The notes under the pieces: generated by a model
Seen by the model: the letters and a program-made list of their open reading frames with translations, nothing else
Database searches by the model: none
Told to the model about the DNA's origin: nothing
In this document: piece after piece, positions 1 through 64,000 of the stretch
Layout: each line of letters starts with the position of its first letter
Position numbering within the stretch: position 1 is the stretch's first letter
Assembly (NCBI GenBank): GCA_902524895.1
Contig: CABZFH010000001.1
Coordinates: 186,876 to 250,875, forward strand
DNA: 64,000 nucleotides
Source: an uncultured Alphaproteobacteria bacterium
Lineage (GTDB): Bacteria; Pseudomonadota; Alphaproteobacteria; Methylaequorales; Methylaequoraceae
Direction of reading: 5' to 3'
Program-made: the position numbers and the translations under genes

Positions 1-582
1 AAAATACAATTTTGCAATTTTATTGATTTTTCGTCTAAAAAAAAAATTCTAGATTTAGCAGCTGGATCAGGTGACTTAACCAAAATCATTTATGAAAATT
101 TCAATAATTGTGATGTAACTTTAATAGATAGTAATAAAAAAATGTTAGATGAAGCTAAAAAAAAATTAAGTAAATATAAGCTTGATTTTATACAAAGTTT
201 TGCAGAAAACCTTCCTTTCAAAAAAAGTACTTTTGATTATGTAATTTGTGCCTTTGGAGTGAGAAATTTTACAGATATGGATAAAGCACTCTCAGAAAGT
301 TATAGAACTTTAAAATCAAAAGGTAAATTTCTATGTTTAGAATTTAGTAAGCCTAACAACATGCCTTTTAAAATAGCATTTAAAATATATGGAAAAATTA
401 TTCCAAAGATGGGTAAAGTATTCGCAAATAATGAAAATGCTTACAAATATTTGATTGAAAGTATTAAATCTTTTCCAGATCAGGAAAAATTTTCTAACAT
501 ACTCCAAAAACACAAATTTAAAAATATTGAATGTTATGACATACTATCGGGGATCGCCAGTATTCACATTGGGGAAAAGTAA
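1..582 (+). CDS. ubiE: Ubiquinone/menaquinone biosynthesis C-methyltransferase UbiE, 5' end cut by window edge
   Basis: Frame 1 is open from base 1; the track ORF 142..582 starts only at the first internal Met. SAM-binding motif LDLAAGSGDLT is encoded at nt 49-81. UbiE/MenG-like C-terminal half (FGVRNF, GKFLCLEFS). Confidence 0.85.
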   Translation, partial: KIQFCNFIDFSSKKKILDLAAGSGDLTKIIYENFNNCDVTLIDSNKKMLDEAKKKLSKYKLDFIQSFAENLPFKKSTFDYVICAFGVRNFTDMDKALSESYRTLKSKGKFLCLEFSKPNNMPFKIAFKIYGKIIPKMGKVFANNENAYKYLIESIKSFPDQEKFSNILQKHKFKNIECYDILSGIASIHIGEK

Positions 583-583
583 T

Positions 584-1792
584 TTGAGTAATGTAGTAAA
601 AAAAAAGAGAATTTTAGTTATAGTAACTGGCGGTATTGCAGTCTATAAAACTCTAGATTTAATTCGTTTACTGTTAAAACATCAATTCTCATTAGATTGT
701 ATTTTAACTGAGAGTGTAAAAAATTTTGTTTCATTAATGACATTTGAAAGTTTACTTGGAAAAAAAGTTTTTTCTAACTTATTTACTTTAGAAAATTCAG
801 AAAAAATTAATCATATTCAACTAAGTCAAAAAGCAGATTTAGTAATCGTATGCCCAGCAACTGCGAATTTTATAAGTAAGATGGCAAGTGGTATTGCAGA
901 CGATCTAGCTAGCACAGTATTGTTGGCAACTAAATCTAAAGTCTTTGTGGCGCCTGCTATGAATACTAATATGCTTACAAATATTGCAGTAAAAGATAAT
1001 CTTAAAATATTAAAAAAAAGAGGAGTGGAGATTCTAACTACTTCTTTTGGTAAACTTGCTTGTGGAGCAGTTGGCAAGGGCAAACTTTTAGATGTTGACA
1101 GAATTTTTGAACATGTCAAAAATCATTTTCTTTCCTCAAACCTTTTAGAAGGAAAAAATATTGTTGTAACAAGTGGGCCGTCTGTCGAAAGTTTAGATCC
1201 GGTAAGATATATTAGTAATTTTTCATCCGGTAAACAAGGCTATGAAATTGCACAGGCAATTTCAAATGCAGGAGCAAGAACAACTTTGATAACTGGACCG
1301 ACTAACATTGATCCACCATCAAATGTAAAAGTAATAAAGGTGAAAACAGGAGAAGACTTTTTAAATTTTTCATTAAAAAATTTGCCTGCAGATGTATTTA
1401 TTTCAGTGGCTGCAATTTCAGACTGGAAAATATTGAAATATTCAAATGAAAAAATCAAAAAGAAGAAAAATATAACCCTAAAATTAGTGCGGAATGTAGA
1501 TGTTTTAAAGACTATATCCTTAAGTGATTTAAGACCTAAGTTGCTTGTTGGATTTTCAGCAGAATCGCAAAATCTTAAAAAAAATTCTTTAAAAAAAATT
1601 AAAGAAAAGAATTGCGACTGGATCCTTGCTAACTCTGTGTCTCAACAGAAGGTTTTTAATAATGACTCAAATAAAGTTTTATTTATTGATAATAATCAAG
1701 TTTTTGAATGGCCACGCTTAAAAAAATCTGAGATTGCCAAAAGATTAGTAAGAAAAATTAGTGAATTTTTTAAAATTGAAAGGAAGAATTAG
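584..1792 (+). CDS. coaBC: Bifunctional phosphopantothenoylcysteine decarboxylase / phosphopantothenate-cysteine ligase (CoaBC/Dfp)
   Basis: Flavoprotein N-domain (RILVIVTGGIAVYK, PAMNTNM) plus CoaB C-domain (ITSGPS, SSGKQG, AAISDW). I place the start at in-frame TTG 584, right after the ubiE stop. The track ATG at 455 would overlap ubiE by 128 nt. Confidence 0.88.
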   Translation: MSNVVKKKRILVIVTGGIAVYKTLDLIRLLLKHQFSLDCILTESVKNFVSLMTFESLLGKKVFSNLFTLENSEKINHIQLSQKADLVIVCPATANFISKMASGIADDLASTVLLATKSKVFVAPAMNTNMLTNIAVKDNLKILKKRGVEILTTSFGKLACGAVGKGKLLDVDRIFEHVKNHFLSSNLLEGKNIVVTSGPSVESLDPVRYISNFSSGKQGYEIAQAISNAGARTTLITGPTNIDPPSNVKVIKVKTGEDFLNFSLKNLPADVFISVAAISDWKILKYSNEKIKKKKNITLKLVRNVDVLKTISLSDLRPKLLVGFSAESQNLKKNSLKKIKEKNCDWILANSVSQQKVFNNDSNKVLFIDNNQVFEWPRLKKSEIAKRLVRKISEFFKIERKN

Positions 1793-1798
1793 AACAAG

Positions 1799-2245
1799 AT
1801 GAATACAGTTAAAATAAAGTTTTTTAACAATGGTGAGGGAATTTATGAATTTAAAAAAGCAACCAAAGGAAGTGCAGGTTTTGATTTAAAAGCTGCAATC
1901 TCGAAGTCACTAATTATTAAATCTAAAAGTAGCATATTAATTCCTTGCGGAATTTCATTAGCTCTACCTCGAAATTTAGAGGCCCAAGTGAGACCAAGAT
2001 CAGGGTTAGCGCTAAAATATCAAGTAACTGTTTTAAACTCCCCAGGTACAATAGATTCTGATTATCGTGGAGAAATTTGCGTAATTCTTATTAACCATGG
2101 AAGTAAAAAATTTGAAGTCGAGCCAAAAATGAGAATTGCACAAATTATTTTTACAGAAATTGCTAGTATCAAATTAAAAGAAGTTTCAACCTTAGATGAA
2201 ACAAAAAGAGGTGAAGGTGGTTTTGGATCAACGGGTTTAAATTAG
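1799..2245 (+). CDS. dut: dUTP diphosphatase
   Basis: 148 aa with the dUTPase motifs GSAGFDL, RSGLA, GTIDSDYRGE and RGEGGFGSTG. Confidence 0.95.
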   Translation: MNTVKIKFFNNGEGIYEFKKATKGSAGFDLKAAISKSLIIKSKSSILIPCGISLALPRNLEAQVRPRSGLALKYQVTVLNSPGTIDSDYRGEICVILINHGSKKFEVEPKMRIAQIIFTEIASIKLKEVSTLDETKRGEGGFGSTGLN

Positions 2246-2254
2246 GGGAATGTA

Positions 2255-2707
2255 TTGTTTAAAATTTCAAAAAAAATAATTTATGCCATTGAAGCAGTAA
2301 TTGATATCGCTTATCACACAGGAGAAGATCCAATTCAAAATATTGATATTGCAAAAAGGCAAGGAATTCCAAAAAGATACCTTGAACAGACACTTCAGTC
2401 TCTAGTACGAAGTAGTATTTTAGTTGGCTCAAGAGGTCCCAAGGGAGGATATCGTCTTGCTAAAGAAAAAAGAAAAATAAAAATTTCAGACATAATTCTG
2501 TCAGTTCAAAATACAAAAGAAAATAATCAAAAAAATAAATTATCAAAATCAGAAATATCTGAAAAAATTATAAATCCAATGCTCAGAGAAATTTCAAATG
2601 ATTCGCTAAAAAAACTTGAAAATATTTCTATTGACGACATTTGTTTGCAAGCAAGGAAATTAAATATTTCGTCAAATATAAAAAACAAAGTTGATTTTGT
2701 TATTTAA
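2255..2707 (+). CDS. Rrf2-family transcriptional regulator lacking Fe-S ligand cysteines (CymR-like)
   Basis: TTG start. N-terminal winged-helix typical of Rrf2 (YAIEAVIDIAYH, IAKRQGIPKRYLEQTLQSL, RGPKGGYRLA). Only one Cys in 150 aa, so the IscR/NsrR three-Cys cluster site is absent. Confidence 0.8.
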   Translation: MFKISKKIIYAIEAVIDIAYHTGEDPIQNIDIAKRQGIPKRYLEQTLQSLVRSSILVGSRGPKGGYRLAKEKRKIKISDIILSVQNTKENNQKNKLSKSEISEKIINPMLREISNDSLKKLENISIDDICLQARKLNISSNIKNKVDFVI

Positions 2708-2712
2708 AAAAA

Positions 2713-3651
2713 ATGAAAAAAGCGATATACAATTCTATAACAGAAACAATTGGTAATACACCACTAGTTAGACTGAAAAATATTAAAAAAAAATTTGATT
2801 TGTATGGTGAAATAATTGCCAAATTAGAATTCTTTAATCCACTTGGATCCGTTAAAGATAGAATTGGATTGGCAATGATTGAGGAATCAGAAAAAAAAGG
2901 AATACTTCAAAGTGGTTCTACAATAATTGAACCTACATCAGGAAATACCGGTATCTCGCTTGCGGCAATCTGCGCATCAAAGGGCTACAAGCTTATACTT
3001 ACAATGCCAGAAAGTATGTCAAATGAAAGAAGAAAAATGTTGTTGTTATTAGGAGCTAATTTAGTTTTAACACCTTCAAAGGATGGAATGTTAGGCGCAA
3101 TCAAAAAAGCTAAAGAGCTTAAATTAAAATTCAAAAATAGTATAATATTACAGCAATTTTCAAATTTAGCTAATCCATCTATTCATTACAACACAACAGC
3201 TAAAGAAATATGGAGAGATACTGACGGTAGAATCGATGTGGTCGTATCCGGTGTCGGCACTGGAGGTACGTTAACCGGCGTGGCAAAATATCTTAAGAAA
3301 AAAAATCCAAAAATAAAAATATTTGCGGTTGAACCTGAAGACTCAGCAGTTCTGAGCGGCGGTCCACCCGGTTCTCATTTGATTCAAGGAATAGGTGCTG
3401 GTTTTATACCAGAAAATCTTGACATAAATCTTATTGATGAAGTGATATCGATTAATAACTATACAGCTTTTGATTATTCAAAAAAACTTGCAAAAATTGA
3501 AGGCATTCCTGTAGGAATATCTTCGGGTGCTGCAGTTGCTGCAGCAGTTGAGATTAATGAAAAAAAAACTATGAAAGATAAAAATACTGTAGTAATTATC
3601 CCTTCATTTGCTGAAAGATATTTATCAACACCATTGTTTTCAGACTTATGA
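2713..3651 (+). CDS. cysK: Cysteine synthase A (O-acetylserine sulfhydrylase), PLP-dependent
   Basis: 312 aa. Motifs TPLVRL, PLGSVKDR (PLP lysine), TSGNTG, GVGTGGT. Confidence 0.92.
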   Translation: MKKAIYNSITETIGNTPLVRLKNIKKKFDLYGEIIAKLEFFNPLGSVKDRIGLAMIEESEKKGILQSGSTIIEPTSGNTGISLAAICASKGYKLILTMPESMSNERRKMLLLLGANLVLTPSKDGMLGAIKKAKELKLKFKNSIILQQFSNLANPSIHYNTTAKEIWRDTDGRIDVVVSGVGTGGTLTGVAKYLKKKNPKIKIFAVEPEDSAVLSGGPPGSHLIQGIGAGFIPENLDINLIDEVISINNYTAFDYSKKLAKIEGIPVGISSGAAVAAAVEINEKKTMKDKNTVVIIPSFAERYLSTPLFSDL

Positions 3652-4430
3652 CTCAAATCAAAAAAATAATTAAATTAAATCAGAATCAAATAGAAAGATT
3701 TTCTAGACAAATACTAATAAACGAAATTGGTAATAATGGTCAAATAAAGTTTATGAACATACCTGTAATTATTATTGGATGTGGTGGACTTGGCACAACA
3801 GTCGCAACATATTTATCAATGCTTGGTGTTAGAAATTTAGGACTAGCGGATGATGACAAAGTTTCCTTGAGCAACCTAAACAGGCAAACTCTTTTCAATG
3901 AAAAAGACATTAATGATTCAAAAGTTAAAGTAATTAGAAAAAAATTAAAGCTTATTAATTCTGAAATGAACTTGAAGATTTATGATAAAAAAATAACAAC
4001 AGATAATATTGAGAATATAATCAAAAATTATGAAATAGTTTTAGATTGCACTGATAATTTTAAATCAAGATATTTAATTAATGATGCTTGCTTTAAAAAT
4101 AAAAAAATATTGATTTCTGCTGCTTTACATAGTTTTGAGATTCAATTATTTTGTTTTAAAGCCTGGGAAAATACGTCAAATCCTTGTTACAGATGTATTT
4201 TTCCTGAAAGTGACTTAACTGAAAATATTGGAAATTGTGATAGTTTTGGTATTATATCTTCTGTTGCAGGTTTAGGAGGTCTTTTTCAATCACTATGCGT
4301 TGTTAAAGCTATATTAAAAAAGGATCAACGCATGTACAATGAATTTCTAATGTATGATTGTTTAAATCTAAACCAGAAAAAAATTAGTTATCAAAAAAAT
4401 CCAAATTGTTCCATATGTAAAGTTGTTTAA
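3648..4430 (+). CDS. HesA/MoeB/ThiF-family E1-like adenylyltransferase
   Basis: FSRQIL, GCGGLG nucleotide loop, LSNLNRQ, and two CxxC pairs (CYRC, CSIC) typical of MoeB/ThiF zinc sites. No rhodanese domain. ATGA overlap with the cysK stop. Confidence 0.8.
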   Translation: MTQIKKIIKLNQNQIERFSRQILINEIGNNGQIKFMNIPVIIIGCGGLGTTVATYLSMLGVRNLGLADDDKVSLSNLNRQTLFNEKDINDSKVKVIRKKLKLINSEMNLKIYDKKITTDNIENIIKNYEIVLDCTDNFKSRYLINDACFKNKKILISAALHSFEIQLFCFKAWENTSNPCYRCIFPESDLTENIGNCDSFGIISSVAGLGGLFQSLCVVKAILKKDQRMYNEFLMYDCLNLNQKKISYQKNPNCSICKVV

Positions 4431-4837
4431 TGAATGAAATTATTTATATCTTAAATAGCCAGAAATATTCAGATATTTATTATTGTTTTTGTATGGCTTC
4501 AACAGCAGCAGCTTTAGGAAATAACGTTACTATTTTCTTTTGTAGCTCTAGTTTATCAATTTTTATAAAAGAAGAAGAATTATATTGGGATGAAATAATT
4601 GAAGAAAATAAAATATCTCCAAAAATAAAAAATGAAGAAAATATTCTCTTGGGCCATGCAAGTTTTGAAGAGCTTGTTGAGAGTTCCAGAGAATTAAAAG
4701 TAAATTTTCTTTATTGTTCAATGTTAGAAAAAAAATATCCAATGGATAGATTCTACAAAAATTTAGAGATTAAACCCGCCAACCTAGGAAATATTTTTTC
4801 TCCCAAAAAAAAAGATTCTAAGATAATCTTTATATAG
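4430..4837 (+). CDS. DsrE/DsrF-like (DsrE2-type) sulfur-relay family protein, putative
   Basis: 135 aa. The N-terminal pattern IYILNS...MASTAAALGNNVTIFF resembles DsrE_2 / 'peroxiredoxin-family' proteins. The start overlaps the E1 stop (TAATG). Assignment is from memory of the family pattern only. Confidence 0.45.
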   Translation: MNEIIYILNSQKYSDIYYCFCMASTAAALGNNVTIFFCSSSLSIFIKEEELYWDEIIEENKISPKIKNEENILLGHASFEELVESSRELKVNFLYCSMLEKKYPMDRFYKNLEIKPANLGNIFSPKKKDSKIIFI

Positions 4838-5813
4838 AGTTTGCTTTAACTTTATCTGGTGGAGCTAATCCCTTTGAGAATTTATCAATATTTTTTAATA
4901 CTCTCATTCCCATAGCATCTCTTGATTCTTTTGTGGCTGAACTTATGTGGGGTAATAAAACAGCATTTTTAGAATCTAATAGCTTCGAGCTTACCTGAGG
5001 CTCGTGTTCAAACACATCTAAACCTACACCATGAATTTTTTTTGATGTGAGTTGATCTGCTAAAGCATTTTCATCAATAATTTCACCTCTCGAAGTATTT
5101 ATAATTATGCTAGTTTTTTTCATTAATTGAATTCTTCTTTTAGATAATAAATGAAATGTTTCAGGGGTATATGGGCAATGAATTGATAAAATATCAATTT
5201 CTTTTAACATACTGTTTAAATCATTCCAATATTTAGCACGGTAATTTGATTCAATTTTTTTACTCAGTCTTTTTCTATTATGATAATTAATTTTTAAACC
5301 AAGTGTTTTAGCTCTATTTGCTACGGCGCAACCAATTCTACCCATTCCGATTATTCCTAATTTTTTACCAAATAATCTTTCTCCATGGGTAATGCTAGGT
5401 CCCCAACCATACCATTTTCCCATATATAATTTTTCCTCTGCAGCTTTAACTTTTCTTGAAAGCATTAGTATAAGTGTTAAAACAATATCTGCCGTATCTT
5501 GAGTTAATACCTCTGGAGTATTAGTTACGATAATCTTTTTTTCATGTGCAGTTATTAAATCTATATTATCTACTCCATTACCAAAATTTGCTATCAATTT
5601 AAGTTTTTTTGCAGATTTTAAAACTGAGGAATCAATAGTATCAGAAATACAAGGTACTAAAATATCGATATTTTCAACTTTTTTTCTTAATTCTTTGTAG
5701 CTATACGGTTTATCTTTTGGATTTAAAACTACCCTATAATTGGCAATAAGTTGATTTTCTATTTTTTCTGGTAATCTTCTAGTTAAAAGGATGGTATAAT
5801 TACTTTTGTGCAT
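4830..5813 (-). CDS. D-isomer-specific 2-hydroxyacid dehydrogenase (glyoxylate/hydroxypyruvate reductase type)
   Basis: 327 aa. NAD-binding GIIGMGRIG, a catalytic-region R..E..H pattern (SRG, LDVFEHEP, PHISSAT). Confidence 0.85.
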   Translation of the reverse strand: MHKSNYTILLTRRLPEKIENQLIANYRVVLNPKDKPYSYKELRKKVENIDILVPCISDTIDSSVLKSAKKLKLIANFGNGVDNIDLITAHEKKIIVTNTPEVLTQDTADIVLTLILMLSRKVKAAEEKLYMGKWYGWGPSITHGERLFGKKLGIIGMGRIGCAVANRAKTLGLKINYHNRKRLSKKIESNYRAKYWNDLNSMLKEIDILSIHCPYTPETFHLLSKRRIQLMKKTSIIINTSRGEIIDENALADQLTSKKIHGVGLDVFEHEPQVSSKLLDSKNAVLLPHISSATKESRDAMGMRVLKNIDKFSKGLAPPDKVKANSI

Positions 5814-6263
5814 AAATATGTTTTTTTTTCAATTTTCATTTTAATATTAATATTTATATCAAATGAAATAGCCTGTATGGAAAAAAAAAAATTTTTATCA
5901 ACTAAATATAATGAAGTTAATGTAAGAAAGGGACCTGGGAAAAATCACTATGTAACCAGTATTTTTTTAAAAAAGTGTTTTCCATTAGAAATCACTTCTA
6001 CTTTTGATTCATGGATTAAGATTATTGATATAGATGGTGATATTGGTTGGGTTTCAAAAAGTCAACTATCTGAAAAAAAATGTGGAATAATAATAAAGGA
6101 TACCAAACTTTATACATTTCCTAATAAAAAATCAAAAAAAACTGCAATTCTTAAAAAGGATTTAATAATAAATATAAAAAAATGTGAAAAAAAATGGTGT
6201 AAAGTTAAACATAAAAATTTTTCTGGTTGGATTGAAAAAATTGTTTTTTGGGGACCAAATTAA
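5808..6263 (+). CDS. Secreted SH3-like domain protein (DUF1058-type)
   Basis: GTG start. Hydrophobic N-terminal signal (FFSIFILILIFI). Two SH3b-like segments (VNVRKGPGKNH...GWVSKSQL; CKVKHKNFSGWIEK). This family commonly neighbours the 2-hydroxyacid dehydrogenase in alphaproteobacteria. Confidence 0.6.
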   Translation: MHKYVFFSIFILILIFISNEIACMEKKKFLSTKYNEVNVRKGPGKNHYVTSIFLKKCFPLEITSTFDSWIKIIDIDGDIGWVSKSQLSEKKCGIIIKDTKLYTFPNKKSKKTAILKKDLIINIKKCEKKWCKVKHKNFSGWIEKIVFWGPN

Positions 6264-6266
6264 AAA

Positions 6267-7667
6267 TCACAATCCTTTACAAATCCGATCTACAAGTTCT
6301 TTAACCTTTGGAATGAATCCGTTCTTATAGAAAGGATCAGACGCAAATCTGTAAGCTGAATGGCCAGCAAACATTAATTCGTTCTCTATTGACGAAATTC
6401 CATGGCTAATTCTTTGAAGAGTTTTCTGTATACAAAAAGACCTAGGATCAGCTTTTTTCCCAGTTGTCCCCTTTTCATTTTGAGCCCAATTACTAAATAA
6501 GCAAGACGACAAACATCCCATACAATCGATTTGGTCTTTTAAGATTTGTCTAGCTTTTTTCAATGTTACCCAGATCAATGTATCGTCTGGGGTAGTTAAA
6601 GGTTTAGCGAATCCTTTTTTGATCCACTCTAATATTTTTGATTTATCAGTATGTTTGACATAATAAGCTCTTTTCCTTGGTCCAATTTCGAGTTTTTCAT
6701 TAAATTCATTTGTTTGTTCTCTTAAATATGGTGTCTGTCTTACTGACCGATTTTCCAATTCTATTAAAAAATCATTCCTCAGTGCTGAAGAATAGAATCC
6801 TGTTGGACTAAATCTATGAAGACTTACATCACCAGGCTTGATAGTTAAAAGTCTCTTTTTCCAATCATCAGGAATTGGACTTTCCTGAGTCAACAAAGGC
6901 CTAGTCCCAAATTGAAAACATATTGGTCCCAAATCCTTATTATCAATCCAATCTTCCCATTCATCAAGTTTCCAAACTCCTCCTGCCATTATTATTGGAA
7001 TGTTATTAAGTTTAAATTGATTCATTAACTTTCTTAACTCAAGAACTCTTGGAAAAGGAGCTTGAGGTTCGAGTGGATTCTCACTATTTGATAGCCCGTT
7101 ATGTCCACCTGCCAACCAAGGATCTTCATAAACAACACCTCCCAAATATTCGCTAGTTTTTTTATACGATCTTTTCCAGAGTGCGTTAAATGCTCTTGCA
7201 GAAGAAACAATTGGATAATAATAGACTCCAAAAGAAGCTGAAATCTCTGAAAGTTTATATGGCATACCTGCTCCACAAGTCACTCCATCAATTAATCCAT
7301 TAGATTTCTCTAATGTTTGGGTTAGGATCGTTTCGGCTGCTCCCATTTCCCAAAGGATATTTACATGTAAGGCTGCATTCTTTCCCGCAATATCTCTAGC
7401 AATTTTGGCCTGATCAATTGCTCCTTTTACAGAGAAATCAATTAACTCCTTGTGTCTACCTGTCCTCGTTTTCTCTTTATATTGTTGGGGTATTAATTTA
7501 CCATTTTCGTCATATGAGTCAGCATTAACACCTGAAAAAGTACCAATCCCCCCTGCTTTTGACCACGCTCCTGAACTACGACCACTACTAACTGAAATAC
7601 CTTTCCCACCCTCTATTAAAGGTAAAACTTCTTTTCCTGACATTTTAAGCGTTTGTAATGTTTTCAT
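6267..7667 (-). CDS. Nitronate monooxygenase (NMO/2-nitropropane dioxygenase)-family FMN oxidoreductase, long form with Cys-rich C-terminal region
   Basis: 466 aa. TIM-barrel NMO-like motifs (GGKGIS, CGAGMP, IIMAGGV, FQFGTRP). Extra roughly 200-aa C-terminal region containing C382-x2-C-x3-C and C412. Confidence 0.6.
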   Translation of the reverse strand: MKTLQTLKMSGKEVLPLIEGGKGISVSSGRSSGAWSKAGGIGTFSGVNADSYDENGKLIPQQYKEKTRTGRHKELIDFSVKGAIDQAKIARDIAGKNAALHVNILWEMGAAETILTQTLEKSNGLIDGVTCGAGMPYKLSEISASFGVYYYPIVSSARAFNALWKRSYKKTSEYLGGVVYEDPWLAGGHNGLSNSENPLEPQAPFPRVLELRKLMNQFKLNNIPIIMAGGVWKLDEWEDWIDNKDLGPICFQFGTRPLLTQESPIPDDWKKRLLTIKPGDVSLHRFSPTGFYSSALRNDFLIELENRSVRQTPYLREQTNEFNEKLEIGPRKRAYYVKHTDKSKILEWIKKGFAKPLTTPDDTLIWVTLKKARQILKDQIDCMGCLSSCLFSNWAQNEKGTTGKKADPRSFCIQKTLQRISHGISSIENELMFAGHSAYRFASDPFYKNGFIPKVKELVDRICKGL

Positions 7668-7684
7668 AGTTTTATTTTTTATTA

Positions 7685-9766
7685 TTAAGAATCAATAGCA
7701 TCTTTTAAACTTAGTTTAACCTTTCCCCTGTCATCGATTGCAATAACTTTTACTTTCACTATATCGCCTTCATTGACTACGTCTGTTGTTTTTTCAACTC
7801 TTTCAGGTTTTAATTGACTGATGTGTACTAATCCATCCCTTGATCCCATAAAATTAACGAATGCTCCAAAATCCATTGTTTTAACCACTTTACCTTCGTA
7901 AATTTTACCTACTTCAGGTTCAATTACTATGTCGTTTATCATACCAATAGCGATATCTCCAGATTGTTTATTTTTACAAGATATTGTTATATTTCCATCA
8001 TCGTCTATTTCAACTTTAGCCTCGGATTTTTCACAGATATCCCTTATAACTTTTCCACCTGATCCAATAACATCTCTTATTTTATCTTTTGAAACCTTCA
8101 TCTGTAAAATTTTAGGTGCATTTTCATTAACATCTTTTTTAGGTTTTTGTATGACCTTTGCCATTTCAGATAAAATATGGAGTCTTGCTACTTTAGCTTG
8201 AGATAACGCCCCTTTCATAATTTCCTCCGTTATTCCTGTAATTTTAATATCCATTTGTAAAGAAGTTACTCCTTTTTCACTTCCTGCAACTTTAAAATCC
8301 ATGTCGCCAAGATGGTCTTCATCCCCCAAAATATCAGTCAAGACAGCATATTCATTTTCTCCCATTATTAAACCCATCGCAATTCCTGCAATGGGAGTTT
8401 TTATTGGTACTCCTGCATCCATCAAAGAAAGTGAAGTTCCACAAACTGTTGCCATTGAAGAAGAACCATTCGATTCAGTAATTTCAGAAACAACTCTTAC
8501 AGTATACGGAAAACTATCTGCTTCTGGCATCACAGGTCTTATAGCCCTCCATGCAAGTTTTCCATGACCTATTTCTCTTCTACCAGTTGATCCTATTCTT
8601 CCAGCCTCTCCAACTGAAAATGGAGGAAAGTTATAATGCAACATAAACTTTTCAGTTACATCACCGTCCAATGTATCAAGTCTCTGTTCATCACTGCTTG
8701 AACCAAGTGTTGTAACAACTAAAGCCTGCGTTTCACCTCTAGTAAAGAGTGCACTTCCATGAACATTTTCTAATATTGAAATTTTGGAGTCTAAATCTCT
8801 TACAGTTTCTAGATCCCTTCCATCAATCCTTTTTTTTGTTTGAAGAATTGCAGATCTTACAATATTTTTTTCTATTTTTTTAAAAGAGTTTGAAATTATA
8901 TTAGCTTCGACTTCAAATTTTTCTTCATAATTCTGAAATACCGAATTTTTTAGTTCGTCAAGAGAATTAGATCTTTTTGATTTCTCTTTAATAGAATAAA
9001 TTTTTTTTAACTCAGGTGTAATTTCTTTTCTTAACTCGTCAAAAAATTCAGGAGTTTTCTCCTCCTCAATCACCCATGATTCCTTTGCTGATTCCTCTGC
9101 AAGACTGATTATACTATCAATAACAGGTTGAAATTGGTCAGAACCAAACTTGACTGCACCCAGCATTATATCCTCAGAAAGTTGATTGGCTTCAGACTCA
9201 ACCATTAAAACTCCATTTCTAGTTCCGGCCACTACTAAATCTAGTTCAGTTTCTTTCATCTCCTCAACAGTCGGATTCAAAATATAATCACCATTAATAT
9301 ACCCTACTCTCGCACAACCAACAGGGCCTAAAAAAGGCAAGCCAGATATTGTTAGCGCTGCTGAAGCACCAATCATAGCACAGATTGCTGGATCATTTTC
9401 TAAATCATAATTCAAAACTGTACAAACTACCTGCGTCTCATTATTAAAGTTATTGTGGAACAATGGTCTTAACGGCCTATCAATTAATCTCGAATTAAGT
9501 GTTTCAATTTCGGACGGACGGCCTTCTCTTTTAAAAAAACCACCAGGTATTTTTCCTGCTGCATATGCTTTTTCTACATAATGAACAGATAATGGAAAAA
9601 AATCTTGTGATGAATCACTTTTTTTTACTGCACATACTGTGCACAATACTGAAGTAGATCCTAATTTGGCTAATACAGCACCATCAGCCTGTCTGGCTAT
9701 AGTTCCTGTCTCTAGAGTTAGCTTCAAGCCTTGCCAATCCAGTTCTTTGGTTATTGTCTTAAACAT
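7685..9766 (-). CDS. pnp: Polyribonucleotide nucleotidyltransferase (PNPase)
   Basis: 693 aa. Two RNase PH domains, KH ([12 protein letters not shown]) and S1 ([18 protein letters not shown]) domains. Located downstream of rpsO. Confidence 0.97.
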
Positions 9767-9801
9767 TTTTCTTACCTATATATTGTGAAATCCATTTTTT
9801 A

Positions 9802-10071
9802 TTAATGTCTCAAACCTAAAGACTTAATTAAATCTTTATACTTGTCTTCATTTTTATTTTTTAAATATGATAAAAGTTTTTTTCTTCTACCTACAAGTTT
9901 TAGAAGACCCCTTCTGGTACTTTGATCTTTTTTATTATTCTTTAAATGGTTAGTTAGATTGTTAATTCTATCTGTCAAAACTGCAACTTGTATGTTAGTT
10001 GAACCCTTATCCTTTTCATTTTCCGAAAAATTCTTTATAATTTCTGATTTCCTATCTGCTGAAACCGACAT
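9802..10071 (-). CDS. rpsO: 30S ribosomal protein S15
   Basis: 89 aa from ATG 10071, preceded by AAGGAG. The track start at 10092 would overlap truB. GSTNIQVAVLT...RRGLLKLVGRRKKLLSYL matches S15. Confidence 0.95.
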   Translation of the reverse strand: MSVSADRKSEIIKNFSENEKDKGSTNIQVAVLTDRINNLTNHLKNNKKDQSTRRGLLKLVGRRKKLLSYLKNKNEDKYKDLIKSLGLRH

Positions 10072-10081
10072 ATTATTCTCC

Positions 10082-11005
10082 TTATTCTCCACTATTAAAA
10101 TTTAAGTTCATTATTGTATTTGGGAAAAAATACCCATTATTAATGAATCCTGCAACAACTAATTGTTCTTTATATTTAGCAACTGCAAATGTGTTAGATG
10201 ATTTTTTTTTATCATTCTTTAATATTTTTATACCATTGTTTATAAGTTTTGCCTCATTCTCATTCAAACTAAAGGTTTCTGCACCCTTAAAAATTTCATC
10301 AGCGGGTTTTAAAAACTTTACTAATTTGTCAATATGCATCATATGCTCCAAAGAATCCAGTGAAATTAGTTTTTTATCTAAATTCCCTACGCCTATTCTT
10401 CTGAGTGAATATAAATGTGCTAATGTTCCCATAGATTTAGCTAGATCTTCCATTAAAGTTCTTATATATGTACCTGAACTTACTTTAACGTAAAATTCAC
10501 TTTTTTTTTTATTTTGAAAATTTTTTAGTTTAAATTCAAATATGTCGACACTTCTAGGCTTGATAGTGAAATTCTCTCCCTTTCTGACCAACTTATATGC
10601 TCTTTCACCATTTATTTTTATTGCAGAATACTTTGGAGGAATTTGATTTATTTTTCCAATAAAAAATTTTAAGTTAGATTTAATCATTTCTTTATCAGGG
10701 TAAAAAAAAATTTCTTCTACAACTTTTCCTTCCTGATCTCCAGTTGATGTTTTAATCCCCCAAATAACTGAGCTGACATATTCTTTATACGAATTTTCAA
10801 GAAATTTAATAAATTTTGTTGTTTTACCAAGAGCAATGGGTAAAAATCCTGAAGCAAGTGGATCAAGTGTTCCTACGTATCCAGCTTTACAGCCTAAAAA
10901 AAGTTTTCTAACCCTTTGCAAAGCATTGTTTGAAGACATACCTTCAGGCTTGTCTAAAAATATCCAACCATTTATATTATCTTTAAGCTTTTTTTGCTCC
11001 ACCAT
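10082..11005 (-). CDS. truB: tRNA pseudouridine(55) synthase
   Basis: 307 aa. GTLDPLASG catalytic Asp motif. Conserved position between rbfA and rpsO. Confidence 0.93.
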   Translation of the reverse strand: MVEQKKLKDNINGWIFLDKPEGMSSNNALQRVRKLFLGCKAGYVGTLDPLASGFLPIALGKTTKFIKFLENSYKEYVSSVIWGIKTSTGDQEGKVVEEIFFYPDKEMIKSNLKFFIGKINQIPPKYSAIKINGERAYKLVRKGENFTIKPRSVDIFEFKLKNFQNKKKSEFYVKVSSGTYIRTLMEDLAKSMGTLAHLYSLRRIGVGNLDKKLISLDSLEHMMHIDKLVKFLKPADEIFKGAETFSLNENEAKLINNGIKILKNDKKKSSNTFAVAKYKEQLVVAGFINNGYFFPNTIMNLNFNSGE

Positions 11006-11011
11006 GGATAG

Positions 11012-11401
11012 CTAATTTAGGTCTTGAGCAATTTTTGGATCATTGAATAAATTTTCAATTTTTTGCGAATCTTTTTCTAAGGTATCAATCTTAAAAATGA
11101 TCTTTGGTGTGTAACGCATTGACAAATAGGTGCCAAGCTTTTTTCTAAAGACATGTGCTTCACCGCGCAAAATTTCTAAAAATAATAATTCCTCAAGTTT
11201 TTTTTCTTTTAGCCAAATTGGTAAAACAAAAACATAGGCTGTTTTAAGATCGATTGAAACATTAACTTCCGATATTAAAATCTTAAATGGGGTATCAATG
11301 TTTTCAAAAAAATAACTTTTTGTAATATCCGATAAACTTCTTTTTAGATGTTCTGATATTTTTAATTGTCTTTGATGATTTCTTTTCTTTAACTTTAGCA
11401 T
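11012..11401 (-). CDS. rbfA: Ribosome-binding factor A
   Basis: 129 aa with an RbfA-like KH fold pattern. Canonical infB-rbfA-truB order. Confidence 0.85.
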   Translation of the reverse strand: MLKLKKRNHQRQLKISEHLKRSLSDITKSYFFENIDTPFKILISEVNVSIDLKTAYVFVLPIWLKEKKLEELLFLEILRGEAHVFRKKLGTYLSMRYTPKIIFKIDTLEKDSQKIENLFNDPKIAQDLN

Positions 11402-11405
11402 TTTT

Positions 11406-13772
11406 CTAAATACCCTCGACTTGTTCCAATGAATAGAATTCTAGTGAATCATTTTCCTGTAATGCGCTAAAATTCAACAAACCTATCCCACATTCTTGAC
11501 CAACCTTTACTTCTTTGACTTCATTCTTTTCCCTCCTCAGACTTGCAACATCAGTATTATGAATTATTTCTTCGTTTCTTATAATCTTAACTTTTGATTT
11601 ACTTGTTACAAATCCGTCAAGAATTTCACATCCTGCAATATTGTCTGATTTAGATACTTTAAATATCTTCTTAACAATTGCTGTTCCTGTTAAGGTTTCT
11701 TTAAATTCAGGCTCTAGTTTACCTTTCATCATTTTATTAACATCATCTATGACTTCGTATATTATTGAATAATTTTTTATGTTAGCATTATCTCTTTTTG
11801 CAAGACTCCTCGCTTGAACATTAGTCTTTACATTAAAGCCTATTATTGTAGAATTTGTAGCAATTGCCAATGTGACATCAGATTCATTGATTTCGCCAAC
11901 TCCGGTATGTAAAATTTTTATCTTTACTTCTGCAACATCAAGCTTTAATAAACTCTGTTCAATAGCTTCTTTTGATCCATGAACATCTGCTTTAATAATT
12001 ACAGGGAATTCGGTTGAAACATCTGAACTTGCATCAGAAATCATCTGGTCAACTGTTCCTCTTTTGAGCGAAGAATTATTTCTAACCTTTTTTAACCTAT
12101 CTCTATACTGGGTTACTTCTCTTGCTCTAGATTCATTTTCTACAACTACAAACTCATCTCCAGCTTCTGGAGCACCTGACAGACCTAGGACCTCGACTGG
12201 AAAACTTGGAAATGCGATTTTAAGTCTTTTCCCTTCGTCATCCGAAAGAGCTCTAACCCTACCCCATTCTTTTCCAGCAATTACTACATCTCCAACATTA
12301 AGTTTACCTTTTTGAACTAAAACTGAAATAACTGGACCTCTTCCTTTTTCAATTTTAGATTCAATCACAACACCTTCAGCCTTTCTGTCATAATTAGCTT
12401 TAAGCTCTAAAATTTCAGATTGCAATAAAATAGCTTCTATAAGATCTTCAATTCCAGTTTTTTTTTTTGCAGAAACCTTTACAAAAACATTTTCGCCCCC
12501 CATCTTCTCACTAATAATTTCATGGGACATAAGATCTGCTTCAACTTTTTCTGGATTGGCATTCGGTAAATCTATTTTGTTAACAGCAACTATCACGGGG
12601 CATTTGGAAGCTTTAGCATGGCTTATCGCTTCAATTGTTTGATCATTTACACTATCATCTGCAGCTACAACTAATATAATTATGTCAGTTACATTTGAAC
12701 CTCTAGCTCTCATTTGACTAAATGCTGCATGTCCTGGTGTATCTAAAAAAGTAATTTTTTTTTCGTTTGTTTCAATCATATATGCACCGATATGTTGTGT
12801 TATACCTCCAGCCTCAGTTAGAGTGACTTTTTTTTCTCTGATTGCATCTAATAACGATGTCTTGCCATGATCAACGTGTCCCATAATTGTTACAACTGGA
12901 GGCCTTGTCTCTAATTCTTCATCCTGATCAGATTGTCCTGATAGACCAATTTCAACGTCACCTTCACTAACTCTTTTTGGAACATGTCCAAATTCAATTG
13001 CAACTAATTCAGCAGTATCGCCATCAATAGTTTGGTTAATAGTTGCCATAACCCCTAGCTTCATCAAAACTTTAATAAGGTCAGATGTTCTTTCTGCCAT
13101 CCGTACCCCCAACTCATTAACAGCGATAAAATCAGGAATAATAATTTCACGCTTCTTTTTTTCTTTGACTTGTTCTTTTATTTCTCCTGTCTGAGATAAC
13201 CTAAGTTTAGCTTTTTCTCTGGCCCTTTTTATTGCTGCCATAGATCTTACTCTTTCGTTATTTTCTTCTAGAGCTTGAGAAATTGTAAGCTTACCTTTCC
13301 TTCTTTCATTCTGTTTTTTTTGAACTTTAATGAGTTTTAGACTTTTAATTTTTTTTGTTTTTTCAGATTCTTCTTCGGTGTTTTCTTCGACGAGGCTAGG
13401 ATTTTTATTTGTATCTCTTTTAGAATCTTTTAATTGTGGCTTACTATCTGAAAATACTTTATTTTCCGTTTGCTGTTGATCTTCAACTTCTTTTTTTACA
13501 TCAATATTTTTATCTACTATATCTTTAGCCTTATTTTCATTTTTCAGTGAAGTGAGTTCATCTGAAATTTTATTAGAACTACCATCATTTTTTATTTCAG
13601 TATTTATTACTGTTGGTGTTTTACTTTTAAAAGACCTTTTCTTTTTTACCTCAACGGTTACTGATCTTGACCTTCCATGAGAAAAACTTTGCTTTATCTT
13701 TCCTGCATCAAAAGTTTTTTTTAATTCAAGAGTCCCAGTTAATGTTCTTTTCTTTTCAGTATCTTTTTCCAT
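11406..13772 (-). CDS. infB: Translation initiation factor IF-2
   Basis: 788 aa. Lys/Glu-rich N-terminus. GTPase motifs GHVDHGKT, DTPGH, NKID. Confidence 0.97.
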   Translation of the reverse strand: MEKDTEKKRTLTGTLELKKTFDAGKIKQSFSHGRSRSVTVEVKKKRSFKSKTPTVINTEIKNDGSSNKISDELTSLKNENKAKDIVDKNIDVKKEVEDQQQTENKVFSDSKPQLKDSKRDTNKNPSLVEENTEEESEKTKKIKSLKLIKVQKKQNERRKGKLTISQALEENNERVRSMAAIKRAREKAKLRLSQTGEIKEQVKEKKKREIIIPDFIAVNELGVRMAERTSDLIKVLMKLGVMATINQTIDGDTAELVAIEFGHVPKRVSEGDVEIGLSGQSDQDEELETRPPVVTIMGHVDHGKTSLLDAIREKKVTLTEAGGITQHIGAYMIETNEKKITFLDTPGHAAFSQMRARGSNVTDIIILVVAADDSVNDQTIEAISHAKASKCPVIVAVNKIDLPNANPEKVEADLMSHEIISEKMGGENVFVKVSAKKKTGIEDLIEAILLQSEILELKANYDRKAEGVVIESKIEKGRGPVISVLVQKGKLNVGDVVIAGKEWGRVRALSDDEGKRLKIAFPSFPVEVLGLSGAPEAGDEFVVVENESRAREVTQYRDRLKKVRNNSSLKRGTVDQMISDASSDVSTEFPVIIKADVHGSKEAIEQSLLKLDVAEVKIKILHTGVGEINESDVTLAIATNSTIIGFNVKTNVQARSLAKRDNANIKNYSIIYEVIDDVNKMMKGKLEPEFKETLTGTAIVKKIFKVSKSDNIAGCEILDGFVTSKSKVKIIRNEEIIHNTDVASLRREKNEVKEVKVGQECGIGLLNFSALQENDSLEFYSLEQVEGI

Positions 13773-13775
13773 AGC

Positions 13776-15314
13776 TTAAACTTTATCAAACCAGTGCTTT
13801 CTAGCTTCAATTATTATTTCATCAGCTTTTGCTTTTTGTAAAGAACCTGTGCCAATAATTTCAATTAATTCCTCACTTGATAGATCAGCAAGATCATCCC
13901 TGCTTTTAATTTCTTTTTCTACCAACGTAATCAGTTGCTTTGAGTTAAATGGAGTATCATTAATTAAGTAATCCTCAATACCCATCGATCTTGCTTTCTT
14001 AATATTTTCCTCTTCAGTTTTTTTAAGATATACATTGGCTCTTTCCTTTAATTCATTTGCTAAATTATTATCAAAACCTTCAATTGACATCAATTCTTCC
14101 ATTGTGACTAGTGATAGATCTTCAACTGAACTAAATCCTTCTGTAACCAATAGGTGAGCTATGACTTCGTCTACATCTAAAGCAGAAATAAAAATCTGAG
14201 AAATTCTTTTGAGCTCCTCATTTCTTCTTTCAGACTCTTGGCTAACAGTTAAAATATCGATATCCCAGCCTGAAACTGAACTTGCAAGACGAACATTTTG
14301 TCCCCTTCTGCCAATAGCTAAGCTAAGTTGCTCATCAGGAACAATAATATCAATTTTATTTAATTCCTCTTCAATTATTACCTTTTCAACTTCAGCAGGT
14401 CCTAATGCATTTACAACAAAAGTTGCTGTATCTTCAGACCACAAAACTATGTCTATTTTTTCTCCTTGTAATTCATTAACAACTGCTTGCACCCTACTAC
14501 CTCTCATTCCTACACATGCGCCAACAGGATCAATACTTTTTTCTTTTGAATAAACTGCAATTTTGGCTCTACTTCCAGGATCTCTAGCAACAGATTTAAC
14601 TTCAATAATTCCATCGTAAATCTCAGGAACTTCTTGAGCGAATAGTTGTACTAAGAATTGATTGTGCGCACGAGATAGAAAAATCTGTGGCCCTTTGGAT
14701 TCTTCTCTTACGTCCATTATGTAAGCTCTTACTCTATCTGATCTTCTAAACGTTTCACGATTAAGCAATTCCTCTCTTTTTAGAAGTGCCTCAGCTCTAC
14801 CTAAATCAACAACTATATTTCCATATTCAACTCTTTTAACTATACCATTAACAATTTCACCTATTTTATCTTTAAACAACTCAAATTGCATTGATCTTTC
14901 TGCCTCTTTAACTTTTTGTACTATAACCTGCTTAGCAGTTTGTACGGCTATTCGACCAAAATCTATTTGTGGTAACTGATCAACAATATATTCTCCAATT
15001 TTTACATCTAAATTCTTTTTTTTTGCCTCATTAATTTGAATCTTATTTACCTTTCCTTCATCTGGTTGAGAATCCAATGATTCAACAACTTCAAGATATC
15101 TGAACAATCCAATTTTTCCGGATTTTCTATCAACGTGAGCTCTTATATCAAACTCTTGTCCGTATTTCGTTCTTCCAGCCTTCGCAATAGCATTTTCCAT
15201 TGCACTGAGAACTTCCTCGGAATCAATCCCTTTTTCTTTAGCAATATTTTTTGCAATCTCCAATAAATCAACTGGAAATAAATCCTCTTGGTTATTTTCT
15301 GGCAACTTATTCAT
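13776..15314 (-). CDS. nusA: Transcription termination/antitermination factor NusA
   Basis: 512 aa with S1, two KH domains (AIGRRGQNVRLAS) and C-terminal HhH repeats. Located upstream of infB. Confidence 0.96.
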   Translation of the reverse strand: MNKLPENNQEDLFPVDLLEIAKNIAKEKGIDSEEVLSAMENAIAKAGRTKYGQEFDIRAHVDRKSGKIGLFRYLEVVESLDSQPDEGKVNKIQINEAKKKNLDVKIGEYIVDQLPQIDFGRIAVQTAKQVIVQKVKEAERSMQFELFKDKIGEIVNGIVKRVEYGNIVVDLGRAEALLKREELLNRETFRRSDRVRAYIMDVREESKGPQIFLSRAHNQFLVQLFAQEVPEIYDGIIEVKSVARDPGSRAKIAVYSKEKSIDPVGACVGMRGSRVQAVVNELQGEKIDIVLWSEDTATFVVNALGPAEVEKVIIEEELNKIDIIVPDEQLSLAIGRRGQNVRLASSVSGWDIDILTVSQESERRNEELKRISQIFISALDVDEVIAHLLVTEGFSSVEDLSLVTMEELMSIEGFDNNLANELKERANVYLKKTEEENIKKARSMGIEDYLINDTPFNSKQLITLVEKEIKSRDDLADLSSEELIEIIGTGSLQKAKADEIIIEARKHWFDKV

Positions 15315-15445
15315 GTCATATTACCTATCTAAAATATAAAAAATACTATTTACATACCAATGATTTGGTAAAACTTAAATAAATTAATAATTTTTTTAAC
15401 TTTAATGATTATAATCTAAAATTTAAAAAATTTTAATTTCAAAAT

Positions 15446-16111
15446 TTAAATTTTTTTCGGGATATATTTAAACACAATTAAATGAGGAAAATTAAAATTT
15501 TCAACTGACTTAATTGCATATTTAGTATTCTTAAAAGGAAAAATATTTTGTTTCTCCAAAAAAGTTCTAGCCATCAAAAATTCCCCATCGCTTAGAAATA
15601 TAGAAACCATATCGGAGATGTAGTCAGTGTAATCGCTTTTTAAAAAAACTTTACCTTCATTTTGAATGATAATTTTAATCATTTTATAAAATTCACTATT
15701 AACTAACCTTCTTTTTGCATGTTTCCTCTTAGGCCAAGGATCGGGAAATAAAATAAAAATATTTTCGTATTTCAAGCTATTCAAATATTCAAAGCACTTA
15801 GAAAATTCCAAATTAGATATCAAAATATTGTTTAATGACATTAATGATATCTTCTTTGAAACAATAACATTACCACTCCAAAATGGATCACAGCCAATGA
15901 ATCCAGCGTTAGGATTATTAGCTGCTAAATTTATAATATTATCACCGTTGCCAAAACCAATTTCTAAATTGACACTTGTATAAATTTTTCTAAATTCTAA
16001 AATTTTTTCTTTTATATTATCTTCGGAAAGAAAATATTTACATGCAGAATTTAGGTCTAGTATTTTGTTTTTATGATTGCGTGAAAATCTTCTGCCATAA
16101 AAATTTTTCAC
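15446..16111 (-). CDS. trmB: tRNA (guanine-N7)-methyltransferase
   Basis: 221 aa. LEIGFGNG SAM motif and FPDPWPKRKH motif. The GTG start overlaps the metK stop by 1 nt. Confidence 0.88.
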   Translation of the reverse strand: MKNFYGRRFSRNHKNKILDLNSACKYFLSEDNIKEKILEFRKIYTSVNLEIGFGNGDNIINLAANNPNAGFIGCDPFWSGNVIVSKKISLMSLNNILISNLEFSKCFEYLNSLKYENIFILFPDPWPKRKHAKRRLVNSEFYKMIKIIIQNEGKVFLKSDYTDYISDMVSIFLSDGEFLMARTFLEKQNIFPFKNTKYAIKSVENFNFPHLIVFKYIPKKI

Positions 16112-17292
16112 TAAAGTCTAGATAAAATTTCTTCAACAAGATCAATTTTTTCCCAAGTAAATTTACCTGTTTTTTCACATGGTTGTCTGCCAAAATGGCC
16201 ATAGGAAGCAGTATCAAAATAAATTGGGTTGTCAAGCATTAAATGCTTTCTAATCCCGGCAGGAGATAAGTCTACAATGTCATTGATAGTATTAATGAGT
16301 TTATTAATATCTATATCCGAACCTTTATTTGTTTTTAGATATATTGAAACTGGTCTTGAAACTCCAATTGCATAAGATAGTTGTATTAAACATTTATCAA
16401 CTATTTTGGAAGCAACAATATTTTTCGCAAGGTATCTTGCCATATATGCCGCGGAACGATCTACCTTTGATTGATCTTTTCCAGAAAACGCACCCCCTCC
16501 ATGTGGAGCTGCACCACCATAAGTATCAACAACAATTTTTCTACCAGTTAGACCGGTGTCACCGTCTGGTCCGCCGACGACAAACCTTCCTGTAGGATTA
16601 ATTAATATATTTTTCTCTTGTGGCATCCAACCACTTGGAATAGATGTACTTATCAATGATTTTACCTTTTCTCTTACTTCTTGATTTCCTACATCATCAT
16701 TATGTTGTGTAGAAACAACAATTGAATCAATGCCTACAGGTTTTGAATTTTCATATATTACACTTACTTGACTTTTGGAATCTGGACCAAAGAACGAATT
16801 ATTTTGATGTCTAAATTGAGCTAAAGATTTTAAGATTTGGTGAGAATATTCAATAGCCGCAGGCATATAATTTGATGTCTCGGAACAAGCAAAACCAAAC
16901 ATTATGCCCTGATCTCCAGCTCCTTGTTCTTTTTTATCCGTAACTTCATCTACTCCCATAGCTATATCTGATGACTGTTGATGAAGATAGTTTTCAATGT
17001 GAAGATTTTCCCAATGAAAACCTTTTTGTTCATAACCAATTTTTTTAACTATATCTCTAATCAAAAAATCTATTTTTTCGTTTGTAACGCTATCTTTATT
17101 TTTATTTATGTTTACTTCACCTGATACAATTACCCTGTTAGTGGTAGCTAAAGTTTCACACGCAACTCTAGATCTTTCGTCGGCACTGAGATAAAGATCT
17201 AAAATTCCGTCTGAAATTTGATCACATACTTTATCAGGATGACCTTCTGATACAGACTCGCTTGTGAAAATATGATTCTCTGGTGAGGTCAT
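16111..17292 (-). CDS. metK: S-adenosylmethionine synthetase
   Basis: 393 aa. Motifs SESVSEGHPDK, GAGDQG, GGGAFSGKD. Confidence 0.97.
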   Translation of the reverse strand: MTSPENHIFTSESVSEGHPDKVCDQISDGILDLYLSADERSRVACETLATTNRVIVSGEVNINKNKDSVTNEKIDFLIRDIVKKIGYEQKGFHWENLHIENYLHQQSSDIAMGVDEVTDKKEQGAGDQGIMFGFACSETSNYMPAAIEYSHQILKSLAQFRHQNNSFFGPDSKSQVSVIYENSKPVGIDSIVVSTQHNDDVGNQEVREKVKSLISTSIPSGWMPQEKNILINPTGRFVVGGPDGDTGLTGRKIVVDTYGGAAPHGGGAFSGKDQSKVDRSAAYMARYLAKNIVASKIVDKCLIQLSYAIGVSRPVSIYLKTNKGSDIDINKLINTINDIVDLSPAGIRKHLMLDNPIYFDTASYGHFGRQPCEKTGKFTWEKIDLVEEILSRL

Positions 17293-17333
17293 TTTATATT
17301 ATTTGAAAAAATAAATTATGATATTAATTAGTT

Positions 17334-18827
17334 CTATGTTTTTAGCAACCTTTTTTTAAAAATAAAAAAATCAGCCAATAAGCTTACTATCAGCATAAAA
17401 ATTATTAAATACAAAATTACAATATTTCCGAATTTTGAAAAAATTGAGTCATTTTTACCAATACTCATATCTAAATCTGAAAATCCGTCAGAGTTCAAAT
17501 CCATTGATTTTAAAAGCTTTCCATTTACGTCGTATGCTCCAGAAATTCCAGAATTTGAAACTCTTATTAAAGGCAAACCTCTCTCCAAGGACCTAAATCT
17601 TGAAGCAACAAGGTGTTGATAAGGACCAGTAGTACTCCCAAACCAAGCGTCGTTTGTAATATTGATTATTACATTTATTTCAGTGCTGTTTACGTTTTTA
17701 AAAATTCCTTCATAACAAATAGAAGGTTCAATAAAGATACCTGATGTCGAAATTTCTAAAAGCCTTCGTTTCGTTCCAATAGAAAAATCCTTACTACCAT
17801 GGGTTAGGGTTTTAATTGGAAAAAGATTTCTATAGGGTATAAATTCTCCGAATGGAACTAGCTTAATTTTGTCAAAATATTTATATCCACTATTATCAAT
17901 TGCATAAAAAGTATTAAATATTTTTTCATTTTCTCTTCTTAAGCCACCTGAAATCAATACTTCATTTTCATCAAAATTTTCTTTTAAAAGATTCATCAAT
18001 TGATTATTTTCATTTAAAAATTCTGTAATAGCAACCTCAGGCCAGACTATTATTCGGTGAGAAAAGTTACCTTTATTCTTAATTGATAAATTTATTAATT
18101 TAGATAAATTTTTCTTTTTATATTCTTTTTTCCATTTCAACTCTTGGGGTATATTTGGTTGAACCAATCTAACTTGTATCGTTCTATCCAAAGGTTTTTC
18201 AAAAAGTATATTTCCAAAAATATATAAAAACACAGGAAAGCCAAAAAAAACAAAAAAAGAAAATCTATAGAGTTTGTGAATTAACAAATGAGAAATTAGA
18301 ACGAACCAAAAAATTGTTAAAAAAGAAAGGCCGTGAACTCCAATATATTTTGAGACTATCATAAAATTATTATCAAATGCCCAAACATGAGAAAATAGAT
18401 TCCAAGGAAAACCACCTAAAACTGTTGATCTTAAATACTCAAATAAAAAGATTAACAAAGAGTAAATTAATGTATTTAAGAAAATAAAGTTTTTACTTAA
18501 AGAATAGCTGTTTTTATAAATGCTAATCAAAAAAAAAGGAATAGATAAAAATAAGCTAAGAAATAATGGAAAGACTAACAAAACTAATGGTATAAAAAAA
18601 GTAAAACTCTTTTCAACCAGTAATGGAAAAATAATCCAATGAAATCCAAATAAAAAATAACCAAAAGAAAAAAAAATTACGCACAAAAAAATTTTTTTAT
18701 GCGAGTGAATGTTTATAATATTTTTGAAAAATTTATAGAATCCTAATATTCCCAACGGGATTAAATATAAATTAGGCAGTGAAAATGAAGATAGCAATCC
18801 CCAAAAAAAAAAATTAAACAAATACAT
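17334..18827 (-). CDS. lnt: Apolipoprotein N-acyltransferase
   Basis: 497 aa. Polytopic N-terminal membrane domain plus a C-terminal nitrilase/CN-hydrolase domain (WPE, ICYE, NDAWFG). Confidence 0.9.
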   Translation of the reverse strand: MYLFNFFFWGLLSSFSLPNLYLIPLGILGFYKFFKNIINIHSHKKIFLCVIFFSFGYFLFGFHWIIFPLLVEKSFTFFIPLVLLVFPLFLSLFLSIPFFLISIYKNSYSLSKNFIFLNTLIYSLLIFLFEYLRSTVLGGFPWNLFSHVWAFDNNFMIVSKYIGVHGLSFLTIFWFVLISHLLIHKLYRFSFFVFFGFPVFLYIFGNILFEKPLDRTIQVRLVQPNIPQELKWKKEYKKKNLSKLINLSIKNKGNFSHRIIVWPEVAITEFLNENNQLMNLLKENFDENEVLISGGLRRENEKIFNTFYAIDNSGYKYFDKIKLVPFGEFIPYRNLFPIKTLTHGSKDFSIGTKRRLLEISTSGIFIEPSICYEGIFKNVNSTEINVIINITNDAWFGSTTGPYQHLVASRFRSLERGLPLIRVSNSGISGAYDVNGKLLKSMDLNSDGFSDLDMSIGKNDSIFSKFGNIVILYLIIFMLIVSLLADFFIFKKRLLKT

Positions 18828-18828
18828 T

Positions 18829-19695
18829 TTATTTAAATTGCACCAAAAGTTTTTTTATTCTTCTAGCATCAACCTCTACTACACTAAATTCTATTCCCGA
18901 GGGATGGTTAATAACTTCACCTCGACCAGGAACTCTTTCAGCTAAAACAAAAACCAGCCCTCCAATTGTATCAACTTTATCTTTCTCTTGAATATTTACA
19001 ATTTTTCCCGATTTTTTTTCAAAATCCTCTATCAACATCCTTGCAGAAATCTCAAAAGCACCCTTCGAGATTTTTTTAAAGTGCTCTCTTTGAACCATAT
19101 CGTGCTCATCTTCAATTTCTCCTACAATTTCTTCAACGAGGTCCTCAATTGTAACTAATCCATTGGTTCCACCATACTCATCAACAACAATAGCCATATG
19201 TATCTTTTCTGATCTCATTTTAAGAAGTAAGTCTAAAATCTTCATTGAAGGGGATGTAAATAAAATTTTTCTTAATATAGTTTTTGTTAATTTTTTTTCA
19301 ATTTTAGGATTTTTAGAGTCTTTAAGTAAATTAAATAGATCTCTTATATGGACCATACCAACAATTTTATCTAGATTATCCTCAAATATTGGGATTCTGG
19401 AGTGTTTTGAACCACTCATTAAAGTAGATAAATTTTTTAATGACGAGCTATCTGATATCGCGACAATATTCGCTCTAGGAACCATTATATCCTCAACACA
19501 TTTATTGTGAATATCAATTACATTACTAAAAATCTTTTTTGTTTTATCATCAATTTTTTCATCAGATATATCTTGTTGATCAATTAAATCATCAATAACT
19601 TCTTTATAATTAACTTTTCTATTTGTAGAAAAAAACTTTTTAAAAATTTGTATCAAATATGATTTCATATTATTAATGATTATTGGCTGGTGCAT
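18829..19695 (-). CDS. corC: CBS-pair / CorC_HlyC domain protein (CorC/TlyC family)
   Basis: 288 aa. Tandem CBS region, DEYGGTNGLVTIEDLVEEIVGEI, transporter-associated C-domain. Conserved ybeY-corC-lnt order. Confidence 0.85.
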   Translation of the reverse strand: MHQPIIINNMKSYLIQIFKKFFSTNRKVNYKEVIDDLIDQQDISDEKIDDKTKKIFSNVIDIHNKCVEDIMVPRANIVAISDSSSLKNLSTLMSGSKHSRIPIFEDNLDKIVGMVHIRDLFNLLKDSKNPKIEKKLTKTILRKILFTSPSMKILDLLLKMRSEKIHMAIVVDEYGGTNGLVTIEDLVEEIVGEIEDEHDMVQREHFKKISKGAFEISARMLIEDFEKKSGKIVNIQEKDKVDTIGGLVFVLAERVPGRGEVINHPSGIEFSVVEVDARRIKKLLVQFK

Positions 19696-19716
19696 TTAAT
19701 TTTCTGTCAAGTATTT

Positions 19717-20199
19717 TCATTTATTTTTCTCAAAATATGGATTGCCTATTGACAATTTTGACAAAATACTGATCTCTTTCTCCTCCATTATTTTTGCATT
19801 CTTTTTATTGTCATGTTCATATCCTAAAAGATGCATAAATCCGTGTAAAATTAAATGAGAGAGATGATCCTTAAATTTTTTAGACTGCATGATTGATTCA
19901 GTCTTTACTTTTTCAAGTGAGATAACTATGTCGCCCAAGAAAACCTTCTTAACTTGATTATCATCAATTATTAAATTTTGCTGAAAAGATAAAACATTTG
20001 TAATCTTATTGCTTTTTCTATATTTTTCATTTAATTGTTTTATATAGTTGTTGTCAGTTGCCAAGATACTTACTTCATAATCTAAATTATTGTTTGTTGC
20101 TAAATCTTTAAATGCTTCTAATATTGTTTTACTGATAATAAATTTGATTTGCTCTTTATCAAAATTAAAAATTTTATAAAATTTAAGTTTAATCTTCAT
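19717..20199 (-). CDS. ybeY: rRNA maturation endoribonuclease YbeY
   Basis: 160 aa. Zinc motif HGFMHLLGYEH. Confidence 0.92.
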   Translation of the reverse strand: MKIKLKFYKIFNFDKEQIKFIISKTILEAFKDLATNNNLDYEVSILATDNNYIKQLNEKYRKSNKITNVLSFQQNLIIDDNQVKKVFLGDIVISLEKVKTESIMQSKKFKDHLSHLILHGFMHLLGYEHDNKKNAKIMEEKEISILSKLSIGNPYFEKNK

Positions 20200-21220
20200 A
20201 AGATGCTTTGGAAATGTATTTATCTCCTATACCTTCACTCATCTCAAATTTTTGATAATTTTTAACTATTTTTGATACAAGTGAATTTCTGACAACGTCT
20301 GTATCTTGAAACCTAATGAAACCAATTTGTTCAATATTACTTAAAATATTAATAGCTTGCCTTAATCCTGATTTTGTACCTGATGGCAAGTCAACTTGAG
20401 ATAAATCTCCATTAATTATCATTTTAGAGTTTTCTCCTAATCTTGTTAGAAACATCTTCATTTGTACAGGGGTGGTGTTTTGTGATTCATCAAGAATTAT
20501 AAAAGAATTTGATAGTGTTCTTCCTCTCATAAAGGCAAGAGGCGCAATTTCAATATGTCCAGAGTCAATTTTTTTTATAACTTCATCAAAAGGTAACATC
20601 TCATTCAGAGCATCGTATATAGGTCTTAAATATGGATCGATTTTATCTTTAAGATCGCCTGGCAAGAAACCAAGTCTTTCACCTGCTTCAACTGCAGGTC
20701 TAGATAAAATAATTTTATCGACTTTTCCAGCTTTTAACATAGAAACAGCAAAAGCAACTGCCAAATATGTCTTACCCGTACCTGCAGGTCCACAACAAAA
20801 AACTAGTTCTTTCTCACGAATTAATTTAAAATAATCTCTTTGTTTTTTTGACCTAGGGCGTAAAAGTTTTTTGCCTGCTTTAACAAAAATTGACTCTACA
20901 AACTTCTCACTAGTTGACTCATGGTTAATTGTTTTTGTCATGTTGATAAAACCTTTTAATTCTCCGTAATCTATTTGATTGTTGTTTTCTACAGATTTAT
21001 ACAAATTTCTCAAAACAAACACGGCTTTTCTAACATTATTTTTAGGACCAATTATCGAAACTAGATTTCCCCTTGGAATAATTTTTATATTAAATTCTAT
21101 TTCTACTTTCTTTAAATTTTCGTCTGAATGTCCGCACATTACAGACATAAGGGTATTGTTATTAAATGATAATGTTTCCGTAACATTATTTATTTCTTCG
21201 GAGTTATTTAGATTGCTCAA
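20189..21220 (-). CDS. ybeZ: PhoH-like ATPase (YbeZ)
   Basis: 343 aa. Walker A GPAGTGKT, Walker B ILDESQN. Located upstream of ybeY. Confidence 0.9.
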   Translation of the reverse strand: MSNLNNSEEINNVTETLSFNNNTLMSVMCGHSDENLKKVEIEFNIKIIPRGNLVSIIGPKNNVRKAVFVLRNLYKSVENNNQIDYGELKGFINMTKTINHESTSEKFVESIFVKAGKKLLRPRSKKQRDYFKLIREKELVFCCGPAGTGKTYLAVAFAVSMLKAGKVDKIILSRPAVEAGERLGFLPGDLKDKIDPYLRPIYDALNEMLPFDEVIKKIDSGHIEIAPLAFMRGRTLSNSFIILDESQNTTPVQMKMFLTRLGENSKMIINGDLSQVDLPSGTKSGLRQAINILSNIEQIGFIRFQDTDVVRNSLVSKIVKNYQKFEMSEGIGDKYISKASYED

Positions 21221-21232
21221 TATTGACTCATT

Positions 21233-22564
21233 TTATGATAATTTCCCATGTAAAGAAAAAGAGGTCAGAGATTTTATTTTAACTTTAACTAGCTTGCCTA
21301 TTAAATCTTCTCTAGAAATTATGTGAACAGGTTGAAGATATTCACTTCTACCAACAAATTGATTTCTTTTCTTACCAATTTTTTCAATCAACACTTCCAT
21401 ATCTAACCCAATGCATTTTTCATTAAACTGCTTTTGTTGTAAATTTAATTCTTTTTGTAATATGTTCAATCTATCATTTATAATATTATCTTCTAAATCA
21501 AATTTTTTCAAGAAAGCGGGTGTTCCAGGCCTTGGCGAATATTTAAAAGAGTATGAACCAGCAAATTTAACTGATTTAACTATATCCATAGTATCATCGA
21601 AATCAGATTTATTCTCTCCTGGAAACCCTACTATAAAATCTGATGTTAACGCAATATTTGGTATTTTGCTTCTAAGTTTTTCTACAATTTTTAAATATAC
21701 CTCTTTAGTGTATCTTCTATTCATTTCTTTTAAGATTTTATTAGAACCAGATTGAATTGGCAAGTGAAGATATGGCATTAACTTTGAATTATTTTGATGT
21801 TCTAATATTAGTTCATCAGTCATATCAGCAGGATGAGATGTAATATATCTTATTCTTTCTAATCCTTTTATTTCAGATAGGAAAGAACATAGCTTAGCTA
21901 AAGAATATAAATTTTTTGGATTTTGAAAATCAAATTTTCCGTTGTATGCATTTACATTTTGTCCTAAAAGTGTAATTTCTTTGACTCCTAAAGAAACAAG
22001 ATTTTTTACTTCACCGAAGATGTCCAAAACATTTCTAGAATATTCTGCTCCTCTTGTGTAAGGTACAACACAAAATGTACAAAATTTATCACAGCCTTCT
22101 TGGATTGACACAAAAGCTGTTACACCTGAAAAGGATGGCTTTGGAAAGGAATTAAATTTTTCTTCTACATCAAACTCATTTTTAATGACTGGTCTTGTGA
22201 ACTTTTTAGAAAGTATTGAGGTTAATTTATGATAATTATGTGGTCCCAAAACGATATCAACATCCTTGTTTCTTTTGATTATTTCCTTTCCTTCAGCTTG
22301 CGCCACACAACCACAAATTGCAATTATCATATTTTCGCCAGCTAATTTTTTATTTTTCTTATACTTGCTTAGTCTTCCAATATCAGAGTACATTTTTTCT
22401 GACGCTTTTTCTCTTATATGACAGGTATTCAATATTGCTAAATCACAGTTTTCTGGTTCTTTTGACAAAATGTAACCCATTGGTTTCAAAAGATCTTGAA
22501 TCTTTTCCGAATCATAAAAATTCATTTGACAACCATATGTTTTAATATAAAAAAGTTTTTTCAT
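21233..22564 (-). CDS. miaB: tRNA-2-methylthio-N6-dimethylallyladenosine synthase
   Basis: 443 aa. UPF0004 N-domain (YGCQMN), radical-SAM CDKFCTFC, TRAM C-terminus. Confidence 0.95.
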   Translation of the reverse strand: MKKLFYIKTYGCQMNFYDSEKIQDLLKPMGYILSKEPENCDLAILNTCHIREKASEKMYSDIGRLSKYKKNKKLAGENMIIAICGCVAQAEGKEIIKRNKDVDIVLGPHNYHKLTSILSKKFTRPVIKNEFDVEEKFNSFPKPSFSGVTAFVSIQEGCDKFCTFCVVPYTRGAEYSRNVLDIFGEVKNLVSLGVKEITLLGQNVNAYNGKFDFQNPKNLYSLAKLCSFLSEIKGLERIRYITSHPADMTDELILEHQNNSKLMPYLHLPIQSGSNKILKEMNRRYTKEVYLKIVEKLRSKIPNIALTSDFIVGFPGENKSDFDDTMDIVKSVKFAGSYSFKYSPRPGTPAFLKKFDLEDNIINDRLNILQKELNLQQKQFNEKCIGLDMEVLIEKIGKKRNQFVGRSEYLQPVHIISREDLIGKLVKVKIKSLTSFSLHGKLS

Positions 22565-22594
22565 TTAATTAAACTAAGCAAAATTTGACGAAAA

Positions 22595-23377
22595 TTAAAG
22601 ATTAAATTTATTTACAGTATAAGATGTAGAGTTTGAAATGATATCATAACAATATTTACTTGCTGATTTCCTTGATTTAAATCTCGAAAACTGAAGTGCT
22701 TTATGAAAATTAATTGTAATTTCACAAGTTCCTAACCCTAAAAGTTTCCAAGCGTGTGGAGCTAAATCGACACTGCCGTACCAAGCATAAAACTGTTTAA
22801 AAATCCTATTTGTAGGAAAACCGTCAAATCCTGTATAGGTAATTGAAATAGGTTGTAACTCAAAAAACTTATTTTCAGATATTTCAACAATTCCAAATAA
22901 TGAACTCTTAAACGGTAATATCTGAGTGCCATTATTAGAGGTTCCTTCTGGGAAAAGAATTACATTGAATCCATCTCGCAAATTGCTTGATAAAATATTT
23001 ACTTGATTTTTAGACTTTAATATTTCTTTTCTATCTATAAATATTGTTTTTCCAAGCCTGACTATAATGTTTATAATTGGCCAATTTGAAATTTCTGATT
23101 TGGCTACAAATTTTCCATCCAACTCTGACCCTAAAATTATAATGTCTAAGTATGAAGTATGATTAGAAATAAATAGTGTTCCTTTTTTATTCGCCCGTCC
23201 ACAGGTTTTTAGAGTAATCCCAAATATGATTAACAATCCTTTGAAAAAAATTTTTGGAATAATAAACGAAAATTTTTTGGGAAAAAAAAAAAAAGACATT
23301 TGTATTAAGCTACAAGCTATTGTCCAGGGCAGTAAAACGGAAAGCCTGAATATCGATAAAAGTGGTGAATAATACAT
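22595..23377 (-). CDS. olsA: Lysophospholipid/lyso-ornithine-lipid O-acyltransferase (PlsC family; OlsA-like)
   Basis: 260 aa. Acyltransferase motifs NHTSYLDI (HX4D) and FPEGT. Immediately downstream of an OlsB-like gene, with a 1-nt start/stop overlap. Confidence 0.7.
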   Translation of the reverse strand: MYYSPLLSIFRLSVLLPWTIACSLIQMSFFFFPKKFSFIIPKIFFKGLLIIFGITLKTCGRANKKGTLFISNHTSYLDIIILGSELDGKFVAKSEISNWPIINIIVRLGKTIFIDRKEILKSKNQVNILSSNLRDGFNVILFPEGTSNNGTQILPFKSSLFGIVEISENKFFELQPISITYTGFDGFPTNRIFKQFYAWYGSVDLAPHAWKLLGLGTCEITINFHKALQFSRFKSRKSASKYCYDIISNSTSYTVNKFNL

Positions 23378-24219
23378 TATTGATTTATGGCCATTTTGAG
23401 ATATTTAGGGTCAATCTTGTCTGATTTAAGTATAATACATATATCAATAGTTTTAAAATGTGGATCAAAAACAGCCCCTTCACCTACCCATGCTCCTACC
23501 CTTAAATATGCTTTAATAAGAGGAGGGAGACTTTTAAAAATTTTTAACTTAGAAATTTTACTAATATCAGCACTTTTCCATTTGGCATTTTTACTTTTGA
23601 GAGGAAAAGTAAGATATTGTTTTGGAGCAGAATAAAAATTTTTTAAAAAAGATAATTGGTTTCTAATTTTATTTGTATTATTACACTGAAAACTTGCGCA
23701 ACCAATAATAAAGTCAACTTTAGATTTTTTGATATAAGTAGATAATCCTCTCCACAAAAGCCTTATTATTTTTCCATCTCTATAATTTTTGTGCACACAC
23801 GATCTGCCAACCTCCAAGATTTTTAAATCAAGTTTTTTAAGGTTATAAAGATCAAACTCTGTTTCAGTATAAAAATCTCCCTTGGAATTGTTTGAATAAT
23901 TTATCATCAAACGATAAGTTCCAACAACGTGATGAGACGAAACAGATTTATCTATGACGACTAGATGGTCACAAAATTTATCATATTCGTCAGAATCTAG
24001 AATATAGTCTTGATTGTTAATGGAACCTTCTTTAAAAAATGTATTAAACCTTAATCTTTGAGCATTTTTAATCAACAAATCATTACCATTAACAACCAAA
24101 ACGTGAAATCTGTCAACTTCAAAATTAATATTCGGATCTATTGAATCATTTGAATTTAAATCGGAATTAATACTTCTATTTATCTTTTCCAATACTTGCA
24201 CACCCTTTTGGAACTGCAT
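23377..24219 (-). CDS. olsB: Ornithine-acyl-ACP N-acyltransferase (OlsB-like GNAT, 'putative hemolysin' family)
   Basis: 280 aa. AQRLRFNTFF, VGTYRL, LEVGRSCVHKNYR are typical of the OlsB/Acetyltransf_5 family. The ATG at 24219 overlaps the fur 3' end by 44 nt. Confidence 0.7.
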   Translation of the reverse strand: MQFQKGVQVLEKINRSINSDLNSNDSIDPNINFEVDRFHVLVVNGNDLLIKNAQRLRFNTFFKEGSINNQDYILDSDEYDKFCDHLVVIDKSVSSHHVVGTYRLMINYSNNSKGDFYTETEFDLYNLKKLDLKILEVGRSCVHKNYRDGKIIRLLWRGLSTYIKKSKVDFIIGCASFQCNNTNKIRNQLSFLKNFYSAPKQYLTFPLKSKNAKWKSADISKISKLKIFKSLPPLIKAYLRVGAWVGEGAVFDPHFKTIDICIILKSDKIDPKYLKMAINQ

Positions 24220-24607
24220 ATAGTTCTAGCCGATGTTCGACTAACTCATAACCCAATTTAGAGGCTATTTCCTTTTGTAATGCTTCAATCTTATCATTTT
24301 TGAACTCGAGTACTTTGCCACTTTTTATATCTATAAGGTGATCATGATGGATATCAGAAGCCTTCTCATATCTAGATCTTGAACCTCCAAACTCATGTTT
24401 ATCAATTATTCCGTGTTCTTGAAACAGTCTAATAGTTCTATAAACTGTAGCTATACTAATTCTATTATCAACTTTTGATGCTCTTTTGAACACTAGCTCT
24501 ACGTCGGGATGATCTGAAGAGTCAACAATTACCTGTATGATGATTTTTCGTTGCTCAGTCATTTTCAAACCAAGTAAATTGCACTTTTCTAAAATGTTAT
24601 ATTTCAT
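24176..24607 (-). CDS. fur: Fur-family metalloregulator
   Basis: 143 aa. Winged-helix (TEQRKII, ISIATVYRTIRLF) and metal site HHDHLI. Lacks the CxxC structural-zinc pairs, as in several alphaproteobacterial Fur/Mur/Irr proteins. Confidence 0.88.
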   Translation of the reverse strand: MKYNILEKCNLLGLKMTEQRKIIIQVIVDSSDHPDVELVFKRASKVDNRISIATVYRTIRLFQEHGIIDKHEFGGSRSRYEKASDIHHDHLIDIKSGKVLEFKNDKIEALQKEIASKLGYELVEHRLELYAVPKGCASIGKDK

Positions 24608-24703
24608 TGTTTGATATTTAATAAATTACCATTAGCCGTTTTAAAGTACAATTTTAACAAAAAAAATTGTAATATTCAAAAATATACAATAAAAATTAAA
24701 AAA

Positions 24704-24934
24704 GTGAAAAAAAAAAAAAAATTAGATGTTTCAAAAGTTGATTGCCCAATGACATTTGTTAAAACCAAAATATTTCTCGAAAGCACATCGGACAAAGAGG
24801 ATAGAGTTATAATTATCAAAGGTGTTCAAAATTTCGTGAGTTTAAAAGATACTCTAATTGATCAAAATTATAAAATTAAAACTAAATGTGTTAAAAAAAA
24901 CTATTATGAAATTTTAGTGACGGCAGAATCATAA
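24704..24934 (+). CDS. TusA/SirA-like small sulfur-carrier protein, putative
   Basis: 76 aa from in-frame GTG 24704. LDVSKVDCPMTFVKTK resembles the TusA LD..G..CP.P..K active-site loop, and the size fits the family. The track's longer TTG-initiated form (24611) adds a low-complexity leader I consider non-coding. Confidence 0.5.
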   Translation: MKKKKKLDVSKVDCPMTFVKTKIFLESTSDKEDRVIIIKGVQNFVSLKDTLIDQNYKIKTKCVKKNYYEILVTAES

Positions 24935-25390
24935 ATTTAACTCCATAATAATTGCATCACTTTTTTTTTCATTCATAAAATAATAATCCTTTCTCTTGCC
25001 AACTATTTTAAATCCAAATTTTTGATAAAGAATATTAGCTGCTTGATTGTCCTCATTAACTTCTAAAACAATTTTATTTATTAAACGTAATTTACAAAAC
25101 TTTTTAATATCCTTCAAAAAGTTTTGTGCTATTCCCCTACGCCTAAATTTAGGAGCTACAAATATTAAAAAAACGTCCATAAAATTCTCTGAATATAATG
25201 AAATCGAAAACCCAACAATTTTTTTGCCATGTTTAGAAATTCTTGAAAAGCTAGTTTTTTTGTTAATATGATCGTTAAGATCTCTGCGAGTCCATATATT
25301 ATTTATTTCATTTATATGTTCTTCTTGGAGGTTTTCAATAAATTCTAGATCTTCAATTCCTATTTTTGTATAGCTGATTTTTTTTTGCAT
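24929..25390 (-). CDS. rimI: Ribosomal-protein-alanine N-acetyltransferase (GNAT)
   Basis: 153 aa. GNAT acetyl-CoA motif RRRGIAQNFL. Follows tsaB as in most bacteria. Confidence 0.8.
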   Translation of the reverse strand: MQKKISYTKIGIEDLEFIENLQEEHINEINNIWTRRDLNDHINKKTSFSRISKHGKKIVGFSISLYSENFMDVFLIFVAPKFRRRGIAQNFLKDIKKFCKLRLINKIVLEVNEDNQAANILYQKFGFKIVGKRKDYYFMNEKKSDAIIMELNL

Positions 25391-26024
25391 AGTGTTGTAA
25401 GTGGTATAAAACTTTTGTTGTTTTTGATGATAAATCCAAAAAATGTGCCTTCAAGACCGATTTTGCATTTGTATTAATCTTCTGTATTTTTTTTCCTGCA
25501 ATAGAAAAATTAATATATTGGTTAGTAACAATTTTTAAATTTTTCCAACCTCTAATATTTGAATACAACATAATTTTTTTTTCAATATCACTTGTAAATC
25601 CACAAAATATCTTTGACGATCTGATCCATTTTAACTTTTGGTTCTCAAAAAATTGAAAATAAAAATCTTTCCTTGAATCTTTAAAAAATAATAATAAGGC
25701 TTCACTAGAAAACCTTACATGAGGTAGAAAAGTATCGAATTTTGTTAAGGTATATATTTTTGCATTATTAGTTATTGATAAACCTTGAGAAATTGATAAT
25801 AGGTTTCTCAATGTTGTGAAACTACCAGGGCCTCGTGGCAAAATAATTTCCGTAATTTTAGAATTATCATATTCTTTTAACATCAACTGTATCAGTTCTA
25901 AAATTTTATCTGATCGAATGGTTTTCTTTTCTTTAGTGATTTCTAAAAATTTTAAGATTTTAGCTTTCCTTGCGATTGCAATAGAAACATTGCTACTTGA
26001 TGAAAATAATGATAACGACAACAT
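25353..26024 (-). CDS. tsaB: tRNA threonylcarbamoyladenosine biosynthesis protein TsaB (YeaZ)
   Basis: 223 aa. RGPGSFTTLR motif of the M22/YeaZ family. Overlaps rimI by 38 nt. Confidence 0.8.
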   Translation of the reverse strand: MLSLSLFSSSSNVSIAIARKAKILKFLEITKEKKTIRSDKILELIQLMLKEYDNSKITEIILPRGPGSFTTLRNLLSISQGLSITNNAKIYTLTKFDTFLPHVRFSSEALLLFFKDSRKDFYFQFFENQKLKWIRSSKIFCGFTSDIEKKIMLYSNIRGWKNLKIVTNQYINFSIAGKKIQKINTNAKSVLKAHFLDLSSKTTKVLYHLQHYAKKNQLYKNRN

Positions 26025-26049
26025 AAAATTTATATTATAATAACTTACT

Positions 26050-26607
26050 ATGAATCAAAAATTAGTCAAAGTTACTAATAATGCAAATATAATAATCGAT
26101 TTGCGTTATGCGACCACAAATAATTTTACATGTATGAAAATCTATTCAAGAGAAGAATGTTATCTGCATTGCCTTGCATATGAACATCTGATGATTGCAG
26201 CTGAGTTAGCACAAAAAATTGATTATAAATTAAAAATTTTTGATGGATTTCGTCCAGGTGAATCTCAAGAAAAACTCTGGGAATATTTTCCTAATCCTGA
26301 TTTTATAGTTCCACCGAAAAAAGGATCACCACATTCAAGAGGGGTTGCAGTGGACTTAACCTTAGTTGATAAAAAAAATAATGAGCTGGAAATGGGTACA
26401 GACTTTGACGAATTTTCTACCTTATCTTTTCATGGAACAAAAGATATTTCAGAAACAGCTTTTAAGAATAGAAATCTTTTACTAGGAATAATGTCTTCAG
26501 CCGGTTGGGATTTTTTTAGAAACGAATGGTGGCATTATCAGCTTTTTAATTCCAAAAATTTTCCAATTTTATTTGATTCTGATTTACCTGAACCGTTAAC
26601 AATTTAA
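26050..26607 (+). CDS. ddpX: D-alanyl-D-alanine dipeptidase (VanX/DdpX, peptidase M15D)
   Basis: 185 aa. Motifs DGFRP, SPHSRGVAVDLTL, EWWHY (zinc and catalytic residues of VanX-type enzymes). Confidence 0.85.
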   Translation: MNQKLVKVTNNANIIIDLRYATTNNFTCMKIYSREECYLHCLAYEHLMIAAELAQKIDYKLKIFDGFRPGESQEKLWEYFPNPDFIVPPKKGSPHSRGVAVDLTLVDKKNNELEMGTDFDEFSTLSFHGTKDISETAFKNRNLLLGIMSSAGWDFFRNEWWHYQLFNSKNFPILFDSDLPEPLTI

Positions 26608-26610
26608 AAA

Positions 26611-27612
26611 ATGTCCAATTTTTTTTTGCTTATAATTATCCTTATTTTTTTTAATGACGATGTCAAAGCATCAGAGAATAATGATTACGCAACTGTGTTA
26701 ATGTATCATAGATTTAATGATAGCAAATATCCATCAACTAGCATTAGTTCAGAATTGTTCGAGTCCCATTTACAATATTTAAAGAAGAAAAATTATAGCG
26801 TTTTACCTATAACTGATCTCGTAGATTTTTTTGAGCAAAATAATGCTTTTCCAAAAAAAACTATTTTTATAACTATAGATGACGGATACAAAAGTTTTTA
26901 TGAGTACGCTTTTCCATTATTATTAAAATACAAATTTCCTTTTACTGTGTTTATTTCAACTGACTACATTTCTAATAATGATAAATCTGATTTTATGACT
27001 TGGGAAATGCTAAAAGAAATTAAAGCTAAAGGTGGTTCAATTCAGAATCATACCTCGAATCATGCTAATCTTAATGAGATGGACATAAAGGAAATAAGAA
27101 AAGTTGTTTTAGAATGTCAAAAAGAATTAGATCTTAAGTTAGGAATTAAATCAGATGTATTTTCTTTTCCATATGGCATGAGTTCTATTAAAAATGAAAC
27201 TATTATTAAAGAAATGGGTTTCAAATTAGCCTTTGGTCAGCAATCGAGTCATATTTTTTTCGGTGAAAATAAATTCAGGCTACCACGTTTTTCTTTCAAT
27301 CAGGAGCTGGGTGAAATTAAGAGATTTGAAATGATTATTGAATCTTTTCCTTTAGAGGTTTTTGATGTAATACCGGAAGATACGCTATTTAGAGATTCAC
27401 AGAATCAAATTTCATTTTCTACCAACCACCCCTTGTCCTTTATAAATTGTTATCATTCATCTAATACCCCTTTTGAAATAAGAAAATTACCTCCTTCAAA
27501 AATTGAAATACAATTTAAAGATAAATTAAATAAGGGGGTTAATAGGGTCAATTGTACAGCCTACGACAAAAATAAAAATTTATACTGGTATGGTAAAATA
27601 TTAATTCATTAA
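26611..27612 (+). CDS. Polysaccharide deacetylase (NodB-homology, CE4) family protein, secreted
   Basis: 333 aa. N-terminal signal, VLMYHRF, ITIDDGY, HTSNH. Confidence 0.8.
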   Translation: MSNFFLLIIILIFFNDDVKASENNDYATVLMYHRFNDSKYPSTSISSELFESHLQYLKKKNYSVLPITDLVDFFEQNNAFPKKTIFITIDDGYKSFYEYAFPLLLKYKFPFTVFISTDYISNNDKSDFMTWEMLKEIKAKGGSIQNHTSNHANLNEMDIKEIRKVVLECQKELDLKLGIKSDVFSFPYGMSSIKNETIIKEMGFKLAFGQQSSHIFFGENKFRLPRFSFNQELGEIKRFEMIIESFPLEVFDVIPEDTLFRDSQNQISFSTNHPLSFINCYHSSNTPFEIRKLPPSKIEIQFKDKLNKGVNRVNCTAYDKNKNLYWYGKILIH

Positions 27613-28569
27613 TTTTTGTGTTTTATAGATTTTATCAAATTTCAGAAAGTTGTTAATTTTCATAACATTTTTTATATCTTTGACGTAAAGCTCTCTTCTT
27701 TCTGAGTAATTAAGTAACTTTTCTGACAAGAGATCACCACTTATGTTTTCTCCGTTCATTCGTAAATCTTTTCTGCGTTTCCTGAAATCAGAGTAAGCAT
27801 TATGAGTATTTAAATTTTTAATATATGACTCTACAGAATCAGAGAGTGTTAAAAACTTTTTTATCAAAAATTTTTTTTCATCTGATCTATCTTTTGGAAT
27901 TAAACCTGTCTCATTATCATAAGTGTATTGACCAAAGATAGCATTACCCTCCCTAGCATATCTTGAAGAACCCCATCCACTTTCGATGGCTGCTTGAGAT
28001 ATAGCTAATGAAATTGGTATGATGTCTATTCTCATCAATAAATTACCAATATTCTCTCCATCAAAGGAATATTTCTGACTAATTTTTTTAAGCCACTCTG
28101 GCCAAAACTCTTTATTTATTTGCTCACCATCAGTTTCGGTCCACCATTCTAAAATTTTTTTTCTTTCAGCTAGAACTCTTTCATTTTCTAAAAAAATAAT
28201 TGGTAAGATAGTTTTTATAAAAAGGTTTTTTTTTAACCTTGCTGGTTCGAGTAGCAGAAAATCATCTGGAAGTGAAGAAAAAACAACTAAATTTTCGTAC
28301 GAATTATTAATAAAACTTTCAATTGTAAAATTATATTTTTCAAAGATTCCTAACATTTCATTTGATAATGTAATTGAGTCCGATTCAATTTCCTTCAAAC
28401 TAAAATCCTCAGAACTATTATTCAAAATTTCATAATTTATTGGAACAGAGCTGATTGCATCTTTTTCAAAAAAAAAATATTTACCAGCTACAAATAAATA
28501 ATTTGAAATAATCATTAAGGATAAAAAGATAACAATATAGTTGTTACCTTTCAAAGAAAAGATAATCAT
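27601..28569 (-). CDS. Bax-like glucosaminidase-domain protein (mannosyl-glycoprotein endo-beta-N-acetylglucosaminidase family)
   Basis: 322 aa. N-terminal TM helix. AQAAIESGWGSSRYAREGNAIFG is the FlgJ/Bax glucosaminidase signature. Confidence 0.75.
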   Translation of the reverse strand: MIIFSLKGNNYIVIFLSLMIISNYLFVAGKYFFFEKDAISSVPINYEILNNSSEDFSLKEIESDSITLSNEMLGIFEKYNFTIESFINNSYENLVVFSSLPDDFLLLEPARLKKNLFIKTILPIIFLENERVLAERKKILEWWTETDGEQINKEFWPEWLKKISQKYSFDGENIGNLLMRIDIIPISLAISQAAIESGWGSSRYAREGNAIFGQYTYDNETGLIPKDRSDEKKFLIKKFLTLSDSVESYIKNLNTHNAYSDFRKRRKDLRMNGENISGDLLSEKLLNYSERRELYVKDIKNVMKINNFLKFDKIYKTQKLMN

Positions 28570-28572
28570 ATT

Positions 28573-29142
28573 CTAATTTACTGCTTCAACTGAAACAATC
28601 TCAGGTATGTAATATTTTAACATATTTTCAATGCCTGATTTTAATGTCAAAGTGGAGCTAGGACATCCAGCACATGCTCCTCTCAATTCTAAAAAAACAA
28701 TATTATCTTTTAATTTAACAAAATTGATATCTCCGCCATCTTGCGCGACTGCGGGCTTGATTTTTTCATCTAGAAGTACTTTAATTTGCTTAACAATTTT
28801 CAATTCGTCTCCAGCATAGTCCTCAATCCCATCAGAACTGTTAGAACTTTTAGTAGTTGGTTCTACTACTGGAGCATCGGAAGAAAAGAAGTTCATAATT
28901 TTTGAGAGAATGTCTGGTTTTATCATCTCCCACTCATAACCATCTTTTTTAGTAATGGTTATAAAATCTTTTCCAAAAAACACATTTGTTACTGCTTTAT
29001 TTTCAAACAAATTTGTAGCTAGCTTTGATGCAGAGGCTTCTTCTTTATTCCTAAATTCATAAGTACCAGATTCTAGTACATTAGTTTCAGGAATAAACTT
29101 AAGTGTTGAAGGGTTTGGTGTCATTTCAGTTTGTATAAACAT
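28573..29142 (-). CDS. NifU/Nfu-type Fe-S cluster scaffold protein (Nfu_N + NifU C-domain)
   Basis: 189 aa. MFIQTE.TPNP..LKF N-domain and the GACAGCPSS CxxC motif. Confidence 0.88.
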   Translation of the reverse strand: MFIQTEMTPNPSTLKFIPETNVLESGTYEFRNKEEASASKLATNLFENKAVTNVFFGKDFITITKKDGYEWEMIKPDILSKIMNFFSSDAPVVEPTTKSSNSSDGIEDYAGDELKIVKQIKVLLDEKIKPAVAQDGGDINFVKLKDNIVFLELRGACAGCPSSTLTLKSGIENMLKYYIPEIVSVEAVN

Positions 29143-29159
29143 ATATTTAAAATAATATA

Positions 29160-29627
29160 TTAAAACAAATTGTCAATTTGTTCTTCTGTCAAATTTGAAG
29201 GAATTATAGTCAGTGGAACTTTTAATCTTAATCTTGACTTACCTGTAAACTCTGAAATCAACGGTCCTGGTCCACTTGAACTAGCTGAAGCTGCCAATAT
29301 TAAGTTTGAAACAAATTTATTTTCATCAAGAAAATTTATAATACAATCAATTCTGTCCCCTTTCATTATATACTTCAGAGGTTTTTTTAGAGACAGTTCA
29401 AATACAAAATCCTCTAATTCTTTAATTTTTTGTTCTGCCTCTTCTTTTAATTCTAATTCTGCAATATTTTCAACGGATTTCCAATGGCTAAATTCGAGGT
29501 TGTTAAAAGTATATAAAATTACAACATTTCCATTTGATCTCCTTGATCTAATTGAAGCATATCTTAAAGCTTGGAACATTTCTTTTGAATCATCAATTAT
29601 TACTAAAAAATTAAGTTTCTTGTTCAT
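29160..29627 (-). CDS. Universal stress protein (UspA family)
   Basis: 155 aa. Usp-like beta1 (LVIIDDS) and a glycine-rich ATP-loop-like segment (SSSGPGPLISEFTGKS). The equal-length + strand ORF 29170..29646 is a low-complexity shadow. Confidence 0.65.
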   Translation of the reverse strand: MNKKLNFLVIIDDSKEMFQALRYASIRSRRSNGNVVILYTFNNLEFSHWKSVENIAELELKEEAEQKIKELEDFVFELSLKKPLKYIMKGDRIDCIINFLDENKFVSNLILAASASSSGPGPLISEFTGKSRLRLKVPLTIIPSNLTEEQIDNLF

Positions 29628-29629
29628 TT

Positions 29630-30337
29630 TTATTTTCTATAAATAAAACTTGCACTTAGTCCAAAAATTATTGCTACTAATGCGCAAAACACTCCATAGA
29701 AAAAAGAAAAGTTATGAGCAAATCTATAAACGAAGGAGTTCAAACCTTTCTTTTTTACAACTAATTCAATTTTTTTTTCTTCAATTACCTTATTTTTTTT
29801 CATTTTTTCCATCACAATTTCATATCTTCCTGTCGGAGAATTATATGGAAGATAAACTGGAACTTTAAAAAAACTAGGGATTTTCTTTTCAATTTTTTCA
29901 AATGAGTTTTCGTTTATCATAAATAATTTAGTGGACATCTTATTTTTAATTAAATCTTTTTTTAGGTTATCATCATCCTTTCCAAGTAACAAAATGTTAT
30001 CGTGAAGTTTTTTTTTAATCCTAAAGTCAATATCACTATTTTTATTATTAGTGTAAAAATGAAAAACAGATGGAAAAGAAAATTCACCACTTTTTTTCCA
30101 AGTCCACATATTTAAGACTTGAGTTTTTTTTTGTAATATTACTTTTTGTTGAGGCCCCTTAATTTTTAAATACACAAACTCTTTTCCTTCGTAATGTCCA
30201 TAAATTGTAAATGTTGGTTTGTTAATTTTTGAATTTAAAAACACTTCATTGTTTGGCAAATCGAAACTTATAGTTTTAGCGAATAAATCTATAGGCAAAA
30301 CAGATACGAAAATAATGATGAATTTTAAATGTTTCAA
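29630..30337 (-). CDS. TIGR02186 / Alph_Pro_TM family membrane protein
   Basis: 235 aa. N-terminal signal, single C-terminal TM helix. Fixed position downstream of a TauE/SafE permease, as I recall for this alphaproteobacterial family. Confidence 0.5.
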   Translation of the reverse strand: MKHLKFIIIFVSVLPIDLFAKTISFDLPNNEVFLNSKINKPTFTIYGHYEGKEFVYLKIKGPQQKVILQKKTQVLNMWTWKKSGEFSFPSVFHFYTNNKNSDIDFRIKKKLHDNILLLGKDDDNLKKDLIKNKMSTKLFMINENSFEKIEKKIPSFFKVPVYLPYNSPTGRYEIVMEKMKKNKVIEEKKIELVVKKKGLNSFVYRFAHNFSFFYGVFCALVAIIFGLSASFIYRK

Positions 30338-31257
30338 TTTATTTCCTGTATTATTATTCTAGAATTCATTAATGGTTCATTGGCTAAATCAAATGACATT
30401 TTTAAACAAACTAATAAAACCAGTGATGCTAATGCCATTCTTAAATGTTCTCCTTTGAATCTGGTAGTATAGTTCGAACCAAATTGTGCACCCAAAACAC
30501 CTCCTGTAAGTAAAAAAACAGCTAGTATCAAATCAACCGATTGGTTTACTGTAGCTTGTAATATCGTAACATTAGCAGTTACAAAAACAATTTGGAACAA
30601 TGAAGTTCCTACTGCAGAAACTGTTGACATACCCATTAAATATATCATAGCGGGAACCATTAAAAATCCTCCACCAACACCCATTAATGCAGCCATCAAC
30701 CCCACTACTGAACCAATGAATATAGGAATCAAAATTGAAATATATTTTTTAGATCTCCTAAAACGAAATTTCAAAGGTAATTGATCCAAAATTGTTCTTC
30801 TTTTTCTGTTTTTTTGTACAGTATTTTTAGGCTTCATAGACGAGATTATACTCTCTGCAAACATTAAGATACCAATAATAGCCAAGAAAATAATGTATAA
30901 GATACTGATAACCAAATCAATCGTTCCTGAATCAATCATAAATCTAAAAAGAATTACACCTAATGTTGACCCAAAAATTCCCCCAATTAACAAAAAAAGT
31001 CCAATTTCGAAATCTATATTATTTCTCCTACTGTGTGCAGAAGCACCTGAAATTGATGAACCTAAAATTTGATTAGCCTCAGTTGCCACAGCAGTAGCGG
31101 GGGGAATGCCCAAAAAAATTAAAATTGGTGTCATTAAAAATCCTCCGCCTACACCGAATAATCCAGATAAGAAACCAACAAAGAATCCAGATAATAAAAT
31201 TATAATTAAATTTATTTCTATGTCTGCGATTGGAAGATAGTAATCCACTAGAAACAA
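30334..31257 (-). CDS. TauE/SafE (DUF81) family anion/sulfite exporter
   Basis: 307 aa, about 8 TM helices. Duplicated GVGGGFLM(T/V)P motif. Confidence 0.82.
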   Translation of the reverse strand: MFLVDYYLPIADIEINLIIILLSGFFVGFLSGLFGVGGGFLMTPILIFLGIPPATAVATEANQILGSSISGASAHSRRNNIDFEIGLFLLIGGIFGSTLGVILFRFMIDSGTIDLVISILYIIFLAIIGILMFAESIISSMKPKNTVQKNRKRRTILDQLPLKFRFRRSKKYISILIPIFIGSVVGLMAALMGVGGGFLMVPAMIYLMGMSTVSAVGTSLFQIVFVTANVTILQATVNQSVDLILAVFLLTGGVLGAQFGSNYTTRFKGEHLRMALASLVLLVCLKMSFDLANEPLMNSRIIIQEIN

Positions 31258-32255
31258 CCCATAATGTCTCTAATTTCTTTCATGTTTTTTGCACCAATTT
31301 CATTTGCTTTTTCGGCACCATCTTTAAGAATTTTTTTTAAAAAAGTTTCATCGTTCAAAATTTTTTGCATTTCTACAGAAATAGAGTTAATTTTCTGATT
31401 TAAGATTTCTTTCAGTGATTCCTTAAAAAAAATAAAATCTCTTTGATGAAATTCATTTATAACTTGTTGAATTGAGGTGTCGGAAACTGAAGCGAAAATC
31501 TTTATCAGATTTTGAATCTCTGGCCTTGCTTCCAACTCTATCTCATTTTTTGGAAAATCTAAAGAATCTGTTTTTGCTTTTCGAATTTTTTTAGAAATTT
31601 CGTCACTCGAATCTTTTAGATTTATTCTAGAAAAATCTGATGGATCAGATTTACTCATTTTCTTCGTTCCATCTCGCAAACTCATAACTCGAGCTGCTGT
31701 ACCAATTATCAATGGATCAGGAATAGGAAAAAAATCAGTTTCATAAAATCTATTAAATGCTTGGGAGATATTCCTACTTAATTCCAAATGTTGTTTTTGA
31801 TCATCACCGACTGGCACCTTTGTAGCTTTATAAAGCAATATATCAGCTGCCATTAAAACCGGATATGAATATAGACCAAGAGGAGCTTTTTCTTTGTTTT
31901 TTCCTGCTTTGTCCTTAAATTGTGTCATACGATTCAACCATCCTATTGGGGTAAAACAACTCAAAATCCATGATAGTTCTGAGTGATAAGAAACATGTGA
32001 TTGAACAAAAATAATATTTCGTTTTGGATCAATTCCTGCAGCAATATATGCAGCAGCAACCTCCAAAATATTATTTTTTATACTAATACAATTTCTTGGA
32101 ACGGTGAATGCATGCAAATCTACAATACAAAAAATACATTTATTGTTATTTTGAAGTTCTACCCAATTTTTAATTGCCCCTAAATAGTTACCAAGATGCA
32201 AATTACCAGTGGGTTGAACGCCAGAAAAAATCAGATCATTAAACGTTTTTTCCAT
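31248..32255 (-). CDS. trpS: Tryptophan--tRNA ligase
   Basis: 335 aa. Class I motifs GNLHLGNY (HIGH) and KMSKS. Confidence 0.96.
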   Translation of the reverse strand: MEKTFNDLIFSGVQPTGNLHLGNYLGAIKNWVELQNNNKCIFCIVDLHAFTVPRNCISIKNNILEVAAAYIAAGIDPKRNIIFVQSHVSYHSELSWILSCFTPIGWLNRMTQFKDKAGKNKEKAPLGLYSYPVLMAADILLYKATKVPVGDDQKQHLELSRNISQAFNRFYETDFFPIPDPLIIGTAARVMSLRDGTKKMSKSDPSDFSRINLKDSSDEISKKIRKAKTDSLDFPKNEIELEARPEIQNLIKIFASVSDTSIQQVINEFHQRDFIFFKESLKEILNQKINSISVEMQKILNDETFLKKILKDGAEKANEIGAKNMKEIRDIMGCF

Positions 32256-33804
32256 TATCCTCTGTAAATTTTATTAGATAAAAGATCTTTAAAAAATATA
32301 TTAAAATTAAATAAATAAAGAAACCAAAAAGAATGTTTGCTAGAACAAATACAAATTTTTCGTAAAATACTATTTTACTCAGTGAATCATACATATTTAG
32401 ATTGATAAAATTTTCCAGACATATCATCATTATCGCTGAAGAAATAATACACTTAATTGCAACCTCGGAAGTTTTTTTGGTTACGTAAAAAAATTGATTT
32501 TTTTTAAGGAGAAAATACAAAATTATACAATTAAACCAGGAAGCTGTAGATGTTGCGTATGCTAAGCCAACATGAAAATAATGGTCGATAAGAATTAAAT
32601 TTAAAACTAAATTTACAATCATAGAAAAAAATGCCACCACTACCGGGGTTTTCGTATCACCTCTAGCAAAAAAAACAACAGCCAAAATTTTTACAAATAT
32701 AAATGCTGGTAATCCAAAACTCAGTGCCACTAAAGCCTCGCCAGTTAACATTCCATCTGAAAATGAAAATTCACCCCTCACAAACAACAAATCTATAATT
32801 TGAATAGACAAAATCATTAAACCACATGCAGCAGGAAATGAAAAAAGCATGCTTAATTGAAGTGAGTTATTTATAGTTAAATTTGATTTAGTATTTTTTT
32901 GTTTAATTTGCTTAGATAGGATTGGTAAAAGTGCTGTGCTTAATGCAATTCCAAAGACTCCCAGAGGAAGCTGATTTACTCTATCTGCAAAATAAAGATA
33001 TGAGATTGAGCCATCAGGTAATGTAGATGCTAAAATCATATCGATTAAGAGATTAAGTTGATATACACCACTTCCAAGAACAGCAGGAAAAAATAAAATC
33101 AGTAGTTTTTTTGCATTTTTACTTAATCCTGAAAATATATCTTTTAAAAAAAAAAATCGTACATTACTTTTTTTCAAATTAATGTACAACCAAATTAATT
33201 GGAGTAACCCTGCGATTGAGATTGAAAATGACAAATTTTTTGCAGTTTGCACCTTTTCAATACTATTGTCATAACATGCCAACAACACTGATAACATTGC
33301 TAAATTAAGTATGATCGGAGTGAGAGCCATTGCTGCAAACTTACTCATGGTGTTTAAGTAACCTCCAAATAAGGATGTTATGCAAATGAATAATAAAAAA
33401 GGAAAAGTTAGTCTTGCTAATTCGATTGCAAGTACAAACTTGTTTTCATTATTTTCAAATCCAGGTGCAAATATATTGATTATGGTTGGCATAAAAATCT
33501 CAAATAATATGATAAAAGGCAAAAGGAAACTCACAATTAAGGTGAATATTTCTGATAAAAATATATCTCCTTTTTTTGCTCCTTCCTTTATTCTAATTCC
33601 TGATACAAGTGGGACAAATGCAGAATTCATCGCACCCTCTGCAAATAATCTTCTAAACAAGTTGGGTAGTTTAAACGCTACAAAAAAAGCATCAGAAACA
33701 TAACTTGCTCCTAATGAAAGAGCAATTAAAAAATCTCTACAATAACCTAAAATTCTGCTGAGAAAAGTTAATGAGCCAATTATTGAAATAATTTTAAGAA
33801 ACAA
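32239..33804 (-). CDS. murJ: Lipid II flippase MurJ (MviN)
   Basis: 521 aa polytopic protein. N-terminal SRILGYCRD, FFVAFKLPNLFRRLFAEGA signature. Confidence 0.93.
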   Translation of the reverse strand: MFLKIISIIGSLTFLSRILGYCRDFLIALSLGASYVSDAFFVAFKLPNLFRRLFAEGAMNSAFVPLVSGIRIKEGAKKGDIFLSEIFTLIVSFLLPFIILFEIFMPTIINIFAPGFENNENKFVLAIELARLTFPFLLFICITSLFGGYLNTMSKFAAMALTPIILNLAMLSVLLACYDNSIEKVQTAKNLSFSISIAGLLQLIWLYINLKKSNVRFFFLKDIFSGLSKNAKKLLILFFPAVLGSGVYQLNLLIDMILASTLPDGSISYLYFADRVNQLPLGVFGIALSTALLPILSKQIKQKNTKSNLTINNSLQLSMLFSFPAACGLMILSIQIIDLLFVRGEFSFSDGMLTGEALVALSFGLPAFIFVKILAVVFFARGDTKTPVVVAFFSMIVNLVLNLILIDHYFHVGLAYATSTASWFNCIILYFLLKKNQFFYVTKKTSEVAIKCIISSAIMMICLENFINLNMYDSLSKIVFYEKFVFVLANILFGFFIYLILIYFLKIFYLIKFTEDNGKNV

Positions 33805-36451
33805 AAGATTTCCTTTTCATGATTTTTTGTTGAAGATCTAATTCAACTTTTTTCATCTCATCTTTTTTAAGCATTCTATATCCTTTCGATTTGTGAACGT
33901 AAAATGTGTCCTCAACTATGTCACCAACAGTAGAAATTTTGGCCATATCAACAATTAGATTATGGGCAAAAAATATTTTAATAATATTAAATAAAAGAAA
34001 TGGCCTGTCCATAGCCGTGATACTAATACTCGTCCTTTCGAGATTTATTTCATTAATAAATTTTATGCTAAATTTTCTTTGAGAAAGTTTTTGTAACATA
34101 TTCAATTTTTTGGATTCCTCTTTGAGAATATTTTTTTTTAGAAATATAGAATTGTTATAATTTATTTTTCTTAACATCAAAAATATTCTTAGTTTTTTCC
34201 TCTCTAAATCTTGTTTATCAAACTTTTTAGGAAACTTCACAGACAGCTTAAATTTATCAATTACCACTTTATTTTTTAGAGTAAAAATTCTTGCCTCTAA
34301 AACCTCTAGATGATTGAAGGCAAAATTCTGAACAAAATCTAATAATAATTTTTTTCTATCATAGGTTGCAATTGTCACATCATAAACACCATTGATTTTG
34401 TTAAAATCAACCCTGAAATCAAATTTCTTTTTTAATTTTTCTCCATCGAAGAAATTACTAATTTGGTTAGCAATTGATTTTATTGATTGTGAAAACCAAA
34501 AGCTGTCTTCAACATTATTGGAAAATTGATTAAACTTTTGTTTGTTTTTATTTTCTAGTAGTAGAAATACTTTTCTCTTTAATTGATTAAGTTTATTTGA
34601 GGGTAAAATATTGTATTTATATAAAAAAGGTTTTCTTAGTAAATCTAAACTTTTATCGTATAATCGTTTTAAAAGTCTTGAAGCCCAATCATTTAAACTG
34701 CTATTATTTACTGATGCAATATCAACAACTGTGAGCACATATAAATAATCAAGTCTTTTAACAGTAGAAACTTTTTTTACAAATTCCCTAACTACAGATT
34801 CCTCCTCCAAATCTTTTTTAAATGCGAAATGACTAAAAATTAAATGATTTTTTATGAGCCAAGCTATTTCACCTGAATCAGTTTTATTAAAGTTAAATTG
34901 CTTAGAGATCTCACCAGCGATCTCGACTCCTCGTTGACAGTGGTCCCCTTTGAGTCCTTTTCCAATATCATGTAAAAAAATAGAAAAAAAAATTACTTTT
35001 TTATTGTTTTGTCTTTGTAAAATATTTCTTACCAATTCAAATCGACTAGAAAGGTTTTTATTAGAATTTATTTTTTTAAGAAGAATCAATGCCTTTAAGA
35101 TGTGTTCATCGACAGTATACAAATGATACAGATCAAATTGAGACATAGCTATTATATTTCTAAATTGTGGTATGACCTTTTCTAAAATTCCAGAATCATT
35201 CATTGTGTACAAAACTTTACTACCACTATTCGATATTAAAATTTTCTTGAATTTTTCTAAAATTTTTTTTTTTTGAAACATCAACGTATTTACTTTAGAT
35301 AACTCGTGATAAAGGAATCTATAGGTTTCTGAATGAATTTCAAAATTATTTTCGTCTACATCTAAAAATATATTTATAAAATTTTCTGTCTTACTTAAAA
35401 ATAGTTTTTTATCAATAATTTTAATACAATTTTCTTCTATAACCGTACCTTTGGTTAAATTTTTTTTCTTTGTGTATTGTTTTTTTTCGGAATAAAAAAA
35501 ATCTATTTGTGTAATGTATTCCATTAAATTTCTAACATTTCTTACATTTAAGAAATAATGACGCATCAATCTTTCAACCTTTAGATTATTATCTTTAGCT
35601 CTATATTTCATGAAATTTGCAATAGAATGTTGGAGATCAAAAGTTAATTTTTCATTTGCTCTTTTACTGAGATAATGCATGTAAATTCTTAAAGTTAGAA
35701 TAAAGTCAAGAGATTTTCTTAATTTACTTTTTTCTAAATCAGAGATTATATTTTGCTTAGATAAAGTCTCAAGATTAGCAGTTTTATTTTTGGTTTTGAA
35801 CATCCAAAAAATAGTGTTTAAATCTCTTAACCCACCCAAACTTTCTTTTATGTTAGGCTCCAGCAAATAGGATTTATCTTTATTTTTTTGAAGTCTTTTT
35901 ATTCTTTCTTTATTTTTTAAATCAATAAATATTTTCTTCTTTCCCTCAGTTAAATTTGACTTTAAAATTTTTTTCACGTCTGTATAAATTCTCTCCGCTC
36001 CAACTATTTTTCTAGCATCAAGTAAAGCTGTTTGAGTTGTTAAGTCTTCATGATTTATTTTTTTTATTGAGTTAATATTCCTTACTGAATATCCAATTTT
36101 TAAACCCATATCCCATAGTTGGTAGAGAAGTTTTTTTATGATTACCGCTATGTCTTTTTTTTCATTTTTAGGAACGATTATTAAATCTATGTCAGAGAAT
36201 GGAGCCATTTCTTTTCTGCCGTAACCCCCCACAGCAAAAATTACCAAATTATTAGAATTAATTTCTGATTCTTTAGTAATTAAACTAAATAAATTTGATA
36301 TCAAATAATCATACGCTTCAGAAATTTGTTTTGATGTGAACGTTCCGTTATTTTTAATAAAAAATTGATCCTCAATTTTTTTTAATTTTTCACGAAATGT
36401 CTCTTTGATGTTTGAAAAACTTTTATCTGAATTGTTTAATTTGTGTAACAT
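33794..36451 (-). CDS. glnD: [Protein-PII] uridylyltransferase / uridylyl-removing enzyme
   Basis: 885 aa. Nucleotidyltransferase GGYGR..APFSDIDL, HD domain (FLHDIGKG), two C-terminal ACT-like regions. Confidence 0.9.
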   Translation of the reverse strand: MLHKLNNSDKSFSNIKETFREKLKKIEDQFFIKNNGTFTSKQISEAYDYLISNLFSLITKESEINSNNLVIFAVGGYGRKEMAPFSDIDLIIVPKNEKKDIAVIIKKLLYQLWDMGLKIGYSVRNINSIKKINHEDLTTQTALLDARKIVGAERIYTDVKKILKSNLTEGKKKIFIDLKNKERIKRLQKNKDKSYLLEPNIKESLGGLRDLNTIFWMFKTKNKTANLETLSKQNIISDLEKSKLRKSLDFILTLRIYMHYLSKRANEKLTFDLQHSIANFMKYRAKDNNLKVERLMRHYFLNVRNVRNLMEYITQIDFFYSEKKQYTKKKNLTKGTVIEENCIKIIDKKLFLSKTENFINIFLDVDENNFEIHSETYRFLYHELSKVNTLMFQKKKILEKFKKILISNSGSKVLYTMNDSGILEKVIPQFRNIIAMSQFDLYHLYTVDEHILKALILLKKINSNKNLSSRFELVRNILQRQNNKKVIFFSIFLHDIGKGLKGDHCQRGVEIAGEISKQFNFNKTDSGEIAWLIKNHLIFSHFAFKKDLEEESVVREFVKKVSTVKRLDYLYVLTVVDIASVNNSSLNDWASRLLKRLYDKSLDLLRKPFLYKYNILPSNKLNQLKRKVFLLLENKNKQKFNQFSNNVEDSFWFSQSIKSIANQISNFFDGEKLKKKFDFRVDFNKINGVYDVTIATYDRKKLLLDFVQNFAFNHLEVLEARIFTLKNKVVIDKFKLSVKFPKKFDKQDLERKKLRIFLMLRKINYNNSIFLKKNILKEESKKLNMLQKLSQRKFSIKFINEINLERTSISITAMDRPFLLFNIIKIFFAHNLIVDMAKISTVGDIVEDTFYVHKSKGYRMLKKDEMKKVELDLQQKIMKRKSFVS

Positions 36452-36465
36452 TTTAATTTTTGAAA

Positions 36466-39144
36466 TTAAGATAATTTCTTTTTTATTTCATATAACAAGT
36501 CGAGAGCATCCTTAGGAGAAATTTTATCTGGTTCGATTTTTAAGAATATTTTTTTTATCTCAGATAAAGCACCATAATTTTCTTCGACATCCTGTTCAGT
36601 CTCACTATAACTTTTTATTTCAGAAATTTTCCCTCTATTTTGTTGTGCATCGTTTAATGATTCTAATATTTCTTTTGCTCTTTTTATAACCGATATAGGA
36701 ACTCCAGATAACTTGGCGACATGAATACCGTAAGAGCTTTTTGAAACACCATCAATAACTTTATACATAAATATAATTTCATCATTCCAATTCTTTGTCT
36801 TTAGAGTTTTTAACTTAATTTCGTTATGATTTGATTTAATATTCGTAAGTTCTTTGTAATGAGTAGCAAATAATGTTAAACATTTCTTTCTTTTAACTAT
36901 GTATTCTAATATTGCCCAGGCAAGCGATAAGCCATCACTATTAGAAGTTCCTCTACCTAATTCATCCAAAATTATTAAAGAGTTTTCTGATGCACCTATT
37001 AACATTCTAGCGGTCTCTATCATTTCAGTCATAAAAGTAGACAGACCTTGACTAAGGTCATCAGATGCCCCAATTCTAGTGTAAATTTTGTCCACGCAAC
37101 TTATTTTACATGACTCAGCTGGTACGAAACAACCCATTTGAGCCATTATAGTTATAATGGCTACCTGGCGTAAATATGTACTCTTTCCAGCCATATTAGG
37201 TCCCGTCATTAAAATTGTCTTTTCTGGGTTATTTAAAATGCAATCGTTTGCAACGAAAGAGGAACTAGTTTTTCTGTAGCTATTTTCTACAATAGGATGT
37301 CGCCCTTGAATTATTTCGAAACATTGCTCACTTGAAAACAATGGTTTGTTGTAATTTCTCTTTTTCGAAATATATGCATAATTTGTAATCACATCTATGA
37401 AAGATATTTTTTGAGTGAATGCATTAAGTAATTTAAATTGATTAATTACCTTTTGACTTACATCCTGATACAATTTTTTCTCTATTTCAATTGCTTTTGA
37501 TGATGCGGTTGCTATCTCTATAGATATTTCTTTTAGCTTAGGTGTTAAAAATCTTGAGGAATTAGTTGTATTTTGAATTAATTGAAACTCAAATCCTTCA
37601 TCTTGAATTAACTTATGAGAATTTTTTTTACTGACTTCAATAAAAAATCCATGGATATTGTTAAATTTAATTTTTAAAGTTGGAACATTAACATCCTCAG
37701 AGTATTTTTTTTGTAGAGCCAATACTTCTTTTTCTCTATATTTTTTTATATTTCTCAATTTATCTAGGTCATTTGATACTCCTTCTTTAATAAAATCTCC
37801 CTCATTCAGATTTGCTGGACAAGATTCTTTGATAATATTATCGATAGTTTTTTTTACTTCGTAAATCAATTCCAACTGACCCTTGTCAAAAACTAGTTTT
37901 TTGACTAATTCGTTATTCATTGAATTAATTTCTTTAAATGTACCTAGACTTTTATCTATGAAATTTGAAACAATCAACATGTCTCGTGGATTGTTGACAT
38001 TTGCAGATATCCTGGACAAAGTTCTATCCATATCAGGTAGATTTTTAAGATAAGCTCTAACATTAGATGTTGATAGATCTTCAGAAAAAAATGCATCAAC
38101 AAAATTTAACCTTTCTTCGATTTTTTTTGAACATTTTAATGGCATTTTAATCTGATTTCTTAGCATTCTTGCTCCACCAGAAGACATTGTTCGATCTAAA
38201 ATATCAATTAAACTTCCTCTTTTTTCTCCATTTTTTTTTCTAAAAATTTCTAGACTTTCATTTGATATTTGGTCAACTTCCAAATAGTCTTTTTCAGAAA
38301 CGACATTAATTTTAAGTATATTTGGAACATTGTTTTTTTGAGTAATTTGTAAATAGTTGATTAAAGATCCTGCTGTAGAAATACCTAAATCATTCAGGTC
38401 TGAAAAAATATTTAAAGATTCTAAACCGAAAAATCTTTTTAACTTTTCCTCATTATTTTTCCTATCAAAAGAATACTCAGAAACATATGTGACTTTATCA
38501 TTCCAAATTTTAAATATTTCTTTCAACCCAACTTTTTGTTGTATTCTTTCAGTTGTTATAATCTCACACGGTTCAATTTTAAAAAGTATATCCTTAAATT
38601 CAGCTTCATTATCAAGATAAGTTAAATTGAAAATACCTGTAGTCATATCTAGCCAAGAGACACAGTAGTTCCCTTTATCAACATAAACCCCGACCAAATA
38701 ATTAAAATCTTTTGAGTCTAATAACTGCTCCTCCATGAGAGTTCCAGGAGTAATAATTTTTACAACATCTCGAGATATTATTTTAGAATGTTTATTAGTA
38801 ACATCAATTTCAAACTTATCTTCAAATTGCTCAGCAATAGCAATTTTATGGCCTGATTTTATAATACGTGAAATATATGTCTGAGCAGAATGATATGGAA
38901 CCCCACACATCGGAATGTCTTCATCGTTATATTTCCCTCTTTTAGTTAAGGCAATGCCCAGTTCTTTGGAAGCAATTTTAGCATCATCAAAAAAAAGTTC
39001 GTAAAAATCTCCCATTCTGTAAAACAGTAAATATTCTTGATGCCTAGATTTGACTTCTAAATATTGTTTCATCATTGGAGTGGTTTTTGCTTTAACTAAC
39101 TCCAACTCAAATGGATCAATTATATTTTGTTGTTTAAGTTCCAC
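36466..39144 (-). CDS. mutS: DNA mismatch repair protein MutS
   Basis: 892 aa. TPMMKQY, GDFYELF mismatch-binding motif, Walker A GPNMAGKST, DELGRGTS. Confidence 0.97.
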   Translation of the reverse strand: MELKQQNIIDPFELELVKAKTTPMMKQYLEVKSRHQEYLLFYRMGDFYELFFDDAKIASKELGIALTKRGKYNDEDIPMCGVPYHSAQTYISRIIKSGHKIAIAEQFEDKFEIDVTNKHSKIISRDVVKIITPGTLMEEQLLDSKDFNYLVGVYVDKGNYCVSWLDMTTGIFNLTYLDNEAEFKDILFKIEPCEIITTERIQQKVGLKEIFKIWNDKVTYVSEYSFDRKNNEEKLKRFFGLESLNIFSDLNDLGISTAGSLINYLQITQKNNVPNILKINVVSEKDYLEVDQISNESLEIFRKKNGEKRGSLIDILDRTMSSGGARMLRNQIKMPLKCSKKIEERLNFVDAFFSEDLSTSNVRAYLKNLPDMDRTLSRISANVNNPRDMLIVSNFIDKSLGTFKEINSMNNELVKKLVFDKGQLELIYEVKKTIDNIIKESCPANLNEGDFIKEGVSNDLDKLRNIKKYREKEVLALQKKYSEDVNVPTLKIKFNNIHGFFIEVSKKNSHKLIQDEGFEFQLIQNTTNSSRFLTPKLKEISIEIATASSKAIEIEKKLYQDVSQKVINQFKLLNAFTQKISFIDVITNYAYISKKRNYNKPLFSSEQCFEIIQGRHPIVENSYRKTSSSFVANDCILNNPEKTILMTGPNMAGKSTYLRQVAIITIMAQMGCFVPAESCKISCVDKIYTRIGASDDLSQGLSTFMTEMIETARMLIGASENSLIILDELGRGTSNSDGLSLAWAILEYIVKRKKCLTLFATHYKELTNIKSNHNEIKLKTLKTKNWNDEIIFMYKVIDGVSKSSYGIHVAKLSGVPISVIKRAKEILESLNDAQQNRGKISEIKSYSETEQDVEENYGALSEIKKIFLKIEPDKISPKDALDLLYEIKKKLS

Positions 39145-39187
39145 TTTGTTATAGTAATTATGTAATAATTAATATTTAAACATTTTC

Positions 39188-40435
39188 ATGTATATTCATA
39201 AAGAATTAATTTCTATACTTTGTTTGATTTTATCTATTGGTGGAATAATTGTTTATAAATTCTTTAGAGACTTCCAACGACTTAATGCTGAACTTAAAAA
39301 ATGGAAAAAGAAACCATTATCTGCAAGAGACTATTTTTTTTTTCATCAATTTGAGCCTGTTGTATTTAATCTGAATTCACATTTAAAAAACTACAACAGT
39401 TCCATTAAAAAAAATAAACGACAGATTTTATTTTATGAAAAGTTTTTCGACTTATTTCCTGATCCTTTGTTTATTGTTGATGAAATCAATCAAATAGTAG
39501 AACTGAACCTTAGCGCAACCAAGCTTGTAGGAAGAGACGCCAAAACAAAAAATATTAATTCAGTTTTAAGGATTCCAAATTTAGGTGATTTAATAATGAA
39601 ATCAAACTTTGAAAAGAAGCCACAAATTTCAACACTAAAACTCGTTTATCCAGTTGAAACGATCTATACAGTTTGGGTTTCCGGAAGTAGTAAATTTATT
39701 AAAAATAAGCTAAATTTTATAAGACTTTATGACTGTACTTCAGAAAAAAAAGTCCAAGAATTACAAACAGAGTTTGTAGCTAACGTTAGTCATGAGTTAA
39801 AAACACCCGTATCAGCGATGGTTGGTTATTGTGAAACATTACTGGGAATTGGAAAAAAAGACGATAAGGTTAGAACAAAGTTTCTTAAAATTCTAAAGAA
39901 AGAGTCTTTGAGAATGAGTTCTCTTGTAAGTGATCTTCTATCCCTTACAAGAATTGAAAGAATAGAACACACAAAACCTGAAGGTATTGTAAATTTAAAT
40001 AAACTTTTAAATGAAATTCAAGATAGTTATTCATCGTCGTTTAAGAACAATAAAATTCTCAAATTAATTATGTCTTCAAAAGAAATAGAAACGATTGGCG
40101 ACTATAATGAATTAAAACAAGTTTTTATAAATATTATCGATAATGCAATTAAATATAGTGATTCAAAATCACCTATTGAATTAAAGGTAAAACCAAATCA
40201 AGAATTAATAAATATCTCAATAAAAGACTTTGGTAAAGGAATCAATGAAAGTGATATACCAATGCTTACTAATAGGTTTTATAGAGTAGATTCTACAAGA
40301 TCTAGAGATCTTGGAAGCACAGGATTAGGCCTATCAATTGTCAAACATATTTTAAACAGGCATCAAAGCGAATTAAGTATTAAATCAAAGATTAATGAAG
40401 GTTCAGAATTCTCCTTTAACCTCCCAATAAAATAA
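39188..40435 (+). CDS. phoR: Phosphate regulon sensor histidine kinase PhoR
   Basis: 415 aa. N-terminal TM, PAS-like region, HisKA H-box SHELKTP, HATPase_c (DNAIKY, GTGLGLSIVK). Lies in the pst/pho locus. Confidence 0.88.
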   Translation: MYIHKELISILCLILSIGGIIVYKFFRDFQRLNAELKKWKKKPLSARDYFFFHQFEPVVFNLNSHLKNYNSSIKKNKRQILFYEKFFDLFPDPLFIVDEINQIVELNLSATKLVGRDAKTKNINSVLRIPNLGDLIMKSNFEKKPQISTLKLVYPVETIYTVWVSGSSKFIKNKLNFIRLYDCTSEKKVQELQTEFVANVSHELKTPVSAMVGYCETLLGIGKKDDKVRTKFLKILKKESLRMSSLVSDLLSLTRIERIEHTKPEGIVNLNKLLNEIQDSYSSSFKNNKILKLIMSSKEIETIGDYNELKQVFINIIDNAIKYSDSKSPIELKVKPNQELINISIKDFGKGINESDIPMLTNRFYRVDSTRSRDLGSTGLGLSIVKHILNRHQSELSIKSKINEGSEFSFNLPIK

Positions 40436-40708
40436 AATTTTATTTATAAAATCAAACATTTTAAGAAATAAATAAAGCTGATGCACCAATGCCAACTAAC
40501 AGACCTTATTTAATTAAGTTGGTTAAGATCAAAAGATGTAGGAAGTAGCAGAAATTCGTTTATAAAGATTAAAGCACATACTAAGTCGACATAAAAAAAA
40601 GCTAGAAACTAAATCTAAGGCTAACGAAGTTTCAACTTTTTCAATTAAATCCCATTTTAATTAGTAAATTATTGTATTTTTACAACAAAAAATAGTCTAC
40701 ACAGCTTT

Positions 40709-40725
40709 TGTCATTAAATTGTAAT
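40709..40725 (+). promoter_or_regulatory. Candidate Pho box (PhoB site) upstream of porin gene
   Basis: TGTCAT at 40709-40714 and TGTAAT at 40720-40725, direct repeats exactly 11 bp apart, about 50 nt upstream of ATG 40775. A possible -10 (TAGACT) lies at 40736-40741. Confidence 0.5.
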
Positions 40726-40774
40726 AATCTTTTTTTAGACTGCTTTAATAATTTAATTTAACAAAGGAATTAAA

Positions 40775-42172
40775 ATGAACAAATTGTTAGTTACTGGAGC
40801 TGTGATGGCGGTTACAGGATTTAGTTCTCAAGCAGTGAGCACTGAAGCACAAATTGATGCTTTACAAAACGAAATATTAAAGATTAAACAGGATATGGCA
40901 TCCGATAAAAGTAAAGCTTATTTTAAAAAAGGCAAAGGCCTAAGTATTAAAAGTTCTGATGGAAAGTTTAGCTTTGAAATTAAAGGTAGGCTGATGTATG
41001 ACTTATCTGCTATTACTGCAGGTAATGACACGGTTGATAACCCGAGTAGAGCTGATAATATTGGAACTTTTGGTAATGAATTTAGAAGAGCTAGATTCAC
41101 TATAAAAGGTGAAGTTGGAGATGGATGGGGCTTCGCATTCCAACCTGATTTTGCTGAAACAGTTGCTGATAATGTTGGTGGCTCAGCAACCGGACCAAAG
41201 GGTGTTGATGTTAAGGACGCTTTAATTTATAAGAAAATTAAAGGCATTGGTAAGATCTCAATTGGAAACGTAAAGTCTGCAGGTGGTCTTTGGGAGAATA
41301 CAAGTTCAAATAGTATTCTTTTCATGGAAAGACCAATGTATAACGAAGCAGCTAACCTAGCACACAGAGCTGGAATTCATTACGATACAGCAGGTGCCTT
41401 TGGAAAGAAATTCCCTCTTCATTTAAAGGCAACACTTGGTGTTGGTGCTGAAGGAGCATGGAGGCAGGAGCAAGAAGACAGTGATACTATTGAAGATAAT
41501 TATGTAGCTTCTGTTGCCACTCATTATACTCATGTGGTGGGTAAGAAACACTATGTAATGATAGGTGGATCGTATACGTATGAAAATCATTCTGATCTTA
41601 GGACAAGGTCTGTAGAAGCCAGAGCTCAAGGGGTTCATACCTTAGGTGAGAAAATTCTAGACACAAACCTTTCTGATATCGAAAGTTATTCTTATGGGGG
41701 ACCACAATTTGCATATTCTAATGGTCCACTTTTTACGGCTGGAGAGTATTATTATGTCAATGCTTCTAGACTTCCAGACTCTGCTGATGATTTAAAAACT
41801 TATGATGATTATAACGCAAATGGTGCATCAATCTTTGCTCATTATTTTCTAACTGGTGGAGCGCACGTTGCGCTAAAACCTGCAAAAGGTTCAATAAGTG
41901 GTGTTAAGTGTAAGGCTGCAATGGGGTGCACTGCCGCTAAAGTAATGTTTGAATTTGCTAACTTTGCCTCTGATGAAGCATCAGAAAATGCAACTGACGC
42001 AAAGGTAATTCACATGGGTTTAAATCACTATTTTAACAGTAATGTAAGATTAATGATCGACGCAGCGAGAGGTCTTTATCAAGGTGGAACTGGAATGTCA
42101 ACAGATGCCAAGGGTACCAATGTCACACATAATATGACAAGTATTCAAACTAGACTTCATTTAAAATGGTAA
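40775..42172 (+). CDS. Phosphate-selective porin O/P family outer-membrane protein
   Basis: 465 aa. Signal peptide, N-terminal coiled-coil (QIDALQNEILKIKQDM), beta-barrel-like alternating pattern, C-terminal aromatic residue (LHLKW). Located between phoR and pstS. Confidence 0.75.
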   Translation: MNKLLVTGAVMAVTGFSSQAVSTEAQIDALQNEILKIKQDMASDKSKAYFKKGKGLSIKSSDGKFSFEIKGRLMYDLSAITAGNDTVDNPSRADNIGTFGNEFRRARFTIKGEVGDGWGFAFQPDFAETVADNVGGSATGPKGVDVKDALIYKKIKGIGKISIGNVKSAGGLWENTSSNSILFMERPMYNEAANLAHRAGIHYDTAGAFGKKFPLHLKATLGVGAEGAWRQEQEDSDTIEDNYVASVATHYTHVVGKKHYVMIGGSYTYENHSDLRTRSVEARAQGVHTLGEKILDTNLSDIESYSYGGPQFAYSNGPLFTAGEYYYVNASRLPDSADDLKTYDDYNANGASIFAHYFLTGGAHVALKPAKGSISGVKCKAAMGCTAAKVMFEFANFASDEASENATDAKVIHMGLNHYFNSNVRLMIDAARGLYQGGTGMSTDAKGTNVTHNMTSIQTRLHLKW

Positions 42173-42200
42173 TTTTTTAAGTTAACCACTCTAAGTAATA

Positions 42201-42238
42201 AAGAGCCTAAAAAATTGTTTCTTAGGCTCTTTTTTTTT
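42201..42238 (+). terminator. Rho-independent terminator after porin gene
   Basis: Perfect 9-bp stem AGAGCCTAA (42202-42210) / TTAGGCTCT (42222-42230), 11-nt loop, followed by T8 (42231-42238). Confidence 0.8.
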
Positions 42239-42301
42239 ATGTTGCAATGATTAGCAAATATTATTTAGATTAGTTAAATACAAAAATTTAATAAAAAGCT
42301 T

Positions 42302-43192
42302 ATGAAAATTCTAATTAATGGAATCGGAAGAATAGGGAAACTTATTGCAAGAGAGCTTTTGGAAAAAGATTCAAATTTAAAATTAGTTTTTATTAATGAT
42401 ATTAACGGAGATGCAGAAACTCAGGCCCATTTGTTGGAATTCGATTCTATTCACGGTCAATGGGATAAAAAAATTAAATTCAATAAAAATAAAATAAAAA
42501 TTGGTTCAAACACTTTATTTTGTTACTCCGAAAATGAATTAAGGGGGTTACCAATCAGGGAGTTTAATATTGATATTGCAATTGATTGTACGGGTAAAAA
42601 CAAAACTACAGATCAGTTAAATCACTACTTCAATCAAGGCGTAAAAAAAGTTTTAGTTTCAGCTCCAATAAGCGAAAAATCACAATCGATTGTTAATTTA
42701 GTTTATGGGGTTAATCATCATATTTATAATCCAAATATTCATAATATAATTACAGCTGCAAGCTGCACTACTAATAGTATTGCTCCTATAATTTTAGTTT
42801 TGAAAAAAGAGTTTGGGATTGAAAGTTGTTGTGTAACTACTATCCATGATGTAACTAATACACAAGTTATAGCAGACATCCCTAAAAAAGATCTAAGAAG
42901 ATCAAGATCCTCTATTAATAATTTAATTCCTACAACGACTGGGTCAGCCAAGGCAATCACATTGATATACCCTGAATTAGAGGGAAAAATAGATGAAGTT
43001 AATAAAATGTTCGAGAAGTACTCCCAAAAAATTTTAAAAGGAATATTAAGTATTGAAAAAAGACCTTTAGTAAGTTCGGATTTTTTAAACAATCCTAACT
43101 CCGTTATTATTGATACCTTATCAACAATGGTTGTTAATAAAAAATTACTAAAAGTTTTTGGTTGGTATGATAATGAATATGCTATGCGCTAA
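42302..43192 (+). CDS. gap: Glyceraldehyde-3-phosphate dehydrogenase-like protein (ArsJ-associated type); appears internally deleted and 3'-frameshifted, possibly a pseudogene
   Basis: NGIGRIGK Rossmann motif, ASCTTNS catalytic Cys, TTIHDVTNTQ, WYDNEY. It lacks about 27 residues (the ...RVPT... strand) between GKI and EVNKMF. The conserved C-terminal helix YALRIIDILKLISKKI* is encoded in the -1 frame at 43183-43233. Confidence 0.7.
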   Translation: MKILINGIGRIGKLIARELLEKDSNLKLVFINDINGDAETQAHLLEFDSIHGQWDKKIKFNKNKIKIGSNTLFCYSENELRGLPIREFNIDIAIDCTGKNKTTDQLNHYFNQGVKKVLVSAPISEKSQSIVNLVYGVNHHIYNPNIHNIITAASCTTNSIAPIILVLKKEFGIESCCVTTIHDVTNTQVIADIPKKDLRRSRSSINNLIPTTTGSAKAITLIYPELEGKIDEVNKMFEKYSQKILKGILSIEKRPLVSSDFLNNPNSVIIDTLSTMVVNKKLLKVFGWYDNEYAMR

Positions 43193-43234
43193 GGATAATA
43201 GACATTTTAAAGTTAATATCAAAAAAAATATAAA

Positions 43235-44479
43235 GTGTTTCTCAATAATATTAGTCAACAAAATCTTTCTTATATTTCCGTTACGATGTCATATTGGCTT
43301 TTTATGCTCACTGATGGGGCTCTAAGAATTATTATTCTTTTCAATTTTCACTTACTGGGTTTTTCGCCATTAGATCTTGCTTATTTATTTTTCGTTTATG
43401 AATTAATGGGTATTTTAACTAATTTACTTGCAGGGTGGATAGCGGCTCGATTTGGTTTAAATATTACGCTTTATGGGGGGTTGATCATACAAATTTGTGC
43501 TTTGAGTCTTCTATTAAATTTAAATAACTTTGATTATACTTCTTCAAAATTAATATTTACAATTTTTGTATATGGCCTTTCGGGTATCGCTAAGGATTTG
43601 GTAAAAATGAGTGCAAAGTCATCAGTTAAATTAATTGTCAATGAAAATCAGCAATCAAAACTTTTTAAATGGGTTTCTACTCTTACTGGCTCAAAAAACG
43701 CAGTTAAAGGATTAGGTTTTTTCCTAGGTGGGGCCTTGATGAGTTTTTTTAATTTTAAAATATCAATAATTATTATGACATTATGTTTAATTATTTTGAT
43801 TTTATTTTTAATGTTATCAAAACCGATAATTCAAAATAAAAAAATTAGAAGTAAACAAATTAAACTTTTTTCAAAATCTAAAAAAATTAACTATCTTTCT
43901 TTTTCTAGAATATTTTTGTTTGGTGCGAGAGATATTTGGTTTGTTGTTAGTCTCCCAATTTTTCTTTATGAAACTTTAAGAAATTTTGACATTACTGATT
44001 CAAAAGCATTCTTTCTTGATGGAGGCTTTCTAGCACTTTGGGTAATATTTTATGGTATTACTCAAGCTTTTACACCAAAAATTATAAACATATCAACAAA
44101 TAATGTTGCAACTCTAATTAAAAGGTCAAAAATATGGTTTCTACATCTTTTGTTTTGCTCAGCAGTAATATCAATAATCAGCTTTTTGTTGAATGATAGT
44201 AACTATTATGTATATTTTTTAATTTTTGGACTTTTTTTATTTGGTATATTATTTGCTGTTAATTCATCGTTACATTCTTTTTTCATACTTGCATTTTCGA
44301 ACAAAATCAATGTTACACTTGACGTAGGTTTTTACTACATGTCAAATGCAACCGGAAGGTTTGTTGGAACATTACTATCAGAGCTAACCTACCAATATTT
44401 TGGTATAGTTGGGGCATTATTTTGCTCAACGATATTCATACCAATAGGGTTACTTTATTTCCTAAAACTAGAAAACTAA
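43235..44479 (+). CDS. arsJ: MFS-type permease resembling organoarsenical (1-arseno-3-phosphoglycerate) efflux permease ArsJ
   Basis: 414 aa, about 11-12 TM helices. N-terminus YWLFMLTDGALRIIILFNFHLLGFSPLDLAYLFFVYELMGILTNLLAGW matches my recollection of the ArsJ family. Sits directly downstream of a GAPDH-like gene, the hallmark ArsJ context. Confidence 0.6.
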   Translation: MFLNNISQQNLSYISVTMSYWLFMLTDGALRIIILFNFHLLGFSPLDLAYLFFVYELMGILTNLLAGWIAARFGLNITLYGGLIIQICALSLLLNLNNFDYTSSKLIFTIFVYGLSGIAKDLVKMSAKSSVKLIVNENQQSKLFKWVSTLTGSKNAVKGLGFFLGGALMSFFNFKISIIIMTLCLIILILFLMLSKPIIQNKKIRSKQIKLFSKSKKINYLSFSRIFLFGARDIWFVVSLPIFLYETLRNFDITDSKAFFLDGGFLALWVIFYGITQAFTPKIINISTNNVATLIKRSKIWFLHLLFCSAVISIISFLLNDSNYYVYFLIFGLFLFGILFAVNSSLHSFFILAFSNKINVTLDVGFYYMSNATGRFVGTLLSELTYQYFGIVGALFCSTIFIPIGLLYFLKLEN

Positions 44480-45024
44480 ATTTTACCATCTAGACCCATT
44501 TGAAAGTATTTATGAATAATTTTGTCTTGGTTTTCGAGTAACCAGTCAATATTTGGTTCATCGTTCATAGCCTTTTGAATTGACTGAGCAGTTGCTTTTC
44601 TATGAATATCAAACAAAATCTTATGATCTAAATTATCATCAGTTGCCACGGAAGGATTTAACCAAACCGAAACAATAATTCCTAGTTCATTAGCCTTTTC
44701 CTTTGGAATATCTCCTGCTCTAACAGAATCAAGAACACCATTAGCAATCGCTGCCTGGACTGTTCCCATCAAAATATTTGTATATCTTTCTTTATTAACA
44801 GTAACTTTACTCACCATTAATGTAGCGGGTCTAACCATAACATCGGTATTCATTATCGCTAAAACCTTTGAATGTCCTTTAGTCTGATTTCCCATTAAAT
44901 TAGCAAATGCGGTACCAAATGGACCATTCATCTCTCCAATAACAACTTCTGGCTCAGCTGCAGTTCCGGGAGGTCCACCAGCTACTAATGATTCTCCAAC
45001 TCTCATAATAAATTTATTTGTCAT
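44476..45024 (-). CDS. fae: Formaldehyde-activating enzyme (Fae) family protein
   Basis: 182 aa. Collinear with methylotroph Fae as I recall it (RVGESLV.G...VVIGE..GP.GTAFANL, ATLMVSKVTVN, GDIPKEKANELGIIVSVW). Confidence 0.65.
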   Translation of the reverse strand: MTNKFIMRVGESLVAGGPPGTAAEPEVVIGEMNGPFGTAFANLMGNQTKGHSKVLAIMNTDVMVRPATLMVSKVTVNKERYTNILMGTVQAAIANGVLDSVRAGDIPKEKANELGIIVSVWLNPSVATDDNLDHKILFDIHRKATAQSIQKAMNDEPNIDWLLENQDKIIHKYFQMGLDGKI

Positions 45025-45098
45025 TTTGTCTCCTTAAATTATTTATTACTTGTAATCTAAAAAATTACATATTTCAAAATTAATTTAAGATTATCTAA

Positions 45099-45126
45099 TG
45101 TCATAAAACTGTAACATAAGTGTCAT
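45099..45126 (+). promoter_or_regulatory. Pho box array (three 11-bp-phased PhoB half-sites) upstream of pstS
   Basis: TGTCATAAAAC TGTAACATAAG TGTCAT, with hexamers at 45099, 45110 and 45121. Nearly identical to the E. coli pstS box CTGTCATAAAACTGTCATATT. Ends about 63 nt upstream of ATG 45189. Confidence 0.75.
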
Positions 45127-45188
45127 ATTTATTTATTTAATTTGATTTATTTTTTAATCTTTAATAACTTTAACAATAAGAGAAAAAA

Positions 45189-46238
45189 ATGAGAAAAACC
45201 TATTTTATTGCCACACTTCTGGCTTTTGGATTTTCTAGTGCAGCATTTGCACGAGATCAGATAAAAATTGTTGGATCATCAACATTTTACCCTTTTGCAA
45301 CGGTAGTTGCTGAGAGGTTTGGAAAAACAAGTGGATTCAAAACACCAGTAATAGAGTCAACTGGATCTGGTGGGGGATTAAAGCTTTTTTGCAAAGGCCT
45401 AGGCACAGAGCACCCAGATATTACAAATGCTTCTAGAAGAATCAAAGGTAAAGAAGTAAAAAAGTGCGCAGAAAATGGCGTTACTGATATCACTGAAATC
45501 AAGGTAGGATTCGACGGAATTGCTATGGCTAACGCTAAAAGTGGTCCAGTTCTTGAGTTAACGCTTAAAGATGTATACCTCGCTTTAGCAAAAGATGTTC
45601 CAGTTGATCCTAACGGTGATACAGTTAAGCCAAATCCATATAAAATGTGGAATGAAGTGAACCCGGCATTACCTGCAGCTCCTATAATAGTAATAGGCCC
45701 TCCTCCAACATCTGGTACAAGAGATGCCTTCAATGAATTAGCAATTGAAAGAGGCTGTAAAACATTTCCTGGAAGAAAAGCTTTAAAAAAGAAGGATAAG
45801 AGACTCTATAAGTCACAGTGCCGATCCGTAAGAGAAGACGGTCCTTATGTTGAAGCGGGCGAAAATGACAATCTAATAATTGAAAAACTAGTTGCCGATC
45901 CAGGTGCGCTAGGCGTTTTCGGTTATTCTTTCCTAGATCAAAATAGAGATAAAGTAAAGGCTGCAAAAGTTGACGGTGTCTTTCCAGAGTTTGAGGCAAT
46001 ATCCTCAGGAAAGTATCCTGTTTCTAGATCACTTTTCTTTTATGTGAAAAATGCTCATGCTGGAGTAATACCGGGCATGAAAGAGTACGTGAAAGAATTT
46101 ACCGCATCAAAGGCTATAGGAAGTGACGGATATCTAGTCGATAAAGGCTTAATTCCATTGGCTGAAAATGAAAGGGCACAATTTGAAGAAGATGGAACGA
46201 AGCTTACTAAATTTGATGGTAAAGTTTTAAATAAATAG
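45189..46238 (+). CDS. pstS: Phosphate ABC transporter substrate-binding protein PstS
   Basis: 349 aa. Signal peptide, GSSTFYPF, ESTGSGGG, SGTRD phosphate-binding motifs. Confidence 0.93.
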   Translation: MRKTYFIATLLAFGFSSAAFARDQIKIVGSSTFYPFATVVAERFGKTSGFKTPVIESTGSGGGLKLFCKGLGTEHPDITNASRRIKGKEVKKCAENGVTDITEIKVGFDGIAMANAKSGPVLELTLKDVYLALAKDVPVDPNGDTVKPNPYKMWNEVNPALPAAPIIVIGPPPTSGTRDAFNELAIERGCKTFPGRKALKKKDKRLYKSQCRSVREDGPYVEAGENDNLIIEKLVADPGALGVFGYSFLDQNRDKVKAAKVDGVFPEFEAISSGKYPVSRSLFFYVKNAHAGVIPGMKEYVKEFTASKAIGSDGYLVDKGLIPLAENERAQFEEDGTKLTKFDGKVLNK

Positions 46239-46245
46239 ATAATTA

Positions 46246-47625
46246 ATGGGTTTTTGGTCTTTTAGTGTTTTCATATTAATAATTGCAATTTCTGCATATT
46301 GGTATGGAAACACTAAGGCCTTGCGCCTAAATTCTAATTCTATTGAAAAACTTCCTTCACTACCTAAATACTATGGAAATTATGCTCTAATATGGCTTAT
46401 ATTTCCCTGTCTTTTAGGTGTCTTTTTATGGATAACTCTCAATACCTATATATTAGATACTATTTTAATTAATCATCTACCTAAGGAACTTGAAAATTCT
46501 TTTGCAGGAGGGATAAACATGTTGGTAGATAGAGTAAAAACAATAAATATTGATAACCCCTTTCCTGGAACAAACCCTGAGTTAATTGACGCAGCTATTT
46601 TTCTCGAAAATAAAAGTAATGAGGTGCGGGCTTATTTTCTATGGGGAATAATATCTATAAGTGTATTGCTTTGTTTTGTATCGTTAAAAAAAATATCTTT
46701 TAAATTTAAGGCAAGACAAGCTGTTGAAAAGTCAAATGTCACATTATTAATTTTATGTTCTATCGTTGCAATAATAACGACCGTTGGAATAGTTTTTTCA
46801 TTAATTTTTGAAGCAATGAGGTTTTTTGACCAAGTATCAATCTTTGATTTTTTATTTGGACTATCTTGGAGCCCTCAAATGGCAATTAGAGAAGATCAAG
46901 TTGCAAGTCAAGGATCATTCGGAGCTATACCACTCTTCACAGGAACTTTGTTAATAACCTTGATAGCAATGTTGGTAGCAATACCTGTTGGACTTGCCTC
47001 CGCTATTTATTTAGCTGAATATTCATCCTCAACCACAAGGTCTATAATAAAGCCCTTATTAGAAATATTAGCTGGGGTTCCAACAGTTGTGTATGGGTTT
47101 TTCGCTGCTATTACGGTTGGACCTTTCTTTCGAGAGTTTGCTGATTTTTTTGGTTTCAATATAGCTTCTGAGAGTGCAATTGCTGCTGGTGGGGTGATGG
47201 GAATAATGATCATCCCATTTATTTCTTCACTCTCAGATGATGTGATCTCAGCCGTTCCTCAATCCCTAAGAGATGGATCTTACGCAATGGGTGCTACTCA
47301 TTCTGAAACAATTAAACGTGTGGTTTTACCCGCAGCCTTGCCTGGTATTGTGGGGGCGATTCTTCTTGCAGTATCAAGGGCTATTGGCGAAACAATGATT
47401 GTTGTTATGGCTGCAGGAATTGCTGCAAATTTAACTTCTAATCCCTTTGAAGCTGTAACAACTGTAACTGTCCAAATAGTAACATTATTAGTTGGTGATC
47501 AAGAATTTGACAGTGCCAAAACACTTGCTGCATTTGCTTTGGGAATTACCCTATTTTGTATGACATTATTCTTAAACCTTTATGCATTAAAAATCGTTCA
47601 AAGGTATCGTGAGAGATATGAATAA
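46246..47625 (+). CDS. pstC: Phosphate ABC transporter permease PstC (long form)
   Basis: 459 aa. EAA-loop region (AMGATHSETIKRVVLPAALPGI). N-terminal extension relative to the E. coli protein. Confidence 0.92.
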   Translation: MGFWSFSVFILIIAISAYWYGNTKALRLNSNSIEKLPSLPKYYGNYALIWLIFPCLLGVFLWITLNTYILDTILINHLPKELENSFAGGINMLVDRVKTINIDNPFPGTNPELIDAAIFLENKSNEVRAYFLWGIISISVLLCFVSLKKISFKFKARQAVEKSNVTLLILCSIVAIITTVGIVFSLIFEAMRFFDQVSIFDFLFGLSWSPQMAIREDQVASQGSFGAIPLFTGTLLITLIAMLVAIPVGLASAIYLAEYSSSTTRSIIKPLLEILAGVPTVVYGFFAAITVGPFFREFADFFGFNIASESAIAAGGVMGIMIIPFISSLSDDVISAVPQSLRDGSYAMGATHSETIKRVVLPAALPGIVGAILLAVSRAIGETMIVVMAAGIAANLTSNPFEAVTTVTVQIVTLLVGDQEFDSAKTLAAFALGITLFCMTLFLNLYALKIVQRYRERYE

Positions 47626-48895
47626 AAATACTCAAATTATTAAATCCTCACTTTTGAAAAGAAAAAGGTCTGAAAAATATTTTAAGTACTTTGGGCTTAC
47701 AGGAATAATTGCAGCACTATTGTTTTTAACTATAATTATAACCTCTATCTTTACAACAGGAAAAAAGGCATTTAAACAAACAGCAATTAAATTAGAAATA
47801 TTTTTTGATCCTAAAATTATTGATCCTGAAAATAAAGGAACAGAGGAAACCTATAAATCTGCAAATTATAAAATCGTTATAAAAAATGCTTTATTAAATT
47901 ATTTTCCCTCTGTAAATAAAAGGATTGATATCAGAGACCTCACAAATTTTATTTCATCTTCAGAAGAAGAAAGACTTTTAGAAATGATACTTAAAGATAA
48001 CACTCTAATTGGTACCACCAAGGAACTATGGCTAACTGCTTCTTCAACTATTGATGTTATTCATAAAAATTTAGAAATGCTAAACATTACAGAAAAAGAT
48101 AGATTAATAGATAATAAAGAAAAAAAGTGGTTTACCAAGTTATTAGATGATGAAAAGCTAAAATTCCAATTCAATAAGACTTTTTTTACCTCCGCTGATT
48201 CAACTGAGCCAGAACAAGCTGGCATTTGGGGATCTGCCATGGGTTCGTTTTTTACTGTATTAGTTACACTTATTCTTTCATTTCCAATTGCTGTAGCGGC
48301 TGGTGTTTTTTTAGAAGAGTTAGCTCCAAAAAATAAATTCACTGATTTCCTAGAAGTTAACATTAACAATCTCGCAGCAGTGCCATCCATAATATTTGGA
48401 TTATTAGGATTAGCAATTTTCCTTAATGTTATGCATTTACCAAGGTCTGCTCCCATAGTTGGTGGATTAGTTCTTGCTTTGATGACTCTGCCAACTATTA
48501 TTATTGCAACTAGAGCCTCACTAAAAGCTGTACCACCTTCAATACGTGAAGCTGCAATTGGATTAGGAGCTACAAAACTACAGACAGTTACTCATCACGT
48601 TCTTCCATTATCATTTCCAGGAATTTTAACAGGAACAATTATAGGTATGTCACAAGCACTGGGTGAAACAGCACCTCTATTGATGATAGGAATGGTAGCG
48701 TTTATTGTTGACGTTCCTGGGTCATTCTTAGATGCTTCAACTGCTCTACCAGTTCAGATATACCTTTGGAAAAGCACAGCTGCTAGAGGTTTTGTTGAAC
48801 TTGCGGCAGCTGGAGTTCTTATACTATTAACTTTTTTAATTCTTATGAACAGTTTCGCAGTTTACATAAGAAAAAAATATGAAAAAAAGTGGTAA
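47609..48895 (+). CDS. pstA: Phosphate ABC transporter permease PstA (long form)
   Basis: 428 aa. [23 protein letters not shown] loop. Overlaps the pstC end. Confidence 0.92.
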
Positions 48896-48899
48896 CTTA

Positions 48900-49664
48900 A
48901 TGAGTTCAAAAATTAAAATTTCTAGTAAAGATGTAAGTGTTTTTTATAGCCAAAATAAAGCTCTAAATAATATCACATTTGATATTGACGAAAAAAAAGT
49001 AACGTCCCTAATTGGGCCTAGCGGTTGTGGGAAATCAACATTTTTAAGATGCTTAAATAGAATGAATGACACTATAGATATTTGCAAAGTTAAAGGAAAA
49101 GTTTTAATAGATAACGAAGATATTTATGCCCCTAATGTTGATCCAGTTTTACTAAGAGCAAGAGTAGGTATGGTCTTTCAAAAGCCTAATCCATTTCCAA
49201 AATCAATTTTTGACAATGTTGCGTATGGACCAAGCATTCACGGATTAGCTAGTAGTAAGGACGAACTAGAAAATATAGTTTTAACAAGTTTACAAAGAGC
49301 AGGTCTTTACAAAGAAGTAAAAAATAGATTATCTGAAACTGGAACATCTTTATCTGGAGGACAACAACAAAGACTTTGCATCGCTAGAGCTATTGCTGTT
49401 AGTCCAGAAATAATACTTATGGACGAGCCATGCTCTGCTTTAGATCCAATAGCTACGGCAATTGTCGAGGAGTTAATTGATGAACTTGTAAAGAACTACA
49501 CGATTGTTATTGTAACTCATTCTATGCAACAAGCAGCTCGTGTATCACAAAATACGGCTTTTTTTCATATGGGTAATTTAATTGAATTTGGATCTACTCA
49601 AAAAATTTTCTCCACACCTCAATTTAAACAAACGCAAGACTACATTACAGGAAAGATCGGATAA
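48900..49664 (+). CDS. pstB: Phosphate ABC transporter ATP-binding protein PstB
   Basis: Walker [10 protein letters not shown], signature LSGGQQQR, Walker B ILMDEP. ATG 48900 lies 4 nt after the pstA stop; the track ATG 48879 is the alternative. Confidence 0.95.
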
Positions 49665-49666
49665 GT

Positions 49667-50320
49667 ATGGATAAACATATAGTAACTAGTTACGATAATG
49701 ACTTAGAATATATAAAAATTTTGATTATAGAAATGGGTGTATTGTTAGAAAAGCAAACGTTTGAAGCAATAGAATTAATAAAACTGCATAATTTAAAAAT
49801 AATGCCTACGATTAGAGAAACAGAAAAAAAAATTAATTCTGCAGAAAAAAGAATAAGAGAATATTCAACAAACACATTAACAAAAAGACAACCGTTAGCG
49901 GATGATTTGAGAAAAATTATTGTATCCATAAAAATTGCAAGCACTCTTGAAAGAATTGGAGACCATGCTGAAAATATTGCAAACAGAATTGAGCAAGCAA
50001 AAATAGTTCCTACTAATTATTTGACTGATTCAATTTATAGGTTAGGGCAATCGGTTATTAAAAACTTATCGCAAGCTCTAACAGCATATGATCAAAATTC
50101 CATAACACTATCTAAAAATGTTTCGCTTGAGGATAAAAAAATAGACCTATTATATGAAACGTGTTTTAGAGAACATCTTGTGCTTATGATGGAAGATAAC
50201 AAAAATATCAGTTATTTTACTCAGATGTTGTTTATTGCTAAAGAACTAGAACGCATAGGAGACCTTTGCAAAAATATTGCAAAAGAAGTTAGTTATAGTG
50301 TGGAAGGCAAGATATCTTAA
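49667..50320 (+). CDS. phoU: Phosphate signalling complex protein PhoU
   Basis: 217 aa. Duplicated PhoU repeat with ERIGDH / ERIGDL motifs. Confidence 0.93.
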   Translation: MDKHIVTSYDNDLEYIKILIIEMGVLLEKQTFEAIELIKLHNLKIMPTIRETEKKINSAEKRIREYSTNTLTKRQPLADDLRKIIVSIKIASTLERIGDHAENIANRIEQAKIVPTNYLTDSIYRLGQSVIKNLSQALTAYDQNSITLSKNVSLEDKKIDLLYETCFREHLVLMMEDNKNISYFTQMLFIAKELERIGDLCKNIAKEVSYSVEGKIS

Positions 50321-51001
50321 ATGTCTAAATCGATTCTAATTGCTGAAGACGATACTTCATTATTACCTCTTTTAGCATATAATTTGAAAAATAATGGTTT
50401 TAAAGTTATTCAAGCGAAGAATGGAGAAGAGGCATTATTAGCATTAAAAGAAAATTTGCCAGATCTTTTATTACTTGATTGGATGATGCCTTCACCAAAT
50501 GGAATTGAAATTTGTAAAATTCTTAGACAAAAAAAAGAAACTAAAAATATTCCAATTATTATGCTCACTGCTAAAAGTGAGGAAGATAACAAAATTGTTG
50601 GACTAGAAAGTGGTGCTGACGATTATATTATAAAACCTTTTAGCACAACGGAACTAATAGCCAGAATTAAAGCTCTTCTAAGAAGAAGTTATACTACCTT
50701 TGATGTCGATATTTTAGAATATAAAAATTTAAAAATTAATCTCAAAGAATATAGAACTTACAGAAATGATAGAACTATCCACTTAGGACCGAAGGAATTT
50801 AAATTATTAAAATATCTTATGGAAAATCCAGGAAGAGTTTTTAGCCGTGAACAATTACTAAACGCTGTTTGGGGACATGGTATTTTTGTAGAATTAAGAA
50901 CAGTTGACACTCACATTAGAAGGCTTCGAAAATCTATAAATCTAAAAGGTGAGCACAATTTGATACGCACAGTCAGATCAGCTGGATACTCTTTAGATTA
51001 A
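50321..51001 (+). CDS. phoB: Phosphate regulon response regulator PhoB (OmpR family)
   Basis: 226 aa. Receiver domain (ILIAEDD, LLLDWMMP, LTAK) plus winged-helix (LGPKEFKLLKYLM, VDTHIRRLRK). Starts 1 nt after the phoU stop. Confidence 0.92.
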   Translation: MSKSILIAEDDTSLLPLLAYNLKNNGFKVIQAKNGEEALLALKENLPDLLLLDWMMPSPNGIEICKILRQKKETKNIPIIMLTAKSEEDNKIVGLESGADDYIIKPFSTTELIARIKALLRRSYTTFDVDILEYKNLKINLKEYRTYRNDRTIHLGPKEFKLLKYLMENPGRVFSREQLLNAVWGHGIFVELRTVDTHIRRLRKSINLKGEHNLIRTVRSAGYSLD

Positions 51002-51043
51002 AAATACTCTTGTTTTAGTCGTTAATTTTTTTTACATTACAAA

Positions 51044-52993
51044 ATGAGCGAAAAAAACGGTGTAACCTACATTGTAACAGTTTATAACAAAGAAAAATAT
51101 ATTCTTAATTCACTAGAATCGATTAAACAAAATCTTTTTAAAGATTTGCAAATTATTATTGTTAATGATGGATCTGTGGATAAATCTAAAGAAAGAATTG
51201 AGAAGTTCATTAAATCAAATCCTAATTTGGATATTCAATTTCTAACTCAGGAAAACCAAGGACCCAGTATAGCAACAAATAATGCCATCAAGTTTGTAAA
51301 ATTTAATTACATCAAAATGTTAGATGGTGATGATATTTTATCTCCTAACTCTGTGAAACTAATGAAAAAAGAAATGGAAACTCTTAACCTTGATTTATTG
51401 TATGGAGATTGGAAATGGGATGCAGATTACAAAAATTATAAATTTAAAAAGTGTGACTATAAGGCAAAGTTTTTTAAAAATGCCTTTGAAAAGATTTTAC
51501 TGAGAGGATGGGGTGGATCAAGTAATCTAATGGTAAAAACCAATACGCTAAAAAAGATAAATGGATGCGATACAAGAATCTTTATTCAAGATTACTCATT
51601 GCCACTCAGAATTGCAGGACATCATTTAAAGTCAAAATCTATTAATCCATTTAGAATTGGTCTAACAAAAAAAATAATTTGTGTAGGACCAAAATTTCAA
51701 AAAAATAGAATAATCACAAATGAAGCACAGACCCTGCACGATTTATCAATGGTAGCACTAAATTTTCTTGAAGATCACAAATTTGTAAATGAAAATTTAA
51801 AAATTAAAGTCTTAAAAAAAATCAAAAGACGATGCTGGAAATGGAAAAGTAAAATTCAGAAAAAAAGTTATTTTAGTTTTGATTTTTTAAGCTTTGTTTG
51901 TAGTTACTTGTGGACTGATCAGAATATAGAAAAGATTAAATATGAAGTAATTAACACATGGAAACAAGAAAATATAAAAAACGTCAATAACAATATTTCC
52001 CGAAAAAAAATTCTAGTTTATGTAGGTTTAGATCTTTTAGGAGATGGAATAATAAAGATTCCTTTTTTACATAATCTTAGAAAAATTTTTCCAAACGGCG
52101 AAATTACTTGGGTAGCAGGAAAAGGTAAATCGACGATTAAAGAAAATTTAAACCCAATTTCGAAAGAACTTATAGATTACATAAGAGATGATGCAGGCAT
52201 AGGGTCTAATTTTTCAGAACTTTTTTTTAAAAGTAGAATTTCTAAAAATTATGATATTGTCATTGATACGCAAAAAAGACTACTCACGACTTTGATTGTT
52301 AGAAAAGTAAAAACTAAACTTTTCATTTCTCCAAGTTGTAATTTCTTATTTTCAGACATCAAGCCCAACATAAAACAACAAACAAAAAGTTTGGCAGAAG
52401 ATCTCTTAGATTTAAGCCTTCTCTTGACTTATGATCAGAATGTTTATGCAGAAAAAATTATTTTGCCAGCTTTGTATAAAAAAAATTCTAAAAACTTTGA
52501 TGATCGGTATAATTTTAAAAAAGTTGCTATTTGTCCTGGTGCTTCAAACGAATGGAAAAGATGGCCAAAGGAAAGTTTTTCCGAAATCGCAAATTATTTA
52601 ATAAAAAAGAAATTTTTACCAGTTTTTTTTCTTGGACCTAATGAAAGAAATCTTTATAAATTTTTTAAAGATGAAATCCCAAAAGCTCTTTTTCCACTAC
52701 AAATGGAATCGAAAAAGAAAACAGACCCTATACAAACCATTGCTTTATCTAGCACATGCAACTTTGGAATTTCTAATGATACCGGATGTGGACACTTACT
52801 TGGAATTTCTGGGATTCCACTTATTACTCTTTTTGGTAAAACAAACGAAGTAAAGTTTAGACCTTTCAATTATTTCAATACTAATATTGTAATTTCTTCC
52901 AGCTCATTTGACAAAAATGCAGAAATATCAAGCATACCCATAACTATTGTAAAAAATAAAATCGATGAAATTATCAGAAAAAACAATACTTAA
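51044..52993 (+). CDS. Fusion glycosyltransferase: GT2 (N-terminal) + GT9 heptosyltransferase-like (C-terminal)
   Basis: 649 aa. N-terminus YIVTVYNKEKY...IIVNDGSVD and DGDD (GT2 DxD). C-terminus ILVYVGLDLLGDGI, ICPGASNEWKRWP, NDTGCGHL (GT9/RfaF-like). Confidence 0.7.
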   Translation: MSEKNGVTYIVTVYNKEKYILNSLESIKQNLFKDLQIIIVNDGSVDKSKERIEKFIKSNPNLDIQFLTQENQGPSIATNNAIKFVKFNYIKMLDGDDILSPNSVKLMKKEMETLNLDLLYGDWKWDADYKNYKFKKCDYKAKFFKNAFEKILLRGWGGSSNLMVKTNTLKKINGCDTRIFIQDYSLPLRIAGHHLKSKSINPFRIGLTKKIICVGPKFQKNRIITNEAQTLHDLSMVALNFLEDHKFVNENLKIKVLKKIKRRCWKWKSKIQKKSYFSFDFLSFVCSYLWTDQNIEKIKYEVINTWKQENIKNVNNNISRKKILVYVGLDLLGDGIIKIPFLHNLRKIFPNGEITWVAGKGKSTIKENLNPISKELIDYIRDDAGIGSNFSELFFKSRISKNYDIVIDTQKRLLTTLIVRKVKTKLFISPSCNFLFSDIKPNIKQQTKSLAEDLLDLSLLLTYDQNVYAEKIILPALYKKNSKNFDDRYNFKKVAICPGASNEWKRWPKESFSEIANYLIKKKFLPVFFLGPNERNLYKFFKDEIPKALFPLQMESKKKTDPIQTIALSSTCNFGISNDTGCGHLLGISGIPLITLFGKTNEVKFRPFNYFNTNIVISSSSFDKNAEISSIPITIVKNKIDEIIRKNNT

Positions 52994-52994
52994 A

Positions 52995-53969
52995 TTACTT
53001 TTGGAAGTTTTCTTTTTCAGGTCGTCCACCATACTGAGACAATATTTTTGACGCAACTTCACATCCGTATTGCATTGCTTCAGAGTAACTTTTTCCAATA
53101 TTAATAAAATGCAGAAAACCTGCAGCAAACATATCTCCAGCTCCAGTTGTATCTATAATAGCTTCATTTTTTACAGCGTCACAATTTATATAGTTATTAT
53201 TAATAAATAAAGTCGCTCCCTCATAGCCTCTAGTCATTACAGCCTTTTCAGCAATTCGAAATAACTTCTTATTAATTTCATTAAAATCTTGCTCATCGAT
53301 TAATGATTTAAACTCAGAAAAATTTCCAATAAGAATATCAACATGGTTTTTTATAAACTCATAAAATTCTTTTTTATACATTTCTACTAGACCTGAATCA
53401 GACAAAGAAAATGCCACAATAATATTTTTTGATTTAGCAATCCTTACTGCTTTTGAAATGGCCTTTCTAGCTGATAAAGAACTCCACAAATATCCCTCAA
53501 TGAGTAAAATTGAAACGTCTGAAAAAAAATCTTCATAAATATCATTTTCATCAAGGTTTATACTTGCACCTAAAAATGTCTGCATTGTTCTTTCCCCATC
53601 ATCAGTTACAAACACTAAACATTTTGCTGTGGGTATTCCATTTTTAGGTGAACACAAAAAATTAACTCCGCTGTCATTAATATCTGAAATAAAAAAATTC
53701 CCTATGTTATCATCACAAACTCTTCCGCAAAAAGAAGAATTGCCGCCTAAAAGGCTTATCCCGGTTATGGTATTAGCGACTGACCCTCCTGAACTTTTTT
53801 TTACTGAATTAAACTTTTTGAAAATATTTTCTGAGTTATCATTTTCAACTAAAGACATTTGTCCCTTTATTAAACCCATCTCTACTAAATCTTTTTCTTG
53901 ACAAGAAAAGATGATATCTAAAACAGCATTTCCCATACCTAATATTTTTTTCTTCATAATTGCTTTCAA
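52995..53969 (-). CDS. PfkB-family carbohydrate/nucleoside kinase (adenosine kinase-like)
   Basis: 324 aa. GNAVLDI, SGGSVANT, DTTGAGDMFAAGF. Confidence 0.8.
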   Translation of the reverse strand: MKAIMKKKILGMGNAVLDIIFSCQEKDLVEMGLIKGQMSLVENDNSENIFKKFNSVKKSSGGSVANTITGISLLGGNSSFCGRVCDDNIGNFFISDINDSGVNFLCSPKNGIPTAKCLVFVTDDGERTMQTFLGASINLDENDIYEDFFSDVSILLIEGYLWSSLSARKAISKAVRIAKSKNIIVAFSLSDSGLVEMYKKEFYEFIKNHVDILIGNFSEFKSLIDEQDFNEINKKLFRIAEKAVMTRGYEGATLFINNNYINCDAVKNEAIIDTTGAGDMFAAGFLHFINIGKSYSEAMQYGCEVASKILSQYGGRPEKENFQK

Positions 53970-54069
53970 TATTTAATTAATATAATTTTTATATTACTTA
54001 AACTGTAATATTTAAACTTCTAATTAATACAGTTCTTTTAATTCTGAGTAAAATATTTATATATTTATT

Positions 54070-54543
54070 ATGGCAAATAATACTTTTCTTAATTTAACAA
54101 TTTATCCCAATAGAAGTCTTTCTAAAACTGGTTTTAAAATCCTAATGATTATTGTGTCATTTATTTGTATTACATGTGGCATGGTTTTTTATTTTATGGG
54201 AGCTTGGCCAGTTTTTGGTTTCCTTGGATTGGATATTGTCTTAATCTATTTTGCATTCAAAATAAATTATAGATCTGGAAAAATTTACGAAAATATTAAA
54301 ATAGCATCAAAAATATTTACAGTTTCAAGAATTTTTCCATCAGGGAAAATGCAAGTTTGGAAATTAAATCCTAGTTGGGCTAAAGTTGAATTCATTGAAT
54401 CACGCAATCAATCTCGCTTATTAGTTTCTTCTGAAAAAAAGGTTGTATCGATTGGATCATTCTTAAATGCCTTTGACAAAAAAAAGTTAGCCCAAAAAAT
54501 TCAAAATTCAATTAAAACGTATAAAGCCTCTGAAACAAATTAA
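54070..54543 (+). CDS. DUF2244-type integral membrane protein
   Basis: 157 aa. NRSLSKTGFKILM followed by two TM helices, then W.LNPSWAKVE, typical of DUF2244 as I recall it. Confidence 0.55.
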   Translation: MANNTFLNLTIYPNRSLSKTGFKILMIIVSFICITCGMVFYFMGAWPVFGFLGLDIVLIYFAFKINYRSGKIYENIKIASKIFTVSRIFPSGKMQVWKLNPSWAKVEFIESRNQSRLLVSSEKKVVSIGSFLNAFDKKKLAQKIQNSIKTYKASETN

Positions 54544-54549
54544 TCGAAA

Positions 54550-55467
54550 ATGACAATAAAGACTAAAGTCGCTAATTATGCAGGTTTGCTTTTTCTTTCT
54601 GCAATCTGGGGAAGTTCGTTTTTATTCATTAAACTCTCAATCGAAACGATTCACCCTTCTTTTCTAACATTTTTAAGATTACTCATTGCTTCATTCTTTC
54701 TTTATCTCTATTTAAAGATTGTAAAAAAAAAAATACTTAGTTTTAACAAAAATTTTAAATATCTGCTTTTAATAGCACTATTTGGAAATGTAATACCCTT
54801 TAACCTAATAAGTTGGTGTGAAATAAAAGTTGATAGCGTAATTGTAGCCATACTTATTGGAACTATGCCTTTTTTTACTTTTTTGATTTCACATTATTTT
54901 TTTAAGTTTGAAAAAATAAACTTATCCATAATTATTGGTTTAATCTTGGGATTTATTGGAATGAGTTTAATTGTAAAAGAAAATAGTTATGAAGACCTAA
55001 TGTCTGAGAATTTGAATTATTATTTAAACATTGTAATTATTTTTTCAGCAATGTGTTACGCATTTGCTGCCAACTGTGTTAATAAAATAAAAAATGTGGA
55101 CTCTATCGAAATTGCTACAACCACTACTATTGTAGCAACTGTAATTTCGTTACCCATATATTTTTTATTAATAAATTATCCACTAACAAACCTAGGTTAT
55201 TCTATGCAAAGTATCAGCTTTAAAAGCCTGCTTTCTTGTTTTTTTCTCGGTTTTACGTGCACAGGGATAGCAATACTTATATTTTTTAATCTTATTAAAA
55301 AAGAAAGTCCAGGTTTCGCAAGTCAAAGTAATTTTTTCATCCCTTGCTTTGGACTATTATGGTCATACTTATTTTTAAACGAAAATATAAACTTATCGAT
55401 TATGGTAAATTTAGTTTTAATTGTGGCAGGTGTTCTATTTGTACATAGAGGAAGAAGACAAAGTTAA
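54550..55467 (+). CDS. EamA/DMT-superfamily permease
   Basis: 305 aa, 10 predicted TM helices, duplicated EamA-like halves (AIWGSSFLFIK). Confidence 0.8.
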   Translation: MTIKTKVANYAGLLFLSAIWGSSFLFIKLSIETIHPSFLTFLRLLIASFFLYLYLKIVKKKILSFNKNFKYLLLIALFGNVIPFNLISWCEIKVDSVIVAILIGTMPFFTFLISHYFFKFEKINLSIIIGLILGFIGMSLIVKENSYEDLMSENLNYYLNIVIIFSAMCYAFAANCVNKIKNVDSIEIATTTTIVATVISLPIYFLLINYPLTNLGYSMQSISFKSLLSCFFLGFTCTGIAILIFFNLIKKESPGFASQSNFFIPCFGLLWSYLFLNENINLSIMVNLVLIVAGVLFVHRGRRQS

Positions 55468-56015
55468 TTGAGTCCTTTATCTTCTGGTCTATCCCCCACA
55501 TCATATTCTTTATACTCTCTTAAAGGTTTTACATCTTCCTCTGGTTTGTATATTACCTTTATAACATTCTGAAAATTAAATCTAGCTTTGTCTAAAGCAC
55601 TTTCTGCATAACCTACTGAGCCACCAAGCCAAGCTTGATCTTCAAGTGTGCTGACTGCTGATATCATAAGTTCAGAAGATTCAATGATCGAAGAATGAAG
55701 GTCCTTTATTTTTTTTACATTAGGAACAGGAAGAGCTTTTAACTCATTAGGTCTGCCTAGTTTTTCTAAATGATCTTTTATAATCTCTTCCGCTTCTTTA
55801 AAATGATCTTCGTCAGCTCTAAAACTATTCAAGTTATGAGACTCAATAAGCCTTCCTTGCATTATTAGTGCATTTCCTAAATGACCTAATCTAACATCCA
55901 TTACTTTTTTATAGTTTTCAATATCATTCTCAGATAACTCTTTATCACATGAAATCAATGTTATAAGACATAAAAAAGAGATAAAATAGCTAATTGAGTT
56001 TCGTAAATAAATCAT
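55464..56015 (-). CDS. Hypothetical lipoprotein
   Basis: 183 aa. Lipobox-like LITLISC at residues 17-23. Helix-rich remainder with no family recognised. Confidence 0.5.
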   Translation of the reverse strand: MIYLRNSISYFISFLCLITLISCDKELSENDIENYKKVMDVRLGHLGNALIMQGRLIESHNLNSFRADEDHFKEAEEIIKDHLEKLGRPNELKALPVPNVKKIKDLHSSIIESSELMISAVSTLEDQAWLGGSVGYAESALDKARFNFQNVIKVIYKPEEDVKPLREYKEYDVGDRPEDKGLN

Positions 56016-56021
56016 ATTTGA

Positions 56022-56801
56022 TTATACCATGTCTTCCAAACTATATAAACCAGGTTCTTGTTTTTTTAACCATTCTGCTGCTTTAAGCGCACCAATAGAA
56101 AAAACTTTTCTATCAGTCGCCTTATGAGAAATCTCTAAACGTTCTCCATTTAAAAAAAAATGAACTGAATGATCACCAATAATATCTCCCCCTCTAATAG
56201 CTGAAAACCCAATATCACCTTTATCCCTTTTTGTATTAAAATCTATCCCTCTGTATACAAATTTACTTCTTTCAATTTTGTCTCTACCTTTTTTTATCGC
56301 ATTTCCAATTGATAAAGCTGTTCCAGAAGGCGCATCAAGTTTATGTTTGTGATGCGTTTCTACAATCTCAATGTCTGCATCAGCACCAATTTTTGAAGAA
56401 AGCTCTTCACATATCTTTTGTAATAGATTAATACCATAACTCATGTTTGAAGCTTTCAAAACCTTAAGACCTTTGGAGTATGAATTGAATTTAGCTATTT
56501 GATTTTCGTCATAACCAGTTGTACCAGTTACCAAACCTACTAGCTTTTTGTTAGATAATTTCTTCAACAGTTCTAAAGTAGCATTGGGTGTAGTGAAATC
56601 TATTACAATATCGACATTTTGCAGGAAATTCTCTAAATCTGGGAGCACTTCAATTCCATCTATAATTTTTCCAATACTCTCGCTATCTTTATGATCGCAC
56701 AATGAAACTACTTGGAAATTTTTAAATTCCTTGCTCACAGTTATCAAGCTTTTTCCCATTCTACCTGAAGGGCCCATTATTCCTAATTTTGTAATTTCCA
56801 T
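56022..56801 (-). CDS. dapB: 4-hydroxy-tetrahydrodipicolinate reductase
   Basis: 259 aa. GPSGRMG NAD(P) motif and E.HH..K.DAPSGTA active-site motif. Confidence 0.93.
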   Translation of the reverse strand: MEITKLGIMGPSGRMGKSLITVSKEFKNFQVVSLCDHKDSESIGKIIDGIEVLPDLENFLQNVDIVIDFTTPNATLELLKKLSNKKLVGLVTGTTGYDENQIAKFNSYSKGLKVLKASNMSYGINLLQKICEELSSKIGADADIEIVETHHKHKLDAPSGTALSIGNAIKKGRDKIERSKFVYRGIDFNTKRDKGDIGFSAIRGGDIIGDHSVHFFLNGERLEISHKATDRKVFSIGALKAAEWLKKQEPGLYSLEDMV

Positions 56802-56814
56802 AAAATATTTTAAC

Positions 56815-57927
56815 TTACTTTTTTAGGTCATCCCAAAAATCTTTCACTCTTGAAAAAAAACCGTCACCTTCAGGATTATTTTCCTTCCCTGACTGTTCTG
56901 AAAATTCTTTTAAAATAGCTCTTTGGCTATCAGTTAAATTAGTTGGTGTTTCGACGATTAACGAGATAATCATATCCCCGAATGAGACAGACCTAAGCGC
57001 TGGCATACCCTTTCCTGATAGTCGCAACTGATCTCCTGTTTGAGTGCCCACTGGAATTTTTACTTTTGCTCTTCCACCTGATACTGTAGGTACCTCTACC
57101 GAACCACCCAATGATGCATCAACCATTGATACTGGAACATTGCAATATATATTGTTTCCATCGCGTTCAAATAATTCATGAGAGTCAATGCTCACAAATA
57201 AATATAAATCTCCTGATTCTGATCCATTTTTACCAGCTGCACCCTCACCAGAAATTCTTATCCTACTTCCGTCATCAACACCTGTAGGTATATTTACTTC
57301 AATGTTCCTTTGTTTTCTGACTCGTCCATCCCCATTGCATACCGAACACGGGTCCGTAATAACTTGCCCAGTACCACTACAAGTTGGGCAAGTCCTTTCA
57401 ACTGTAAAAAATCCTTGAGACGCTCTAGTTCTTCCTGATCCACCACAAGTTGGACAGGTGCTAATACCTTCACCTTTTTCAGAGCCTGAGCCATTACAGT
57501 GAGAACAAGTTACTAATGTTTCAAATGAAATTTCCTTTTTAATGCCTAAATACGCTTCTCTTAAAGAGATAGAGAGTTCATATTTTAAATCTTGACCTTT
57601 TTCTTGGCGTTGTTGAGTTCTTCCCCCAAAATCTCCAAAGAAATCCTCAAATATGTCTGAGAAACTTCCAAAGCCTTCTCCAAAACCTCCTGTTTGACCT
57701 GAGTTAAAGGCATCATGGCCATATTGATCGTAAGCTGATTTTTTTTCTGGGTTAGACAGTACATCATAGGCTTCTGAAATTTTTTTAAATTTTTTTTCTG
57801 CTGATTTATCCCCTGGATTTCTATCAGGATGATATTTCATAGCCAATTTTCTATATGCACTTTTTAATGTACTGTTATCCGCCCCTTTGTTTACACCCAA
57901 TACTTCATAAAAATCTTGTTTTGACAT
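56815..57927 (-). CDS. dnaJ: Molecular chaperone DnaJ
   Basis: 370 aa. J-domain with HPD, G/F region, four CxxCxGxG zinc-finger repeats. Confidence 0.97.
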
Positions 57928-57933
57928 AACCTA

Positions 57934-59928
57934 CTATGCAGAAGTGCCAGTGGTTTTGTCATTATCATCAACATTTTTTTTCTTATCAGTTACATCTTCA
58001 AAGTCAGCATCAACTACTTTCGAATCTTTTTCATTCGTTTTTGTTTTTGATTTAGGTTTGCTAGACTTGGATTTTGGAGACTGTTTTTTATCATCAGCCT
58101 CTTTTTGAGCTTTATCTTGAGCTTCTTTATATAAAATTTCTCCTAATTTCATAGAACATTGAATTAAAGCCTCAGTCTTTTCCTTCAAAACTTTTGTATC
58201 AACTTTTTCATCTTTTAACAGAGTTTTAAGTTCTTCTAACCCCTTATTTATGGTGTCTTTGTCTTGTTTTTCGAGTTTTTCTCCATGTTCTTTTAGACTT
58301 TTTTCAGTACTTACTACAATTGAGTCTGCATTATTCCTGGCTTCAATTGCTTCAATTTTTTCTTTGTCAGCTTCAGCATTAGCTTCAGCATCTTTGACCA
58401 TCTTCTCTATTTCTTCATCAGACAATCCCCCAGAAGCTTTAATCTGAATTTGATGCTCTTTTCCAGTTGCTTTATCCTTAGCAGACACCTTTACAATTCC
58501 ATTTGCATCAATATCAAAAGTAACCTCGATCTGAGGGGTTCCTTTAGCAGCTGGCGGAATACCAACTAAGTCAAATTGACCTAACAACTTGTTATCTGCA
58601 GCAAGTTGTCTTTCTCCCTGAAATACTCGAATTGTTACAGCAGATTGGTTATCTTCTGCTGTTGAAAATACCTGGCTTTTATTAGTCGGGACTGTTGTAT
58701 TTTTTTCTATTAATTTAGTGAAGACACCCCCTAACGTTTCTATTCCTAAAGATAAAGGTGTTACATCGAGAAGTAAAACATCTTTAACATCACCTGATAG
58801 AACTCCACCTTGCACAGCTGCTCCAAGAGCCACCACTTCATCAGGGTTAACACTTCTGTTAGGATCTCTTCCAAAAAAGTTTTTAACGGTTTCAATAACT
58901 TTTGGCATTCTTGTCATTCCACCTACTAGAATTACATCGTTAATCTCTCCCGCGCTAAGTCCAGAGTCTTTAAGTGCTTGCTTGCAAGGCTCTATAGATC
59001 TATCAATGAGTTTAGAAACAAGTGCTTCGAATTTCGATCTGGATAATTTGATATTTAAATGTTTGGGGCCTGAGGCGTCTGCTGTTATAAAAGGCAAATT
59101 TACTTCGGTTTGAGGAGCTGTAGACAATTCAATTTTTGCCTTTTCTGCAGCCTCTTTCAACCTTTGAAGTGCCAATTTATCGTTCTTTAAATCAATAGAT
59201 TGCTCTTTTTTAAATTCTTCAGCGAAGTAATCAATAAGCACATTATCGAAGTCTTCTCCACCTAGTTGAGTGTCTCCATTAGTAGCTTTTACTTCAAATA
59301 CTCCATCACCAATTTCAAGTATGGATATATCAAATGTACCTCCACCTAAATCGTATACAGCGACAGTACCAGACTTTTTCTTATCTAAACCATATGCAAG
59401 AGCTGCCGCAGTAGGTTCGTTTATAATTCTTTTAACATCTAATCCTGCAATTTTTCCCGCATCTTTAGTTGCTTGACGTTGAGCGTCATTAAAATATGCT
59501 GGCACAGTTATTACTGCTTCTTTAACAGATTTACCTAAATATTTTTCTGCTGTTTCTTTCATTTTTTGCAAGATCATTGCACTAATTTGACTGGGTGAAT
59601 ATTTTTCATTGTCTATGCCAACCCATGCATCTTTATTATCACCAGGTATAATTTTATAAGGAATAGTTTTAGAATCTTTCTGAACAGACTCATCTTCCAT
59701 TGTTCTACCTATCAATCTTTTAACGGCAAAAACTGTTTTTTCTGGATTGGTTACTGATTGTCTTTTAGCAGATTGGCCAACTAATTTTTCATCGCTATCA
59801 GTAAAGGCAACCATTGAGGGCGTGGTTCTTGATCCTTCTACATTTTCAATTACTTTAGGGGTTTTCCCATCCATGATGGCTACACAAGAGTTAGTGGTAC
59901 CCAAATCTATTCCTATGATTGAACTCAT
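57934..59928 (-). CDS. dnaK: Molecular chaperone DnaK (Hsp70)
   Basis: 664 aa from ATG 59928 ([14 protein letters not shown]), preceded by AAGGAG. The track start 59976 adds 16 non-homologous residues. Lys/Ser-rich insertion near the C-terminus. Confidence 0.97.
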
Positions 59929-59965
59929 TTTTTCTCCTTTTCTTCCTAATATTGGACAGAAATAC

Positions 59966-59989
59966 ATATGGCCCATAATGGCACCATAT
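59966..59989 (-). promoter_or_regulatory. GC-enriched imperfect palindrome in dnaK leader (candidate operator or RNA hairpin)
   Basis: ATATGG-C-CCAT-A-ATGG-CA-CCATAT (plus-strand reading). It lies between a plausible sigma70-type promoter (TTGCTT 60037-60032, N18, TATAAA 60013-60008, minus strand) and the dnaK SD/ATG. Confidence 0.35.
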
Positions 59990-60046
59990 AGTATTGTTGT
60001 TATTTACTTTATATTATATTGATAAGATAAAAAGCAAGATAAATTA

Positions 60047-60679
60047 TTACTTTTTTTTGTCTTGAGAATTCGGTTTTTCAACCGCACTACCGTTTTTCGT
60101 TATCTTTTTCTCTTTACCTTTCGATACTACTACCATTGCTGGTCTTAGTAATCTTTCCCCAACTTTAAAACCTTTTTGATGTTCTTCAACAATAAATCCT
60201 TCTTCGGTATCGCTGAAAACTTGGGAAACTGCCTGATGTAACTCCGGACTAAATTTTGTATTTAGTGATGAAAATTTTTGAATACCGTTCTTTTCAAAAA
60301 CATCATAAAATTCTTTTTCAATAGCTCTAATCCCTATTACTAAATTTTTTAATATTAAATTATCTTCTGGTAAATCTTTTGGGACAAATTGAATTGCTCT
60401 TTCAAAATTATCTGCAATTGATAACAATGAAAAAGCAAAATTACTGATGGCATATTTCCTCAAATCATTCATTTCTTTATCATGTCTTTTTCTAAGATTT
60501 TCAGTTTCTGCCAAACTTCTTAATAATCTATCCTCATTTTCTTTTAATTTAACCTTTAAATCATTTAAAATTGAATTATCGTCTATCTTTTGCTTTTCTC
60601 CCTCGTTTAATTTGTCTTTTTTATTTATATCTTGCTTAGAGGTTTTATTTTGTTCGTCTGTGTTTTCTTTTTTTTCCAT
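60047..60679 (-). CDS. grpE: Nucleotide exchange factor GrpE
   Basis: 210 aa. Charged N-terminus, long helix (RSLAETENLRKR), C-terminal beta domain (GERLLRPAMVVVS). Confidence 0.94.
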   Translation of the reverse strand: MEKKENTDEQNKTSKQDINKKDKLNEGEKQKIDDNSILNDLKVKLKENEDRLLRSLAETENLRKRHDKEMNDLRKYAISNFAFSLLSIADNFERAIQFVPKDLPEDNLILKNLVIGIRAIEKEFYDVFEKNGIQKFSSLNTKFSPELHQAVSQVFSDTEEGFIVEEHQKGFKVGERLLRPAMVVVSKGKEKKITKNGSAVEKPNSQDKKK

Positions 60680-60693
60680 ATTTTTCTCCAGTA

Positions 60694-61776
60694 TTAAATT
60701 TCAAAACTTTCTCCTAAAAGTTTTGCTGTGTAATCAACAACAGGTATTATTTTGGCATAATTAATTCTCATAGGTCCAACTACCCCTATTGCCCCAATTA
60801 TCTCTTTATTTTTGTTTCTAAAAGGGCTAATAATTGTTGAACATCCAGTCATTCCAAATAAATTATTTTCTGATCCAATAAATATCTGTAAACCTTCAGC
60901 CTCTTGTGTTTCCTTAATAATTCCTATCAAGTTTTCTTTATTTTCAAGTCTTTCAATTAAAATACGAATATTTTCTAACTGTTCTAAAGCGGTAACGTCT
61001 TCTAAGAGTTTTGATGTTCCTGTGATTATTAGTTTATTTTTCTTGCTCACATCTGCCCAACAAGCAATCCCTTGATCAATTAAACTTTTTGAAACATTAT
61101 CTATATCTTCCTTATGCGTTTTAATTTCATCGTCAATTATTTTCTGACTCTCGGACAAAGACCTTCCTTTTAGGACTGAATTTAAATAATTACTGATTTC
61201 AATTAATGTTGAACTTGGCAAACCTCTAGGTACTTTGATTAATCTATTTTCTATTAAACCATTTTCTGAAACCATTATTACTAAAGCTTGTTCTTTACCA
61301 ACTGGAACAAATTCAATATGCTTCATTCCCCCCTCCAACTTTGGTGCCACCACTAAACCAGCGCAATCAGATAAACCTGATAACATATGAATTGCATTAT
61401 CATACATCTGTTCAAAATTTGTAGGGCTCCCAAGAAAATTTTTTTTTATTTTAGAACATTCATTCTTTGACAGCTTTCCTACTTGAAGCAATCCGTCCAC
61501 AAAAAATTTCATACCTAAATCAGTAGGATATCTTCCTGCAGAAGAATGCGAAGAAGTTAAAAGACCGGCATCCTGAAGATCTGACATCACATTTCTGACA
61601 GACGCTGGTGACAATTTTTCGTCAAGTCTACTTGATAACTTTCTCGAACCAACCGGTTCTCCTGTTGTAACATAATCATCGACGATTAAACTAAAGATTT
61701 CTTTAGATCTTTTATCTAATTCTATAATTGGTGAAAATTTATTTTTTATAACACTTTTAATCTTATCTGTTGTCAT
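60694..61776 (-). CDS. hrcA: Heat-inducible transcription repressor HrcA
   Basis: 360 aa. N-terminal winged helix (PVGSRKLS, SPASVRNVMSDLQDAGLL), HrcA C-domain. Confidence 0.92.
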   Translation of the reverse strand: MTTDKIKSVIKNKFSPIIELDKRSKEIFSLIVDDYVTTGEPVGSRKLSSRLDEKLSPASVRNVMSDLQDAGLLTSSHSSAGRYPTDLGMKFFVDGLLQVGKLSKNECSKIKKNFLGSPTNFEQMYDNAIHMLSGLSDCAGLVVAPKLEGGMKHIEFVPVGKEQALVIMVSENGLIENRLIKVPRGLPSSTLIEISNYLNSVLKGRSLSESQKIIDDEIKTHKEDIDNVSKSLIDQGIACWADVSKKNKLIITGTSKLLEDVTALEQLENIRILIERLENKENLIGIIKETQEAEGLQIFIGSENNLFGMTGCSTIISPFRNKNKEIIGAIGVVGPMRINYAKIIPVVDYTAKLLGESFEI

Positions 61777-61829
61777 AAACTTTACTTTATAATTAAAAAG
61801 TTTAAAAATAATACATTAATATTTTATAT

Positions 61830-62549
61830 ATGAGAAATTTCAACAGAAAATATAATGAATTACGAAAAATAAATATTATTAAAGATTTTAATGAATTTTC
61901 TGATGGATCTTGCCTAATTTCATTTGGACGAACAAAGGTATTATGTAATGCAACCATCGAAAGTAGTGTCCCAGCATGGTTAAAAGGACAAAATAAAGGA
62001 TGGGTAACAGCAGAGTACTCAATGCTTCCGGGGTCTACAAACGTTAGAAATCAAAGAGAGTCACAACTTGGGAAAAGATCAGGTAGATCAATAGAGATAG
62101 AAAGGCTTATTGGTAGATCTTTAAGATCAATCACAAATTTAGAAAAAATACCTGGCATACAAATAATTTTAGATTGCGATGTCTTGCAGGCTGATGGAGG
62201 CACAAGAACAACAAGTATTAATGGGGCATTTATAGCTTTAAGTTTAGCAATAAAGAAAGGTATAAAAAACAAAATTATTTGTAAAAATCCTATAAAACAA
62301 AAAATTGCAGCAATTTCTTGTGGTTTAGTAAAAAAAAGATTTTTGTTGGATTTAGATTTTAAAGAAGATCAAAATACAATTGCTGATGCAAATTTTATTT
62401 TATCAGAAAGAAAAGAAATAATTGAGATTCAGCTTTCAGGTGAAAAAAGACCTCTATCAAAAAGTGAATTCGAAACGATGTTTGATCTTGCTGAAAAAGG
62501 AATTACCCAAATAATTGATTTACAAACTAAGCTTATTCATGACTCATAG
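61830..62549 (+). CDS. rph: Ribonuclease PH
   Basis: 239 aa. Motifs GSCLISFG.TKVLC, GRS.EI.RLIGRSLR, DCDVLQADGGTRT. Confidence 0.96.
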   Translation: MRNFNRKYNELRKINIIKDFNEFSDGSCLISFGRTKVLCNATIESSVPAWLKGQNKGWVTAEYSMLPGSTNVRNQRESQLGKRSGRSIEIERLIGRSLRSITNLEKIPGIQIILDCDVLQADGGTRTTSINGAFIALSLAIKKGIKNKIICKNPIKQKIAAISCGLVKKRFLLDLDFKEDQNTIADANFILSERKEIIEIQLSGEKRPLSKSEFETMFDLAEKGITQIIDLQTKLIHDS

Positions 62550-63144
62550 AATATCGAAAAAAGAAAAAATTTTAATAGCCACACATAACTACGGTAAAGC
62601 TGAAGAATTCAGAAAACTTTTTCAACCTTACAACATAAAAACTTTTCTTTCGAGCGATTTTGGAATTGAAGAGCCTGAGGAAACAGGTCTGAGTTTTCAA
62701 GAAAATTCGAAATTAAAAGCAAAAAGTGGCCTAAGTTCCGGTCTTACTGTGATTTCTGATGATTCTGGTTTGTGTGTTTCTGCTTTGAATGGCGAACCCG
62801 GAATTTTTTCTGCACGACTTGCAAAGAAATGTGGAGGTTGGTTGGAAGCAATGCATAATATATATACAAGAATTCTAGATACGCATACAAATGACTTTTC
62901 AGCCAAATATTTTTGCTGTTTAACAATCGCATGGCAAGACGGGTTTATGAGATCTTATTTGGGTGAGATTAAAGGAATAATAAAATGGCCACCTGTTGGT
63001 GAAAATGGGTTTGGATATGATCCCTTTTTTTACCCAAAAGGATCAAGTGTTAGTTTTGGTCAAATGCAAAAAACAAAGAAAATGACTGTCGATCATAGAT
63101 CTATAGCTTTCAAAAAAATAATCAATAATTATTACAAAGACTAA
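62539..63144 (+). CDS. rdgB: dITP/XTP pyrophosphatase (RdgB/HAM1 family)
   Basis: Motifs IATHN.GK..EF, DDSGLCV.ALNG.PG..SAR, GFGYDPFF. I prefer ATG 62539 (11-nt overlap with rph) over the track's 62515. Confidence 0.9.
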   Translation: MTHRISKKEKILIATHNYGKAEEFRKLFQPYNIKTFLSSDFGIEEPEETGLSFQENSKLKAKSGLSSGLTVISDDSGLCVSALNGEPGIFSARLAKKCGGWLEAMHNIYTRILDTHTNDFSAKYFCCLTIAWQDGFMRSYLGEIKGIIKWPPVGENGFGYDPFFYPKGSSVSFGQMQKTKKMTVDHRSIAFKKIINNYYKD

Positions 63145-64000
63145 ATGTTTTGAATTGAACAGGTGTAGTTTTGTCTGATTAACCCATTATTGAACTTGTT
63201 GATAAAGATCTTTCTTTCAAAAGAACCTCTTTCTGTTATTTTTAAAGATCCAAAATCTCCATTATAAACTGTATTTGTGATATTTTGCACTTCATCTAAG
63301 TATTTAAAATTATAAATCAAAAAGTTTATTAAGTCTGCCAAAATATAATTAAGATTATTTGGATATGATTTAAACAGTTCAAAATATTTTTCCTTATATA
63401 TTTCCTTTTCATTTGATAGGCTTGAGGCATAAAAGGTATTATCTAAAACATCTTCGTCCGATAAATGGATTCCTTCCCAAATGTTAGTTCCATAAATATT
63501 TACATTTGAAGTATTGATGTCATAAAAGGCCAGAAGAGCTAATACTTCAATAAGAGTGCTTCCGCTTTGAGCTACAATTAGATTGTCGAATGGCTTATCT
63601 CCTAATGTTTCTAATTTTTCTAATTCTTTCAGTCTGTAAGCTAAATCTACTTCCTCAATGTCAAGCTTCTTTACATTTTCAATTTCTTTTTGTAATAGCC
63701 TTACACCTTCGTCATAACCGCTAAACTTACGAATCTCGTCGTCTAAATTTTTTAAATTTGATTTTTCTAGAAATAAAAAAGAAATATCGCCATTTTCCAA
63801 AGAATACTTTTTAATATTTTTCTTTACTAATTTTCCATACTTACCATCATCGTGTATAACCCCTATTTTTTTTCCCTCGTTCTCAGAAATTTTATTTAGT
63901 ATACATAATATTTCATTTTCAACGCTCATTCCTGAAATAAAAATATTTTCTGATTCATTTGTCTTGTCATTAGACAAACTAAAAATCGAGACTTCATTTT
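63141..64000 (-). CDS. Periplasmic-binding-protein-like protein, possibly penicillin-binding protein activator (LppC/LpoA-like); 5' end beyond window
   Basis: The reading frame remains open upstream of the track's TTG at 63977 to the window edge. The pattern IGVIHDDGKYGKLV...L resembles type-I PBP/LppC folds. Weak assignment. Confidence 0.35.
   Translation of the reverse strand, partial: NEVSIFSLSNDKTNESENIFISGMSVENEILCILNKISENEGKKIGVIHDDGKYGKLVKKNIKKYSLENGDISFLFLEKSNLKNLDDEIRKFSGYDEGVRLLQKEIENVKKLDIEEVDLAYRLKELEKLETLGDKPFDNLIVAQSGSTLIEVLALLAFYDINTSNVNIYGTNIWEGIHLSDEDVLDNTFYASSLSNEKEIYKEKYFELFKSYPNNLNYILADLINFLIYNFKYLDEVQNITNTVYNGDFGSLKITERGSFERKIFINKFNNGLIRQNYTCSIQNI

Follow-up and report, generated by a model that had tools for sequence, protein, structure and literature searches.

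A DsrE-fold protein paired with a MoeB-type E1 in a conserved alphaproteobacterial gene array: a candidate sulfur donor for thiocarboxylate formation

Gene content and layout of the array

The window (the whole 64,000-nucleotide stretch of DNA that was analysed) carries the co-directional array ubiE-coaBC-dut-Rrf2-cysK-E1-DsrE, the end of which is marked by a convergent 2-hydroxyacid dehydrogenase gene that overlaps the 3' end of the DsrE-like gene by 8 nt (Table 1). The last four genes of the array had originally been predicted to form a translationally coupled cassette, and their same-strand reading frames, 5-nt gap and ATGA and TAATG overlaps were re-found exactly. Such packing is not special to these genes: gaps of at most 10 nt separate 30 of the 46 pairs of adjacent same-strand genes in the window, the median same-strand gap is 5.5 nt and about 97% of the window is coding. 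As only 9 nt separate dut from the Rrf2 gene and 6 nt separate coaBC from dut, the cassette is the tail of the longer array. Equivalents of ubiE occur in syntenic loci (PF01209 in L001 and others) and in the TMED127 SAG AG-892-F10 (CDS.210).

An AGGGGA motif precedes the TTG start of the Rrf2 gene and overlaps the dut stop codon. A scan of positions 1-6500 returned fewer promoter-like sites than shuffled sequences and no terminators, the inverted repeats around the Rrf2 gene were trivial AT palindromes only, and an Rfam search of the window gave no match.

Table 1. Genes of the co-directional array and the convergent gene at its end (positions in the window)
Feature	Position	Strand	Basis and remarks
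3' part of ubiE	142..582	+	ORF list; start lies upstream of the first ATG or of the window; first gene of the array
coaBC	536..1792	+	Start approximate, ORF open from 455; PF02441 and PF04127 in syntenic loci; AG-892-F10 CDS.211
dut (dUTPase)	1799..2245	+	Stop 9 nt ahead of the Rrf2 gene; ORF list, syntenic loci, AG-892-F10
Cluster-less Rrf2-family regulator, 150 aa	2255..2707	+	TTG start; PF02082, TIGR00738, orthologue annotation
CysK, O-acetylserine sulfhydrylase A, 312 aa	2713..3651	+	TIGR01139; 5-nt gap after Rrf2
MoeB/ThiF-type E1 adenylyltransferase, 260 aa	3648..4430	+	PF00899; ATGA overlap with cysK at 3648-3651
DsrE-fold protein, 135 aa	4430..4837	+	Invariant Cys96; PF13686, AlphaFold2; TAATG overlap with E1 at 4428-4432
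2-Hydroxyacid dehydrogenase (hydroxypyruvate/glyoxylate reductase)	4830..5813	-	Convergent; ORF list, window annotation; AG-892-F10 CDS.216 = hpr, serine cycle

Rrf2 regulator and cysteine synthase

The regulator belongs to the Rrf2 family (PF02082, 90.6 bits, cut-off 30; TIGR00738, 92.6, cut-off 73.3). Its single cysteine had been taken to mean that it holds no Fe-S cluster, and the alignment agrees: the IscR ligand positions C92, C98, C104 and H107 are occupied by K, S, I and N, and the lone cysteine is not shared by the orthologue of the related genome MED657 (locus L007). The protein falls below the equivalog models for both IscR (TIGR02010, 71.8 against a cut-off of 207.55) and CymR (NF047409, 54 bits against 195). 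It resembles the Bacillus CymR-CysK complex in being an Rrf2-family regulator that lacks Fe-S ligands and is associated with a cysteine synthase, but it is closer to IscR (58-62 bits) than to B. subtilis CymR (2y75, 34 bits), and its gene, unlike that of CymR, adjoins cysK.

The coupling of Rrf2 and cysK already carries a BV-BRC role name, which together with the adjacency makes up the whole support for linking the two genes. The gap between them in larger genomes has a median of 83 nt, leaving room for an operator. A shared palindromic operator was sought in 27 dereplicated Rrf2-cysK spacers and none was significant, the best arm occurring in 2 loci where shuffles reach 3. The protein is described here as an IscR-like cluster-less regulator that is predicted to control the neighbouring cysK, with putative targets and signal.

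The cysteine synthase scores 434.1 against the cysK equivalog TIGR01139 (cut-off 350.95) and lies below both CysM models (NF008735, 288.6 against 413; TIGR01138, 280.3 against 394.2). Among PDB entries it is most similar to M. tuberculosis CysK1 (2q3b, 361 bits), to which it aligns end to end with the SVKDR and TSGNTG motifs conserved. By these sequence criteria it is a canonical, sulfide-type OASS-A and not CysM-like.

The locus had been thought notable for coming from a SAR11-type genome, a lineage reported to lack assimilatory sulfate reduction. The window probably does not derive from SAR11: it encodes Fae and has exact local synteny with MED657 and AG-892-F10, members of TMED127 ('Methylaequorales'). 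The argument from missing sulfate assimilation also fails for this lineage. The genes cysD, cysN, cysH and sir are present in AG-892-F10 and would provide an ordinary sulfide supply for CysK, which makes an exotic cysteine route unnecessary. TMED127 is an order of methylotrophs, and Fae is encoded within the window itself.

E1 adenylyltransferase and the search for a carrier

The E1 matches PF00899 (ThiF, 224.6 bits) and, as first described, contains GCGGLG and two CxxC pairs, identified as CYRC and CSIC; a conserved catalytic-loop cysteine lies within NCDSFG. Its alignments with E. coli ThiF and MoeB span the full length of both enzymes, the score being slightly higher for ThiF (150 bits) than for MoeB (131 bits). 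Of the NCBIfam models, the rhodanese-containing MoeB PRK08762 (387 positions) scores best, but the match is confined to positions 116-368, and at 260 aa the protein has no fused rhodanese domain (MoeZ NF005902, 164 against a cut-off of 647). Gene lengths and gaps indicate that the E1 lacks a rhodanese domain in all the related loci as well.

The window E1 reaches none of the NCBIfam cut-offs for equivalogs or subfamilies, including that of the MoeB subfamily NF004281 (221.3 against 266). Syntenic orthologues of higher GC content exceed the latter (L100, 311.8; L013, 302); the shortfall of the window protein probably reflects its AT-rich divergence. In AG-892-F10 the syntenic E1, about 50% identical to that of the window, is annotated as moeB, and moaD-moaE and moaB lie elsewhere in that genome, which gives the E1 an ordinary client. 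Judged from this relative and from the orthologues that pass the MoeB model, the enzyme is probably an ordinary MoeB serving a moaD encoded elsewhere, which speaks against its proposed dedication to a special cysteine route. It looks like a general, housekeeping MoeB-type enzyme, an assignment that leans in part on AG-892-F10, despite no more than about 50% identity between the two E1 proteins.

The absence of a nearby Gly-Gly carrier was borne out across the whole 64-kb window, where no ORF of at least 40 aa has a terminal GG or a GG within its last 8 residues. Among the ORFs of 50-130 aa in 100 related loci, none that ends in GG is a plausible carrier, and the window annotation contains no JAMM protease or CysO-like gene. 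The lack of a linked carrier in both the window and the 100 loci fits a general E1 whose clients reside in their own operons.

DsrE-fold protein

The 135-aa protein matches PF13686 (DrsE_2; 31.5 bits, cut-off 25), and its orthologues also match PF02635 above cut-off. The DsrE-like fold proposed for it was confirmed by an AlphaFold2 model (pLDDT 94.2) whose best Foldseek match is 3pnx (TM 0.78, E 9e-7). The top PDB matches all have the DsrE/YchN fold, and 2qs7, 3mc3, YchN (1jx7) and DsrEFH (2hy5) are among them. Model quality depended on the alignment, with 18 diverse sequences giving a pLDDT of 94 and 6 close sequences a pLDDT of 54, and a search of the PDB with the sequence profile gave chance matches only. 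Cys96 is the sole residue that is 100% invariant among 94 orthologues, and it sits at a strand-helix junction of the model. The protein scores 27.1 bits, and its orthologues 31-40, against the DsrE2 equivalog NF047629 (cut-off 210). COG and JGI label it a 'peroxiredoxin family protein'.

A tiny, lineage-restricted family was suggested by an AT-rich profile, which gave only 18 cluster representatives and 3 loci in a genome scan. A higher-GC profile gave 536 metagenomic relatives, and the apparent restriction is thus a composition artefact.

Conservation of gene order

In each of the 67 metagenomic loci that extend far enough upstream to show it, the E1 gene immediately precedes the DsrE-like gene, over a range of 43-77% GC. 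The gap between the two has a median of about 1 nt in the metagenomic loci, the stop and start codons overlapping or abutting. The pair is likewise found in every sampled AT-rich locus that has a DsrE-like gene and enough upstream sequence. Exact matches occur in Thalassospira and Magnetospirillum. The pairing of E1 and DsrE-like protein is widespread in Alphaproteobacteria and strongly conserved.

The adjacency of all four genes also held, Rrf2-cysK preceding E1-DsrE in 34 of 41 informative metagenomic loci (43-77% GC) with a median cysK-to-E1 gap of 13.5 nt, and AG-892-F10 has the same dut-Rrf2-cysK-moeB array. The two halves also occur apart, as dut-E1-DsrE lacking Rrf2 and cysK and as Rrf2-cysK-E1 lacking DsrE. 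Several abundant relatives (L008, L009, L017-L020 and AG-892-F10) keep the E1 and have no DsrE-like gene, which must therefore be dispensable or replaced in them. Downstream synteny is variable, hpr and the SH3 gene being displaced by 1-4 kb or absent in pair-bearing loci. In Thalassospira-like loci a 1.2-kb insert separates cysK from the E1 gene; considered as a possible desulfurase or carrier, it proved to encode an unrelated 346-aa secreted-looking protein.

Proposed function and alternative explanations

Our preferred reading, which we hold with slightly better than even confidence, is that the locus forms the end of a housekeeping array that is conserved in Alphaproteobacteria and made up of two modules, and that the DsrE-like protein provides persulfide sulfur to MoaD, and perhaps ThiS, activated by MoeB. 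The first module would consist of the cluster-less IscR-like regulator and a canonical sulfide-using CysK under its predicted control, and the second of what appears to be the general MoeB-type E1 of the genome and the small DsrE-fold protein. The E1 would adenylate the C-terminal glycine of carriers encoded elsewhere, MoaD (beside moaE) being the main candidate and ThiS a possible one. As a fused rhodanese is missing from the E1, the persulfide would be carried by the translationally coupled DsrE-like protein, presumably on Cys96, after a cysteine desulfurase has taken the sulfur from L-cysteine. A putative interaction with the E1 would allow this sulfur to be handed to the acyl-adenylate of the carrier to yield the thiocarboxylate. 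Cysteine made by CysK would ultimately feed the relay, which would explain the co-transcription; for the frequent adjacency of cysK and E1 (34 of 41 loci), such a shared cysteine economy would be the only account that the two-module model offers. On this sequence-based reading the DsrE-like protein is probably a sulfur donor of MoeB and not part of a new cysteine route.

The adjacency of the E1 and DsrE-like genes could instead be inherited synteny. Unrelated housekeeping genes would then simply have stayed together and the DsrE-like protein would act elsewhere, for example in thiol or redox chemistry. The conserved block does hold the unrelated ubiE, coaBC and dut, spacing is tight throughout the window, the modules are gained and lost independently, and the database name of the protein refers to peroxiredoxins. 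This would leave unaccounted for the coupling of the pair by overlapping or abutting codons in 67 of 67 loci at 43-77% GC while hpr and SH3 are displaced or absent; moreover, the fold and the single invariant cysteine match a sulfur-relay family, and E1 chemistry needs a sulfur donor. Mere synteny is on balance unlikely, although it deserves to be taken seriously.

Some ThiF-type E1s, such as Thermus TtuC, serve several carriers, and the DsrE-family proteins TusBCD act in tRNA s2U synthesis. With the window E1 below all equivalog cut-offs, the pair might thus serve another thiocarboxylate or thiolation pathway, for instance TtuB/TtuC-like tRNA 2-thiolation or a Tus-like relay, and not molybdenum cofactor or thiamine synthesis. 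No TtuA, TtuB, TusA or TusE-like gene was found in the window annotation or beside the pair in the 100 loci, and the E1 orthologues pass the MoeB subfamily model, which makes this reading improbable.

In the original prediction, protein-bound sulfur was passed from the DsrE-like donor through an E1-activated carrier, here necessarily encoded elsewhere, to CysK and so into cysteine, with autoregulation by a CymR-like Rrf2 protein. Much of its description stood, namely the reading frames and their domains, the cluster-less regulator, the DsrE fold, the lack of a linked carrier and the gene adjacency. The SAR11 origin, the sulfur-supply argument, the special E1, the CysM-like role, the single functional unit and the special packing found no support. 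Such a route would account for cysK lying directly upstream of the E1 gene in 34 of the 41 informative loci, for a regulator devoid of cluster ligands as in CymR, and for a DsrE fold with an invariant cysteine. Against it, the synthase passes the cysK equivalog, falls below both CysM cut-offs and has M. tuberculosis CysK1 as its nearest match in place of the CysM that depends on CysO, and neither the 100 loci nor the window has a carrier ORF near the cluster. In this lineage sulfate assimilation genes of the ordinary kind are present and moaD provides an ordinary E1 client, E1-DsrE persists in loci lacking cysK as cysK-E1 does in loci lacking DsrE, and the regulator reaches only 54 bits of the 195 required by the CymR equivalog. 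We consider this route very improbable. The same low credence applies to a variant in which the cysK-E1-DsrE triad would form a single Rrf2-controlled pathway in Rhodospirillales-like Alphaproteobacteria, in which persulfide sulfur on the DsrE-like protein would reach CysK by way of the E1 and a carrier, either unlinked or non-canonical, and end up in cysteine or cysteine persulfide.

Relation to known systems

The proposed two-module arrangement resembles the MoeB-MoaD and ThiF-ThiS systems of E. coli, with which it shares an E1 of the ThiF family that measures about 250 aa and lacks rhodanese, its nucleotide loop, Zn-binding CxxC pair and loop cysteine, an unlinked carrier and the need for a separate persulfide donor. 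In E. coli sulfur reaches MoaD and ThiS in trans, from IscS via TusA/YnjE or the rhodanese domain of ThiI, whereas the candidate donor here has a DsrE fold and is coupled in translation to the E1, and is not TusA or a rhodanese; the E1 is also co-operonic with cysK, and the function of the pair is a predicted one. MoeZ/MoeBR and MOCS3/Uba4 follow the logic proposed here in tying a sulfur donor physically to the E1, and the best model for the window E1 is the rhodanese-containing PRK08762, but the window E1 has no rhodanese domain and a separate DsrE-like gene follows it instead.

The DsrE-like protein shares with DsrEFH/TusBCD and DsrE2/DsrE3 the fold, the PF13686 and PF02635 matches and a single invariant cysteine. 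Its gene differs in standing alone, lacking DsrF- or DsrH-type partners, and in its context of a MoeB-type E1 and cysK in place of dsr, hdr or tus genes. A PLP cysteine synthase and an E1 of the ThiF family also come together in the Mycobacterium CysO-MoeZ-CysM (Mec+) system, but the window locus has a CysK-type synthase, a rhodanese-less E1 and no CysO-like carrier or JAMM protease nearby.

To our knowledge, sulfur delivery to MoaD and ThiS is understood in only a few model organisms, through TusA/YnjE/ThiI in E. coli and through fused rhodanese in MoeZ/MOCS3. A DsrE-fold protein locked beside a rhodanese-less MoeB would suggest that the sulfur of thiocarboxylates can also come from a donor of a third type. 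Literature searches on DsrE together with ThiF or MoeB found no paper describing such a pairing or function, and the DsrE-like MoeB partner seems to be the only undescribed piece of the locus. The pairing spans a large alphaproteobacterial group that takes in streamlined methylotrophs of the ocean as well as Thalassospira and Magnetospirillum. Magnetospirillum is a genetically tractable bearer of the E1-DsrE pair.

Structure of the gene array

The analysis points to a putative sulfur relay to an E1 (a MoeB/ThiF-type adenylyltransferase of 260 aa), and the premise of a SAR11 genome with its own protein-bound sulfur route into cysteine probably fails. The four same-strand ORFs of the array and their junctions lie where the original prediction had placed them (see table). 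Their tight packing had been taken to imply co-translation; the junctions are real, but close spacing is not special in the window, which is about 97% coding, has 30 of 46 same-strand neighbour pairs at most 10 nt apart and shows a median same-strand gap of 5.5 nt. Since only 9 nt separate the dut stop from the Rrf2 gene, the supposed cassette is the tail of a ubiE-coaBC-dut-Rrf2-cysK-E1-DsrE array. A scan of positions 1-6500 found promoter-like sites no more often than in shuffled sequence, and no terminators. The array ends where the DsrE-like gene runs 8 nt (4830-4837) into the 3' end of hpr, a convergent gene for hydroxypyruvate/glyoxylate reductase.

Coordinates of the array and of selected neighbouring genes in the window
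Feature	Position	Strand	Remarks
Rrf2	2255-2707	+	TTG start; AGGGGA before start overlaps dut stop
CysK	2713-3651	+	5-nt gap after Rrf2
E1	3648-4430	+	ATGA overlap with cysK
DsrE-like protein	4430-4837	+	135 aa; TAATG overlap with E1
hpr	4830-5813	-	convergent
NifU/NfuA-like Fe-S scaffold C-terminal domain protein	28573-29142	-	189 aa
ORF in phosphate-stress island	40775-42172		465 aa; no NCBIfam match
ArsJ-associated GAPDH	42302-43192		only 296 aa; model matched in two stretches
ArsJ	43235-44479		after GAPDH
Fae	44476-45024	-	TIGR03126, 130 bits (cut-off 118)

The DsrE-like protein and the E1

The 135-aa ORF is DsrE-like, as had been proposed. It matches PF13686 (DrsE_2) at 31.5 bits (cut-off 25), and all significant PDB matches of its AlphaFold2 model (pLDDT 94.2, from 18 diverse homologues) are DsrE/YchN-fold proteins, the best being 3pnx (E 9e-7, TM 0.78) and the others including 2qs7, 3mc3, 1jx7 and 2hy5 (DsrEFH). 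Higher-GC orthologues match both PF13686 and PF02635 above cut-off. Unlike DsrEFH, the protein has no DsrF or DsrH partners, and it scores far below the cut-off of the DsrE2 equivalog. Cys96 is the sole residue that is 100% invariant in an alignment of 94 orthologues, and its motif is CEMGL except in the AT-rich clade (CSM). Exact-sequence look-ups placed family members in Thalassospira spp. and Magnetospirillum sp., under the database names 'DsrE/DsrF/DrsH-like family protein' or 'peroxiredoxin family protein'.

The E1 matches PF00899 (ThiF, 224.6 bits) and carries the predicted nucleotide loop (GCGGLG) and two CxxC pairs (CYRC and CSIC). It falls under every NCBIfam equivalog cut-off; its best model is the rhodanese-containing MoeB PRK08762, matched over the E1 part only (positions 116-368), and against solved structures it scores 150 bits with E. 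coli ThiF and 131 bits with MoeB. Two syntenic E1s pass the MoeB subfamily cut-off of 266 (311.8 in the Thalassospira-like locus L100, 302 in locus L013), and both are short of the ThiF equivalog cut-off. The E1s at the syntenic loci all lack the space for a rhodanese fusion. The locus of a close relative (L001) has a stand-alone rhodanese gene (141 aa; 1437-1862, minus strand) beside dnaA, near the replication origin region, some 4 kb before the cluster begins; its product is another candidate for supplying the E1 with sulfur in this lineage.

All four proteins fall into known families and carry database annotations, whereas searches of open papers yielded none that describes MoeB or ThiF with a DsrE-like partner. 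The Sargasso Sea selenoproteome includes a selenocysteine-containing MoeB (11 sequences) and a selenocysteine-containing DsrE-like protein with a UxxC motif (2 sequences) (PMC1088965).

Conservation and modularity

AT-rich relatives were sorted into three arrangements: dut-Rrf2-cysK-E1-DsrE (the window, L001-L007 and L010-L011), dut-Rrf2-cysK-E1 with no DsrE-like gene or remnant, an abundant type (L008, L009 and L017-L020), and dut-E1-DsrE without Rrf2 or cysK (L013-L015). The E1 and DsrE-like genes of L016 overlap by 8 nt. Identities of the E1s do not tell loci with and without the DsrE-like gene apart, which suggests that this gene has been lost repeatedly; it would have been removed cleanly, as the reductase gene adjoins the E1 in relatives that lack it, with 1-6 nt between them.

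An early reading of the family as tiny was rejected as an artefact of the AT-rich query, as a metagenome scan with a higher-GC subgroup query gave 536 relatives. From these, 80 loci (43-77% GC) were kept and their gene order was read by local tblastn. In 67 of 67 loci whose sequence reaches 700 nt or more upstream, the DsrE-like gene comes immediately after the E1 gene (median gap about 1 nt). Where at least 1.5 kb precede the E1 (41 loci), 34 have Rrf2-cysK before E1-DsrE, so the four-gene adjacency is widely conserved; six have E1-DsrE alone, and in one Rrf2 precedes E1-DsrE without cysK. The dut-Rrf2, Rrf2-cysK and cysK-E1 gaps have medians of 11, 83 and 13.5 nt. The downstream hpr and SH3 genes are often shifted by 1-4 kb or missing in the higher-GC loci, and the E1-DsrE pairing therefore outstrips background synteny.

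Two Thalassospira-like loci (L084 and L100) have a 1.2-kb insertion between cysK and E1, containing in L100 a 346-aa ORF (3116-4156) with a signal-peptide-like N-terminus. The cysK-E1 adjacency is thus breakable, with E1-DsrE left intact.

CysK and its predicted regulator

CysK scores 434 bits with TIGR01139 (cut-off 351), has M. tuberculosis CysK1 (2q3b, 361 bits) as its best PDB match and does not reach the CysM cut-offs; on these scores it is assigned as a canonical OASS-A. AG-892-F10, a related TMED127 single-cell genome, has cysD, cysN, cysH and sir, and CysK would therefore have an ordinary sulfide source. It also has moaD-moaE and moaB, which would give the E1 an ordinary client. The reported lack of a ubiquitin-like carrier extends to the whole 64-kb window, in which no ORF of at least 40 aa ends in Gly-Gly, and the stretches of about 5 kb around the cluster at 100 loci contain no small ORF that is a plausible carrier ending in GG.

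The regulator matches PF02082 (90.6 bits). Its single Cys had been read as meaning a cluster-less protein, and this agrees with the alignment, where IscR C92, C98, C104 and H107 face K, S, I and N; the L007 orthologue lacks that lone Cys at the same place. Scores are higher with IscR (58-62 bits) than with CymR (34 bits), and the protein belongs to neither equivalog. Pelagibacter and other Alphaproteobacteria have an iscR-suf operon (Rodionov et al., PMC1698941), so IscR is normally tied to suf and not to cysK; the window holds no suf or isc operon. In BV-BRC the orthologue already bears a role name that predicts it to regulate cysteine synthase, so a link between Rrf2 and cysK is on record as a prediction.

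A near-perfect inverted repeat, TGTAG-N12-CTACA, occurs in the Rrf2-cysK spacer of two Magnetospirillum-like loci (L033 and L088), in L088 as CACTGTAGTT-N8-AACTACAGTG, with looser versions in L075, L085 and L091. The repeat is a candidate Rrf2 operator, although a motif search for a shared operator across all the Rrf2-cysK spacers gave no significance; the corresponding spacer in the window is only 5 nt. At two loci (L095 and L037) E1-DsrE directly follows the Rrf2 gene without cysK, and Rrf2 may therefore be tied to the E1 module as well as to cysK.

Proposed function

Around the observed gene identities, DsrE fold, invariant cysteine, pairing and modularity we infer sulfur-transfer steps in which the E1, as a general MoeB-type enzyme, would activate MoaD and perhaps also ThiS, both carriers lying in their own operons, and the translationally coupled DsrE-like protein would carry persulfide as an accessory factor. 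Acting in trans, it would take the part that the rhodanese domain has in MoeZ and MOCS3, and that TusA, YnjE and ThiI have in E. coli. Cysteine as the final origin of the sulfur would account for the presence of cysK and its predicted Rrf2 regulator at the same place. Of the readings considered, this one is best supported and somewhat more probable than not.

Inherited synteny, with the DsrE-like protein in an unrelated thiol or redox role, is unlikely though worth keeping in mind; a pairing that exceeds the background synteny speaks against it. That E1-DsrE serves another thiolation pathway is more doubtful still. The route first proposed, in which protein-bound sulfur passes from the DsrE-like protein through the E1 to CysK under a CymR-like repressor, is very improbable, being disfavoured by the sulfide-type CysK, the absence of a linked carrier, sulfate assimilation and moaD in relatives, and the occurrence of the modules apart in nature.

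Lineage and neighbouring genes

The SAR11-type genome assumed in the original prediction is probably not borne out, given a formaldehyde-activating enzyme gene (fae) in the window and synteny with TMED127 genomes. As Fae marks methylotrophy of the H4MPT-linked kind, the window is instead assigned, as probable, to a TMED127-like lineage of 'Methylaequorales'-like methylotrophs. The MAG MED657 (L007) has all four genes in matching context, and its group has streamlined genomes of about 1.5 Mb, labelled 'Rickettsiales' at NCBI. The gene order of AG-892-F10 agrees with that of the DsrE-less loci, and L009 shares with it nearly all gene lengths and an 85-nt spacer from hpr to a hypothetical gene.

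A phosphate-stress island occupies 39188-51001, with phoR first and pstS-pstC-pstA-pstB-phoU-phoB last. The ArsJ-associated GAPDH ORF may carry an internal deletion or frameshift, as its short length and split model match suggest.

Follow-up and report, generated by a model that had tools for sequence, protein, structure and literature searches.

Arsenate resistance conferred by a dedicated glyceraldehyde-3-phosphate dehydrogenase (GAPDH) paired with the permease ArsJ is known from Pseudomonas aeruginosa DK2 (Chen, Yoshinaga, Garbinski and Rosen 2016, as summarised in PMC5930303). In Vibrio cholerae, the var operon comprises arsR-varG-varH-arsJ; resistance there depends mainly on ArsJ, and 1-arseno-3-phosphoglycerate (1As3PG) is produced by the glycolytic Gap as well (PMC9601151). 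Similar genes have been described together with phosphate-uptake genes, i.e., in the arsenic island of Halomonas sp. GFAJ-1 (pstBACS with mfs1-mfs2(arsJ)-gapdh; PMC5930303), in the phosphate-acquisition islands of Prochlorococcus (gap1-mfs with phoBR/pstS/arsR/chrA; PMC10504305) and in Nodularia, whose arsR-sphX-gap-arsJ genes are induced by phosphate limitation, a response that was measured (PMC9846622). The idea that gap-arsJ and pst are linked is therefore already documented for Prochlorococcus, Nodularia and Halomonas and is not new. For SAR11, the published arsenate resistance route consists of LMWPc_ArsC and the aquaporin AqpS (PMC6426599).

The locus described here lies in a 64-kb window (the whole stretch of DNA that was analysed) and resembles each of these systems in part. 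As in P. aeruginosa DK2, a dedicated type I GAPDH paralogue adjoins an ArsJ-family MFS permease, and intact alleles of the lineage pass both NCBIfam models. However, the pair lies in a pho locus and does not belong to an ars operon (arsR, arsC or acr3), and the window copy is damaged; the window proteins are ~45-50% identical to proteobacterial ArsJ and GAPDH. The V. cholerae var operon likewise combines a dedicated GAPDH with ArsJ, and its precedent for ArsJ over GAPDH fits the more frequent damage to gap observed here, but neither an ArsR nor a VarH phosphatase gene is present in or adjoining the window cassette. Arsenate induction through ArsR should not be assumed.

The physical linkage of a pst operon to an arsJ/gapdh pair is shared with Halomonas sp. 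GFAJ-1, although that pair belongs to an arsenic island of an arsenic-hyperresistant organism, whereas the window represents the cell's own pho locus (phoR, porin, pstSCAB, phoU, phoB) in a marine genome that is streamlined and AT-rich. The order of the two genes also differs (gap-arsJ in the window vs. arsJ-gap in Halomonas). In the cyanobacterial islands, too, an arsenate-handling GAPDH and an MFS protein are kept with phosphate-acquisition genes in a variable region and in P-poor waters, but the phylum and flanking genes are different, and no ArsR gene is seen in the window locus. For the SAR11 route, the driver invoked is again surface water that is depleted in P and has a high As:P ratio; its mechanism (reduction and arsenite exit) is unrelated, and gap-arsJ is not mentioned in PMC6426599.

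We consider it likely that the locus carries a gap-arsJ arsenate-export cassette within a phosphate-starvation locus, and that this cassette is functional and selected in the lineage while being lost in the window genome. With arsenate and glyceraldehyde-3-phosphate as substrates, the dedicated GAPDH would form 1As3PG, which the ArsJ MFS pump would then remove. Entry of arsenate through Pst when phosphate is scarce may be the ecological reason for the linkage. If this reading is correct, an abundant AT-rich marine lineage carries GAPDH-ArsJ arsenate export inside its pho locus, whereas published SAR11 work describes only the ArsC-aquaporin route (PMC6426599). Both the system and this type of context are already known; the copy in the window genome is decaying, and no new mechanism is involved.

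Organization of the phosphate-starvation locus

The features of the locus, in order of position, are as follows.

39188..40435, + strand: PhoR-like sensor histidine kinase, first gene of the pho locus (NCBIfam PnpS, PhoR)
40709..40725, + strand: Pho box 5' of the porin gene, TGTCATTAAATTGTAAT (exact pattern; 66 nt before the porin ATG)
40775..42172, + strand: OprO/P-type phosphate-selective porin (Pfam Porin_O_P, 1.1e-21)
42200..42238, + strand: intrinsic-terminator-like hairpin (42200-42229) and T9, 3' of the porin gene (folding)
42239..42301, + strand: short region 5' of gap, with no Pho box and an imperfect palindrome, TTGC-N8-GCAA, at 42242-42257
42302-43192, + strand: gap ORF as read, 296 aa (Pfam Gp_dh_N and Gp_dh_C)
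43235-44479, + strand: arsJ, MFS organoarsenical/arsenate efflux permease, 414 aa, GTG start (NF033734)
44476..45024, - strand: Fae-like gene (formaldehyde-activating enzyme family; Pfam Fae, 3.5e-59; TIGR03126)
45099..45126, + strand: three 11-bp-phased Pho box repeats 5' of pstS, TGTCAT-N5-TGTAAC-N5-TGTCAT
45189..51001, + strand: pstS-pstC-pstA-pstB-phoU-phoB (NCBIfam/Pfam)

A sequence-only reading of this DNA had placed the pair between a porin and pstSCAB, both preceded by Pho boxes, and this arrangement is borne out by the Pfam and NCBIfam matches and by pattern search. PstC, PstA, PstB, PhoU and PhoB score above their curated cut-offs, and PstS matches PBP_like_2 (Pfam) and TIGR02136. 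The kinase, whose position is kept in related loci, has PnpS and PhoR as its top NCBIfam matches (269-280 bits, under their cut-offs). The exact pattern TGTMAY-N5-TGTMAY occurs three times in the 64 kb (at 40709, 45099 and 45110), i.e., only 5' of the porin gene and of pstS; 0.19 matches are expected by chance, and none of 100 shuffles reaches three. The Fae-like gene, which was overlooked in the earlier reading, lies between arsJ and pstS, convergent with the former and divergent from the latter; its product scores 130.4 on TIGR03126 (cut-off 118), and fae adjoins pstS in related loci.

The strong terminator that had been proposed at 42201-42238 was recovered by folding as a hairpin at 42200-42229 followed by T9. 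The hairpin folds at -15.1 kcal/mol (z = -3.3; no shuffle folds equally well) and is kept in relatives with divergent porins, but it was not called by the terminator scan because its loop exceeds the limit of that scan.

Identity of the gene pair

The GAPDH-type ORF and the 414-aa permease, 42 nt apart, are both found where they had been reported. The suggestion that the permease is ArsJ agrees with the NCBI curated ArsJ equivalog model, NF033734 MFS_ArsJ, on which it scores 451.7 bits against a cut-off of 400 (residues 12-410 on model positions 2-390 of 392); an intact population allele scores 460.8 bits. By homology, the window gene is thus arsJ, with export of arsenate or 1As3PG as its predicted function. 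For the window GAPDH ORF, the top NCBIfam match is NF033735 (ArsJ-associated GAPDH), with 384.1 bits split over two stretches, which is below the curated cut-off of 450 bits, whereas an intact allele of the same lineage (L118) reaches 464.9 bits in a single stretch. The gap gene of the lineage is therefore a member of the ArsJ-associated GAPDH clade, and the window copy is a damaged member, although it keeps NGIGRIGK, ASCTTNS and TTIHD (with the catalytic Cys and His) in alignment with solved GAPDHs.

The gap gene lies immediately 5' of arsJ, and the order gap-arsJ is also seen in ~73 of 80 ArsJ loci of other species. A single nucleotide separates the gap stop from the arsJ start in intact alleles (TAA-A-GTG), an arrangement in which the two genes would be translationally coupled. 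Exact sequence look-ups with the window ArsJ, the 296-aa GAPDH and the porin matched no record, and a genome-contig scan with ArsJ gave no relative above 51% identity among the matches listed. The intact 337-aa GAPDH alleles sit in a 90% cluster whose representative is an ArsJ sequence.

Damage to gap

Compared with ~99% identical environmental contigs, the window gap has lost 81 nt in frame and one further base, and the gene can be described by the following features.

42302..43233, + strand: gap, ArsJ-associated GAPDH, putative pseudogene; ancestral stop TAA at 43231-43233 (alignments to intact 337-aa alleles)
42989..42995, + strand: junction of the 81-nt deletion (DNA alignments with L001, L002, L004 and L005)
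43181..43182, + strand: 1-nt deletion (CC to C), frameshift of the GAPDH C-terminal helix (three-frame translation, alignments)

The 81-nt segment is bounded by a 6-nt direct repeat, TAGATG, as would be expected of a slippage deletion. Its loss takes out 27 amino acids, DGIAVRVPVLNTSLSDCVFQLKKKVTV, within the catalytic domain, including the arginine of the RVP motif, which corresponds to the substrate-phosphate-site Arg231 in B. stearothermophilus numbering. In the alignment to PDB 1gd1, residue 227 is followed directly by residue ~252 (~228-251 skipped), so that the missing segment is already located by sequence alignment to solved GAPDHs. The second lesion would remove the C-terminal helix: the ORF stops directly after WYDNEYAMR, the helix that follows WYDNE is absent from it, and the lost tail, YALRIIDILKLISKKI with its stop, is still legible in the +2 frame. 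It is because of this damage that the ORF is ~41 aa short relative to the intact 337-aa alleles. The 42 nt between gap and arsJ likewise result from the frameshift, given the TAA-A-GTG junction of the intact alleles; the sequence-only reading thus had the distance right but took for a spacer what is a by-product of a lesion, and the pseudogene escaped it. Both deletions are confined to the window, being absent from L001, L002, L004, L005 and eight further loci, and the damaged 296-aa product forms a singleton cluster. Judging from these lesions, the window gap is a pseudogene that has presumably lost its activity.

It could be argued that the short GAPDH still functions and has been neofunctionalised, e.g., as a regulatory or arsenate-binding protein, since the Rossmann motif, the catalytic Cys (ASCTTN) and the His (TTIHD) are kept and the large deletion is in frame. 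However, the variant is unique, all other alleles (97-100% identity) being either 337 aa long or differently disrupted, and the lost RVP arginine and the accompanying 27 residues are present in every other GAPDH aligned. Together with the deletion of the C-terminal helix by the frameshift and a score under the curated family cut-off, this makes a new function highly improbable.

State of arsJ in the window genome

Relative to the population, the window arsJ is an open ORF with no indel or stop. It has nonetheless gained charged, apparently unfavourable residues at two positions that are hydrophobic or glycine throughout the family: G383E (44381-44383), where Gly is found in 115 of 115 relatives, and V262D (44018-44020), where all 115 have Ile or Val. 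Both changes are private to the window, near-identical alleles retaining G383 and V262, and both are predicted from conservation to damage ArsJ. If retention of family-invariant residues is used as a proxy for an active transporter, the window ArsJ does not retain all of them, which concerns the activity of this copy and not its homology; the ArsJ of the lineage as a whole deviates from the family at ~31 of 172 highly conserved positions. The private substitutions in the window arsJ number six nonsynonymous to two synonymous (6N:2S), which is near a neutral ratio. The arsenate-export pair of the window genome is therefore probably being lost.

Lesions and selection in the population

Population loci were sampled through exact matches to the Fae protein, and 8 of these 10 loci have an intact cassette. 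At least seven other independent loss-of-function lesions are found in gap (L72*, K59*, del1@754 and del1@626) or arsJ (del1@126, Q200* and ins1@522) of the same population and none in the flanking genes, a raw count that overstates the frequency of lesions because several of the lesion-bearing contigs (L001 and L006-L008) came from a cluster made up of fragmentary products. When the window is included, six independent lesions fall in gap vs. three in arsJ. Among only those sequences that were not chosen for the state of the cassette, all four lesion events fall in the cassette, which makes up 28.5% of the compared length (p = 0.007). The pN/pS values are 0.27 for gap and 0.175 for arsJ, and most population alleles are intact and under purifying selection. 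Singleton substitutions, by comparison, show an N:S ratio of 12:3 in broken genes vs. 16:19 in intact alleles (Fisher p = 0.03), and of the 19 private substitutions of the window genome, 12 lie in the cassette, which accounts for 36% of the length compared (p = 0.016).

These observations bear on whether the gap lesions are real or whether the living organism has an intact cassette and the lesions arose as artefacts during amplification, assembly or consensus calling of a draft, single-cell or metagenome-assembled genome. The contig that contains the window (364,641 nt) belongs to a draft assembly, the damaged GAPDH product has been seen only once, and the 81-nt deletion lies between short direct repeats. 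Deletions of this type can also arise in multiple-displacement amplification, so that the deletion might be a product of that procedure. However, two lesions occur in one 1-kb gene, whereas the rest of the window consists of tightly packed long ORFs with no obviously split gene (the other ~60 genes look uninterrupted), and the frameshift lies in a CC dinucleotide rather than in a long homopolymer. Furthermore, the excess of private nonsynonymous changes in arsJ and the excess of private substitutions in the cassette fit real relaxed selection, and independent nonsense or frameshift alleles of gap and arsJ occur in several unrelated assemblies. An artefact is, in our view, distinctly unlikely.

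A further question is whether ArsJ might act without its partner. In such a case, the pump would export either free arsenate or 1As3PG made by a housekeeping GAPDH encoded elsewhere, and the dedicated enzyme would be dispensable. The window arsJ is uninterrupted and above its family cut-off, gap has the larger number of independent lesions and the higher pN/pS, and in V. cholerae, mutation of arsJ causes much greater sensitivity than mutation of the dedicated GAPDH (PMC9601151). Against this, G383E and V262D in the window arsJ affect positions that do not vary among 115 relatives, the N:S ratio of its private substitutions is near neutral, and the frameshift puts the gap stop 42 nt from the arsJ start, by which coupling has probably been weakened. 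In addition, neither gene of the P. aeruginosa pair alone reportedly gave resistance in E. coli. We regard a working exporter reduced to ArsJ alone as unlikely, although residual arsenate export in the absence of the dedicated GAPDH is possible, given that arsJ is open and that the housekeeping Gap of V. cholerae can supply 1As3PG. The window copy is thus better annotated as a pseudogene with a doubtful arsJ than as a capacity for arsenate resistance.

Regulation of gap-arsJ

Pattern searches find no Pho box 5' of the window gap, even at one mismatch, as the sequence-only reading had noted. It had also seen no convincing ArsR-type operator there, and indeed the only candidate is the weak TTGC-N8-GCAA palindrome, which is insufficient to claim one; no ArsR gene was seen in the window's locus. 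The promoter scan gave no sigma-70-like site on the + strand 5' of gap. Other lineages show a 5.5-fold enrichment of Pho-box-like sites 5' of gap, with one at -42 in L017, for example. In the lineage studied here, gap and arsJ would most likely be expressed by read-through of the porin terminator, i.e., in a Pho-dependent manner, or from a weak promoter of their own.

Linkage across lineages and the variable slot

Among 80 ArsJ loci of other species, ~19 have pst or pho genes within 8 kb. The linkage of gap-arsJ to pho/pst recurs in SAR116, Methylophaga and others, and a sister lineage has the order dgkA-gap-arsJ-fae-pstCAB-phoU-phoB. A survey for gap-arsJ linked to pst, as had been suggested from the sequence, thus shows its recurrence in other marine lineages, SAR116 included. 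The proposal that arsenate export is coupled to the Pho locus consequently stands with regard to physical linkage, which is real and recurrent, but not with regard to the window genome, in which the pair is not intact.

In the proposed scheme, the cassette would occupy a variable slot between the Pho-box-controlled porin and fae/pstSCAB-phoU-phoB. This slot became apparent in a metagenome scan with the porin (26 loci, one of them near-identical); in relatives, it is empty or contains either ppx and sixA-like genes or genes for a PlcP-like phosphoesterase and a GT4 glycosyltransferase together with dgkA. With a majority of intact alleles, several independent knock-outs and other genes taking the same place, the slot is a small example in which gene gain and loss in nutrient-stress loci could be tested. 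As a tentative extension, which is possible but which we would not favour at present, the porin-fae/pstS interval of streamlined marine alphaproteobacteria like this one might serve as a slot where accessory modules for phosphate stress are swapped, in which gap-arsJ is kept or lost under fluctuating local As:P selection and decays repeatedly, gap first. If so, ArsJ-only intermediates would remain after the decay of gap, and the frequency of loss-of-function alleles in metagenomes could serve as a marker of ocean arsenate stress.

Recent horizontal acquisition of gap-arsJ was also considered and rejected: the GC content of the cassette is no different from that of its surroundings, and the pair is found at the same position in the sister lineage (56-59% identity), which indicates that this position is old. 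Scanning all 64 kb for Rfam families and tRNAs gave no rRNA, tRNA or Rfam marker, and the GC content is ~29%. With respect to a SAR11 (Pelagibacterales) affiliation, MutS is 96% identical to its closest relative and 57% identical to the next, the named matches being 'Rickettsiales bacterium' and 'Alphaproteobacteria bacterium'.

Layout of the pho locus and identity of the pair

The sequence-only reading placed a GAPDH gene (gap) and an adjacent permease gene (arsJ) within a phosphate-starvation locus, and all the elements it described are present at the coordinates it gave. The window is AT-rich (approx. 29% GC) and densely coding, and the relevant features are as follows:

39188-40435, PhoR-like kinase
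40775-42172, OprO/P-type porin (Pfam Porin_O_P, 1e-21)
42200-42238, hairpin plus T9 (folding: -15.1 kcal/mol, z = -3.3)
42302-43192, GAPDH-type ORF, 296 aa
43235-44479, MFS permease, 414 aa
44476-45024, minus strand, Fae-like gene (formaldehyde-activating-enzyme family)
45189-51001, pstS, pstC, pstA, pstB, phoU and phoB, in this order

PstC, PstA, PstB, PhoU and PhoB pass curated NCBIfam cut-offs. The permease matches the NCBI ArsJ equivalog model (NF033734) end to end at 451.7 bits (cut-off 400), which confirms its proposed identity as ArsJ. The GAPDH assignment is likewise correct: the top model is NF033735, "ArsJ-associated GAPDH", although the match falls into two stretches and its 384.1 bits remain below the cut-off of 450. 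An intact 337-aa allele of the same lineage (L118) exceeds that cut-off with 464.9 bits, and the shortfall in the window is a sign of damage. Intact gap alleles were hidden from the first homology search because the 90%-identity cluster that includes these 337-aa GAPDH members (the cluster of P0121) has an ArsJ sequence as its representative; users of cluster representatives should be aware of this mixed cluster. The ArsJ of this lineage is an unusually divergent member of its family, yet it lies over the curated cut-off. Even in intact alleles (P0121-P0124), approx. 31 of 172 family-conserved positions (those conserved in ≥90% of 115 other ArsJ proteins) are changed, many of them to residues whose codons are rich in A and T (I, N, K, F, Y).

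Exact matches to TGTMAY-N5-TGTMAY occur three times in 64 kb (0.19 expected by chance; no shuffle attains three). One lies 66 nt upstream of the porin start, and the other two overlap, forming three phased repeats upstream of pstS. Pattern searches upstream of gap revealed nothing comparable to these sites, in agreement with the earlier remark that no convincing Pho box was seen there. Expression of the intact cassette in the lineage might depend on read-through from the Pho-controlled porin or on a weak dedicated promoter. In four related contigs (L090, L101, L121 and L122), the porin terminator hairpin (42203-42229) has a conserved stem but an inverted inner part (AAAAATTGTTTC in the window vs. 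GAAACAATTTTT in the relatives), as if the palindromic core had been flipped. An imperfect palindrome upstream of gap, TTGC-AATGATTA-GCAA (42242-42257), is conserved in relatives and doubly changed in L101 (TTGT...ACAA); this element may serve as an operator or as the -35 region of a weak promoter.

The fae and arsJ genes are convergent, with stop codons sharing 4 nt, and fae is divergent from pstS; the Pho-box region (intergenic 45025-45188) is common to these two. The Fae-like gene, which is under very strong constraint (pN/pS 0.015), adjoins pstS in every related locus, whatever lies between porin and fae. A 649-aa multi-domain glycosyltransferase gene (51044-52993, plus strand) follows phoB, as it does in a sister lineage (L125, 9780-10011), and may be part of the phosphate-stress locus, e.g., in lipid or envelope remodelling.

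Damage to the pair in the window

Judged from alignments, the gap copy in the window is a pseudogene. Aligned to solved GAPDHs, it jumps from residue 227 to approx. 252 of B. stearothermophilus GAPDH and terminates immediately past WYDNEY. An environmental contig with approx. 99% identical DNA (L001) carries 81 additional nt after 42989, bounded by a TAGATG direct repeat and encoding DGIAVRVPVLNTSLSDCVFQLKKKVTV, as well as one additional C at 43181/43182; both are kept in L002, L004, L005 and eight further loci. The deleted segment includes the arginine of the RVP motif, a ligand of the substrate phosphate in GAPDH. The sequence of the missing C-terminal helix persists in another frame (CYALRIIDILKLISKKI followed by a stop), the stop being the TAA at 43231-43233, one base upstream of the arsJ GTG. 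Thus, the 42-nt spacer between the two genes noted in the sequence-only reading is present, but it is a by-product of the frameshift; in intact alleles the genes are 1 nt apart. A collection of approx. 15 billion proteins contains the damaged 296-aa form only as a singleton.

These lesions may conceivably be an artefact, although four observations make this less likely. The remaining genes of the window look uninterrupted. Moreover, in a sample not selected by cassette state (the window and ten loci retrieved through an identical Fae protein), all four lesion events fall inside the cassette, although it accounts for just 28.5% of the sequence compared (p = 0.007). Of the window's 19 private substitutions, 12 likewise lie in the cassette, which here spans 36% of the sequence compared (p = 0.016). 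Population singleton substitutions number 12N:3S in broken genes vs. 16N:19S in intact alleles (Fisher p = 0.03), a pattern expected of true pseudogenes.

Compared with population alleles, the arsJ of the window has no indel and no stop. Nonetheless, among its private changes (six nonsynonymous, two synonymous) are the radical G383E and V262D, at sites that are Gly and Ile/Val, respectively, in 115/115 family members; near-identical alleles retain G and V. This arsJ is therefore open but probably impaired, and it may be drifting or, at best, working alone. With gap apparently dead and arsJ so altered, the proposal that the window's pair is a working arsenate-export unit does not appear tenable.

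Lesions and selection across the lineage

Independent lesions were found in both genes in other contigs.

Lesions in other contigs, called relative to an intact reference
gap, L72*: L001
gap, K59*: L006, L007
gap, 1-nt deletion at nt 754: L008
gap, 1-nt deletion at nt 626: L116
arsJ, 1-nt deletion at nt 126: L002, L003
arsJ, Q200*: L006
arsJ, 1-nt insertion at nt 522: L008

This sample is partly biased since L001 and L006-L008 came via a cluster of fragmentary products. No frameshifts or stops occur in porin, fae, pstS, pstC or pstA of the same contigs, and across the population gap is lesioned more often than arsJ. Both genes are intact in eight of the ten Fae-anchored loci, and their pN/pS (gap 0.27, arsJ 0.175) is within or slightly over the range of flanking genes (0.015-0.20), far below 1. 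Thus, the cassette is maintained lineage-wide, though repeatedly knocked out.

Content of the porin-fae interval

Among loci sharing the phoR-porin...fae-pstS backbone, the porin-fae interval is variable.

Content of the interval between porin and fae
Empty: L095, L096, L099, L109, L111, L112
gap-arsJ: window lineage
Exopolyphosphatase (ppx) and SixA-like phosphatase: L091, L092, L103
Metallophosphoesterase (PlcP-like), GT4 glycosyltransferase and diacylglycerol kinase (dgkA): L097, L098, L017

In L090 and L101, gap lies directly 3' of the porin, and both contigs terminate within it. The sister lineage L125 is arranged dgkA-gap-arsJ-fae-pstCAB-phoU-phoB, with 59% (GAPDH) and 56% (ArsJ) identity; the pair has therefore long occupied this place. 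In L101 and L121/L122, a divergent porin (63-77% identity) accompanies a gap that is 98-99% identical, which suggests, from sequence comparison, recombination across the interval. Relative to window 40775-42172, the porin ranges from 63% to 100% identity, with in-frame indels, among L090, L101, L121 and L122, whereas gap, arsJ, fae and the pst genes of these contigs are 97-100% identical. Such a contrast points to recombination, or to diversifying selection acting on this surface protein.

Occurrence in other taxa

When GTDB species were scanned with one genome each, the ArsJ matches listed did not exceed 51% identity, the top ones being from SAR116 single-cell genomes and Rhodobacteraceae. 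Genes of the pst/pho group lie within 8 kb of gap-arsJ in approx. 19 of the 80 loci listed, e.g., in SAR116, Methylophaga and Porticoccaceae; in SAR116, phoU-pstBACS (in some loci also phoR) is divergent from gap-arsJ. In other lineages, the 350 nt preceding gap show a 5.5-fold enrichment of Pho-box-like sites vs. the locus background, and L017 carries CGTCATAAAACTGTAAC at -42 upstream of gap.

In the known two-step route, 1-arseno-3-phosphoglycerate is formed by GAPDH and exported by ArsJ, and in a Halomonas arsenic island mfs1-mfs2(arsJ)-gapdh adjoins pstBACS (PMC5930303). Resistance in V. cholerae depends chiefly on ArsJ; a mutant in the dedicated GAPDH has a milder phenotype, and the arsenical can also be made by the glycolytic Gap (PMC9601151). 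The Nodularia response to P-limitation includes arsR-sphX-gap-arsJ (PMC9846622), and Prochlorococcus P-acquisition islands contain gap1, mfs, arsR and chrA alongside phoBR and pst genes (PMC10504305). The suggested coupling of arsenate export to phosphate scavenging is reasonable, but it is already documented in other taxa, which makes the window pair a further case rather than a new idea. Almost no literature joining ArsJ with SAR11 or Prochlorococcus was found; arsenate resistance published for SAR11 consists of ArsC and an aquaporin, with ArsJ unmentioned (PMC6426599). The MutS of the window has a top relative at 96% and the next at 57%, and named matches are only "Rickettsiales bacterium" or "Alphaproteobacteria bacterium"; for a streamlined marine genome of 29% GC, the SAR11 label is plausible.

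Follow-up and report, generated by a model that had tools for sequence, protein, structure and literature searches.

The gap gene that adjoins arsJ in the stretch of DNA analysed here (64,000 nucleotides, referred to as the window) is very probably a genuine ArsJ-associated GAPDH gene that was inactivated recently, that is, a strain-level pseudogene in a cassette whose loss is polymorphic. We regard the window copy as a pseudogene because an allele about 99% identical to it is intact, because its lesions strike conserved columns and the C-terminal helix, and because relatives bear null alleles of independent origin. Decay of gap was among the explanations put forward in an earlier reading made from the letters of the DNA alone (hereafter the sequence-only reading), and it is the one that this evidence favours.

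The host is an AT-rich uncultured marine alphaproteobacterium, whose named relatives are labelled in databases as 'Rickettsiales bacterium' MAGs, the only kind of label that a DnaK search returned. The cassette is embedded in a phosphate-regulon cluster made up of phoR, a porin gene, gap-arsJ, fae (on the opposite strand) and pstSCAB-phoU-phoB (Table 1). Arsenate enters cells via phosphate transporters. Judged by homology to the characterised systems of Pseudomonas, Halomonas and Vibrio, the GAPDH of the ancestral cassette would have coupled arsenate to glyceraldehyde-3-phosphate, and ArsJ would have exported arsenate, either as the adduct or free. The gap relic directly adjoins arsJ, its ancestral stop (43231-43233) being separated from the arsJ GTG (43235) by 1 nt, and no second or housekeeping gap gene was found within the 64-kb window. 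The neighbouring fae, inside the Pho cluster, is extremely conserved, with a pN/pS of 0.00 over 18 sequences. Just 3' of the porin gene, a hairpin at 42202-42238 (AGAGCCTAA, an 11-nt loop, TTAGGCTCT and then a T run) looks like a terminator which, going by its sequence, would leave a short promoter region (42240-42300) to gap-arsJ alone. The loop limit of the terminator scan was 8 nt and this hairpin was hence not flagged; the matches returned by the promoter and terminator scan were no more numerous than in shuffled sequence. The deletion carried by one of the contigs described below (L099) begins just upstream of the hairpin.

Table 1. Features of the gap-arsJ cassette and of its surroundings, in window coordinates.
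Feature	Position	Strand	Basis or context
gap ORF, very probable pseudogene (ArsJ-associated GAPDH, 296 aa, lacking residues 232-258 and the last 16)	42302..43192	+	NF033735, 384 bits
TAGATG, surviving copy at the junction of the 81-nt (27-codon) deletion	42990..42995	+	Alignment with intact alleles
1-nt deletion site (GCC of Ala321 short of one C; shift to AMR*)	43182..43183	+	Consensus and intact-allele alignment
Out-of-frame C-terminal helix relic, YALRIIDILKLISKKI*	43183..43233	+	15/16 residues equal to intact allele
arsJ (414 aa, GTG start, open ORF with radical private substitutions)	43235..44479	+	NF033734, 452 bits
arsJ substitutions V262D, G383E and L403P	44018-44020, 44381-44383, 44441-44443	+	Private to the window
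PhoR-type histidine kinase	39188-40435	+	Upstream context
Phosphate-selective porin O/P	40775-42172	+	Upstream context
fae (formaldehyde-activating enzyme; convergent with arsJ, 4-nt overlap with arsJ end)	44476..45024	-	
pstS, pstC, pstA, pstB, phoU, phoB	45189..51001	+	Downstream context

The 296-aa ORF retained both GAPDH Pfam domains, the catalytic Cys155 (SCTTN) and His182 (TTIHD) and the NAD-binding domain, and it ended in WYDNEYAMR* at 43192, as the sequence-only reading had described. Scored against the NCBIfam models, for which the curated cut-offs are 450 bits (NF033735, ArsJ-associated GAPDH) and 400 bits (NF033734, ArsJ), the window gap matched NF033735, its best NCBIfam hit, in two stretches with 384.1 bits and failed the cut-off. 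The intact allele P0270 reached 464.9 bits in a single stretch, thus passing it, and an intact allele could be aligned end to end with the solved Bacillus enzyme 1gd1 (E = 1.8e-84).

Intact gap alleles were found in six contigs (L095, L096, L097, L098, L102 and L105), whose cassettes share 99.1-99.25% identity with that of the window. In these alleles, a gap gene of 337 aa stops 1 nt before the GTG of a 414-aa arsJ, carries GIAVRVPVLNTSLSDCVFQLKKKVTVD at residues 232-258 and ends in the tail WYDNEYAYALRMIDILKLISKKI*. An intact allele is therefore present in close relatives, and comparison with it marks the window lesions as derived. The window cassette differed from the intact alleles by only 17-20 substitutions per 2260 nt, which argues that the inactivation is recent. 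The sequence-only reading had allowed that a restored frame and a full RVP region in sister genomes would speak against decay; both the full region and the in-frame tail do exist in them, and what they reveal is polymorphism, not an artefact.

The relatives were sampled in several ways. A protein search, a cluster listing and look-ups of the encoding contigs yielded 14 marine-metagenome contigs (L081-L094), 97-99% identical to window positions 42241-44500 and with the same gene order; they were fetched via truncated proteins, which biases this set towards broken alleles. All 14 keep the 81 nt absent from the window, and their majority consensus encodes an intact 337-aa gap with its stop 1 nt before an intact 414-aa arsJ. 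Ten further contigs were chosen via the neighbouring porin, a choice that does not depend on whether gap is intact, and these were the source of L095-L098 and L102. A scan of JGI metagenomes gave 9 loci only, too sparse for allele frequencies, and contributed the intact L105 and a fusion deletion (L113). When a genome collection was scanned with the 296-aa ORF, no close relative appeared among the matches listed, which were mostly housekeeping GAPDHs at 28-42% identity; the FGWYDNEY pattern used in that scan is generic, so that distant housekeeping GAPDHs were returned. The exact window protein, when looked up, was linked to no recorded contig. The 337-aa GAPDH and the 414-aa ArsJ of this lineage were seen to share one 90%-identity cluster, that of protein P0272, which has 208 members and is represented by an ArsJ; a fused read-through gene call is the probable cause. 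The intact GAPDH was missed by homology search because it is filed in that ArsJ-represented cluster.

Alignment with the intact alleles defined the first lesion as the absence of exactly 81 nt, or 27 codons, comprising residues 232-258 (GIAVRVPVLNTSLSDCVFQLKKKVTVD) and with them R236 of the RVP segment. In the window, YPELEGKI runs straight into DEVNKMFEKYSQKILKGILS (also written DEVNKMFEKYSQ). The sequence-only reading had counted 15 codons between YPELEGKI and DEVNK, where there are none; its net estimate of about 27 missing residues, the RVP arginine included, nonetheless proved right. In the intact alleles, the missing stretch is flanked by two copies of TAGATG placed exactly 81 nt apart, of which the window keeps one, the trace expected when short direct repeats slip or recombine illegitimately. 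Deletion between such repeats is a classical mutational outcome. The deletion is in frame and was found in the window only, the 81 nt being kept in 21 out of 21 other aligned contigs that cover the position. The lost stretch takes in 17 columns that reach at least 90% conservation in a set of 49 ArsJ-associated GAPDHs and aligns with the Arg231 segment of 1gd1, so that the window gap lacks both the arginine of the RVP segment that contacts the substrate phosphate (Arg231, Bacillus numbering) and the strand pair to which it belongs.

The second lesion is a single-base loss at 43182/43183. Where the intact alleles read GAA TAT GCC TAT GCG, the window reads GAA TAT GCT ATG CGC TAA, one C of the GCC codon for Ala321 being gone. 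The ancestral reading is thus EYAYALR and not EYGYALR, the form obtained when the lost base was taken for the G of a glycine codon. Consequently, the C-terminal helix that follows WYDNE is no longer in frame. The frame that starts at 43183 reads YALRIIDILKLISKKI* and had been recognized as a GAPDH C-terminal helix; 15 of its 16 residues equal those of the intact allele, which argues that the hidden C-terminus is not a chance resemblance. The stop of this frame (43231-43233) had been placed 1 nt 5' of the arsJ GTG, and the same spacing is found in the intact alleles. The same 1-nt deletion was found in L082, which comes from the Logan assembly of a different run; this contig keeps the 81 nt and has a further lesion of its own. 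The 1-nt deletions at 42467 and 43182 are found in all four possible pairings of presence and absence (L082, L088 and L100 are involved), which points to recombination between null alleles or to repeated slippage at the 42467 A8 run.

The likely consequences for the protein were explored with AlphaFold models. For the window product, the mean pLDDT was 70.7 and the pTM 0.67, with values of about 76-93 in the N-terminal domain and 35-71 in the catalytic domain, whereas a full-length family member modelled with the same alignment as a control (P0004) gave a mean pLDDT of 87.5 and a pTM of 0.87, with about 81-97 in the N-terminal domain and 90-98 in the catalytic domain (lower in the S-loop region). 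The elements that the window has lost form, in the control model, the strands 230-237 and 243-251 and the helix 320-336. This fold comparison, which the sequence-only reading had proposed, suggests that the catalytic domain of the window product is disrupted and agrees with inactivation, AlphaFold confidence being no measure of stability.

The window was not alone in carrying a broken cassette. Across 22 aligned contigs plus the window, gap showed 12 distinct inactivating point or indel alleles, the two of the window included: three nonsense alleles (L72*, E59* and E64*), seven single-base deletions (among them that at 43182), one 11-nt deletion and the 81-nt deletion of the window. Four null alleles were seen in arsJ (Q200*, one insertion and two single-base deletions). 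Larger losses were also found. In L113 (2501-2790), an internal deletion of about 1.9 kb has fused gap residues 1-51 directly to arsJ residues 345-399, and in L099 the whole cassette is gone, the last ~35 nt of arsJ being left beside fae. L099 (9189-10466, corresponding to window position 48200) also bears a nonsense mutation in pstA (TCA>TAA, codon 198), a combination that may hint at joint loss of high-affinity phosphate uptake and arsenate export.

Six flanking genes (mutS, phoR, porin, fae, pstS and pstC) contained no stop or indel allele in 97 kb of aligned sequence and had pN/pS values of 0.00-0.17, against 12 such alleles in 23 kb for gap (pN/pS 0.30) and 4 in 26 kb for arsJ (pN/pS 0.29). 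This comparison shows selection on the cassette to be relaxed relative to the neighbouring genes, the rise in pN/pS being modest. The value for gap lies well below 1, indicating that most of the variation predates inactivation or that the null alleles arose recently. Of the indel alleles, about half were 1-nt losses in A/T runs, which are also typical of sequencing error; the flanking genes, equally AT-rich, had none of them. Among the ten porin-selected contigs, both genes were intact in five (L095, L096, L097, L098 and L102), gap alone was broken in two (L100 and L101), arsJ alone in one (L103) and both in one (L104), and the cassette was deleted in the remaining one (L099). All five point lesions in this sample fell within the cassette, which represents 19% of the aligned bases (P ~3e-4). 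The mutS gene of the window (36466-39144, - strand) carried 10 private non-synonymous and 4 private synonymous changes, 6 of the 10 located in its variable C-terminal 20 codons and judged against three comparators only, and gave no clear sign of a mutator genotype.

The state of arsJ deserves separate consideration, since it had been taken as intact. That description holds for the reading frame: the ORF is open and full length, and its product scored 451.7 bits on NF033734 (residues 12-410 on profile positions 2-390 of 392), above the cut-off. It does not hold for the residues themselves, because family-invariant positions are not all retained. Compared with the intact allele, the arsJ of the window shows 1 private synonymous change and 6 private non-synonymous ones. 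The latter include G383E, at a glycine that all of 20 ArsJ homologues share, V262D, within a hydrophobic segment and at a position where those 20 always have V or I, and L403P near the C-terminus, at a position that varies among them (A, G, L, T, F). Nor does it extend to the relatives, in several of which arsJ is broken or deleted. From these substitutions, the window arsJ is probably decaying too. The frameshift moreover widens the distance between the gap stop and the downstream arsJ GTG, a start with no obvious ribosome-binding site, from 1 nt to 42 nt, and this may weaken translational coupling and so lower arsJ translation.

A different balance between the two genes, with gap dead and arsJ functional and under selection, exporting free arsenate or an adduct made by a housekeeping GAPDH, seems to us possible and yet doubtful. 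It draws on the open arsJ ORF and its score of 452 bits, on the open arsJ in 5 of the 8 distinct alleles that combine a broken gap with full arsJ coverage, and on the excess of distinct null alleles in gap (12) over arsJ (4). It also has a precedent in V. cholerae, where ArsJ gives most of the resistance even without the dedicated GAPDH, an arsJ deletion being far more sensitive than a varG deletion, and where the glycolytic Gap can make 1As3PG (PMC9601151). Several observations weigh against it, namely the private substitutions described above, the loss of arsJ in 3 of the 10 porin-selected contigs, about as frequent as that of gap (4 of 10), the possibly lower arsJ translation caused by the displaced gap stop, and the absence of a second gap gene from the 64-kb window.

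Rather unlikely, in our estimate, is that the recurrent null alleles represent selected loss and not neutral decay. The presumably Pho-controlled cassette would then leak triose phosphate and 3-phosphoglycerate and waste energy in a streamlined oligotroph at low arsenate stress. Were this so, strains would repeatedly knock the cassette out, and the state of their alleles would vary with the ratio of phosphate to arsenate in the water mass. The deletion of the cassette in L099, together with its pstA nonsense mutation, fits such a linked loss of uptake and detoxification.

We consider it very improbable that one or both lesions are artefacts of sequencing or assembly and that the real gene is intact, an option that the sequence-only reading had kept. 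For the frameshift, sequencing error is excluded by the presence of the same 1-nt deletion in L082, an independent assembly from a different data set, which makes it a real segregating allele. For the 81-nt deletion it is made unlikely only: this lesion is unique to the window among the 22 aligned contigs, and the source is possibly a MAG or a single-cell assembly, but the 6-bp repeat is too short for collapse in k-mer assembly and deletions of this kind are well-known mutations. The genes flanking the cassette in the window are, besides, free of frameshifts, and with so many other null alleles in the same population a broken gene is to be expected and is no anomaly. The idea that the shortened enzyme works, through a remodelled oxyanion site or a programmed ribosomal frameshift restoring the C-terminus, can be rejected with near certainty: the deletion is indeed in frame and spares Cys155, His182 and the NAD-binding domain, but no relative has the shortened architecture, relatives bear unrelated nonsense and frameshift lesions elsewhere in the gene, the intact alleles are in frame and need no shift (found only in the window and L082), a slippery heptamer is absent at GAATATGCTATGCG, family members hardly vary in the deleted stretch, and the catalytic domain of the window product is no longer confidently predicted.

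Recent inactivation of a once functional cassette thus being the preferred reading, a plausible course of events can be outlined. As the intact alleles show, the ancestor possessed a two-gene cassette in the phosphate-regulon cluster, with a gap of 337 aa and an arsJ of 414 aa. Loss of one C from the Ala321 codon would have come first, removing the C-terminal helix and leaving the gap stop 42 nt upstream of arsJ; the frameshift is probably the older lesion, because it is shared with another contig while the 81-nt deletion is private, an ordering that recombination could confound. Slippage or illegitimate recombination between the TAGATG repeats would then have eliminated 81 nt, and with them the arginine that contacts the substrate phosphate and two strands at the centre of the catalytic domain. 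Radical missense changes may subsequently have gathered in arsJ. Selection could have been relaxed by low arsenate stress where phosphate is replete, or by redundancy with another arsenic system.

These results bear on annotation, as an arsJ beside a GAPDH ORF would normally be read as working arsenate export, which is almost certainly not the case here, and surveys of arsenic resistance in ocean metagenomes based on gene presence would overcount this cassette. From an evolutionary point of view, the relatives form one population of at least 97% identity in which the loss of a conditionally useful cassette can be seen in all its stages, from intact copies through point-inactivated and internally deleted ones to complete excision. 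Given its position in a phosphate-regulon cluster, the frequencies of its alleles are testable against phosphate and arsenate gradients. The finding in a single genome is ordinary; the population pattern is a tidy case of gene loss in progress.

Literature searches returned no published account of this cassette decaying, and nothing relevant on ArsJ in SAR11 or ocean metagenomes. Polymorphic pseudogenes and gene loss are known from flexible genome regions of streamlined marine bacteria, and the pattern described here resembles them: strains that share at least 97% identity differ in many independent null alleles and in complete deletions, with flanks under strong purifying selection. Type I glycolytic GAPDHs (1gd1 of Bacillus stearothermophilus, E. 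coli GapA) belong to the same fold family as the window product and, like it, have the catalytic Cys and His, but the window product lacks their Arg231-bearing strand pair and C-terminal helix; the intact allele, too, is a member of the ArsJ-associated subfamily and not a housekeeping GAPDH. The closest parallels are the gapdh-arsJ pairs of Pseudomonas aeruginosa DK2, Halomonas GFAJ-1 (mfs2-gapdh) and Vibrio cholerae (varG-varH-arsJ). As in these, the intact allele comprises a dedicated GAPDH adjoining an MFS ArsJ, both proteins pass NF033735 and NF033734, respectively, and the 1-nt spacing between the genes is consistent with co-expression. The arsenic island of Halomonas GFAJ-1 links pst genes with mfs2-gapdh (PMC5930303), and the window cassette likewise adjoins pst genes. 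Unlike those pairs, the cassette in the window has a GAPDH that is very probably a pseudogene and an ArsJ with radical substitutions, includes neither arsR nor varH, has the order gap then arsJ, and is enclosed by the phoR-porin-pstSCAB-phoU-phoB cluster of its uncultured marine host, an AT-rich alphaproteobacterium. In its ancestral form the cassette is an ordinary gapdh-arsJ arsenate-resistance pair, and the window copy descends from a member of NF033735, a family for which it no longer qualifies.
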